Translations under genes and position numbers: made by a program
In this document: one piece after another, positions 1 through 40,747 of the stretch
Layout: each line of letters begins with the position of its first letter
Position numbering within the stretch: the first letter of the stretch is position 1
Source of the DNA: a virus
Lineage: Duplodnaviria > Caudoviricetes
Direction: 5' to 3' (one strand)
DNA length: 40,747 nt
IMG/VR virus record: IMGVR_UViG_3300037457_000083
Span: 1 to 40,747 of that record
Notes under the pieces: generated by a model
Seen by the model: only the letters and a program-made list of their open reading frames with translations
What the model was told of the DNA's origin: nothing
Databases searched by the model: none

Positions 1-2
1 CG

Positions 3-431
3 GAGCTGGCGAACGCTTCGGAGCCCGACGACACGGAGATCCAGTGGACGGTCGATAGCCGGGATTTCGCGACGGGGGACGGGTTGACGCGCAACACGGT
101 CCGCAAGATCCGCGGCCGGTTCCTGTTGGTCGATGATGATGCGGACGATCCGACGATCTCGGCCGCGTTCTCCGACGGGACGGTCGATCTGTCTGGGGTG
201 TCGACGTGGGGGACCGCGCTGTGGGGGACGGGGCTGTGGTCGGCGGCCGACTCGGGGGAGTGGCAGTCCCTGGCCGGGGTGGCGCCGGAGGACGACGGCC
301 GGGCGACGCATTCGTGGAAGGTGAACCGCAAGGCCCGGCATGTGCGGTTTCGGTTCCGGTCGACGGACCCTGCCGCCCAGCTTGTGTTGAGGGCGTTCGA
401 GCTGTTCGTGAGACCTAGCGGAAAGGACTGA
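3..431 (+). CDS. 5'-truncated virion/tail protein (C-terminus of a probable podoviral tail or DNA-stabilisation protein)
   Basis: Frame is open from position 3. Contains a W-G-x-x-x-W repeat segment (WGTALWGTGLW) and a beta-rich C-terminus. Lies at the head of the tail gene cluster. Confidence 0.55.
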   Translation, partial: ELANASEPDDTEIQWTVDSRDFATGDGLTRNTVRKIRGRFLLVDDDADDPTISAAFSDGTVDLSGVSTWGTALWGTGLWSAADSGEWQSLAGVAPEDDGRATHSWKVNRKARHVRFRFRSTDPAAQLVLRAFELFVRPSGKD

Positions 432-433
432 GC

Positions 434-1099
434 ATGGCGGACCTGAGCAGGATCCATGACTTCGATTCGAAGACGGGGCAGGCGATCGTCGGCCAGGACA
501 TCGACGACGAGCTTGACCAGTTGGTCGCCCGTATCAACGATGTGGACGCGGACTCGCTTGCGGCGGCGTTGGCGCAGGCGTTGGGGGTGTCGCAGGCGGG
601 GGCGGTGCGGCGCGGCAAGTCGATCGTCGCGACGGAGCAGTCGACGTCGTCTACGAGCTACACGATGCTGACGACGCCTGATCGGGTGCAGAACGTGGTG
701 CTGCCGACGGACGGGTTGATCGTCGTAAAGTTCTCGGCGCTGGCGAAGGCCAGCGCCAGCAACGGCGCCGCTGCGATCTTCGTTGCATCGAGTCAACTTC
801 AGGTCGCCCAGGGTGCAGCGGCTCCGGCGAACCAGGAGGCATCCCCAATTGGTGACGCCGGAACTAACTACGAGTGGATCTACACCACGCCCAATAGCGC
901 CATTGCGGGGCATGGAGGGCTCGCCCGGCTGCCGGGTGGTCTCGGAGGCGCCTCGCGGGGCACGCCGATAGCCCCTGGCGGCTCAATCGAGATCGAGATG
1001 CCGGCCGGTACCTACGACGTGAGCGTGCGGTTCAAGGTGTCGTCGGGTTCGCTGACCGTGAAGGAGCGCAAGCTCTGGGTCTGTTCGCAGGACTTCTAG
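434..1099 (+). CDS. virion structural protein, possible tail fibre/spike component
   Basis: 221 aa, Ala/Gly/Ser/Thr-rich beta-type C-terminal domain, AAGGA RBS, coupled to the upstream gene. Confidence 0.55.
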   Translation: MADLSRIHDFDSKTGQAIVGQDIDDELDQLVARINDVDADSLAAALAQALGVSQAGAVRRGKSIVATEQSTSSTSYTMLTTPDRVQNVVLPTDGLIVVKFSALAKASASNGAAAIFVASSQLQVAQGAAAPANQEASPIGDAGTNYEWIYTTPNSAIAGHGGLARLPGGLGGASRGTPIAPGGSIEIEMPAGTYDVSVRFKVSSGSLTVKERKLWVCSQDF

Positions 1100-1633
1100 C
1101 TAGAGACTGCGGATCAGCCTGCACGCGGCGCGCCGCTGACGGACGCTGGGCGAGTAGTCATAGCCTCCGAGCCCGTAGCGGCGCGCGGCCTTGCCGCCGA
1201 GCCCGCAGTGGGCGTACGCCTCGGCGAACTGCTCGTGTGGTGAGTTAGGTGACGTCCGCCAGGGCCGGGCGTCGCGCATGATCCGTGCGAAGCGGGCACG
1301 GGCACGCTCCGGCATGAGGTAGTCGTACTGGTGGCCCAGCTCGTGCAGCAGGGTGCCGCGCACCTCGGCCGGGTGGTCGCTCGACCAGGCCACCCCGGCG
1401 TGGTCGAAGTGGATTGGTCCGAGCGGCCATGTGCAGGCAGGCTCTTCGCCGAAGGGGCAGCCGGTCGGTCGGATGACGACGGTTGCGTCCGGGGTGGGCA
1501 CCTTCGCCGCATCTACCCACCGCTGGTAGAACGGGATGGCTTGGCCGTCCGGGGTGGCGAGGTTGACCGCGTGTGCGGGCGCCGCTGCCACTAGGGCGGC
1601 TGCGATCGCGGCGGCGAGCGTCCCTGCGCGCAT
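1100..1633 (-). CDS. secreted zincin-type metalloprotease-like protein (moron)
   Basis: Start re-assigned to ATG 1633. Signal peptide MRAGTLAAAIAAALVAAAPAHA, HELGH (HExxH) motif and downstream EQFAE third-ligand motif. Leaderless -10 TACCCT lies 6 nt upstream. Confidence 0.75.
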   Translation of the reverse strand: MRAGTLAAAIAAALVAAAPAHAVNLATPDGQAIPFYQRWVDAAKVPTPDATVVIRPTGCPFGEEPACTWPLGPIHFDHAGVAWSSDHPAEVRGTLLHELGHQYDYLMPERARARFARIMRDARPWRTSPNSPHEQFAEAYAHCGLGGKAARRYGLGGYDYSPSVRQRRAACRLIRSL

Positions 1634-1684
1634 GGGTTGAGGGTAGCTGTTCGGGCCGTCCCTGGCGGCTCGTATCCTGCCGGT

Positions 1685-2068
1685 GTGGCGATCGGACGGT
1701 TGCAGACGGAGGCTGACGTTGAGCGGTTCATGCTCGACCAGTTGCCTGACTATGGGGTGCTGATCCGCCAGTTGCAGGGGCTGGTGGCCCCGGCCGTGGT
1801 GCGGCTCTTGGAGGACGCCGGCTATGCGTTGGACTTCGGGGTCGCGGACATCACGGGCAACGGCACACCGTCGGCCGCTGTCGCGGTCGCCCATGGTTTC
1901 GCGGCGGCGCCGGTTGTCGCGCTCGGCGGCCAGTGGTTGGGGGCGAATCTCAACGTGACGGTGACCGCTGTCTCCGCGAGCCAGGTGACCTTCGGCGCCC
2001 AGCACATCCACAACGCGAACTGGTCGTCGACGAACCAGCTCGCGTGGTTGGCGTTGGGGGCGGTCTGA
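1685..2068 (+). CDS. tail-fibre-associated protein with H-type-lectin/gp53-like C-terminal domain
   Basis: Probable GTG start at 1685. Pattern HGFAAAPVV...VTAVSASQVTF...WLALG resembles phage fibre C-terminal beta domains. Confidence 0.5.
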   Translation: MAIGRLQTEADVERFMLDQLPDYGVLIRQLQGLVAPAVVRLLEDAGYALDFGVADITGNGTPSAAVAVAHGFAAAPVVALGGQWLGANLNVTVTAVSASQVTFGAQHIHNANWSSTNQLAWLALGAV

Positions 2069-2919
2069 TGGCGGCGAAGGGCAAGAAGAAGGGCAAGAAG
2101 AGGAAGGTGCAGTACCGGGCGCCGGCGGCGTTGCGGCGTCGGGCGCGGGAGCTTGGGTTCGACCCGTCGAAGATCAACATGGTGTTCGACTCGAAGGGCC
2201 GGCCGGTGGCGGCGCCGGGGTCGTTCACGCCGTTCAAGGCGCCGACCTCGCCGCCGCCGGGGACGTATGACCCGGCGTTGGACTCCGAGTTGCGGGCGTC
2301 GGGCCGTGGCCTTGAGGATCTGTTGGCCGACTACGACACGGGGGTTGTGCGGCGGGAGGACGACTTCCAGCTTGGGTTGGGCAACCTTGGCCGGCAGCGG
2401 GATGAGGGGCTCGCCGATCTGTTGCGGACCCGGGGTGAGATCGACTTGTCGTATGGGCGGCTTGGGGGCCGCCAGGCGGAGGCTGCGGCGGTGCAGGGGC
2501 TGTCGCGTGGCGGGGCGCTTGTGCAGGCTGCGCGGAAGCGGGCGGAGAACAAGAAGTTCGATCTGGTGCCTGTTGAGACGGCCGAGACGCGGACGCGGGA
2601 GGGGTATGACCGGGGGGTTGGGGAGCTGTCGAAGGAGTATTCGAGGGCGAACACGGACGCGTCGACGGGCAGGACGCGGGCGCAGCGTGAGCACGGCCAG
2701 TTCGAGCTGGACGTTGGGGAGAGCCGCTTCTTCCAGGCGGCGCAGGGTGGCTATGTGGCGCCGACGCGGCCGGCGAACGAGAGGACTGTTGGTGGGCGCA
2801 CGGTGCGGGTGTTGGGCCGCAAGAAGCCGGTTGGGGAGCGGCGTTACAGGCTGCCGTCGGGGCGGGCGTTGAGCCGCCAGCAGTTCGTGAAGCGTGCGAA
2901 GAAGTGGAAGGGGATGTAG
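2068..2919 (+). CDS. putative internal virion protein
   Basis: TGATG-coupled start, basic N-terminus MAAKGKKKGKKRK, helical body, position in the structural operon. Confidence 0.55.
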   Translation: MAAKGKKKGKKRKVQYRAPAALRRRARELGFDPSKINMVFDSKGRPVAAPGSFTPFKAPTSPPPGTYDPALDSELRASGRGLEDLLADYDTGVVRREDDFQLGLGNLGRQRDEGLADLLRTRGEIDLSYGRLGGRQAEAAAVQGLSRGGALVQAARKRAENKKFDLVPVETAETRTREGYDRGVGELSKEYSRANTDASTGRTRAQREHGQFELDVGESRFFQAAQGGYVAPTRPANERTVGGRTVRVLGRKKPVGERRYRLPSGRALSRQQFVKRAKKWKGM

Positions 2920-4017
2920 ATGGCGAGGCGTAGGCCGCTTCTGCGGCGGGCGAGGGATGAGGCGCAGATCGTGTATGGCCCCCAGATCCGTGGGTTGTCA
3001 GAGCTTGCGTTGCGGGCGCGGCGGGACTACAGGCGTGGTGTGCGGGCGGCTGAGGGGTCGACGGCGGGGATCCGTCAGGCGGTTCGTGAGGCGCGGCCGA
3101 CGGTGCGGCGTGCGTATGGGGAGGCGGCGGAGCGTGCGGAGACGGCGGGGGGGGATGTGCAGGCGGCCCTGTCCGGGTTGGGGGAGTCTGCGGATCCGTA
3201 TCGTGCTTTGGTCGCGAGGGAGGAGGGGCAGGCGGCGACGCAGGTTGGTGAGGCGCGCGCGGGGGCGTTGTCGGATCTTGCGCAGCGTGGGGTTGATGCG
3301 CAGGCGGGGCTTGCCTACCAGCGGGACAATCTGCGCAGCCAGTTCAAGCAGGAGCGGGGTGGGATTGACCGGCAGAAGTCGGCGTTGGAGCGTGAGATCG
3401 GCTTGTTCACACGGTCGACGTTGGGGGAGTTGCGGTCGGCGCGGGCGGAGCTTGATCTGGAGAACGCGCGGTTGCAGTTGGAGGCCCGCCAGGTGGATGC
3501 CGATCTGACGGGGCGGGATCCGGCGACGGGGCGTAGGACTGCGGATGAGCGTGATCGGGTGCGTGACGACAGGTTGGCGCGTCGGAAGGAGCGTCGTGAG
3601 CGGCGTGAGGGGCGCGGTGGTGGTGGGCCGTCGCGCGGTGCGGTCTCGCATCATCAGGGGATGGTGGAGGAGATGCAGGAGGTGCGGCAGATCATCTCCC
3701 GGCAGCGCGATATGGGCGAGCCGTTCGACGCGATCTACACGTTGTTGACGGACCCGACTTCGTTCAAGAACGACGATGGCGACGCGGTGGAGAACCCCGA
3801 GGGCGGGCACGACCAGATCGTTGCGCGGGCGATGATCCAGGTGGCGCGTGACGGGCGGGTTTCGCGGGAGAATCTGCGGGCTCTGCGGGAGCGGGGGCTG
3901 CTGTTGAAGCGGACGCCGAAGCGGTGGAAGCGCGGGAAGCGGGAGGAGCAGTCGCGTCTGCCGACGACGGGCTCTCCGGGGAACCCGTTCGGGTTGAACT
4001 CGCCGTTGATCGGCTAG
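2920..4017 (+). CDS. putative internal virion (ejection) protein
   Basis: 365 aa Ala/Arg/Glu/Gln-rich helical protein, directly coupled, upstream of a very large virion gene. Confidence 0.5.
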   Translation: MARRRPLLRRARDEAQIVYGPQIRGLSELALRARRDYRRGVRAAEGSTAGIRQAVREARPTVRRAYGEAAERAETAGGDVQAALSGLGESADPYRALVAREEGQAATQVGEARAGALSDLAQRGVDAQAGLAYQRDNLRSQFKQERGGIDRQKSALEREIGLFTRSTLGELRSARAELDLENARLQLEARQVDADLTGRDPATGRRTADERDRVRDDRLARRKERRERREGRGGGGPSRGAVSHHQGMVEEMQEVRQIISRQRDMGEPFDAIYTLLTDPTSFKNDDGDAVENPEGGHDQIVARAMIQVARDGRVSRENLRALRERGLLLKRTPKRWKRGKREEQSRLPTTGSPGNPFGLNSPLIG

Positions 4018-4020
4018 GCC

Positions 4021-7000
4021 GTGGCGGTCTTCGACCCTCCCGAGAGCGATCTGCTCGGGGCGTGGCTGCGCCGCAAGCGTCGCGATGTGCGGCGTGCGCG
4101 TGGCGCGTTGCGGCGGGCGGCGCGCGAGGCGCAGGAGCGCGAGGCGCGCCCGCGTAGGCAGGCGGCCCCACGGCGGCGCGCGCCGTTCGATGCGGGCGAG
4201 TCGGATCTGTTGTCGTCGGGGGCGCTGGCGGACGCGATCCGCCGGTCCGAGAGGGCGCAGCGGCGGTTGCGGCGGTCGCTGCCGGGCACGTTGGAGGCCG
4301 ATCCGCGGTTGCCGCCGCCGGAGCCCCACCAGGCGTTCGGGCCGTTGGAGTCGGGCCGCGAGCCGATCATGGAGTTGTTGAAGGGGGCGGATCCGTCGCG
4401 GGTCGCGCCGTGGTCGGGTACGGGCCGGCTGTCGGCCGCGTCGCCGGTGTTGCCGGAGGGGCATCTGGCCGAGCTGCGGTTCGAGGAGGCGTTGCGAAGC
4501 CAGGGGTCGGGGCCGTCTGGTGTGTTGGCGCCGTTGGCGGCGGTGGCGGATAGCTCGTTCGTGAACAAGGCGTTGCAGGAGATCGGTGGTGCGGGCATCG
4601 CGGCGACCGCCCCGGCGCTGTCCGCGTTCGTCGACCAGACGGACGAGGGCAAGGAGCTGTTGCGCAACGCGGCGCGGGACGCGCAGGAGCTGCCGGCGAA
4701 CGTGGTGCCGTCGACCTACTACACCGGCAAGGCGTTGGTCGACGCGGCGCAGGGCGACACGGAGGGGGTCGAGCAGATCGCGTCGGACTTCGTGAACACG
4801 TCGCCGCTCGCCTTGTTGGCGCAGGGGCGGGTGCGTGAGGCGGGGGAGCAGGCGTATGAGCACCCGTTGCTGACGGGGCTGGAGGTTGGCGGGGTTGGGT
4901 CTGGGTTGTCCTATCTGGGGGCGCGGGCGGCGGGGGTGTCGCGGCGCAGGTTGCCGGATCGGCGGGTGCCGGGCACGAACATCGTGGATCGTCGGTATGG
5001 GCCGGCGGGGCTGTTCGGGGTGTGGAACCAGCGGCGCCATGATGCGGCGGCGAGGGAGCGCTATGACGATCTGGCGGCGCAGGCGGAGCGTCGGGAGGCT
5101 GCGGGGGATCGTGAGGGGGCGGCGTTGAAGCGGCGGGAGGCGGCTAGGGCGCACCCGGATCGGGTGCCTGAGCGGGTTGTGCAGCGGCAGGTGGACACGT
5201 TGCATCAGGGGCGCCATCAGTCGGTGCGCCGGCCGCATAACGCGGCGCGGCGGCGGGAGGTGCGGCGGATCTACAAGTCGGTGCCGCGCAGGCAGGCGCC
5301 GCTGGTTGGGCTGGTCGCGCGCGGCGTCGTGGACGCGGACGCTGGGGATATCCGCGCCTACCTTGGCGAGATCCGGGCGGAGCGGGCGGGCCTTGAGTCG
5401 CGGGCGCAGCGCCAGGCGAACAGGCGGTTGGAGCGCGACATCGCGGCGGCGACGCGTGACGGTGTTAGCGAGGGGGCGCTTGGCGATGCGGCGCGGGCCT
5501 ACGCGACGTTGCGGCGCGGCCAGGACGACGACCTCGTGTTGGGCAGGGACGGCATCGGCGGCGGGATGCTCGACCAGTATGAGGCGCGGATGGCGCGGCT
5601 GATCCCGTATGCGGCCCGCCGGATCGGGGTGGAGCGCATCGACGGTGTGGGGATCGTCCGCCGGTCGGATGGCGACGCGGCGAGGGCTGCGGTGGCGGAG
5701 CTTCGTGAGGCGCAGCGGGAGCAGGGGCGGTCTGGTCCGACGCCGGAGAACCGGGCGCGGGTGACGGATGCGCAGCGGGCGGTGTCGGCCCATGTGCTGC
5801 GGCCCGAGGAGATCGAGGCCCATGCGCGGCACGCGGACCGTGACCCGGACGCGTTCGCGTTCATCTCCCAGGCGCCGCGCGGGCTGGGCGACAGGGCGCA
5901 CAACGTGACGGCGTACAGCGCCCCCGGTGTTTCGCGGCGGTCGCTGACGGGCCGTGCGACGACCGGCGGGCTGATCGACGCGCACCCGGAGCGGATGGTC
6001 GACCAGGCGGTGAAGGCGCAGGGGCTTGTCGATGCCCGTAACACTTGGGCGCGGGCGGTCGCCACGTTCTTCTTGCGTGACCGTGACGGGGAGATCGAGC
6101 GGTTCGAGGGGACGCCGGAGCAGGCGCGCAAGAAGGCTGAGGAGATGGTGTTGGACGAGGACGGCAATCCGATCCCTGCGGCGCACCCGATGCGGGCGGT
6201 GAGGTTGAACCCGTGGATGGGCCGGGAGGGGCAGCTTGCCCGCACGTTGGAGGAGGCCGACCGGGAGGGGTTCGTCGGCGACGATGTGCGTGGGGGCGTG
6301 ACGCCGGTGCAGGAGGCGATCGAGGCGGCGTTGAAGGGCGAGGGGGATGGGGAGTGGGGGTTCGTGCCGGAGGTCGTGGCGGAGCGGATAGCCGAGCATT
6401 CGCGGGTCGCGCAGTCGGGTAGCCCGCTGATGCGCGCGGTCGGGCAGGCGTTTCGGCGGACGGTGCTGCCGTTGTCGCCGGCGTGGCTGACGGGCAACAC
6501 GGTCGAGGCGGCCTTGCGGTCGCTGTTCGAGCAGGCGGGGCCGCGGTCGTGGCTGGACTACCGGCGGGTGTATGTCGAGATGGCGCTGGACGAGGACGGT
6601 GCGGGGACGGTCCGGCGGGCGTTGAGGCGGCTGCCGGACCCGAAGCCGGGGTCGCCGGCGGAGTCGCTGCTGCACATGACGCCGGACGGCCACTACGGCG
6701 GCGGGATGGACACGATGATCCGCACGACGGCGGGCCAGTTCACGAACACGCGGCTAGAGCCGCTGGTGAACGCGTGGTTGCGGCTGTCGAACGCGGGGAA
6801 GGCCGGCCGGGCGGCGGGGAGGGTGCCGCGCGCCTACAGCGCCTATTCGGATTGGGTGATGGGGACGCTTGCGCGGGGGATCGAGGGGCAGGCGACCAGG
6901 GCGATGGCGGGCCGGTACATGCGCCGCCACCTGATGTCGAAGAAGGACCGTTTGAACGCGGAGACGGCGATCTCGCAGGCGGTGCGGGGGATGAAGGAGA

Positions 7001-7716
7001 CGCCGGAGCAGATCGCGATGGGCGAGTGGGTGCGCAAGGTGTACGGCCAGTACGAGTCGTTTTCGCCGGCGATGCGGCGGCTGACGCAGAACTACACGCC
7101 GTTCGTGGCGTGGGGGTTGAACGCGATCAGGTTCCTGTACTGGCACATGCCGAAGGACCATCCGGTGTTGACGGGCCTGTTGGCGTCCCAGCAGCGGATC
7201 GCGGAGGAGTTTCTGGAGGATGAGGGGCTGTCGTATTGGGCGGAGAACGCTTTGCCGCCGTGGTTGCAGGGGTCGGTGCCGCTTCCGGGCGGCGGCCATC
7301 TGCGGTTGATGCGCTACACGCCGTTCGGGTTCGCGGCGGACCCTGCGGGGTGGGTTGCGGGGGTGGTGTTGCCGCAGTACCAGGGGTTCCTGATGACCCA
7401 GCACGGGTTGGACTGGAAGGGCGCCCAGTTGCGCGACAAGGATGGGGAGCCGATCGACGATCCGTACAAGCTGGGGTTGATCGGGGTGCGCGAGACGCTG
7501 TACGCGTTGGTGCCCGGTATCGCGCTCGGGACGCGGCTTGCGGAGGATGGGCCGTCGACGTTGAATCCGTTCCGGCCGGTCGAGCCGCCGCCCGGCTCGT
7601 CGACATCGACTTCAGGCGCGCGGCCCAGCGCGTCCGATATTGCCCGCCAGTCTCAGTCTCGGCGCACGAGCGGTCGCCCGTCGGCGTCGGAGATCGCCCG
7701 CCAGTCTCCCCGCTAG
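4021..7716 (+). CDS. large internal virion / DNA-transfer protein
   Basis: 1231 aa with strong coding bias. Size and position are typical of podoviral ejection proteins. C-terminal duplicated peptide RPSASD/EIARQS. Confidence 0.6.
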   Translation: MAVFDPPESDLLGAWLRRKRRDVRRARGALRRAAREAQEREARPRRQAAPRRRAPFDAGESDLLSSGALADAIRRSERAQRRLRRSLPGTLEADPRLPPPEPHQAFGPLESGREPIMELLKGADPSRVAPWSGTGRLSAASPVLPEGHLAELRFEEALRSQGSGPSGVLAPLAAVADSSFVNKALQEIGGAGIAATAPALSAFVDQTDEGKELLRNAARDAQELPANVVPSTYYTGKALVDAAQGDTEGVEQIASDFVNTSPLALLAQGRVREAGEQAYEHPLLTGLEVGGVGSGLSYLGARAAGVSRRRLPDRRVPGTNIVDRRYGPAGLFGVWNQRRHDAAARERYDDLAAQAERREAAGDREGAALKRREAARAHPDRVPERVVQRQVDTLHQGRHQSVRRPHNAARRREVRRIYKSVPRRQAPLVGLVARGVVDADAGDIRAYLGEIRAERAGLESRAQRQANRRLERDIAAATRDGVSEGALGDAARAYATLRRGQDDDLVLGRDGIGGGMLDQYEARMARLIPYAARRIGVERIDGVGIVRRSDGDAARAAVAELREAQREQGRSGPTPENRARVTDAQRAVSAHVLRPEEIEAHARHADRDPDAFAFISQAPRGLGDRAHNVTAYSAPGVSRRSLTGRATTGGLIDAHPERMVDQAVKAQGLVDARNTWARAVATFFLRDRDGEIERFEGTPEQARKKAEEMVLDEDGNPIPAAHPMRAVRLNPWMGREGQLARTLEEADREGFVGDDVRGGVTPVQEAIEAALKGEGDGEWGFVPEVVAERIAEHSRVAQSGSPLMRAVGQAFRRTVLPLSPAWLTGNTVEAALRSLFEQAGPRSWLDYRRVYVEMALDEDGAGTVRRALRRLPDPKPGSPAESLLHMTPDGHYGGGMDTMIRTTAGQFTNTRLEPLVNAWLRLSNAGKAGRAAGRVPRAYSAYSDWVMGTLARGIEGQATRAMAGRYMRRHLMSKKDRLNAETAISQAVRGMKETPEQIAMGEWVRKVYGQYESFSPAMRRLTQNYTPFVAWGLNAIRFLYWHMPKDHPVLTGLLASQQRIAEEFLEDEGLSYWAENALPPWLQGSVPLPGGGHLRLMRYTPFGFAADPAGWVAGVVLPQYQGFLMTQHGLDWKGAQLRDKDGEPIDDPYKLGLIGVRETLYALVPGIALGTRLAEDGPSTLNPFRPVEPPPGSSTSTSGARPSASDIARQSQSRRTSGRPSASEIARQSPR

Positions 7717-7720
7717 CCAG

Positions 7721-7888
7721 CTAGACGAACAGCTCGTACGGCGAGGGGATGCCGATGCCGTGCCAGAACCAGAGCCAGAACAGGACGATGAGGACGATCG
7801 GCCCCCAGATCCACACGCCGGTGCCGTCGTCGCCCGCGAGCCAGTTGATGATGCGGTCGCGGCGGGGGATGTCAACAGGCTTCCTCAC
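7721..7888 (-). CDS. 55-aa single-pass Trp-rich membrane protein (not in ORF track)
   Basis: Manual translation MRKPVDIPRRDRIINWLAGDDGTGVWIWGPIVLIVLFWLWFWHGIGIPSPYELFV. Upstream minus-strand promoter TTGACA-16nt-TACCGT with extended TG, 9 nt before GTG. Confidence 0.7.
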   Translation of the reverse strand: MRKPVDIPRRDRIINWLAGDDGTGVWIWGPIVLIVLFWLWFWHGIGIPSPYELFV

Positions 7889-7918
7889 GGTCGTACGACG
7901 GTAGCAGCGGCGCGGCGG

Positions 7919-8031
7919 CTGTCAACAGACTGTCCACGCGCTACCCACTGACGTGCCCACAGGCAGAAGCCGCGTCAGGCGCGTTGTGCGGGCTCCTGAC
8001 GGCCGTTGTCCACAGGCCCTACTACTTCTAC
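7919..8031 (+). other. oriC-like element: DnaA-box array plus DnaA-trio unwinding module
   Basis: CTGTCAACA 7919, CTGTCCACG 7930, CTACCCACT 7941, GTGCCCACA 7953 (11/11/12 bp period). Perfect TTGTCCACA at 8006-8014, GGCC linker, then CTA CTA CTT CTA at 8019-8030. Confidence 0.6.
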
Positions 8032-8067
8032 CGATTCCGTTGTTTCAGTAGGTAGCGGCCGTCTGGG

Positions 8068-9756
8068 GTGGCTGGGAGGATCAGGCCTGTGGCTAGGCGG
8101 CGCGTGCTCTACGTTGGCGATTCGCTCGGGGTGGGCACTTCGCCTTACCTGGCGCGGCGCAGAGGGTTGCGGGTCGGGGCGGACGTTCGCGGTGGGCGGC
8201 CGTCGTCTGAGGGGCTGTCGGTGCTGTCGCAGAAGTTGCGGCCGAGGCATGACGCGGTGGTGTTCGACCTTGGGACGAACGATCCTGATGCTGGGGCGTT
8301 GCGGCGGTCGGTGCGGCGTGCGGACCGGGTGACTGGTGGCCGGGATCTGCTGTTGGCGACGGTGAACGGGCCGCAGGCTGGCCGGAAGAACAGGTTTCTG
8401 CGGCGCTATGCGCGGCGGAACGACGATGTGGAGCTGGTGCCGTGGGCTCGGCGTGGGCAGGTGGGCCCGGATGGGATCCATGCTGGGCCGGAGGGGTATC
8501 GGCAGCGGGCGGGGATGTTGGCGCGGGCGTTGCGGGGCGGCGGGGCGTCTGCAGGCGTCTCGGCGTCTGCTGCCGCGAACCGGATGGGGCTTGCTCCTGA
8601 CGTTGCGCGGGCGGTCAATCGGCATGGGGGTCGGCCGAAGTTCGACCGTTGGGCGCAGGGGACGTATGGGATCACGGGCCGCCAGTTGCTGGCGCGGCTG
8701 ACGGCTGGTGAGAATGCGGGCCGGATGGGCGGGGATCCGTCGTCGGCGGGGGCGCGTAGCGCGTTCCAGTTCATCCCGTCGACCAGGGAGGATTTCGTTT
8801 CGCGGTTCGGGCTCGACCCGTGGAAGAACGCGGACGAGTCGGCACGGTCGGCGATCATCCATCTGATGGGGCGGGGCGGCGCCTATGGGGGCGGGTTGGC
8901 GGGCTACAACCCTGGGGGCGGGCAGGCGTATGTCGATTACATCTTGGGGCAGCGCGTGGCGGGTTTCCGCGACCAGGGGGTTGGTGTTCGCGGTGGGGGT
9001 GGCGGGTCGGGACGTGGCGGGGGGCGTGGCGCGTCGGTGGTGCCGGCGTCGGTGTCGCGTGAGCAGGTGGTGCCGGGTGGTGCGGGGTTGGCGGGGCTGA
9101 TCTCGGCGTTGGCGGAGGAGCCGCCGCAGGCGCCGTCTGGGGGTGGGCCTACGCGCCCGGAGTTCGCCGCGGGACCGGTGGCGCCGGAGGGGTACCGGCC
9201 TGTCCCTGCCGGGGCGCCGCGGGAGCAGGGCCGGGATGTTGACGAGTTGATGGCGTTGGTGTCGTCGCTGGAGGGGCCGCGGGTCGCACGGTCGACGGTG
9301 ACGCCGGGGCGGGTGGTTGGTGGGGGCCGCCGTGGTCGGGTTGGGCGGGACGGGAAGGGCGGCGGTGGTCTTGGCGGCGTGGAGATCGTGCCGGATGGGT
9401 GGAAGGGCACGAAGCTCGCGATCGAGCCGGCGCGGCGGATCGCCGCAGGGCTTGGGATCGGGGTGTCGTCGGAGAAGCGGCCGACGGAGCGGACGGCGTC
9501 GGGGAACGTGTCCGACCACTTCGAGGGGAACACGTCGGCGTATGCGTTGGATCTGGACACGCCGGGCGACGATTCGCGGGAGGGCCATCGGCTGGCCCGC
9601 CGGATCGCGAAGGCGTACGGGGTGCGGTACCGGGCGAACAGCTACAGCTCGGGCGGCGAGTTCACGGCCGACGGGCGCCGCTACCGGATTCAAATTCTCT
9701 ACGGCTCAGGGGTGGACCACGGGGATCACGTGCATGTAGGCGTGGCGAGGCTCTGA
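8068..9756 (+). CDS. three-domain virion-associated cell-wall hydrolase: SGNH esterase + lysozyme-like transglycosylase + M15-like peptidase
   Basis: SGNH blocks VGDSL, GGR, DLGTND and DGIH. Lysozyme-like GEN...SSAGARSAFQFIPST...AGYNPG. C-terminal SDH...AYALD...HGDHVHVG. Confidence 0.7.
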   Translation: MAGRIRPVARRRVLYVGDSLGVGTSPYLARRRGLRVGADVRGGRPSSEGLSVLSQKLRPRHDAVVFDLGTNDPDAGALRRSVRRADRVTGGRDLLLATVNGPQAGRKNRFLRRYARRNDDVELVPWARRGQVGPDGIHAGPEGYRQRAGMLARALRGGGASAGVSASAAANRMGLAPDVARAVNRHGGRPKFDRWAQGTYGITGRQLLARLTAGENAGRMGGDPSSAGARSAFQFIPSTREDFVSRFGLDPWKNADESARSAIIHLMGRGGAYGGGLAGYNPGGGQAYVDYILGQRVAGFRDQGVGVRGGGGGSGRGGGRGASVVPASVSREQVVPGGAGLAGLISALAEEPPQAPSGGGPTRPEFAAGPVAPEGYRPVPAGAPREQGRDVDELMALVSSLEGPRVARSTVTPGRVVGGGRRGRVGRDGKGGGGLGGVEIVPDGWKGTKLAIEPARRIAAGLGIGVSSEKRPTERTASGNVSDHFEGNTSAYALDLDTPGDDSREGHRLARRIAKAYGVRYRANSYSSGGEFTADGRRYRIQILYGSGVDHGDHVHVGVARL

Positions 9757-9781
9757 TGGCGATTTGCGGGATTGGGCGGCT

Positions 9782-10006
9782 GTGAGCGTGGATGCGACGT
9801 CGGTTCGCCTCGACAGTCTTGAGCGGCGGATGTACGACGCGGAGCGCGACAAGGCTTCCCGCCGCGACCTCGACAATCTGCACGAGGACGTGAAGGAGTT
9901 GGCGGCCGAGGTGCGTTCTTTGCGCCGGGCGATCGTGGCGGCGGCTTTGGCGGTTGCGGGGTCGGCGATGGCGTTTGCGTTCACGATGATGCAGGTGACG
10001 GCGTGA
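9782..10006 (+). CDS. small coiled-coil protein with C-terminal TM helix (lysis-associated)
   Basis: Coiled-coil N-terminus then hydrophobic IVAAALAVAGSAMAFAFTMM; lies before the endolysin. Confidence 0.55.
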   Translation: MSVDATSVRLDSLERRMYDAERDKASRRDLDNLHEDVKELAAEVRSLRRAIVAAALAVAGSAMAFAFTMMQVTA

Positions 10007-10329
10007 GGGAGCGTCTGCGGCGCAGGCTTGCTGTTCGGGGTGCGGCTGCGGTGGCGGTTGTCGCTGCGCTGGTTGTGTTGGGGACGGTGGGGCTGGTTTT
10101 GGGGGCGGTGTCTGTGCGTCAGCATGACGTGGAGCGGTTGGCCGGCCAGATCCAGGAGTCGCGTCACGATTCGTTGTTGCGGTCGTGTCGTGCGGCGCGC
10201 CGTCAGAACAGGACGATCGTGCGGTTCGTGGTGAGGGTCGCTCCGTCCCTGCGCGAGGCGGTGCGTGAGGAGTTCCCTACGGGTCGGGACTGTCCGGCGT
10301 TCGCGGAGCGCCGCACGGCGCTGCCCTAG
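10003..10329 (+). CDS. membrane protein, N-terminal TM, two Cys (lysis-associated)
   Basis: GTGA overlap with the previous gene; long hydrophobic helix. Confidence 0.55.
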   Translation: MRERLRRRLAVRGAAAVAVVAALVVLGTVGLVLGAVSVRQHDVERLAGQIQESRHDSLLRSCRAARRQNRTIVRFVVRVAPSLREAVREEFPTGRDCPAFAERRTALP

Positions 10330-10366
10330 AGCTGTCTGTCGGCCGTCAGGGGTAGCGTCGCCGGGC

Positions 10367-11071
10367 ATGGCGACCTTGCGAGAGAGACTGGCGGCGCGGC
10401 GTGCGGAGCGTGAGCGTCAGCGGCGTCGCCGCGATGAGTTCTTGGCGCGGATGCGTCGCAACCGGAAGGCGTATCGGACGCTGCGTACGCGGGCGAAGCG
10501 TTCGGCGCGGCTGGTGCGCAGGTTGCGCCGTCGGATCATGGGCGCCCAGGTGCCCGGTGTTGTCGATGGCGGCTGGCATCCCCACGCGACGCGCATCCAG
10601 GTCCAGGGCGGGATCGGCGCGTTCCTGAACGTGCCGGCGAAGCTCGTGTGGCACACGACGGAGGGGTTCGGGCTGCCGGCCTACTCGGGGTCGCATCCGC
10701 ACTTCACGTTGGACCCGGCGTCGGGGAAGCTCTGGCAGCACATCCCGGTCACGTCCGGGGCGATGACGCTCAAAAACGCTTCGGGGGGCGTGGAGACGAA
10801 TCGCGCCCACGCGATCCAGGTCGAGCTGATCGGCTTCGCCGGGGAGACGCCCGACTGGCCGGCGTCCGACTACCGCGAGGTTGCGGAACTGGCCCGGTGG
10901 ATCGAGAAGCACACGGCCGTCAAGCGCCGGTGCTCGGTCAGGTTCGAGGCGCGCCACCACTCGCTGTCTGGCCAGGAGTGGCTGGACTACTCGGGTCACA
11001 TCGGCCACCAACACGTACCCGAGAACGACCATTGGGACCCGGGGCAGTTCCGAATAGGAGAGGTGATCTAG
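10367..11071 (+). CDS. endolysin, N-acetylmuramoyl-L-alanine amidase (Amidase_2-like) with Arg-rich N-terminal helix
   Basis: Motifs LVWHTTEG, PHF, AIQVELIG and HIGHQHVPENDHWDPG. -10 TAGCGT at 10353-10358 upstream of the ATG. Confidence 0.85.
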   Translation: MATLRERLAARRAERERQRRRRDEFLARMRRNRKAYRTLRTRAKRSARLVRRLRRRIMGAQVPGVVDGGWHPHATRIQVQGGIGAFLNVPAKLVWHTTEGFGLPAYSGSHPHFTLDPASGKLWQHIPVTSGAMTLKNASGGVETNRAHAIQVELIGFAGETPDWPASDYREVAELARWIEKHTAVKRRCSVRFEARHHSLSGQEWLDYSGHIGHQHVPENDHWDPGQFRIGEVI

Positions 11072-11260
11072 ATGGACGGGAAGCAGAAGACGGTTGGTGT
11101 GAGCCCGAAGGTGCCGGTCCAGGCGGTCGTGACGGTGATCGCGTTCTGCCTGACCTACTTCGGGGTTGAGTTGTCGCCGGAGGCGGCGGGGGGGATCTCG
11201 GCGGTGCTCGGCATCGTGGGCGGCGTGTTGGCGTCGCCGGGGACGGTGAAGGCGGCATGA
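11072..11260 (+). CDS. holin
   Basis: 62 aa with two TM helices, immediately after the endolysin. Confidence 0.7.
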   Translation: MDGKQKTVGVSPKVPVQAVVTVIAFCLTYFGVELSPEAAGGISAVLGIVGGVLASPGTVKAA

Positions 11261-11331
11261 GCATCGAGCGTGCGGTCGCGCTGGTGATCCTTGTCGTGCT
11301 CGCCGTCTACGTGGTCGACAGGCTGGCGTGA
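11257..11331 (+). CDS. 24-aa single-TM micropeptide
   Basis: ATGA overlap with the holin stop; MSIERAVALVILVVLAVYVVDRLA. Confidence 0.55.
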   Translation: MSIERAVALVILVVLAVYVVDRLA

Positions 11332-11420
11332 CGCTGCCGCGGATCATGGTGGTTGGGGTGCTGGTGACGGCGGCGGTGTTCGTCGCGGTGGTCTTGGGCG
11401 CCTATCTCGCGTCGCCGTAG
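11328..11420 (+). CDS. 30-aa single-TM micropeptide
   Basis: GTGA overlap; MTLPRIMVVGVLVTAAVFVAVVLGAYLASP. Confidence 0.55.
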   Translation: MTLPRIMVVGVLVTAAVFVAVVLGAYLASP

Positions 11421-11422
11421 CC

Positions 11423-11611
11423 GTGCCGCTGTCCAGGTACGACCGGCTGTACGGCGGGAAGCCGGGCGGTGCGGCGAAGGCGTTTGCGGCGATGCGGGGG
11501 ACGTATGGGGAGCGGAAGGGCCGCCAGGTGTTCTTCTCCGTTGCGGCTCAGCGGAAGCGGGAGGTTGAGGGGAAGGGCGGGTTGGTGCGCGCGGTCCGTT
11601 CCCGCGGGTAG
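11423..11611 (+). CDS. small basic hypothetical phage protein
   Basis: MPLSRYDRLYGGKPGGAAKAFAAMRGTYGERKGRQVFFS..., GTG start 2 nt after the previous stop. Confidence 0.55.
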   Translation: MPLSRYDRLYGGKPGGAAKAFAAMRGTYGERKGRQVFFSVAAQRKREVEGKGGLVRAVRSRG

Positions 11612-11625
11612 CGGCCTTCTGCTGC

Positions 11626-11655
11626 TTGACTTCTGTCATACGGTTGCGCTACGGT
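11626..11655 (+). promoter_or_regulatory. leaderless sigma-A-type early promoter overlapped by the repeated operator motif
   Basis: TTGACT 11626-11631, TACGGT 11650-11655, ATG 6 nt later. CTGTCATACGGTTGC lies between the boxes. Confidence 0.7.
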
Positions 11656-11661
11656 GGCCGC

Positions 11662-11850
11662 ATGAGTCAGCAGCAGGCGACACAGTTGCTCACGACGCGA
11701 CAGGTGGCGGAGTGGCTTGGGGTTCATGACGAGACGGTGCGGCGGTGGGTGAAGGCTGGGGTGCTGCGGTCTGTGCGGCTTGGCGGTGCGGTGCGGTTCG
11801 AGCGGTCGGAAGTGGACCGCATGATCGAGGAGGCGAAGGGCGATGCCTGA
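11662..11850 (+). CDS. excisionase-family / HTH_17 DNA-binding protein
   Basis: LLTTRQVAEWLGVHDETVRRWVKAGVLRSVRLGGAVRF is the typical Xis/HTH_17 pattern. Confidence 0.85.
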   Translation: MSQQQATQLLTTRQVAEWLGVHDETVRRWVKAGVLRSVRLGGAVRFERSEVDRMIEEAKGDA

Positions 11851-12790
11851 CGAGCCGACTGTGCAGGACGTGCCCGCAGAGGCCCCTGGGAGCCCGCCTG
11901 ACGCCACGGACGGGGTTGGGGCGGCTGACGCTACCCCTGGCCCGTCTGGGGCGGTAGAGGGGCCGCAGACGCTCGCTGGCGGGCGGTTCCCGGTGGAGGC
12001 GCTGCGGGACGGCGCGCGCGAGTTGCGGCGGCCGTTCACGGCGTACGCGGTGAAGTTCAAGGTACAGGCGACGTGGCCGCAGGGATCCCCTGCGACGGCG
12101 TTGGTGGTGCCGTACATCGACGCGCGGCTGGTGTCGGAGCGGCTGAATCTCGTGCTGCCGCATCTGTGGCACGACCCGGAGTACGTGTCGGGCCAGGACG
12201 GGACGCTCGTGTGCAGGCTGACCGTGGACGGGACCACCCGTCAGGACGTGGGGTCGGGCTACAAGGGCAAGGGCCTCTACTCGGACGCGTTCAAGCGGGC
12301 GGCGGTGAAGTTCGGGGTTGGGGTGTCGCTGTACGCGGTCCCGAAGATCGTGTTGGAGAAGAAGAATGGTGGGGTCAAGGAGACGGCGGCGGGCGGGAAG
12401 AAGACGTTGAAGTTGACCGACCAGGGTGACCGCGAGTGCCGTGAGCTGTACCAGCGGTGGCTTGATGCGCATGGTGCGCAGGCGTTCGGGCCGCCGCTCG
12501 ACCATGGGGACGTTGAGGGTGCGGCTGGGGATGTTGAGGCGGAGGCCGAGCCGGTGGCCCAGCAGCGGCCGGCGGAGCCCGCCCCGGCGGCGTTGGATGA
12601 CGAGGAGGCGTTGCGGCTGGTGGACGAGATCCGGTCGAAGTACGACCGGTTGCGCGAGGCGGACCGTGAGGTGTTGCCGCCGGCGCAGTTCAACTCGTGG
12701 ATGCAGCAGTCGCAGCATTCGCACCAGTTGCTGGTGCGGTTCTCGAAGCATCTGGACCAGTTGGTCGAGGAGGCGTCCGATGGCTCCTGA
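11843..12790 (+). CDS. Rad52/Rad22-family (Sak-like) single-strand annealing protein
   Basis: Motifs LRRPF, VPYIDARLVSERLN, CRLTVDGTTRQDVG and KGLYSDAFKRAAVKFGVGVSLY. Confidence 0.85.
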   Translation: MPDEPTVQDVPAEAPGSPPDATDGVGAADATPGPSGAVEGPQTLAGGRFPVEALRDGARELRRPFTAYAVKFKVQATWPQGSPATALVVPYIDARLVSERLNLVLPHLWHDPEYVSGQDGTLVCRLTVDGTTRQDVGSGYKGKGLYSDAFKRAAVKFGVGVSLYAVPKIVLEKKNGGVKETAAGGKKTLKLTDQGDRECRELYQRWLDAHGAQAFGPPLDHGDVEGAAGDVEAEAEPVAQQRPAEPAPAALDDEEALRLVDEIRSKYDRLREADREVLPPAQFNSWMQQSQHSHQLLVRFSKHLDQLVEEASDGS

Positions 12791-13379
12791 CCGGATCAAC
12801 GTGCTGCCGTACGGTGTCGTGGAGGGCGACGGCGCGGAGGGCGCCTACGTCCGCGCCGACATCGCCGTCGCGGCGTGGAAGGCGCTTGCGCGGTTCGGCC
12901 GCCACACACCTGAGTGTCCCGCCCCGGTCGGGCTCGGCTGCGACTGTGGGTGGGCGGAGCTGCGTGCGAGGCTTAGAACTTCACCCGACGACCCCGCCCC
13001 ACCTGACCCTCCCGGGGCGGGGGTAACAAGCGGCCGTCCTTCGGGCGGTGCGGCGGAATCCATCCCTCCGGCGCCGGGTGACCTAGCTGGCCGGGTCCGT
13101 GGCAGGGCCGACTTCCCCTTGGGCCTCGCGGACCCGGCCGAACACGTTGACCTTGACGATGTGCGCCACGACCTGTTGTGCCTGTTGGGCTCCTACGAGC
13201 AGCCGGGCCAGGACCCGCCCGAGGTCGACCAGTTGTACGGGCAGATGCTCCCGACGCCGCGGTGGGCGGTGCAGGAGGCTCTGGACGCGCTGGTCGAGGA
13301 CGGTGAGGTCGACACGTGGAAGATCCATAGGCGGCCCGTGCCGGCGGCGCGTTGGTACCGCCTCGTGGAGGTGGCGTGA
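12780..13379 (+). CDS. hypothetical protein (Zn-binding H/C motif, C-terminal winged-helix-like region)
   Basis: RBS GGAGG; HTPECP...CDCG; VQEALDALVEDGEV. Confidence 0.5.
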   Translation: MAPDRINVLPYGVVEGDGAEGAYVRADIAVAAWKALARFGRHTPECPAPVGLGCDCGWAELRARLRTSPDDPAPPDPPGAGVTSGRPSGGAAESIPPAPGDLAGRVRGRADFPLGLADPAEHVDLDDVRHDLLCLLGSYEQPGQDPPEVDQLYGQMLPTPRWAVQEALDALVEDGEVDTWKIHRRPVPAARWYRLVEVA

Positions 13380-13555
13380 TGGTGCCGTGGATCGTGATCG
13401 TCGCCGGGCTGGGGGTGCTCGCGGCGCTTGGTGTGTGGTGCCTGTTCGAGATGGCGCAGCACGCGGACCGCTCGGACATGGACGCCCGTCGGCGTGAACG
13501 TGCCCGCGAGGACGCGGCGATCCCGCTGCATTCGGAGAGGCCGCGGCATGGGTGA
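13379..13555 (+). CDS. small membrane protein
   Basis: Coupled start and N-terminal hydrophobic helix. Confidence 0.5.
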   Translation: MVPWIVIVAGLGVLAALGVWCLFEMAQHADRSDMDARRRERAREDAAIPLHSERPRHG

Positions 13556-13623
13556 CGCGCTGCTGATCGTGGGGTGGCTGTTGCTGTTGGGGCGGCTGTG
13601 GTGGGTTGAGGTCGGGAGGCACC

Positions 13624-13785
13624 TTGCCGGCTCGTAGGCTTCCTGTGGGCCGTCTGGTCGCTGACGTTGATCGTGCGCGTGCGCGGCAGGCGCGGCTTGC
13701 TGCTAGGGCGGCGCGGCAGGAGGCGGCGGCCAGGTTGGCGGTCCGGCCGGCGGGTGCGGTGCGGGTGCGTCGTGCCGGCGACTGA
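13624..13785 (+). CDS. small Arg/Ala-rich hypothetical protein (not in ORF track)
   Basis: GGAGG RBS before TTG; 53 aa MPARRLPVGRLVADVDRARARQ.... Confidence 0.4.
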   Translation: MPARRLPVGRLVADVDRARARQARLAARAARQEAAARLAVRPAGAVRVRRAGD

Positions 13786-14938
13786 CCCGCGCAAGCTGGC
13801 GCCCGTCGAGCCGGTCGACCTTCCGGCCCGGCTGTCGCAAACGCTGCTGCGCCACTTCGACCGTTGCGCCCGTTCCGGCTACCTGTACATGAAGCATGGG
13901 GGCGGGGTGCCGTCCCCGGCGATGGCCAGGGGGACGGCGTTCCACCTGTTCGCCGAGCGCGCTACCCGGCTGCTGGTCGAGGAGAGCGAGCCGAGGTTGC
14001 CGTATGACGTTGGGCGCGGGTTGATGGTCGAGGTGTTCGGCGAGGTCGACGTGCCCGTCGCCGAGCACGACCGTTTGCGGCAGATGGCCTACCACTGGTG
14101 TGAGGGGTTCGCGATCGACCCGGACAAGGTGGTCGCGGTCGAGCAGAAGATGGTCCTCGACATCGGCGGTTGGACCGTGTCGGGGAAGGTCGACTACGCG
14201 GAGCTTGCGGACGGGTTGTGCGCGGTGCGGGACTACAAGACGACGTTCAACCTGCCGGCCGTCGGGGACGTGGCGGTCGACGTTGGCGACGGCCGTCTGG
14301 CGCCGAGGGCGTTCCAACTGGTGCTGTATGTGCTGCTGCTGGCCTTCGGCCGGCCGGTGCGCGACGGTGGCGAGGTCGACCCGTTCCCGTTGGCCGGTGC
14401 GGCTGAGGCGTTTGACGCGTCCGAGGTGTACCCCGCCTACCTGCACGACGACGGGTTGCCGATGCGCGGCGGGGTGGTCGTGAAGGCGGAGCTTGCCGAC
14501 CACCTTGCGTCGGTGGAGGCGCTGGTCGCCCGGTTCGCCCGTGCGGCCGGGGCGTGGGAGTTCTCGGCGATGGACGGGCCGCACTGCGTGGAGTGCCCGG
14601 CCAGGCGCGAGTGTCCGCTGCCGGAGCATCTGCGCGACTTCCGTGGCCGGATCAACACGCCGGACGAGCTGTCGGAGGCCGCCCGCCTGCACTTCAAGCG
14701 CAAGGACGAGTTGGCGGCGGATTGGCGGGAGATCCGGGCGACCGCGGGGGTGTTGGCGCCGGTGCCTTTGGGCGACGGGTTCGAGCTTGCGTTCGTGTCG
14801 GAGGAGAAGCGGACGGTGGACCGTGATGGGATGGCGGCTGCGGCGGTCGAGGCGGCCGCCTACGGCACGCCGTTCGACCCGGACGACTTCGTGAAGGTCA
14901 CGACCTCGACGCCGTTGAAGCGGAGGCGGAGCGAGTGA
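13772..14938 (+). CDS. PD-(D/E)XK RecB/Cas4-like exonuclease with Fe-S cysteines
   Basis: LSQT...RC, RGTAFH, VEQKM, GKVD, RDYKT, FQLVLY and HCVECPARREC. Partner of the annealase. Confidence 0.85.
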   Translation: MPATDPRKLAPVEPVDLPARLSQTLLRHFDRCARSGYLYMKHGGGVPSPAMARGTAFHLFAERATRLLVEESEPRLPYDVGRGLMVEVFGEVDVPVAEHDRLRQMAYHWCEGFAIDPDKVVAVEQKMVLDIGGWTVSGKVDYAELADGLCAVRDYKTTFNLPAVGDVAVDVGDGRLAPRAFQLVLYVLLLAFGRPVRDGGEVDPFPLAGAAEAFDASEVYPAYLHDDGLPMRGGVVVKAELADHLASVEALVARFARAAGAWEFSAMDGPHCVECPARRECPLPEHLRDFRGRINTPDELSEAARLHFKRKDELAADWREIRATAGVLAPVPLGDGFELAFVSEEKRTVDRDGMAAAAVEAAAYGTPFDPDDFVKVTTSTPLKRRRSE

Positions 14939-15312
14939 GCTGGCGGCGCCGCACGCGAGCTGAGCGGGAGGCCGCGGACGCGTTCCACGCTGCGGGCCGC
15001 GCCCGGAACCGTGGGCGGTGCGTGAAGTGCGGGAAGCGCGCTGGCCGGTGGGCGCACCACGCCCCCGAACGACAGTGGCTACGCCGCCATGGGGTGCCGG
15101 AGTGGGACGCGGCGATCGCGGTTCCGGTGACGGACGACTGCCACGATCGTCACACGACGAAGGTGGCGCCGATCACGCGCGGCGAGCTTGAGCGCGCCGG
15201 GATCTGGCGGACGCTCGTGGAGTGGGCGATGCGGCAGGATGAGGCGTTGTTCCCTGGCCGCCAGCCGGTGTTGTCGAGGTTGGAGCGCGAGTACCCGGAG
15301 GTGCGACGGTGA
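14935..15312 (+). CDS. HNH-like Zn-binding protein
   Basis: CVKC...AHH...DDCHDRH. Confidence 0.55.
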   Translation: MSWRRRTRAEREAADAFHAAGRARNRGRCVKCGKRAGRWAHHAPERQWLRRHGVPEWDAAIAVPVTDDCHDRHTTKVAPITRGELERAGIWRTLVEWAMRQDEALFPGRQPVLSRLEREYPEVRR

Positions 15313-15806
15313 TGCTGGCCAGGCGCCATGTCAAGACGTGCGAGTCCTGCGGGTCCGAGTTCCGGTCGTCGAAGTCCCATGCCCGGTTCTGTCCGCCGCC
15401 GGCGAGGTGCAGGCAGCGGGCGGATGAGGCGGCCAAGCGTGTGTGCTGCGATCGGTGTGGGGGGCTGCTGGCGGCCGGGTCGAACTACCGGGGCAACGAG
15501 CGGTGCTGGCAGTGTCGGTCGCTCGACCGGGCTGAGCGTGCGGTGTTGATGATGCGCCTCCGTCGGGACGAGCGGTTGAGCAACGCGGAGGTCGCGGAGC
15601 GGGTCGGTCTGGCCGCCAATTCCGTTGAGGCCGAGTTCTCTCGGCTGCGGGCGGTCGGGTTCGATGTGCCGGGCGATCCGCATCGGTGTACGCCCCGGGT
15701 GGGTGGCGCCGCCTATGTCACGCGCGAGCACGAGGTGCTGTTGCGTTCGCTGGCCCGTTTGGGCGTGTACCCGGACACCTCGAAGGGGGTGTCCGATGGC
15801 TCCTGA
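15309..15806 (+). CDS. Zn-finger plus HTH protein
   Basis: CESC, FC...C, CDRC and CWQC, then LSNAEVAERVGLAANSVEAEFSRLR. Confidence 0.6.
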   Translation: MMLARRHVKTCESCGSEFRSSKSHARFCPPPARCRQRADEAAKRVCCDRCGGLLAAGSNYRGNERCWQCRSLDRAERAVLMMRLRRDERLSNAEVAERVGLAANSVEAEFSRLRAVGFDVPGDPHRCTPRVGGAAYVTREHEVLLRSLARLGVYPDTSKGVSDGS

Positions 15807-16002
15807 TCCGGCGGTGGGCGATAGCCGGGTCGTGCTGGTGGCGTTGAGCTATCGGGAGGCGGCGGAGGTTGAGTCGACGCTTGCCCAGCTCTTGGCTGCG
15901 CCCCGCCGCGAGCCGGGTGACCTGTACTTGCGGGGTGCGTGTAAGAAGCTGGCGAAGGGCATCCGGCGGAGCTACCAGGACACCTTGAAGGGAGACGGCT
16001 GA
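15796..16002 (+). CDS. hypothetical protein
   Basis: Start overlaps the previous stop; begins MAPD like the gene at 12780. Confidence 0.5.
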   Translation: MAPDPAVGDSRVVLVALSYREAAEVESTLAQLLAAPRREPGDLYLRGACKKLAKGIRRSYQDTLKGDG

Positions 16003-16176
16003 ATGGCGGGCGAGGAACATCGGCTCGATTCGGTCGTGACGAGCTTCATAGACCCCGGCTACTACGCGGATTGCTCGTGTGGTTGGAAGTCCGAGGGGTG
16101 CGGGTCGCTGGCTGAGGCGGCGTCGGCGCATCGGGAACACGAGCGCGAGTCGGCTGTCTCGAAGGGAGACGGCTAG
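16003..16176 (+). CDS. 57-aa Zn-binding hypothetical protein (not in ORF track)
   Basis: MAGEEHRL...ADCSCGW...AHREH; fills the gap between neighbours exactly. Confidence 0.6.
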   Translation: MAGEEHRLDSVVTSFIDPGYYADCSCGWKSEGCGSLAEAASAHREHERESAVSKGDG

Positions 16177-16776
16177 ATGGGCGACGAGCTGTTGCGTGTC
16201 TACGCGCCCGGCGAGGCCGGCCCGGACGGCTACCCGCTGGCGTGGCACGAGTCGATCAAGCACCATGTCCGCGAGCAGGCGGGCCATCGGTGCGTCCGTT
16301 GCGGCCACCCGTATGAGTGCGGGGTGTCGCCGGGCGAGTGGTCGCCGTGCGACGAGCGGTGCGAGCACGGCGGCCCTGTGCGATGGCGCGAGGACGGCGG
16401 CGACTGGCTCGGTCCTGGCGATCCGTTCGAGAGCGCCGCCGTCGGTGTGGAGATGTGGGATCACGTCGAGGCGCGCTGGCGCGTCCTGACGGTCCACCAC
16501 CTCGACTACGACAAGCTCAACTGCCGGTGGTTCAACCTCGCGGCGCTATGCCAGCGATGCCACCTGACGATCCAGGGCAAGGTCGTGATGGACCGCCGCT
16601 GGGCGCACGAGCACTCGGCCTGGTTCAGGCCCTACGTCGCGGGCTACTACGCATCCGTCTATCTCGGTGAGGAGTTGTCTCGTGGGGAGGCGGTTGCCCG
16701 TCAGGATGAGCTTCTGGCGTTGGAGCACCGTCAGCTTGATCTCGCGTCGGCTGTCTCTGGGGGAGCGGGCCGGTGA
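16177..16776 (+). CDS. HNH endonuclease
   Basis: HRCVRCG...LTVHHLDYDKLNCRWFNLAALCQRCH. Confidence 0.8.
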   Translation: MGDELLRVYAPGEAGPDGYPLAWHESIKHHVREQAGHRCVRCGHPYECGVSPGEWSPCDERCEHGGPVRWREDGGDWLGPGDPFESAAVGVEMWDHVEARWRVLTVHHLDYDKLNCRWFNLAALCQRCHLTIQGKVVMDRRWAHEHSAWFRPYVAGYYASVYLGEELSRGEAVARQDELLALEHRQLDLASAVSGGAGR

Positions 16777-18500
16777 TCGGCCGGGTGTATTCGTGGCGTG
16801 GCGCCCGGTGGCGGGTGGTCTGTCGCGGCGTCCCGTTCGACAGGGGGCCGCGGCGGAACGTGCTGGTCGAGCGTCACAACGCGCGGTGTTCGGTCGGGGG
16901 GCAGGCGTCGTGAGCCGTTTCGAGACGAAGGACTGCCGGTGGCATGTGCGCGACTCCGCGAGCGCCCTGTTGCCCCCCGTGACGGTGGGGATCGTCACGG
17001 AGCGGGGGAACGTGATGCTGCACGACCACTTCACGGCGGGTGAGGCGCGGGAGCTTGCGCTTGGGTTGCTCGCGGCGGCGGAGCGGGCTGAGTCTGGGGG
17101 TGGCTCGTGAGCGGCCGGGGGGTCATCTCGGATGTACGGGCGCGAGAGATCGCGCGGCGGTTGGGTGCCGCCGGCATCGGCCGGCCGAACTGCACGAACG
17201 ACGAGATCCTTGCGCTCGGTGCTGACGGGTCTATCGGCGCGAGGCTGTACAAGGCCGCGAAGTTCGGCCTGCCGCCCGAGCGTATCCACGACTGGGTCTC
17301 GCGCGGCTTGCGCGATCTGCTTGCCTATGTCGCCCATCATGGTGTTCGGGGGCCGCAGGACGGATGGCCGGGAGGGGGATCGTGAGCGAGATCCGCATAT
17401 CGCTGACGAAGGCTGAGGCGGTCGCTCTCGGCTATATGCATGCGGAGTTCCGCCGCAAGGATTTCGACCGGCCGGAGTTCGCTGGCCCGTCGCTCGACTG
17501 GCCGAGCGGCTGCATCAAGTCGCAGGCCCGGTTGTCGGGTGAGGCGAAGGTGTTGGGGGCCATCGCGGATGCCTTCCGCGAGGTCGAGCGGTCTGCTGGT
17601 GAGAGCGAGGACTGGGCGTGAGCGACCGTCCTCTTGAGGCCCGTGTGGCTGACGCCCGACGGTACGGAGAGCGGGCTGGGTTCAGTGACGAGATCATCGA
17701 GCGGGCGCTGAATGGCTACGGGTGGGATGGCCCTTCGGTCATCAGGGCGATAGCGGCGGGTGCGGTGGTCCCTGTAGAGGACGGAGAGGGGAGCTGACGT
17801 GCGCTACGTCGTCGTATTCGGAGTGGGGTTCCTTGCCGGGCTGTTGGCATGGGACCGGTTGCTGTACGAGCCGGCGGGGTCCTATGGGTGGACGACGATC
17901 CGGGAGGGCGGTGAGGCCGATGGTTGAGAAGGACGTGAGACGGTGGGAGCTTCTGTCGGTCTATGGCCCGACGGACGGTGAGGCGACGGTGGTCGGGCCG
18001 ACCGTGTTGCCGCCGGAGCCGGTCGAGGTCTTCTCGGGATCCGATCTCCATGACCGTCTAGACGAGCTGGAGGCGGAGATCGGTGGGGGGCTCTCGTCGA
18101 CCCCGGTTGGGGCGGTGGGCGCCGCGTTCGCCACGATCAGCCGGGTCCGTGCCCTTCTTCCCGAGAGGAGCGACCGATGAAGTTCGCGGGTGTCTTGAAC
18201 CTGGGCGTCCTAGACGAGCGGCTGCCGAAGCCCGAGGCGACTGCGTTCATGCACGGCAAGTGGGCCGGCACCGTGTGGGGGCTGCTGACCCACTTCCCTG
18301 AGAGCGAGGTGCGAGAGAACGTGAATCCCGACTGGATGAACGACGTGCTCTCCGAGGTTGTGCTGCGGATGGGCGAGGCGACGAACCGCGAGGTGCGTAC
18401 CGAGCCGTCTGTCGTTTTCAAGGACTGGCTCGACGTGGTGTATGAGCCGTGCGATCCGGTGCCCGAGTGGCTTGAGGCCAGGGCCGGGAGGTTCCGGTGA
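16773..18500 (+). other. run of translationally coupled small hypothetical genes (approx. 16773-16913, 16910-17110, 17107-17385, 17382-17621, 17618-17797, 17799-17927, 17920-18180, 18177-18500)
   Basis: Consecutive GTGA/ATGA overlaps and GGAG-type RBSs; no recognisable function. Confidence 0.55.
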
Positions 18501-18503
18501 TTT

Positions 18504-18573
18504 GGAGCGGCGCCGTTGGCGGCTCGGCCTGGTTGCTAACCGGGCTGCGTGGGTTCGAGCCCCACCCGCTCCG
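18504..18573 (+). tRNA. atypical tRNA with anticodon GCT (Ser-type), short variable loop, no encoded CCA
   Basis: Acceptor GGAGCGG/CCGCTCC, anticodon arm CCTGG-TTGCTAA-CCGGG, T arm GTGGG-TTCGAGC-CCCAC, discriminator G. Confidence 0.8.
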
Positions 18574-18599
18574 CCTTTTTCCCGAGAGGGGCGAGCGGG

Positions 18600-20090
18600 A
18601 TGGCTGAGGGCCTGCTGTTCGTCGCGCTGTTCGTCGTGCTGGCCGCAAAGGGGATTGTGCTCGCGGGGCTCGTGCGGGCGGCGGTTGCGTACCACTTCGA
18701 CGAGAGGGGGCGGGATGGCTGAGCCGAGACGGTGGAGGCTGGACGGCGTTCTGCGCCGCGGGTACGGCCACGCGAGTACCGAGGAGCTTCTGGTCGATGG
18801 CCCGATGGTCTACGAGCCGACTCCGGTGGTCGCTGTCGAGGACGTGCGGGCGGCGATAGGGCAGATGCGCGCGGTCGCTAATGCGGCCGGCAACGCTTCT
18901 CGTGTGCGGATGCTCGACGAGCTGGCCGTTCGGCTGGGTTTACGTGACGAGGACGGGAGCGGACGGTGAACGAGATGCAGCGGCTCTACGAGCTGACCGT
19001 CCGGGGCTTCCACCCCTACGCACCAGCGCCTCCGCCGTCAATCCCTTGGTGGGCGCTCCACTTTCCGATCCGGGGCGACACGAAGCCGCCTGTCTGCCCT
19101 ACGTGCGGGTGTCGTCGTGACTGATATACACAGTGGCGCTGGCGGGGTCGGTCTCGGTGACGGTCTTCCGCAAAAGTCCAGTCAGTCTGGTCGGTGTCCC
19201 CGCCAGCACCCTCGCCGGAGTTTCGACGTGTCTGGGCGGCTAGACGAGATGGTCAAGCGGGCGGCGCGAGAGTTGCGGGGGCTGTATCCGCCGGAGGGTT
19301 CGTCGCGGCCGGTGCCTAGGCTCGCGGCGGAGCGCATGTTGGAGGCTGCGGGGGTGCCTGCCCTGTTGGCCGAGCGGAACCGGTTTCGCGAGGCGCTGCA
19401 AGCCGTCCATGACGTGACGGTCGACGAGCCCGATGCGGTGGAGGCGGCGACGACGGCGAGCCATATCGCCGCGGATGCCCTTGCACAGCACACGACAACG
19501 GAAGGGAGCAACGATGGCGAGTAGGGCGGCGACGAGTGAGACGGGGCTGGACCTCTTGAACGGGGATCGGCTGCACATGGCGATCTTCCGGCGGATGGAA
19601 GCGATGCTGGAGCACCCCGACGAGCACGGCATCTATCCGACATCGGAGTTCATGGCGGGGCTCAAGGGGGACGTTCACGAGTGGGCGCGTGACCTGGCCT
19701 ACCAGGCGGCAGGCGCCGGGATCGGGGTGGCGATGCGGGACAAACCCGGCTACGTGATGCCGACCGAGCGGGTCGCTGAGGCCACCGACGGCATCTTGGA
19801 GAGCTTCGGGGTGACCACTGATGAGTGAGGGTCGGTCTAGCCCTACCCCGCCCCGAGAGACGGGGGAGCGCAAGGGCCGGCTTTTCTTCGGCCGGCGCGT
19901 GCTCGTGACCACAGCGATGCAGGGCGGCAACGCGCCGCTCATTGACCGCTGCACCACGACGACGGCCGAGGGAGAGCGCTTCCGCGGCTGGTGCATCGTG
20001 CGGCCGTTCCTGCGCGACCGCTATGGGCAGCGTCCGCCGCAGACGGGGCTCGTGATCGGTCAGAGGGAGGTTTCCCGTGGAGACGAGTGA
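18600..20090 (+). other. run of small hypothetical genes (approx. 18600-18722 membrane peptide, 18715-18969, 19117-19524, 19514-19828, 19821-20090)
   Basis: Coupled starts/stops and RBSs; no recognisable function. Confidence 0.5.
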
Positions 20091-20239
20091 CCGTCAGCGC
20101 GAGATCGAGCGGCTAACGAGAAGGGTGCTGCGACCGCCGCAGCAGTGCTGGCTATGTCGCGGTACGGGCGAGCTGCGCGGGTCTTCGCTCGATGGCCCGC
20201 GGCCGTGCGGCAACTGTGATGGGAAGGGGCGGATTGATC

Positions 20240-21499
20240 GTGGCTGACCGTCAGGACTCCTACGAGGGGCTGAGGCGTGGGCTTGCCCGTGCGCGGGTCG
20301 GTGAGCGCGAGCCCCTCGCCGATCTGTTGCGCGCGGCTGAGGTTGCGCTTACCGAGCTTACGGCCCGCCCGACGGATGCCGGGGGGCTGAGGCTCACGCT
20401 GGCGTTCCCGCCGGAGCACACGGCACGGCTGGTCGATGATGCCCGGTGGCTGGAGGTGTCTCCGGAGAAGGCTCGCGAGCTTGCGGGCCGGGGTTGGCGG
20501 GTGGTCGAGGTGGCGGCTGTCTCTGAGCACGAGGCTGCTCTAGGGGACTTGGAGCGGGCGTGTGAGGCGCTGCGGCTCATCTCGTATGGCGAGGTGCCCG
20601 ACGTGGAGTTCGCGGACGACGACGATTTGGTGGCTGCCTATGCGCAGGAGGTGTTGGCCTCCCTCGATGCTGGGGAGCCCGGGGAGCCCAGCTTGGCGGC
20701 CCAGGCGCGCATCGCCACGGAGGAGATGTGCGGGGAGCCCGACCCGAACTCCAAATCTGTTCCAAACCCGTCCAAGGGTTTGGAGTCGGGGGGCGACCAA
20801 GAGACTGCTGGCGGCGATGGCCCTGTCGCTGCTAACCCGACCGAGGCCGAGCGCGTCGAGGGGTCTAACCAGCCTCGTCAAGCTGACGCGCCGCCGCCGG
20901 CAGATACCGAGCGTCGTGGCGACGGGCTGTTCCGCGTGTTCCGCGCCCCCGAGGGAGAGCGGCCCGAGCGGGTCGAGCACGACAACGGCTGCGAGTTCAA
21001 GCTGTGGTTCGGCTCCGAGTCATGGCCGGGTGTCGGCTGGGCCGTCCCGACCGGGATGCCGGGCGAGGTCAACCTGATCGTGCCGATCGAGGGCAAGACG
21101 CCACCGCTTTGCCAGCCGCCGTGGCCGGGCATTCGCGAGCCGCACGTCGCGGTGATAGTCCACCGTGAGGCGCTGCTCGCCGCCCTTGGCGCGCCCGTCC
21201 CTGACCGCGAGGGTTTGGACGACAAGTCTGCTGGCCGGGGAGCTGCGGCGGCCGTTCCGTCCGAGGGTTCGGGCGACGGCGGCGTTGGTGCGGGCACGGA
21301 CGCGCCCCGGCCGGCAGATGATGAGCCGTGGGCGGCGTGGGAGCGCATCACGTCGGTCCCGTTCGCGGCGGATCGGGCGGCCGAGTTGGCGGGGGATATC
21401 GGGGCGGTGGTGGTCAGGCTCGATCGGTTGCGTGGGCGGGCGGCTGTGCTGGCTTGTGATCTCCGCACAATCGAGAGGAGCACCGATGAGCAGCCGTAG
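20240..21499 (+). CDS. mosaic hypothetical protein
   Basis: Long ORF of short folded-looking segments separated by Pro/Gly/Ala linkers; shares TERRGDGLF with 21835-23643. Confidence 0.55.
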   Translation: MADRQDSYEGLRRGLARARVGEREPLADLLRAAEVALTELTARPTDAGGLRLTLAFPPEHTARLVDDARWLEVSPEKARELAGRGWRVVEVAAVSEHEAALGDLERACEALRLISYGEVPDVEFADDDDLVAAYAQEVLASLDAGEPGEPSLAAQARIATEEMCGEPDPNSKSVPNPSKGLESGGDQETAGGDGPVAANPTEAERVEGSNQPRQADAPPPADTERRGDGLFRVFRAPEGERPERVEHDNGCEFKLWFGSESWPGVGWAVPTGMPGEVNLIVPIEGKTPPLCQPPWPGIREPHVAVIVHREALLAALGAPVPDREGLDDKSAGRGAAAAVPSEGSGDGGVGAGTDAPRPADDEPWAAWERITSVPFAADRAAELAGDIGAVVVRLDRLRGRAAVLACDLRTIERSTDEQP

Positions 21500-21845
21500 A
21501 GGCGAGATCAATGGCTGGACGTGCGACTACTGCGGCCAGACGACCTACTGCGTACACGTCGATGACGGCGTGACGCCGATGTTCCTTGCCTGCCGGGCTG
21601 AGGGCGTCGAGCCCAACGAGGCGAAGTGCAAGGGCATGGGCCGATCGTTGATGTACCCGCCGGCTCCGCCGCCGCCGCATGTGCTGGCTGCGGTGCGGTG
21701 GGAGTGGTACGAGCCTGACCGCTTCGAGCGTGCCCGCCTTGACCCGATCTCGGGCGAGTTGGAGCACGTCGAGAAGGGCGGGCTGCTTCTGCGGTCGTTG
21801 ACAGATGCTGGCCGCGAGTTGATTGGAGGCACCGATGGACGGTGA
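21486..21845 (+). CDS. Zn-ribbon hypothetical protein
   Basis: NGWTCDYCG...GVTPMFLAC...C...Y. Confidence 0.6.
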   Translation: MSSRRGEINGWTCDYCGQTTYCVHVDDGVTPMFLACRAEGVEPNEAKCKGMGRSLMYPPAPPPPHVLAAVRWEWYEPDRFERARLDPISGELEHVEKGGLLLRSLTDAGRELIGGTDGR

Positions 21846-23643
21846 GCTGACGACAGACGAGCGGGCCGGGCTGGTCGAGCGGCTGCGGAGACAGGCCGAC
21901 TTGCAACTCCCTTACTCGGGCTGTGGGCCATTGCTGGACGAGGCTGCGAATGCCCTGGCTGCCCCTACCCTTTCCCGTGAGGGGCAGATCGAGCGGGTAG
22001 AGAGAGCCCTGGGTCTTAGTCTTGGCCCAGGCCGGTCGGTGGATGCCTGGGTGCTTGCCGAGGTGGCAGTGGATGCTCTGGCCGGGGTTCCGCAGACCGG
22101 CCGTGAGGGACTGGCGGCCGAGCTGAGCAAGGTGTTGCGTGATGCCGACGACTTGGATCGGGACGCGAATCCCCCGGATGGGTCGCCGTATTCGACGGTC
22201 GATGTTGAGGTGCGGCTGATCGAGCGGGCCATTGATGCTCTGGCTGGGGCTGCCCTCCCACCAGAGCAGAGGGGTGAGTTGCAAGCGATTCGCTCGGCGA
22301 CGCGCAAGCTAGACAACCTGCTGCGGCAGAACCACTACCTGCCGACTCCGATGCGGAGTCAGGCGGTCGGGTTCCTTGACGGAATTCGGACGGCGCTTGA
22401 CGCCTACAGCATCGACGCCTCCACCGGGGAGCCCGGCTGCCCGTGTGGCTCCGGCCGGATGGGCGACTGCGACGACTGCGAGACGGCCGTGGGCGGGGAG
22501 CAGGACGCCTCCACCGGGGAGCGGTCGGAGCCTCCACCGCTGGAAGGCGATCCCGGTTCGCCTTCTACCTGGCGGCCGGGGTTTGCGGGTGGCGCAACAG
22601 TTGAGGGATCCGCAAACCCTCCGCAAACTAGCGGGGAGCGGCCGGGCCTAGCAGCAGCGCTGGCCGATCTTGCTGACAAGCATCATCGGACGGTAAGGGG
22701 CTCGCGGAAGCATGACCCCGAGCGGATCGAGGACTTCCGTGACTGCCCATGCCTGACCTGCAAGGCGGCTGCTGCGGCCCTCGCCGGGGAGCGGCCGGGA
22801 CCTAACAAGGATGCTGTTGGGAGTGCGCGGCCGGGTGTTGTCGAGGGGGAGCGGGACGCCTCCCGGGACGGGAGGGTCGCCAAGGTGTGGCGCGGCGACG
22901 GTGACCGAGAGATCACGGTCGGTCCCGACGGGGCGGTCGCGATGCGGCAGGAGGGTGTGGGGGAGATAGCGATGTTGTTGCCGCTTTCGTTTCGGCGGGC
23001 GGCTGCCGAGATCTTGGATTCGGGGCGGGACGCCTCCCCGGCCGAGCCGCCCCGGCCGGTCGCTACCGAGCGTCGAGGCGATGGTCTGTTCGCCTCTTTT
23101 CCTGTCCGACAGGGCGAAGGGGAGCTGACTTCCGAGCGCATCAAGGGTGCGAGCGTCGCTTGGCATGCCCTCATAGCCGAGCGTGATCGGCTGGGGCGCG
23201 AGCTTCGTGAGGCGGTCGCCAGGGCCGAGAGAGCCGAGGGCGAGATCGAGCAGCTTCGTGGGGCTGAGGCGCGGGGCCGTGGCCAGGTGTTGGGGTGGCT
23301 GCGCAACCCGGAGGTAAGGCGAGAGGTCGCGGCGGCGCTGCGCCCGTTCATCGCCTGGCAGGGCAACCCGGGCGACGTGAACGCGTCGAACGGTGCGCAC
23401 ACGGTGCTCGCGCTGCTTGAGGACCGTCTGGGCGCCCTACCAGAGGGAAGCGACGGGCGGCAGGAGGCGATAGACGAGGTGGTGTCGGCGTGGCGCGATT
23501 CGGCCTACGTGGGCGGCCCGTCGGAGCGCGACTGTGCGCGGCTGACGACGGACAAGCTTGAGCCGTTCGCCACGCCCGATCCGCAGGGCGTCGGGCGGGC
23601 CGACGCTGCCGAGACGAAGGAAGGCGCGGATGACGTTGCCTGA
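21835..23643 (+). CDS. mosaic modular hypothetical protein (Ead/Ea22-like architecture)
   Basis: GGAGG RBS; internal repeated linkers (DASTGE, GERPG, RDAS), Cys clusters and a coiled coil. Confidence 0.55.
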   Translation: MDGELTTDERAGLVERLRRQADLQLPYSGCGPLLDEAANALAAPTLSREGQIERVERALGLSLGPGRSVDAWVLAEVAVDALAGVPQTGREGLAAELSKVLRDADDLDRDANPPDGSPYSTVDVEVRLIERAIDALAGAALPPEQRGELQAIRSATRKLDNLLRQNHYLPTPMRSQAVGFLDGIRTALDAYSIDASTGEPGCPCGSGRMGDCDDCETAVGGEQDASTGERSEPPPLEGDPGSPSTWRPGFAGGATVEGSANPPQTSGERPGLAAALADLADKHHRTVRGSRKHDPERIEDFRDCPCLTCKAAAAALAGERPGPNKDAVGSARPGVVEGERDASRDGRVAKVWRGDGDREITVGPDGAVAMRQEGVGEIAMLLPLSFRRAAAEILDSGRDASPAEPPRPVATERRGDGLFASFPVRQGEGELTSERIKGASVAWHALIAERDRLGRELREAVARAERAEGEIEQLRGAEARGRGQVLGWLRNPEVRREVAAALRPFIAWQGNPGDVNASNGAHTVLALLEDRLGALPEGSDGRQEAIDEVVSAWRDSAYVGGPSERDCARLTTDKLEPFATPDPQGVGRADAAETKEGADDVA

Positions 23644-24119
23644 GCCGCTGTCGGCTGCCGAGATGTGCGAGTACGCCGGCCACGAGTGGGGCGACGCCGG
23701 GGGCGGGCTCCGTATCTGCTTGGTCTGTGAGGCCGAGGAGTGGGCCGAGACGAAGGGGGACGACGATGGCGACGACTGAGCGGCCAGACATCGTGGCGCG
23801 CGAGTGGGAGTACTTCCCCGTGCCGGACGGCGAGTCGTTCGTCGACAAGGACGGCGACGAGGTGGTCGGCTGGCATCCTCGCCATGAGGGCCAGGACGAG
23901 CTTGCGCTGCTCGCCGAGTTCGAGGCGTTTTACGAGGATGGGCCGTTGGAGCTTCGTCCGATCCTCGTGCGGGATGCGACCGAGGTCGAGTGCCGGATCA
24001 ACGGCTGGGACGAGGGCGCCTTCGTGCGCTGCACGACGCGCGCCAAGGCCCCGCGGCCGATGTGGCAGGTCGTCGTCGGTCGGGCCGCTGCCGGGGTAGA
24101 GGGAGACGACGGGACATGA
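23630..24119 (+). other. two small hypothetical genes (23630-23779 with C..GH.W...C..C motif; 23766-24119)
   Basis: Coupled starts with RBSs. Confidence 0.55.
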
Positions 24120-24499
24120 GTGGGCTGACGGTGATCGACGTTTTGGCATCCCGGCCACGCGGCGAACTGTCGAGGCTCCGCGATGCGCTGCTGGCGAGGC
24201 AGGCGAACAGTGCGGCGCGGCTGCGGCGTATCGAGGTCGAGATGGCCCAACTGGATGAGGCGCGTCGTTTGCAGCGGGGCCATGTGCAGGGCTCCGTGAT
24301 CGCGCTGGTGCGGGAGTACGTGTTGGCTGCGGGCCGTCCGGTTAGGCCGGCCGAGGTTATGGATGCGATACGCGAGCGAGTCTACGCGTCGGATTCGGCC
24401 GTCTACAACGCCCTGTCTCGCTTGGCGGGGGCGGGGACACTAGTTCGTGGTCCACAGGGCTATTTGGGGGCGGCTACAGAGAGGAACCCCGGTGGCTAG
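24116..24499 (+). CDS. coiled-coil plus winged-helix DNA-binding protein
   Basis: GRPVRPAEVMDAI...SAVYNALSRLAGAGTLVR...GY. Confidence 0.6.
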   Translation: MSGLTVIDVLASRPRGELSRLRDALLARQANSAARLRRIEVEMAQLDEARRLQRGHVQGSVIALVREYVLAAGRPVRPAEVMDAIRERVYASDSAVYNALSRLAGAGTLVRGPQGYLGAATERNPGG

Positions 24500-24696
24500 G
24501 CGGCCCTTCCTCTCGCGATCTCCGCGACCCGTTGGTGGGAGATCGCGAACTCGGCGGCTATCTGCCGGTAGGACTTGCCTGCGTCGATCTCGGCGTGGAT
24601 CGCGGCGTTGCGCTGTTGGCGGGCTTGGATCGTGTCGCGGTCTAGTCGTGCCTTGGCCTTGCGGTAGGCGATCTCTGCTGGGTGGAGGGCGGTCAT
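24496..24696 (-). CDS. small HTH DNA-binding protein
   Basis: RNAAIHAEIDAGKSYRQIAAEFAISHQRVAEIA. Confidence 0.75.
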   Translation of the reverse strand: MTALHPAEIAYRKAKARLDRDTIQARQQRNAAIHAEIDAGKSYRQIAAEFAISHQRVAEIARGRAA

Positions 24697-24959
24697 GCGC
24701 GGGCGAGCTGGCGACGGGCGGCGGCAATGGCGTCGTCGAGCGTCTCGTGGTAGTCGCTCGCGTCGGTGGCGGTGTCGAGGTGGTAGTCGCCGTCGCTGTC
24801 GATGGTGATGGCGATGGAGTCGGTGACGCCGTGGTAGCCGCCTGCGTCGCCGAGCCTGTAGACGATCTCCTCGATGCCCTCGTTGGTCTGGCGCTGGATG
24901 AGGCGCTCAGTGCCGTGGGCGTTGCTGTTCTCGGTGAGGGTGGTGATGGTGCTGGTCAT
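24693..24959 (-). CDS. hypothetical protein of the reverse two-gene cassette
   Basis: GGGAGG RBS, ATGA overlap with the HTH gene, own TTGACA promoter. Confidence 0.7.
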   Translation of the reverse strand: MTSTITTLTENSNAHGTERLIQRQTNEGIEEIVYRLGDAGGYHGVTDSIAITIDSDGDYHLDTATDASDYHETLDDAIAAARRQLARA

Positions 24960-24986
24960 TGTGGTGCCTCCCGTGTCGCTGGTTGC

Positions 24987-25039
24987 TGTCTAGGGGTAGT
25001 AGACACCATCGGGCCGCCGCTGTCAAGGGCGCCTAGACA
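24987..25039 (-). promoter_or_regulatory. promoter with two palindromic operators TGTC(T/A)A-N7-TAGACA
   Basis: TGTCTAggggtagTAGACA 24987-25005 and TGTCAAgggcgccTAGACA 25021-25039. The second contains the minus-strand -35 TTGACA. Confidence 0.7.
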
Positions 25040-25068
25040 ATCTTTAGATTCGGCAGAGGGGAACGACG

Positions 25069-25648
25069 ATGGGCGGGACTGACCGCACCGAGACGGAGCG
25101 GTGCCGCCACTGTGGCCGCGAGACGAAGCACTATTCGGAGGTCGCCCCGAACGATCCGGCGATGGACTGTGGCGGGGATTGTTGGGGGTGTGTGGCGGCG
25201 TGCGAGCGGTGGTTGAGGAGCTTGGATTGGCGACGGCGAGGAGGAAAAGCCCGTGGCGGGTGAGGCGGTCCCCCCGATCCCCGAGTTGGCCGTGGAGCGG
25301 TTGGCGAAGGATCTCGCCGCCGAGGACATCCGGGAGTACGCGGAGCGCAGCGGCGAGTCCGTCCCTGATCCTCGCGAGGAGTGGGAGTCGGGCTCCGACT
25401 CCGACAGTGAGGCTTACCGTGATGCGTGGCGCGCGGCGGCTCGCCAGCAGTTCGTCAACACCGCCCCGGCGATCCTTGAGGGCCGGGTAGAGGCGGTAGC
25501 GCGAGCGCTGTTCGAGCAGCGCAAGGCGGGCGGCGAGCTTGGCGGGGTCATGGGCCGCATCGTTGGCGAGTGGGGCGGACTGGCGGTCGATGAGCGCGGG
25601 GAGTGGTGCGAGTTGGCCGGCCGGCTGTTGGGCATCGAGGAGGACTGA
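25069..25648 (+). other. two hypothetical genes (25069-25263 Cys-rich; 25253-25648)
   Basis: RBSs and overlap coupling; CRHC...DCWGC in the first. Confidence 0.55.
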
Positions 25649-25689
25649 CGCTACTGTCTTACGTCCCGTGTGCGGCGTACAGTCGCGGC

Positions 25690-26250
25690 ATGGGATCTAG
25701 CACCCTCTCAGCGGTGTCCTCCGGGCCGCTCGCGCCTCTGGCGGCTGAGCCTGGGCTGTTCGACCCGACGGTCCCCCCGGAGCGGCAGGAGGGCTCCTGT
25801 GTGTGGGGGGTTGACTGTTCCTCGAAGCGTGTCGCGGTCGCGGTCGACGGGGCGCCGCCACGGACGTGGGTCAAGTCGTTCACCTACTACGAGGAGACCG
25901 GCCTGCGACTCGGGGCGATCTATGCGGAGACGGTCGGGCTCGCGCGGGAGGTGGCGCGTGAGACGGGGCTGCCGGATCTGGTGGTGGTGGAGCAGCCGAC
26001 GGGGAAGACGCCGGCGCCGGTGTTGATGTACGCGACGGGTGTCGAGATCGCGGCGCTTGCGACGTTGGGGGTGTCGGTGCGGCTGATCGCTGTCATGACG
26101 TGGAAGCAGCGCGCGGTCGGGCATGGGCACGCGAAGAAGCCGCAGATCATGGAGTGGGCTCGGCGGCGGGGCTACACGGGGCGTTTGGAAGACGAGGCCG
26201 ACGCGTTGGGGATCGCTGTGGGCGGCCGGTCGCTGTTCGGCGTGGGTTGA
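25690..26250 (+). CDS. RuvC-like Holliday junction resolvase
   Basis: WGVDCSS, VVVEQP, TWK...GHGHAKKPQI and DEADALGIA. Leaderless -10 TACAGT 6 nt upstream. Confidence 0.85.
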   Translation: MGSSTLSAVSSGPLAPLAAEPGLFDPTVPPERQEGSCVWGVDCSSKRVAVAVDGAPPRTWVKSFTYYEETGLRLGAIYAETVGLAREVARETGLPDLVVVEQPTGKTPAPVLMYATGVEIAALATLGVSVRLIAVMTWKQRAVGHGHAKKPQIMEWARRRGYTGRLEDEADALGIAVGGRSLFGVG

Positions 26251-26322
26251 CGCTACCTCTGCTGTCCGCGCGCTGTCTTACAGTCGCTGCGTTCCTGAAT
26301 CTACGGCCGAAGGAGGCCCCGG

Positions 26323-26661
26323 ATGGAAGCAGCGACGATGGACCGGCCCGACGTGTTGGACGGCCAGGAGCAGACAGACGATCCGGGCGAGGCGCCCGCC
26401 GGGATGGTGGTCCAGGGGACGGGCCAGCTTTCGTTCGACGTGGGCGGCAAGTCGCCGACCGGGGCTTCGCTGTCGCTGACTGGCGGGAAGGTCGAGCTGG
26501 AGGGCCAGTTCGCGAAGGGCGAGACGGTCGTGCTCCGTGTGGAGGCGGTCGTGCACGACGTGGGGTTCAAGGACACCGTTGATTCGAAGACGGGCCAGGT
26601 GGTGGGGTGCGAGCGGCGGCAGAAGGCGCGGATCGTGTCCGTCACGAGGGTCGAGGAGTAG
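26323..26661 (+). CDS. hypothetical protein
   Basis: Strong AAGGAGG RBS and good coding bias. Confidence 0.7.
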   Translation: MEAATMDRPDVLDGQEQTDDPGEAPAGMVVQGTGQLSFDVGGKSPTGASLSLTGGKVELEGQFAKGETVVLRVEAVVHDVGFKDTVDSKTGQVVGCERRQKARIVSVTRVEE

Positions 26662-26665
26662 TCCG

Positions 26666-27363
26666 GTGCGGGTGTGGAAGCTCGGCCGGCACCGTCTCGA
26701 TGACTCCGCGGGCGCGTGGTTCGTGGTGGACCCGGCGGTCGTGACGGTCGGGTCCGCGGACTACGAGGTCGTCGAGGTGCGCGAGGTTGAGCACGCGCTG
26801 GGACGGGATCCGGTCGACGAGGCGCAGGACGGCGCGCAGAGCACCGACCAGACGCTGCTGCTGGCGGCCGACGAGCTGGCGAGCCTGGCGCTCGCCTTCG
26901 CGAAGGGCGGTGTGCCGGCGTACGCGAAGGACGCCGCGATGGCCGCCCGGATGTGCCTCGAAGCGCGCAGGGCGTGGGCCGACGAGTGACCAACATGGCC
27001 GAGGGTGTCGGCCGGATCGCGGACGCGGCCGCAGTGTTGGCCGCGGACGTCCGGCGGCGCCGTGAGGCCGAGGTGGAGGCGGAGCGGGAGCGGCTTGCCG
27101 CGACCCGCCCGCCGTCCACTCTCTCCGGGGTCGCGTTCATCGCAGCGATCCCCGGCTACGCGGCCCAGTGGACCAAGGTCGTGCCGCAGGAGTACTGGCG
27201 AAGGGACGGCGCCGACGCCGTGGTGTCGTGCGTCTGCGGCGCCGAGGCCCGCGCGGTCCCGCACATCCCGTGCGAGTGCTCGTGCGACCGGTTCTTCCTG
27301 TGGACGGGCCAGACGGTGCGGGTCGCGCAGTACCCGGGCTGGCGTGACCTCCCCGACGACTGA
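26666..27363 (+). other. two hypothetical genes (26666-26989; 26986-27363 with CxC...CxCxC cluster)
   Basis: Coupled ORFs. Confidence 0.55.
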
Positions 27364-27928
27364 CGCGCTGTGGTGGATGCTCGCCGGCCCAGGGTGGCTG
27401 GCCGTTCAGTCGACCCGGGGCCGCCACTGGCTCGCCCCCGCCCACTTCGAACGGTGGCGGCGCCTCGCCGACACACAGACATGGGACGGCGACCTGGCCG
27501 TCTACCTGTGCCCGTGGCTTGACCGCGGATCGTTCCTGCACCCCGCAAGGTCGGGGGTGGTGTGGGCGCACCTTGAGTCCGGCGACTCGTGCGCCCGCCT
27601 AAGCCGTTTCAGGGTGAGGCCGACGCTGGTGGTGTCTGAGGGCGGGTCGGTGCGCCGCACGGCCGTGTGGGCGCTTACACGGCCGCTAAGCCATGACTGG
27701 TGCGAACGCGCGAACCGCCGGCTCGCCCACTTCTTCCGCGGCCCGAAGAAGCACTGCGGCACGACGGGCCGCCTGTACATCCCGGGGACGGTCCTGCGGG
27801 CCGGGCGCAAACGTCCAGTGCCGGCGTCGGTCGAGGAGTTCAACCCCGACGCGATCTACACCGCCCGCCAGGTCGTCGGGGCGCTCAAGGACGCGCCCGA
27901 CCCCGACGCTTGGCGGCAGGCGTCGTAA
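27344..27928 (+). CDS. RepB'/AEP primase-like protein with degenerate catalytic motifs
   Basis: Scaffold RPTLVVSEGG...AVWALTRP...ANRRLAHFFRG...RLYIPGT resembles RepB_primase, but hhDhD reads WAHLE and the HxYW motif reads RTAVW. Confidence 0.55.
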   Translation: MTSPTTDALWWMLAGPGWLAVQSTRGRHWLAPAHFERWRRLADTQTWDGDLAVYLCPWLDRGSFLHPARSGVVWAHLESGDSCARLSRFRVRPTLVVSEGGSVRRTAVWALTRPLSHDWCERANRRLAHFFRGPKKHCGTTGRLYIPGTVLRAGRKRPVPASVEEFNPDAIYTARQVVGALKDAPDPDAWRQAS

Positions 27929-28086
27929 TGCCATACATGTGGTGCCGCGCGGCAGGGGTGCGCATCCTCGCCATAACGGCCCCGGAAAGACGACGACCCC
28001 GCCGAAGCGAGGCCGCCACCGCCGAGACGTCCACCACGGACGCTACTTCTACCTGTGTGCGCAGCGTAGAAGAAAGCACAGAGTAG
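27928..28086 (+). CDS. 52-aa hypothetical ORF
   Basis: TAATG overlap with the primase-like stop; atypical codon usage. Confidence 0.3.
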   Translation: MPYMWCRAAGVRILAITAPERRRPRRSEAATAETSTTDATSTCVRSVEESTE

Positions 28087-28445
28087 TTGTCCGCCCGGCC
28101 GTATCACGGAGCCGCCTAGCGGCAGCGCCCGGCGACAACGCCCCGCGAGGGGTGACGGGGGACAGGACCGCCCGCCCAACGGCAAGGGACGGACGCACCG
28201 CCGGGAGCGACAGAGCCAGCCAGCAGCAAGGCGTAGGCGGCTACCGGAAGCGTTCGGAACTCGGGTGCCGGGGACCCACCGTCGATCCTCTCAGGGAGCC
28301 GCCATGGCGTGCAGGACGGGCCGCTGGTAGGGATGCCGGGGTATAGGTCAACCTATGGCCGCACGGCGCGGTGGAGCGTGTCCTGTCTGTCCCCATGCAG
28401 AGGTAGCGTAAGACATTCGACCGCTACCGGAAGGGGAAGTTGACC
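28086..28445 (+). ncRNA. candidate large structured non-coding RNA or ssDNA element
   Basis: Multiple nested helices, including CGCCCC-GCGA-GGGGTG (GNRA loop), GTTGTC/GACAAC, long-range GGGGACAG/CTGTCCCC and CACCGC/GCGGTG, ATAGG-TCAA-CCTAT and GGTAGCG/CGCTACC. Confidence 0.5.
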
Positions 28446-28592
28446 GTGCCGATCCAGCATGCGAAGTGCGCGAGGTGTGGGACATCGCTCGGCGGCCGCC
28501 GCGTCGGCGTCGTGAAGTTCGGCGGCCAGACATTCGACTACTACAAGTGTCCTTGCGGCCGTGGGCGCCGCGTGCCGCTTCCGGTCCGGTGA
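28446..28592 (+). CDS. 48-aa Zn-finger protein (not in ORF track)
   Basis: MPIQHAKCARCG...YYKCPCG; purine-rich RBS; GTGA coupling to the next gene. Confidence 0.6.
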   Translation: MPIQHAKCARCGTSLGGRRVGVVKFGGQTFDYYKCPCGRGRRVPLPVR

Positions 28593-28993
28593 GCCGGGTC
28601 CGTGTTTCCCACCATGCGGTCGTCCGGTTTCAGGAGCGGGTTCGTCCCGCGTTGACGTGGCAACAGTCGAAGGTCGAGCTTGAGCGGCTGGTCGCGTTCG
28701 CGAGGGTGGGGGACCGTCCTGGCTGGATGGCCCCGGAGGGCGACCATCATGAGCCTGCGGCGGCCTACGCGACGATCGGGGACGACATCGCGCTTCCGTT
28801 GGCGCGCAGGGCGGCCGGGTGGTTGGCGATGTCGTGTGTTGCGCGCGGCACCCAGGCCGAGCATGTGCGTGCCCGTAAGCGGCGGGCGGGCAGGGAGGCG
28901 CGCGCCAAGGCCCGGGAGCGCCGTGCGGCCGTGCGGGCACGCCGGGACGCTGAGCGGGCCGCGAACGGCCGTCCTGTTCGTTGGGCGTCGTGA
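28589..28993 (+). CDS. hypothetical protein with HAxxRxxER motif (possible RNase-like fold)
   Basis: VSHHAVVRFQERV; basic C-terminal tail. Confidence 0.55.
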   Translation: MSRVRVSHHAVVRFQERVRPALTWQQSKVELERLVAFARVGDRPGWMAPEGDHHEPAAAYATIGDDIALPLARRAAGWLAMSCVARGTQAEHVRARKRRAGREARAKARERRAAVRARRDAERAANGRPVRWAS

Positions 28994-29013
28994 CGGGCGC
29001 CTAGGGTACGGGC

Positions 29014-29535
29014 ATGGGCCGCTTCGACCCGCGATACACCAGGCAGCAAACGGCTGCGATCGTGGCCGCCCAGGTCGACGGTCACAGGGGCCGCAAGCTG
29101 ACCGCGAGGCAGGCGGTGGCGGCCGCGGCGGCGGGCGAGTTGGGCCTCGATCCGTTCGAGTACACGGTCTCGTCGGCCCGCCATTATGCGGGTGAGGAGC
29201 GCCGCAAACGGTCCGGTGCGGACCTTCGGGAGTTGCGCAGGAAGGGGAAGCCCGGCGACCGGATCGAGCATCTCGCGTTGCAACTGCTCGGCACGTTGGA
29301 GCAGACGGCCGACCGCATCCAGTCCAAGGCGAATGTGCGGGGCGGCCTCGACCCGGACGACATCGCGAAGGCACAGTCGGTTCTGCGGGCGGCGAAGGAA
29401 GCGAAGGGCCTTGTTCGTGTCGCGGAGACGGAGCGCGCGAAGCCGGCGAACGGGAAGCCGTCCAGTCTGTCCCCGGAGTCGCGGGCGGCGCTCGCAGAGT
29501 TGGAGAACGGCGGAACGCCCGCCCAGCCCGGTTAG
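29014..29535 (+). CDS. hypothetical protein, candidate terminase small subunit
   Basis: Leaderless -10 TAGGGT; HTH-like N-terminus and helical body. No other terS candidate seen. The function is positional inference only. Confidence 0.35.
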   Translation: MGRFDPRYTRQQTAAIVAAQVDGHRGRKLTARQAVAAAAAGELGLDPFEYTVSSARHYAGEERRKRSGADLRELRRKGKPGDRIEHLALQLLGTLEQTADRIQSKANVRGGLDPDDIAKAQSVLRAAKEAKGLVRVAETERAKPANGKPSSLSPESRAALAELENGGTPAQPG

Positions 29536-30028
29536 GGGCGGACGGGCGCTCAAGGAGGGCTCAGAACGGGCAGTCGTGGGAAGCGCACGACCCGCCGCCC
29601 AACCCAACCCCACAGAGAGAGAAGACGAACACGGAAGGGGGACCAGGCCCCCGGCGAGAACACGCCCCACCGCCAAGCCCACGAAACCGACGACAGAACG
29701 GCCGGGGGCGTTCTGTGTCGCGTGGTGGCGCTGGGCTCGGGTGCGGCTCGGTGCGCGGTGTGTGCCGCTACCTAGGCGACGGTAGCGGCGTTGCGTGTGC
29801 GGCTAGTCGTGGCGGGAAACTACTACTGCGGGTGGGGCAGCATACAAGCGCGGTTTCGGCTTGCTAGAGCCGGATGCCCCCCTCCCCCCCTCACCCCTTC
29901 GGCGGCGTGGGTTCCCATCTCCGCGATCTGGTACTCCCGTTCTTGCGCGGGTTGTTGGTGGGTGCTGTCCTGTGGGTGTCATACGGTTGCGGGGTGCGTG
30001 TTGGGGATTTGAGCGTGGCGGCGGTTTG

Positions 30029-30409
30029 ATGGCGGCGGGGGTTGCTAGGTCGTTTCGGTTGCCGGTGGGGTTGGATGAGCGGTTGGTGGGGGTTGCTGGT
30101 CGGGAGGGGCGGTCGTTGACGGCGGTGGTGGTGGAGGCGTTGTCGCGGGGGTTGGGGGTGCCGGAGGGGCTTTCTGGGCCGTTGGGTGATCGGCGTGTGG
30201 ATTTGGCGCAGGTGGCGGCGGAGGTGTCGGGGTTGCCGCGGTCGGTGTGTTTGGCGAAGATTCGTGGTGGGGCGTTGACGGTTGATGGTGTGGTGTGGGT
30301 TGATGAGTTGGCGCGGTGGGATCGTCTGGCTGGATGTTCGATTGCGTTTGATGGTTGTGCGTTGGAGGTTGGGGGTGCGGGTTCCGGGGAGGGGCCTTGC
30401 CACCCATGA
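30029..30409 (+). CDS. ribbon-helix-helix (Arc/CopG-like) protein with an extra C-terminal domain
   Basis: ARSFRLPVGLDERLVGVAGREGRSLTAVVVEALSRGL. Confidence 0.65.
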   Translation: MAAGVARSFRLPVGLDERLVGVAGREGRSLTAVVVEALSRGLGVPEGLSGPLGDRRVDLAQVAAEVSGLPRSVCLAKIRGGALTVDGVVWVDELARWDRLAGCSIAFDGCALEVGGAGSGEGPCHP

Positions 30410-30478
30410 CTGATGATGCTGCTGGTGTGTTGGCGGAGACTGCTGCGTTTTTGGAGGCGCAGGTGGGGCGGTTGCCGG

Positions 30479-30862
30479 CTAGCTCGCCTTGGCGGGGGGT
30501 GTTTGGCCGGTGGGTGCAGCTTCTGCGTCTTGGTGGGCGAGGGTCTGTTCGGCGGCTTCCCCTGCGGCGACGTGGGGGGTCAGGGCTTCGAGTAGTTGGC
30601 GGATCGCGGTCAGGTCCGTCTCGATCCGGGTGAGGCGGTCTTCGTCGGCGGCGAGGTCGGGGTGTAGCTGCTCGATGGGGATGTCCCAGTGGTCGGCGAG
30701 CGCCTTGAGGTTCGCTGGGCGGGGCGTTGCTTTTCCCTCCTCCCAGCGCTCGTAGGTGCGGGTGTTGATTCCGAGGGCGTATGCCACGTCGATGGGCTTC
30801 TCGCCGCGTCTGGTGCGTTCTCGTTGGATGTTCGCGGCGATGCGCCGCTTGTAGTCGTCCAC
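30479..30862 (-). CDS. XRE-family HTH immunity repressor
   Basis: IAANIQRERTRRG...DVAYALGINTRTYERWEEGKATPRPANLKALADHW. Divergent from xis-int; -10 TACCGT upstream of the GTG. Confidence 0.85.
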   Translation of the reverse strand: MDDYKRRIAANIQRERTRRGEKPIDVAYALGINTRTYERWEEGKATPRPANLKALADHWDIPIEQLHPDLAADEDRLTRIETDLTAIRQLLEALTPHVAAGEAAEQTLAHQDAEAAPTGQTPPAKAS

Positions 30863-30918
30863 GGGCGGGGAACGGTATGGGCTGGCGCCGGGTGTCGCAT
30901 CGGCGGGGTCGGGTCGGG

Positions 30919-30947
30919 TTGACCGGGCGTGTTTGCGCCGGTAGGGT
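30919..30947 (+). promoter_or_regulatory. leaderless promoter for the xis-like gene
   Basis: TTGACC-17nt-TAGGGT, GTG 6 nt downstream. Confidence 0.7.
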
Positions 30948-30953
30948 GCCAGC

Positions 30954-31178
30954 GTGGCTTCGGCGCAGGTGATCGACCTGGCGGCAGCCCGGGCGGCTCG
31001 GTGGCCGTCGCGGCGGACGGTGCGTAAGGAGCAGGTGGTGGCGCACTTCGGGGTGTCGCTGTCGACGGTGGATCGGTGGATCGCGGCGGGGATGCCGAAG
31101 CATCCGCTTGGTAGGCGGGGTGTGCGGTTCGTGGTCGCGGAGTGCGAGGCTTGGCACGCCGACATGTTCGGCCGCTAG
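30954..31178 (+). CDS. excisionase / AlpA-like HTH protein
   Basis: RKEQVVAHFGVSLSTVDRWIAAGMP...VRF....CEAW, directly upstream of the integrase. Confidence 0.75.
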   Translation: MASAQVIDLAAARAARWPSRRTVRKEQVVAHFGVSLSTVDRWIAAGMPKHPLGRRGVRFVVAECEAWHADMFGR

Positions 31179-31213
31179 CGACTGTATGACAGTTGCGGTA
31201 GGGTAGACGCGGC

Positions 31214-32455
31214 ATGGCGGCCCGCCCGAAGCGTTCTACGTCGATGCGCCGGGTTGCGGAGGGCATCTACCGGCGCGACTCGGGCAGGTATGTGGTGCCG
31301 ATCTACGATCCGGCGACGGGCAACAAGCGGTATTCGCATCCGCGGGTGCCGCGCGGCGGGTTCGCGACGTTGGAGGAGGCCAGGGCGTTCAAGCGGTGGC
31401 TGGCGGATGACCGTGAGGAGGCTGCTGCGGCGTTGACGTGCGGCGAGTTCGCACGGTCGTGGACGCGCACCCATCCGCGGGGCGAGTCGACGAACCAGCA
31501 CAACGGGGAGCGGGTGCGGGCGTTCGTCAGGGACTTCGACGGGATGTCGGTGCGGGACGTGACGCCGCAGATGGCGAGGTTGTGGACGTTCGGCGGCCCG
31601 GCGCCGAAGATGTTGGAGAAGACTGTTGCCGGCTGGAAGGGCGTGAAGCGCGTGGACGGGGAGCTGGTCGTGCCGTCCCATGAGAGCAACTATCGGGCGG
31701 TCAGGGCGATGTTCAGCGACATTGTGCGCGACGGGGTGCTTGACCGTTCGCCGTTCTCGGCGCTCGGGGTGAGCGAGGGGAAGGGCCGCCGCGACGCGGT
31801 GATGTTGACCGCCGCCGAGCTGGAGCTGCTGGTCGACTGTGCGGGCGAGGAGTGGGGTGTCTACGGGGAGACGGTGGTCGGCCCGATGATCGCTGTGGCG
31901 GCGGGGACGGGGATGCGGCCGGGGGAGCTGCGGGCGATGCGGTGGTCGTGGATCGACTGGGAGGCCGACGCGATCGAGGTGCGCGCCGCGTTGAACGACC
32001 GGACGGGGAAGGAGACGCGGCCGAAGTCGGGTCGCGGGCCTGGCCATACCCGCACCGTGGCGATGTTGCCGATGGTCCGTGAGGCGTTGCGCAAGGTGCC
32101 GCGCGACGCCGAGCATGTGTTCACGACCCAGAACGGCAGTCTGTTGCGCCAGCGGACCCACTGGTACTACTGGAACCCTGTCCGGTCGCGGTTTCACGGC
32201 AGGCTGCCGGCTGGTCGCCGCGAGGTGATCCCCGGCGATTTCGACTGGTATGAGCTGCGCCACTACTTCGGGTCCTACCTTGCGTCGCGCGGGGTGTCGC
32301 CGTACGACATTGCGGACCAGATGGGCCATGTCGACGGCGGTGTGTTGGCCCAGAAGACCTACATTCACACCGAGTCTGAGGATGCTCGCGCACGGGTTCT
32401 GGCGGCCGTGTCGAGGCTCGACGACCCGCCGTCGGTAGCGCGCGAGGGTGGCTGA
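31214..32455 (+). CDS. int: tyrosine integrase
   Basis: GMRPGEL (R), RPKS (K), YELRH, MGH and TYIH (Y); N-terminal arm-binding-like GFATLEEA. Confidence 0.92.
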   Translation: MAARPKRSTSMRRVAEGIYRRDSGRYVVPIYDPATGNKRYSHPRVPRGGFATLEEARAFKRWLADDREEAAAALTCGEFARSWTRTHPRGESTNQHNGERVRAFVRDFDGMSVRDVTPQMARLWTFGGPAPKMLEKTVAGWKGVKRVDGELVVPSHESNYRAVRAMFSDIVRDGVLDRSPFSALGVSEGKGRRDAVMLTAAELELLVDCAGEEWGVYGETVVGPMIAVAAGTGMRPGELRAMRWSWIDWEADAIEVRAALNDRTGKETRPKSGRGPGHTRTVAMLPMVREALRKVPRDAEHVFTTQNGSLLRQRTHWYYWNPVRSRFHGRLPAGRREVIPGDFDWYELRHYFGSYLASRGVSPYDIADQMGHVDGGVLAQKTYIHTESEDARARVLAAVSRLDDPPSVAREGG

Positions 32456-32717
32456 CGGTTGCAAACGCGGTAGCGTCAACCACCGTCGCCCCTAGAAAAC
32501 CCCTGCAAACAGCGCCTTTTGGGTGTCCTGACACGCCGATGTGTGCTGCCCGGGGCGCTGCGGAAGTTAGCGTGTCAGGGCACCCCAAACGGCTCTGGGA
32601 AGCCAAATCGACGTGTCAGGACGTTTCGTGACGCCCCACTCGGTTTGCAGGGGCTTTCCGGCCGGTAGCGGGACGGGGTAGCGGGACGGTAGCGTTGAGC
32701 CGTCCGCGACGGTTGCG
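32434..32717. other. probable attP region
   Basis: Arm-like GGT(A/T)GC(G/A) repeats at 32434, 32457, 32469 and 32664, 32677, 32688, 32711. Nested inverted repeats 32495-32510/32643-32658 and 32517-32536/32570-32589. Confidence 0.65.
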
Positions 32718-32732
32718 AACCTGACCGGCGTC

Positions 32733-33059
32733 ATGGCTGAGGTCTACGCGACGCTCATACCTGCCGGCGAGAAGGTCGAGTTGCACCCGCGTGTCGACGA
32801 CCGTTGGCGCGGCGGCGGGACGGGGCCGGTCGCGACCCAGACGGCGGACGATCATGGCACCGCGACGTTCGAGGTCGCCCCGGGCGACTACTGGCTGGTG
32901 TACGCCGGCCGGGCGGTGAAGGTCGTCGCGAAGGGCGAGACGCCGGCGGTGCGCCGCGAGCGGCCTGCGAAGAAGGCGGCGCCTGTGAAGCGTTCGGCGC
33001 CGTCCACGAAGAAGTCGTCCTCGGCGGGTCGTAGGCCCGCTGCCAAGCGGAAGAAGTAG
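32733..33059 (+). CDS. hypothetical protein, small beta domain plus Lys/Ala-rich basic tail
   Basis: TADDHGTATFEVAPGDYWL; PAKKAAPVKRSAPSTKK...KRKK. Confidence 0.6.
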   Translation: MAEVYATLIPAGEKVELHPRVDDRWRGGGTGPVATQTADDHGTATFEVAPGDYWLVYAGRAVKVVAKGETPAVRRERPAKKAAPVKRSAPSTKKSSSAGRRPAAKRKK

Positions 33060-33070
33060 GAGGTGGCCCA

Positions 33071-33391
33071 GTGGCCGCAGTAGCGACGGTGGAGAAGACC
33101 ATCGAGATCGGTTCGACCGAGAGGCTGGTGATCGGCACGCTCGCGCTCGACGACTCGTACCCGACGGGCGGTGAGGCGGTCGCGATCGCGGGGATCGAGA
33201 CGATCGACAAGCTGTTCGCGTCGGGCTACGGCTATGTGTACGAGTGGGACAGGGCCGCCCAGAAGCTGGAGGTGCGCCAGCAGACCGATCCGGCCGACGG
33301 CGGCGGCGCGGACGTTCCGCTCGTCGAGGTCGGGTCCACGGACGACCTTTCGGCTGTCGTCGCGGCGCCGTTCATCGCCATCGGGTCCTAG
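33071..33391 (+). CDS. putative head-associated structural protein (YPTGG motif)
   Basis: AGGAGG RBS; DDSYPTGGE...GYVYEWD...KL...EV...DLS...AIG. Confidence 0.55.
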   Translation: MAAVATVEKTIEIGSTERLVIGTLALDDSYPTGGEAVAIAGIETIDKLFASGYGYVYEWDRAAQKLEVRQQTDPADGGGADVPLVEVGSTDDLSAVVAAPFIAIGS

Positions 33392-33395
33392 TTCG

Positions 33396-35960
33396 GTGCC
33401 GGCCCTGGCGCCGGAAGCGGAGCGGCTGCGTGCCCGGCTGGCCGACGACACGGTGTTGTGGGCTCGCCACTGCGCCAAGATTGTCGACCACCGGGCGCAG
33501 CTCGTGCCGTTGGCGGCGAACGCGGCCCAGTTGAAGTTCGACGCGGCGTTGGAGGGGCAGCGCGCGGCGGGCAAGCCGATGCGCGCGATCGTGCTCAAAG
33601 CACGAAAATTAGGGTTCTGTCTAGATCCGGCGACGCGTGTGCTCACGGCGGACCTGCGCTGGATTCCGATAGATGAGGCGGAGCCGGGCCAGCAGATCGT
33701 CGCGACCGACGAGGATTCCGACGGGGTGCCGGGCGGTGGCAGACGCTTGCGCCGCGGTGTCGTGGAGGCCAAGCGCGACGTTCGCGAGGAGGCGTTCGAG
33801 TTGACGATGAGCGATGGGCGCAAGCTCATCGCCACCGCCCCGCATCGCTTCTTGTGTCTTCGGCGCGGCGGGACCGAATACGTCTGGCGGACGGTCGCAA
33901 AGATGCGACCAGGGGATCGCGTCCGGTCGGTTGTTTCGCCCTGGGGCGAGTCCTCACATGACGATGGCTGGTTCGGGGGTATGATCGACGGCGAGGGCAG
34001 CTTGCGCTCCAAGGCTGGCGGGGCGTGCGGGCTGGCGGTCTACCAGCGCCCCGGCGAGGTTTACGATCGAGCGGCCAGCTACCTCAGCGAACGCGGGTAC
34101 ACGTTCGCTGAATATGAGGCGACGCGCAGTAAGCCGGCTTGGGCGCCCGGCCGCCAGCTCGTCGTATCGCGTTCGAACGAGATGCTGCGGCTCGTTGGGC
34201 AAACCCGCCCTACCCGCTTCGTGGACGGGGACTGGTGGGAGGGGCGCGCTCTGCCCGGCAAAGACGCGTCGGTGACGTGGGGCGAGGTCGCGTCGATCAA
34301 GCCGCTAGGCCGCCGCCGGATGGTCGATCTCCAGACCTCTGCCAAGACGTTCATCGCTGAGGGGTTCGTCTCCCACAACAGCACGTGGGTGCAGGCGAAG
34401 ATCATGCAGCGCGTCACCCAGCGCGAGTATCGCCGCGGGCTTGTCGTCGCGCAGGACAACGACACCGCGGGGGAGCTGTTGGCGATTGGCGAGCGGATCT
34501 GGAAGCACCTGCCCGACGACGCGCTGGGCCTTAAGCCGCAGCGGACGAACTTCCGTCGCGGCAAGGAGATGGTGTTCGGGGATCTCGATTCGACGTTCGC
34601 GGTGGACACGGCGAGGGAGGCGGAGGCGGGCCGCGGGTTCACCTACACCGATCTGCACCTGTCCGAGGTCGCGTTCTGGCCGTACTTGGAGAAGATGGCG
34701 TCGCTGCTCAACGCGGTGCCTGACGATCCCGGCACGATGGTCGTGTTGGAGTCGACCGCGAACGGGTCGAACCACTTCAAGGTGCGGTGGGACCGGGCGG
34801 TGGCGGGCGAGTCGGAGTACGTGCCGATCTTCGCGGCGTGGCATGAGGACTCCCGGTATCGGCTGTCGTTCGACTCCGACTATGAGCGCGAGCGGTTCGA
34901 GGCGGAGGTCGGTGCCGGCCCGTGGGGTGACGATGAGCCGAGGTTGGTCGAGCGGTTCGGCTGCGACTTGGAGCAGTTGCACTGGCGGCGCTACACGATC
35001 GTCGACAAGTGCGACTCGAACATCGAGCTGTTCAAGCAGGAGTATCCGGCGTCGGCCGATGAGGCGTTCGTGGCGTCTGGCAAGCAGGTGTTCTCGCCGG
35101 CGCTCGTGTCGGTCGTGATCGACCATTGCGAGCAGACCGATCCGCCCAGCTTGTCGCCGGACAATCCGGGGCCGGAGGTCGGGACGCTGGAACCGGCGGG
35201 GATGCGTTCGCGCAAGACGACGCGGGGGATGGTGGAGGTGCCGACCGGCCCGAAGTGGGTGCCGCGGCATCCGAAGCCGGCGCGGCGGGTGCGTGAGGAG
35301 GTGTGGCGGGTCTTCGAGCGCCCCCAGCCGGGTGACGGCGACCGGCCGCGCGGCCAGTACGTCGCGATGCTCGACCCGGCGGAGGGGGAGGAGACGGCGG
35401 CTGGGGAGAACGCCTACCACGCGATCACGGTCATCGACCATCGCACTAGGGCGCTGGTCGCGGAGCTGCAAACGAGGATCGACCCTGATCTCGTCGGCAT
35501 CCAGTTGTACTTGGCGGCGCTGTACTTCAACAACGCTCTGGTGTGTGTGGAGAAGACGGGCGGCTATGGGCTGTCGGTGTTGCGCCAGGTCAACCGTGAC
35601 TTCGGCTATCCGCGTGTCTACCGGCAGAAGGTGCTCGACAAGGCGAGGCAGGGCACGCCGTTCGAGGACCGGTTGGGGTGGGATACCAACCGGGCGACGA
35701 AGGCGCTGATCGAGGACGGTGTGAAGGAGTTGATCCGCAGGCAGCCGGAGGTGTTCAGGTCGCATGTTCTCGCCCACCAGTTGACGACGTACATCAAGCT
35801 CCCGAACGGCAAGACGGGGCCGGAGGAGAACGCGTTTTCGGACCTGTTGATGGCGTTCGGGGTGGCGCAGCAGGTGGCGATGGAGTGGCCGGTGCCGACG
35901 GAGGCGAAGCAAACGTCGACTTCGACGCGGCCGATCCGCAATCCGATCGCGGGGTATTGA
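33396..35960 (+). CDS. terL: terminase large subunit containing an intein
   Basis: Walker A LKARKLGF/ST, Walker B LHLSEVAF, coupling motif LESTANG, nuclease motifs MLDPAEG and FSDLLMAFG. Confidence 0.92.
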   Translation: MPALAPEAERLRARLADDTVLWARHCAKIVDHRAQLVPLAANAAQLKFDAALEGQRAAGKPMRAIVLKARKLGFCLDPATRVLTADLRWIPIDEAEPGQQIVATDEDSDGVPGGGRRLRRGVVEAKRDVREEAFELTMSDGRKLIATAPHRFLCLRRGGTEYVWRTVAKMRPGDRVRSVVSPWGESSHDDGWFGGMIDGEGSLRSKAGGACGLAVYQRPGEVYDRAASYLSERGYTFAEYEATRSKPAWAPGRQLVVSRSNEMLRLVGQTRPTRFVDGDWWEGRALPGKDASVTWGEVASIKPLGRRRMVDLQTSAKTFIAEGFVSHNSTWVQAKIMQRVTQREYRRGLVVAQDNDTAGELLAIGERIWKHLPDDALGLKPQRTNFRRGKEMVFGDLDSTFAVDTAREAEAGRGFTYTDLHLSEVAFWPYLEKMASLLNAVPDDPGTMVVLESTANGSNHFKVRWDRAVAGESEYVPIFAAWHEDSRYRLSFDSDYERERFEAEVGAGPWGDDEPRLVERFGCDLEQLHWRRYTIVDKCDSNIELFKQEYPASADEAFVASGKQVFSPALVSVVIDHCEQTDPPSLSPDNPGPEVGTLEPAGMRSRKTTRGMVEVPTGPKWVPRHPKPARRVREEVWRVFERPQPGDGDRPRGQYVAMLDPAEGEETAAGENAYHAITVIDHRTRALVAELQTRIDPDLVGIQLYLAALYFNNALVCVEKTGGYGLSVLRQVNRDFGYPRVYRQKVLDKARQGTPFEDRLGWDTNRATKALIEDGVKELIRRQPEVFRSHVLAHQLTTYIKLPNGKTGPEENAFSDLLMAFGVAQQVAMEWPVPTEAKQTSTSTRPIRNPIAGY
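33618..34379 (+). mobile_element. intein (254 aa) with LAGLIDADG-type motif
   Basis: Begins CLDPATRV, block B TAPHRF, GWFGGMIDGEGS, ends FIAEGFVSHN followed by Ser. Inserted within the Walker A motif. Confidence 0.92.
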
Positions 35961-35961
35961 G

Positions 35962-36261
35962 ATGGAGCGGCGCACGAGGGGCGGGGTGGTGTTGCCGGCG
36001 AACGTGTCGGGGGTCCGCACGCTGGCGTTTCGGTGCATGGTCTGCGGCACCGAGTTCTACGACGATGAGCAGCTCGCGTGGACGCGCCATGTGGGCCGGT
36101 GCGTGGGCCGCCACGAGCAGGAGATCCACGAGTCGGCGCCGCACAACCGTCTGCCGGGGTTCCTCGGCGACGTGAATCTGGATGTGGAGTATCAGCGGTA
36201 TGCGCGGGAGCGGCCGCGCGACTGGTATCGCGACCACAAGATCGACTGGCCGGGGGGGTAA
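35962..36261 (+). CDS. C2H/C Zn-finger hypothetical protein
   Basis: FRCMVCGTEF...HVGRC...H. Confidence 0.65.
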   Translation: MERRTRGGVVLPANVSGVRTLAFRCMVCGTEFYDDEQLAWTRHVGRCVGRHEQEIHESAPHNRLPGFLGDVNLDVEYQRYARERPRDWYRDHKIDWPGG

Positions 36262-36304
36262 GGTCCGCCGCGTGTTCTGCCATCGAAGCGATCAGAGGTA
36301 GCGG

Positions 36305-36556
36305 GTGAGTCAGGAGCCGAAGACGCGGCTGTGGGTGGTCGAGGCGGACGAGTCGGGTTACGTCGACCCGGGCGAGCTTGCGGAAATGTCGGTGAAGGTC
36401 GCGACGGTCGTGGAGATGGTTGGCGGTGTCGCGACGATCGGCGGGGATCGTGTGCAGCGCGACGACGGGCTGTGGGTGACGCGGACGGTGGTCTACCGGT
36501 GGCAGTCGTTCGTGCCCGACCAGAAGGCTGAGCCCGAGCCGGTTGCGGCGGAGTAG
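36305..36556 (+). CDS. hypothetical protein
   Basis: Good coding bias, coupled to the portal gene. Confidence 0.6.
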   Translation: MSQEPKTRLWVVEADESGYVDPGELAEMSVKVATVVEMVGGVATIGGDRVQRDDGLWVTRTVVYRWQSFVPDQKAEPEPVAAE

Positions 36557-38400
36557 TGGCGTCGTTCGACCTTGACGGTGAGGGCCAGGCGCTCCTCGAA
36601 CGGGTCCTGAACCTCCAGAACGACGCTGAGCGCCGCCACCAGAACCATCGGCGGCGGTGGGAGGACTTGTACGGCCTCTACCGCGGCCACCAGCACTTTC
36701 GGGAGTGGTATCACCAGGCGTCGGAGCCTGATCGCGACACGGGGCTGCGCGACCTCAAGCGCGAGTGGGGGGCCGAGCTGTTCATCCCCCATTCGTTCGA
36801 GACGGTTGAGCAGGTGACGCCGCGGGCGGTGTCGCAACTGCCGGTCCAGCCGTTGGGGCCGCGGTTCGACACCGAGCCGGAGAACGTCGAGAACATGCGG
36901 ATGTTGATCGAGATGCAGCGCGCGCAGATCCAGTACGAGCTGCCGTTGCAGGAGGTCGCGAAGTCGGGGTTCATCTACGGGCTGGGGGTGATGAAGGGGC
37001 CGTTCTGGCGCAAGGATGTCCGCCAGGGCTATCCGACGATCCAGGAGGGCAACCGCCATCCGTGGGTGCAGGGCAGCCGCGACCGGGTGGTGTTCGACGA
37101 CCCGGACGTGGAGGAGGTGGACATCTTCGACTTCTTCTGGGATCCGTTCGCACGGTCGATGCGCGACTGCGGCTGGGTGATCCACCGGACGTGGCGGTCG
37201 ACGGACTACTGCATGCGCAAGCTCGTCACGGGCGGCTGGTCGAACCCGTTTGGGTTCCCGCCGTCGGAGTTGATGTTCGACTCGGCCAACCATCGCTTCG
37301 ACGAGGCGCACCGCCAGCGGTTGCAGGCGGCGGGCCATGCGCAGGGGTTGGAGGGGTCGGGCCGCAACGATGTTCACGAGGTGTGGGAGTTCCATGACGG
37401 CGGCCGCAAGGTCGTGACGATCCTTGACCGCAAGGCGCCGGTGGAGGTGGCCGACGCTCCGGCGTGGCATGGCGAGTTGCCGTTCCAGGCGTTTCGGCCT
37501 ACCACGTCGGCGGTGCGGGAGCTGGTCGGGATCGGGGAGATAGAGCCGATCCGTGACTTGCAGATCGAGATGAACACGTTGCGGTCGCAGCGGCGCGACA
37601 ACGCGACGCTCGTGTTGCAGCGCACGTTCGCGTATGCGGACGGGTTCGTGGACCCGGACCAGATCCGGTTCGGGCCGGGGCTCGCGATCCCCGTCAACGG
37701 CGACCCGCGCGACCTGTTGTTCCCGATCCCGGTGCAGGACATTCCGAACTCCGGCTACCAGGAGGAGGCGCAGTTGCTCGCTGACATTGAGCGGGTGACG
37801 GGGCTGATGGAGCCGGGGACCTCCCAGTCGGAGACGGCGACGGGCGCGCAGATCATCCACCAGGCGGGGTCGGTGCGGATCCAGAACAAGGCGCGTCGGT
37901 TGATGGCGGAGGTCGTGACGCCGCAGACGAACCAGATGGTGTTGCTCAACCAGCAGCACATCGCGTCGGAGCGGCAGATGTGGCAGGAGGAGCAGAACCC
38001 GGCGCAGCCGGGGGTGCGGGGCGCGAAGTGGCGGCAGATCCAGTTGGGGCCGGCGGAACTTGCGGGCGACATGTTCGCGTTGCCGGTCGATGACGCGTCG
38101 ACGATGCCCGACAACGTGGCGCAGGACCGTGAGGACGGGATGCGGTTGTGGAACGCGTTCGCGAACAACCAGCATGTCGATCAGCGCGAGCTTGCGCGGC
38201 GGGTCGCGAAGCTGATGGGCGTCAAGCAGCCTGACCGGCTGTTGGCGCCGGAGAACCGTGTGCCGCCGGGGCTGGTCGACATCCTTGTCCAGAACGGGAT
38301 CGTGGACGAGGAGACGATGCAGAAGGCGCTTGAGCATGCGTTCGAGGTGGAGCAGGGCGAGCAGGGGGAGGCGCAGGGCGCCCAGATGGAGGCGGCGTGA
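36556..38400 (+). CDS. portal protein (P22-like/podoviral type)
   Basis: 614 aa after terL; IYGLGVMK, VDIFDFFWDP, GIGEIEPIRDLQIEMNTLRSQRRDN and ETATGAQI. Confidence 0.88.
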   Translation: MASFDLDGEGQALLERVLNLQNDAERRHQNHRRRWEDLYGLYRGHQHFREWYHQASEPDRDTGLRDLKREWGAELFIPHSFETVEQVTPRAVSQLPVQPLGPRFDTEPENVENMRMLIEMQRAQIQYELPLQEVAKSGFIYGLGVMKGPFWRKDVRQGYPTIQEGNRHPWVQGSRDRVVFDDPDVEEVDIFDFFWDPFARSMRDCGWVIHRTWRSTDYCMRKLVTGGWSNPFGFPPSELMFDSANHRFDEAHRQRLQAAGHAQGLEGSGRNDVHEVWEFHDGGRKVVTILDRKAPVEVADAPAWHGELPFQAFRPTTSAVRELVGIGEIEPIRDLQIEMNTLRSQRRDNATLVLQRTFAYADGFVDPDQIRFGPGLAIPVNGDPRDLLFPIPVQDIPNSGYQEEAQLLADIERVTGLMEPGTSQSETATGAQIIHQAGSVRIQNKARRLMAEVVTPQTNQMVLLNQQHIASERQMWQEEQNPAQPGVRGAKWRQIQLGPAELAGDMFALPVDDASTMPDNVAQDREDGMRLWNAFANNQHVDQRELARRVAKLMGVKQPDRLLAPENRVPPGLVDILVQNGIVDEETMQKALEHAFEVEQGEQGEAQGAQMEAA

Positions 38401-38543
38401 AGCCGACCCGCCGGGCGCAGCCGTATCGGCGTAGGCGGCCGCGGAAGCCGGGGAGGGCGTTGAGCGCGATGTTGCGCGGCAAGACGCTGTACGGGACGAA
38501 CCCGGTCGATGCTCGCCGCCGGCTCGCGAAGCGCCGCAAGTAG
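38397..38543 (+). CDS. 48-aa basic hypothetical protein
   Basis: GTGA overlap with the portal stop; Arg/Lys-rich. Confidence 0.4.
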   Translation: MKPTRRAQPYRRRRPRKPGRALSAMLRGKTLYGTNPVDARRRLAKRRK

Positions 38544-38577
38544 CGTCCGTCTGCCGCTACATCTACCGTTTTGCGCG

Positions 38578-38925
38578 ATGCAGACGGTAGCGTCGAAGCT
38601 CGACAAGGACCTGAAGCGGCACCAGCCGTTCGTGAAGCTGTTGCGGGGCCGCAGCTCGGAGGAGTTGTTCGAGATGGAGCGGGCGGTCGACCGGCTTGTG
38701 GAGTCGGACGGGTGGGAGGTGCTGACCTCTCTCCTGAAGGAGGCGCGTGACGACGCTCAGGCGACGCTGGTGTACGGGAAGACGCTCCCGGATGGGGCGA
38801 CCTACGCGAAGGCGTTGGGCTATCTCGGCGGCATCGAGGCCGCGGAGGCGGCCGCTGAGGCGGTGCTGATCCACGCCCGCGACTTGCAGGAGCGACTAGA
38901 GGCGGAGGTAGGACGGGATGGCTGA
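38578..38925 (+). CDS. hypothetical protein between portal and scaffold
   Basis: LVESDGWEVL motif typical of post-portal small proteins; -10 TACCGT upstream. Confidence 0.65.
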   Translation: MQTVASKLDKDLKRHQPFVKLLRGRSSEELFEMERAVDRLVESDGWEVLTSLLKEARDDAQATLVYGKTLPDGATYAKALGYLGGIEAAEAAAEAVLIHARDLQERLEAEVGRDG

Positions 38926-39595
38926 CGAGATCGAGCAGCAGGCGGCGGTAGCTGCGGCTGAGGAGCCCGTTGAGGAGCCGGTTGAGGAGGGGGGCCAGGC
39001 GGAGCCGCCTTGGCAGGACCTGATCGGCCGGATGGACACCTTCAACCAGCAGCTCGGCGCGGTCGAGCAGCGTCTCGGTCCCGGTGAGGAGCCGGAGCCG
39101 CAGCCCGACCCGATCTCCCAGTTGCTCGGCGGTGACCGTCAGGAGACGGCGCAGGGCCGCCAGGACCTGATCGACTTGATCGAGCAGCGGCCGGAGGACT
39201 TCATGTCGGCGCTGCGCGACCAGGGTCGCCAGGACATGCGCGAGGAGATCGCGCCGCTGCTTGAGGAGATCACCCAGCAGAAGCTGGCCGATCTCGAAGA
39301 CGAGTTCCCGCGTCTCGGGACGAACGATGGGGCGCAGGAGTTGATGGGGGCGGCAAGTCTGCACGCCCAGCAGTTGAGGAACCCGAACCTCGTGCGGGAC
39401 CCCGGGTTCCTTCGCATGGTCCATCTCGCCCAGTTGGGTGAGCAGGCGTTGGCGGACGAGAAGCCCGCCGGTGCCGACCAGCAGACCGCTCAGTTGGAGT
39501 CGGGTGGCGGTGCCCCCCCGGAACCCCAGCAGAACGTGTTCGAGCGTCTACACGAGAACCCGCAGAACGATGCGCTGGCGGGCTTTTTCAGCTAG
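38918..39595 (+). CDS. capsid scaffolding protein
   Basis: Acidic Glu/Gln-rich helical protein directly before the capsid gene. Confidence 0.7.
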   Translation: MADEIEQQAAVAAAEEPVEEPVEEGGQAEPPWQDLIGRMDTFNQQLGAVEQRLGPGEEPEPQPDPISQLLGGDRQETAQGRQDLIDLIEQRPEDFMSALRDQGRQDMREEIAPLLEEITQQKLADLEDEFPRLGTNDGAQELMGAASLHAQQLRNPNLVRDPGFLRMVHLAQLGEQALADEKPAGADQQTAQLESGGGAPPEPQQNVFERLHENPQNDALAGFFS

Positions 39596-39629
39596 GGCGC
39601 GCGTCAAGACCACGCGAGAGGTATGAGAG

Positions 39630-40747
39630 ATGGCAACAGTTAGTGGACAGAGAGGCACCGGCAACATCCTGTCGTCGCTCCGCAAGCCGGACATCGCTTC
39701 GATGGTCGCCGAGTTGGAGCCCGAGTCGGCGCCGCTGACGGTGCTGACGAACCGGTTGGAGAAGGCGCCGTGCGTCAACGCCGAGTTCAACTGGTTCGAG
39801 GACGACCTTGAGCCGCGGTGGGACCAGATCGACGAGGGATCCGGTTTCACGTCGGGCGACACGGTGCTGACCGTGGACAACGGCGCGTTCTTCGCCGAGC
39901 ACTATCTGGTGTGGGTTCCCCGCACGAGCGAGATGCTGCGGGTGACGGGGGTGAACGGCAACGCGATCACGGTGGTGCGTGGTGTGGGGTCGACGCCGGC
40001 GGCGTTGGTCGACGACGATCCGATCCTTGTGGTCGGGACGGCGATGATGGAGGGCGACACCTCCCGGCCGGCGCGTAGCTCGAACCCGACGAAGAAGACC
40101 AACTACACGCAGATCACGCGTACCCCGTTCGAGTCGACGGGGACGTTGATGGCGTCTCAGGAGTGGGTCGTCCCGTCGGATTGGGACCGTCAGGCCAAGC
40201 ACGGCGGGATCGAGCACGCGAAGGATCTGGAGTACATCGCGTGGTTCGGCAAGCCGTCGGAGAACACGTCTGGTGCGCATCCGAGGCGCACGTCGGGCGG
40301 GTTCTTCCACTTCGTGACGACGAACGCGCAGGACGCGCAGGGCGCGTACACGGAGGCGGAGTTCCTGACGGCGCTGCGTACGAACACCCGGTATGGGCGC
40401 AACCTGTTCGGTTTCGCTGGCCGTTTGCCGGTCGATGTGCTCAACGGGTTCCCGCGCGGCAAGCTTGAGGTGACCCAGAACGAGACGACGTACGGGATCG
40501 CGGTGATGAAGTACATCTCGCCTCACGGCACGGTGTCGATCATCACCCACGATCTGTTCGAGGAGTCGTACGCGGGCCATATCGCGTTCCTGAACCCGAG
40601 GCATGTGCGTAAGCGCTACCTCGCGAACGGCCGTGAGAACCGTGACACGCACTCCCGTCCGAACATCCAGCCCAACGACCAGGACGGTCGCAAGGACGAG
40701 CTGTTGACCGAGTGCGGTCTGGAGTTCAAGCAGGACCTTGCGCACGG
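39630..40747 (+). CDS. major capsid protein (SU10/DUF5309-like), 3'-truncated; missing from the ORF track
   Basis: Manual translation MATVSGQRGTGN...APLTVL...FNWFEDDL...TNYTQITRTPFESTGT...EHAKDLEYIAWFG...RRTSGG...LTECGLEF. Open to the window end. Confidence 0.88.
   Translation, partial: MATVSGQRGTGNILSSLRKPDIASMVAELEPESAPLTVLTNRLEKAPCVNAEFNWFEDDLEPRWDQIDEGSGFTSGDTVLTVDNGAFFAEHYLVWVPRTSEMLRVTGVNGNAITVVRGVGSTPAALVDDDPILVVGTAMMEGDTSRPARSSNPTKKTNYTQITRTPFESTGTLMASQEWVVPSDWDRQAKHGGIEHAKDLEYIAWFGKPSENTSGAHPRRTSGGFFHFVTTNAQDAQGAYTEAEFLTALRTNTRYGRNLFGFAGRLPVDVLNGFPRGKLEVTQNETTYGIAVMKYISPHGTVSIITHDLFEESYAGHIAFLNPRHVRKRYLANGRENRDTHSRPNIQPNDQDGRKDELLTECGLEFKQDLAH

Follow-up and report, generated by a model that had tools for sequence, protein, structure and literature searches.

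A DnaA-box and DnaA-trio element in the virion module of an uncultured temperate phage: a candidate accessory origin opened by host DnaA

The DNA analysed here (the window, 40,747 nt; IMG/VR record IMGVR_UViG_3300037457_000083) belongs to an uncultured temperate phage (Duplodnaviria; Caudoviricetes) of sediment metagenome origin with a GC content of 69%. Its gene content includes an intein-containing terminase, an SU10-type portal and capsid, an amidase and, on the + strand, an Erf-like annealing protein (11843-12790) and a PD-(D/E)XK exonuclease (13772-14938), together spanning 11843..14938, a RuvC-like resolvase (25603..26250) and a tyrosine integrase (31214..32455). Short direct repeats and an inverted repeat follow the integrase at 32450-32740, likely the attachment-site region, and the intein lies in the terminase large subunit (33171-35960), which in relatives is free of it. 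The 3′ end of the window falls inside the capsid gene and the 5′ end inside a gene whose homologues come after the capsid region in relatives. From the syntenic span in 10 of 10 relatives, the missing part amounts to 2.5-3.2 kb of head-tail genes, the module to which the initial annotation had also tentatively assigned it; this gap is small against the CheckV completeness of 66% given for the record. The site of interest is part of one 39.6-kb contig with even depth and no variant letters, from a run that may be the source of the DNA; a second run has no coverage of the site. Elsewhere, at 613-1155, the former run includes a lower-depth variant contig with another segment in a 221-aa gene (434-1099).

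The element lies in the gap between a leftward gene of 55 aa and a rightward gene that probably starts at 8089. To the left, an open reading frame of 1231 aa (4021..7716, + strand) has homologues (24-38%) at the same place in relatives and no family match; its position makes a role as internal virion (ejection) protein in a podovirus-like particle likely. Between this frame and the element, the 55-aa hydrophobic gene (7721..7888, - strand; no Pfam match) is transcribed away from the element. Small divergent hydrophobic open reading frames are found at the same site in the relatives G008, G022, G023 and G026, and a role in superinfection exclusion is our guess. The right neighbour (8089..9756, + strand) is SGNH-like and lysozyme-like, its homologues being named lysophospholipase L1-like or carrying SLT domains, and it is likely virion-associated; its GTG start at 8089 is deduced from GGAGG at 8075 and the N-termini of homologues. 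Single-query searches with the neighbour proteins of 1231 aa and 562 aa returned no viral relatives, and a metagenome scan yielded for the most part isolated SGNH domains; neither window-like synteny nor a box-trio match was seen in any of these hits. No GTDB prophage with the portal was found, no GTDB genome contains the exact 22-mer of the element, and when the element was compared by blastn with annotated phages and plasmids, all matches were at chance level. The host is probably an actinobacterium, as suggested by GC content and box variant, and may, as a guess on our part, be a member of the Solirubrobacterales. Among the Table S1 entries of PMC8287927 that were compared, neither Conexibacter nor any member of the Thermoleophilia occurs.

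The core of the element consists of a perfect proximal DnaA box (8006..8014, + strand), the GC linker GGCC (8015..8018, + strand) and four DnaA-trios on the - strand (8019..8030), which read 3′-GAT GAT GAA GAT-5′. The predicted melting region at 8020..8054 is the least stable 35-mer of the window by nearest-neighbour energy and, with a GC fraction of 0.40 versus 0.69, a joint-lowest-GC 35-mer. The initial annotation had described boxes, inverted repeat, box-linker-trio unit and AT-richer stretch, and all of its coordinates proved correct on re-reading; the count of the perfect box across the genome that it had proposed gives TTGTCCACA once in the window, at 8006. This box differs from TTATCCACA by 1 mismatch. 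Boxes with at most 1 mismatch are not more frequent across the window than expected by chance (6 versus a chance mean of 3.6). It is the combination that stands out: 8019-8030 is the only run of at least four trio-like triplets found in the window, and the composite of a box (at most 1 mismatch), 3-5 nt and at least four trios occurs once in the window and in none of 150 dinucleotide shuffles. The loosest published definition of the basal unwinding system (BUS) is not selective here, with a match in 116 of 150 shuffles.

In PMC8287927, a BUS comprises a box with at most 2 mismatches, a spacer of at most 16 bp and at least 3 trios; for both Bacillus subtilis and Streptomyces coelicolor, Table S1 there gives the linker GGCC, as in the window, and next to it GAT GAT on the lower strand. 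The phage element has its box at a distance of 4 nt, four 3′-NAN-5′ trios (at least three being expected) with GAT nearest the box, a short GC-rich gap of about 4 bp (GGCC), and easily melted DNA at and after the trios. What it does not have is an upstream proximal box 12-13 nt from the trios. The box is single, and no box-like 9-mer is present in the window at -8/-9, where the second proximal box of a tandem would lie. According to PMC8287927, a tandem proximal pair occurs in 57% of origins and the B. subtilis box 12 nt from the trios is required for strand separation, while the published search allows a single box and single-box modules with a 4-nt gap are predicted for Frankia alni and Atopobium parvulum. 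Judged by its layout, the stretch 8006-8030 is a real, non-random module of the oriC unwinding type, as predicted from sequence, on a phage.

Upstream of the core, a distal array of four degenerate boxes (7919..7961, + strand) has its 9-mers at 7919, 7930, 7941 and 7953, spaced 11/11/12, that is, at offsets of -87/-76/-65/-53, in register with the arrays of the relative G074 and of the viral record L061. Mismatches to TTGTCCACA number 2/2/4/2, the box at 7941 having 3 to TTATCCACA. A fifth box-like 9-mer with 2 mismatches (7869..7877, + strand; offset -137), missed by the initial annotation, lies inside the 55-aa leftward gene. Four same-strand boxes with at most 2 mismatches in 140 bp upstream correspond to a Poisson P of 2.5e-6; excluding the two boxes whose minus strand contains TTGACA raises P to 0.004. 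In B. subtilis, according to PMC6669920, an in-phase distal box no less than 44 bp upstream is required as well; in the window, boxes lie in helical phase at 53, 65, 76 and 87 bp, all of them degenerate. An inverted-repeat spacer (7973..8001; arms 7973-7982 and 7992-8001, 9 of 10 positions paired) leads from the array to the proximal box, and an inverted repeat occupies the equivalent position in G074 and L061.

Box 7919 overlaps the TTGACA -35 hexamer of a predicted leftward promoter (7898..7925, - strand), which combines TTGACA at 7925-7920, a 16-nt spacer and an extended -10 at 7906-7898. The consensus promoter scan did not list it; in G008, G022, G023 and G031 a similar -10 precedes the start codon by a few nt, and the predicted leftward transcript is probably leaderless.

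Downstream of the trios, the stretch 8047..8075 (- strand) has the appearance of a decayed mirror half, with out-of-phase reverse trios, a GC stretch and no convincing box, and aligns with the intact reverse half of G074. The spacer TTCCGTT is common to both, and the relative G030 has a similar remnant. An inverted box with 2 mismatches and GGCC (8084..8096, - strand) overlaps the likely GTG start at 8089 and may be coincidence. In the predicted fold the 8006 box may pair with 8084-8096 (9-bp perfect pairing), with z of -0.64 as RNA and +0.48 as DNA. Of a 13-nt inverted repeat with 12 positions paired (7939-7951 and 8045-8057), one arm falls on the weakest upstream box and the other on the decayed reverse trios. 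Two other readings of the repeats were dropped: a structured RNA, the fold being no better than shuffles with no Rfam match, and a dispersed operator family, the 11-nt repeat being confined to this site and absent at other promoters.

The search for replication genes in the window returned neither a helicase (DnaB-type included), a loader or a polymerase nor a known initiator, and no P-loop replication protein. PHROGs, Pfam, NCBIfam and the initiator-like profile gave no match to a cognate Rep in the window, many small genes of which are unannotated, and the site has no iteron direct repeats, the box-like repeats being the only ones. The initial annotation had likewise reported no initiator, helicase, loader or polymerase; it had overlooked a degenerate RepB′-fold (archaeo-eukaryotic primase) gene at 27344..27928 (+ strand), the sole replication-type gene found. 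The predicted model of its product matches PDB 3h20 (E 1e-7, TM 0.59), and there is a match in the ESM Atlas too. The fold is like that of the RepB′ primase, from which the phage protein differs in having neither the DxD and His motifs nor the C-terminal domain and in forming a separate family. We take DxD and His to be the catalytic motifs of RepB′. Both are replaced in the window protein; DxD occurs in 2 of 153 aligned homologues, and both motifs are present in 2 of 153 and in the protein of G024. The RepB′-like family comprises at least 733 sequence clusters and is matched in 10 of 44 records; its basic and aromatic residues are conserved, and it may be the clade's own origin-binding factor. 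The 660-bp gap after the gene (27929-28588) is a candidate second origin or priming site. A stretch of low GC at 28040-28080 repeats 10 nt of the trio tract and has a 7-bp inverted repeat.

An initiator-like protein of about 175 aa is encoded in 10 of 44 records, 9 of them from the sister clade, and the element is present in none of the 10. The label "initiator-like" is our assumption, made on one weak match to Phg_2220_C (E 0.083, 1 of 5). Toprim or intact RepB primase also occurs in 3 of these 10 records. Six near-complete relatives (G029, G031, G036, G038, G044 and G049) have the dead RepB′-like gene, and neither the initiator-like gene nor the element. The clade can therefore replicate without the element, and the lack of an initiator does not prove dependence on DnaA. 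The earlier argument from a missing initiator to host DnaA is weaker than stated, as 6 of the 7 near-complete RepB′-like relatives are without both. These relatives are the chief finding against the element as a necessary origin, since they indicate that the clade can begin replication in another way.

Relatives were collected by scans with the portal, RepB′-like and capsid proteins (27, 5 and 80 loci); 50 of 78 capsid records were searched whole, the remainder being searched separately or scanned as loci. At the syntenic site the element is absent in all eight relatives that span it (G008, G022, G023, G024, G026, G029, G030 and G031), so that the conservation of box and trios there, named beforehand as a check, fails. 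This suggests a sporadic and mobile element that is not the family's origin. The site itself looks like an insertion hot spot; differing long hairpin-containing inserts without an Rfam match are found there in G031 (22007-22505) and G022 (10520-10869).

The same layout does occur at other places in two relatives. In G030 (97% complete), for which neither an integrase nor an initiator-like protein was matched, the sequence just before the portal gene (23880-24102) combines a tandem box with a 4-nt linker and three trios. In G074 (L267:6822-6965) a twin convergent module with a near-palindromic centre directly follows the capsid stop codon, in the order three boxes (11/12 spacing), 13-bp inverted repeat, tandem box, linker, trios, short spacer, reverse trios, linker, box. 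The window follows this order of array, hairpin and box with a broken reverse half, and the twin is the better experimental substrate. As most relatives are without it, the element is likely a portable cassette. The three carriers occupy three separate branches of the capsid tree. The initial annotation had called a location inside the virion module unusual, and this setting recurs in all 3 of them. In total, 3 of 26 records from the window's clade, many of them fragments, carry the element, as does 1 of 7 near-complete relatives; in the sister clade it is 0 of 13 records. Its association with the lack of an initiator-like gene is not significant (3/26 versus 0/13, Fisher P 0.54), and the flanks of the window and G030 show modest similarity (9 and 55 of 2000 shuffles), which is no proof of shared ancestry. 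A further candidate, L320, was dropped as it runs antisense inside a capsid gene, and 12 of 14 records with loose patterns were set aside on the matched string and similar control counts, G074 having been read fully and G049 rescanned.

Similar modules are present elsewhere among viruses. When viral contigs were searched by pattern, 120 loci were listed out of an estimated 360; of the 80 listed loci with a good box, 59 have the 4-nt gap. A further scan yielded 23 loci, and in 4 a reverse half is present. Once redundancy was removed, 42 viral elements remained, whose records are not all independent. Their 82 upstream boxes cluster at distances of 54, 66 and 76-78 bp, counted from the leading proximal box, and three of the four offsets in the window (53, 65 and 76) coincide with these peaks. 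By a loose tandem classifier, 17 of the 42 are single-box forms, 7 of these with upstream boxes, and single-box versions with the same ladder occur in the unrelated viral records L061 and L403. None of 53 neighbouring proteins matched DnaA or DnaN and none of 5 records encodes DnaA; hence the elements checked are not captured chromosomal origins. The records L001, L004, L005, L009, L015, L018, L021, L051 and L054, together with similar records of 4-6 kb, are gut gokushovirus-like genomes, a kind that makes up many of the matches. Such records have a conserved module of several boxes (-62, -74 and -85) and trios beside their own HUH Rep gene, the four annotated ones matching Phage_F, Chlamy_scaf and Rep, which implies that the module need not be a stand-alone origin. 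In L016 (1031-2520) a box-trio module lies directly 5′ of a phage DnaB helicase gene. The literature search, conducted mostly at abstract level and covering few subscription papers, yielded no paper on a phage-borne DnaA-trio module or a phage origin using host DnaA only, and none linking gokushoviruses or Microviridae to a DnaA module.

Based on this dataset, we hypothesize with moderate confidence that 7869-8075 represents an accessory, horizontally gained, mobile origin opened by host DnaA. By analogy with the work on B. subtilis, from which we infer DnaA binding, melting and replication at the element, host DnaA-ATP would bind at 8006, the perfect box, with the phased array upstream raising the local DnaA concentration, and a DnaA filament would engage the four trios and melt 8019-8054. 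Host helicase, primase and polymerase, none of which was found phage-encoded in working form, would then be loaded. Transcription of the leftward gene away from the trios may aid melting, DnaA at box 7919 may repress the leftward promoter, and the later replication into concatemers would fall to Erf, exonuclease and resolvase. In favour of this origin reading are the absence of the composite from 150 shuffles, the linker and first trios identical to those of oriC with the least stable 35-mer adjoining, and boxes at 53, 65 and 76 bp that come near the in-phase series working in B. subtilis from 44 bp (PMC6669920). The copies in G030 and G074, the three capsid-tree branches, the absence of the element from all 10 initiator-like records, the window's lack of DnaB-type helicases and P-loop replication proteins, and the single-box forms elsewhere point the same way. 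Against it stand the absence at the syntenic site (8 of 8), the six near-complete relatives that do without, the Fisher test, the only box being 4 nt from the trios with none at 12 nt, distal boxes with 2-3 mismatches, the decayed mirror half, and a GC skew that has no inflection at the site. The integrase counts against it as well, since the prophage would bring an active copy into the host chromosome. The oriC mimic proposed by the initial annotation gains from the anatomy (linker and first trios as in B. subtilis and S. coelicolor, the viral spacing ladder, the copies in G030 and G074) and loses on conservation at the syntenic site.

Several of these points would also fit other explanations. 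The missing tandem box, the degenerate distal boxes and the mirror half that is broken compared with G074 would be expected of a decaying relic, whose ancestor gained a G074-like twin origin and which is now copied by the route of the element-free relatives, that is, through the dead RepB′-like protein or recombination. Six near-complete relatives do manage without the element, and an integrase is present in the window and was not matched in G030, which has a canonical copy (one case each). We nevertheless consider a relic unlikely, as the proximal box, the linker, the four trios and their spacing are all preserved, as is the low-stability tract, and other elements have single boxes too (17 of 42 by the loose classifier, 7 with upstream boxes). 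The overlap of box 7919 with the predicted -35 and the -10 common to relatives may alternatively indicate a decoy or switch, in which the array binds DnaA and delays host initiation or controls the leftward promoter but does not serve as an origin. A single perfect box would be a poor sponge, though, a decoy would not need linker, trios and melting tract in the right order, and the copies in G030 and G074 are not beside the 55-aa gene, which makes this role distinctly unlikely.

It appears more improbable again that replication starts elsewhere (by the RepB′-like protein, recombination or rolling circle) and that DnaA at the element loads the host helicase on single-stranded DNA, similar to the ABC primosome. 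The gokushovirus-like multi-box modules beside their own HUH Rep, the module directly before the phage DnaB gene in L016 and the predicted pairing of the 8006 box with 8084-8096 agree with such a site, and DnaA can load DnaB from a single box in a hairpin, as described in PMC6127211. On the other hand, the fold is no better than shuffles (z as above), and a phased distal array makes sense on duplex DNA. Chance, or promoter or operator repeats of a phage regulator that resemble DnaA boxes, would fit with TTGACA being present on the minus strand of two upstream 9-mers, with a 3′ extension common to the repeats and with the several helix-turn-helix proteins encoded by the phage. Given that none of 150 shuffles reproduces the composite, that the 11-nt repeat is not found at other promoters, that Rfam gives no match and that the same order and spacing recur in G074, G030 and unrelated viruses, we regard this explanation as highly improbable.

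If the mobile-origin reading is extended to other phages, a wider picture may be drawn, which we offer tentatively and consider rather doubtful. Phages would trade a protein-free oriC cassette of about 200 bp, a plug-in for any gap in the virion operon that replaces initiator and primase genes, with host DnaA alone starting replication. In the integrating phage described here the cassette would be tuned down (single box, silenced mirror half, overlap with the divergent promoter) so that the prophage is not a second chromosomal origin, and in gokushoviruses DnaA would be the missing helicase loader. Mobile elements use DnaA boxes as helpers of their own initiator. A functional element would explain how some phages without replication genes are copied, and would tie phage replication to the DnaA-ATP state of the host. 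The elements represent natural minimal origins, and the single-box, tandem and twin variants with their shared 54/66/77-bp ladder suit the published strand-separation assay. Such variants could show whether a box 4 nt from the trios replaces the 12-nt box, and how two helicases load in opposite directions.

Among known DnaA systems, the iteron replicons P1, F, RK2 and pSC101, at which DnaA boxes assist Rep according to PMC4980987, are alike in being mobile elements with host DnaA sites at the origin. They need their own Rep and iterons, whereas at the phage element neither was found and the trios directly follow the box. Like the A-site of the ABC primosome, the phage element has a single strong DnaA box, possibly in a stem, and would load a helicase through DnaA with no initiator of its own. 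The A-site forms a hairpin of single-stranded DNA; in the phage element the 9-bp pairing of the box would belong to a predicted fold with z of -0.64 and +0.48, and trios and a phased array are present. The predicted BUS of S. coelicolor is similar in linker, number of trios (four) and high-GC setting, and differs in its tandem boxes and its third and fourth trios. In comparison with the BUS of B. subtilis (incC boxes 6/7), the phage element lies between virion genes and not beside dnaA/dnaN, being flanked on a continuous contig by phage genes with homologues in related phages, and has one proximal box instead of a tandem pair. It also differs in its four trios, a short and moderately AT-rich tract, a mirror-half remnant and positions that vary among relatives. 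Both systems share the box, the GGCC linker, GAT-led trios, a melting tract and co-oriented, phased distal boxes at least 44 bp upstream.
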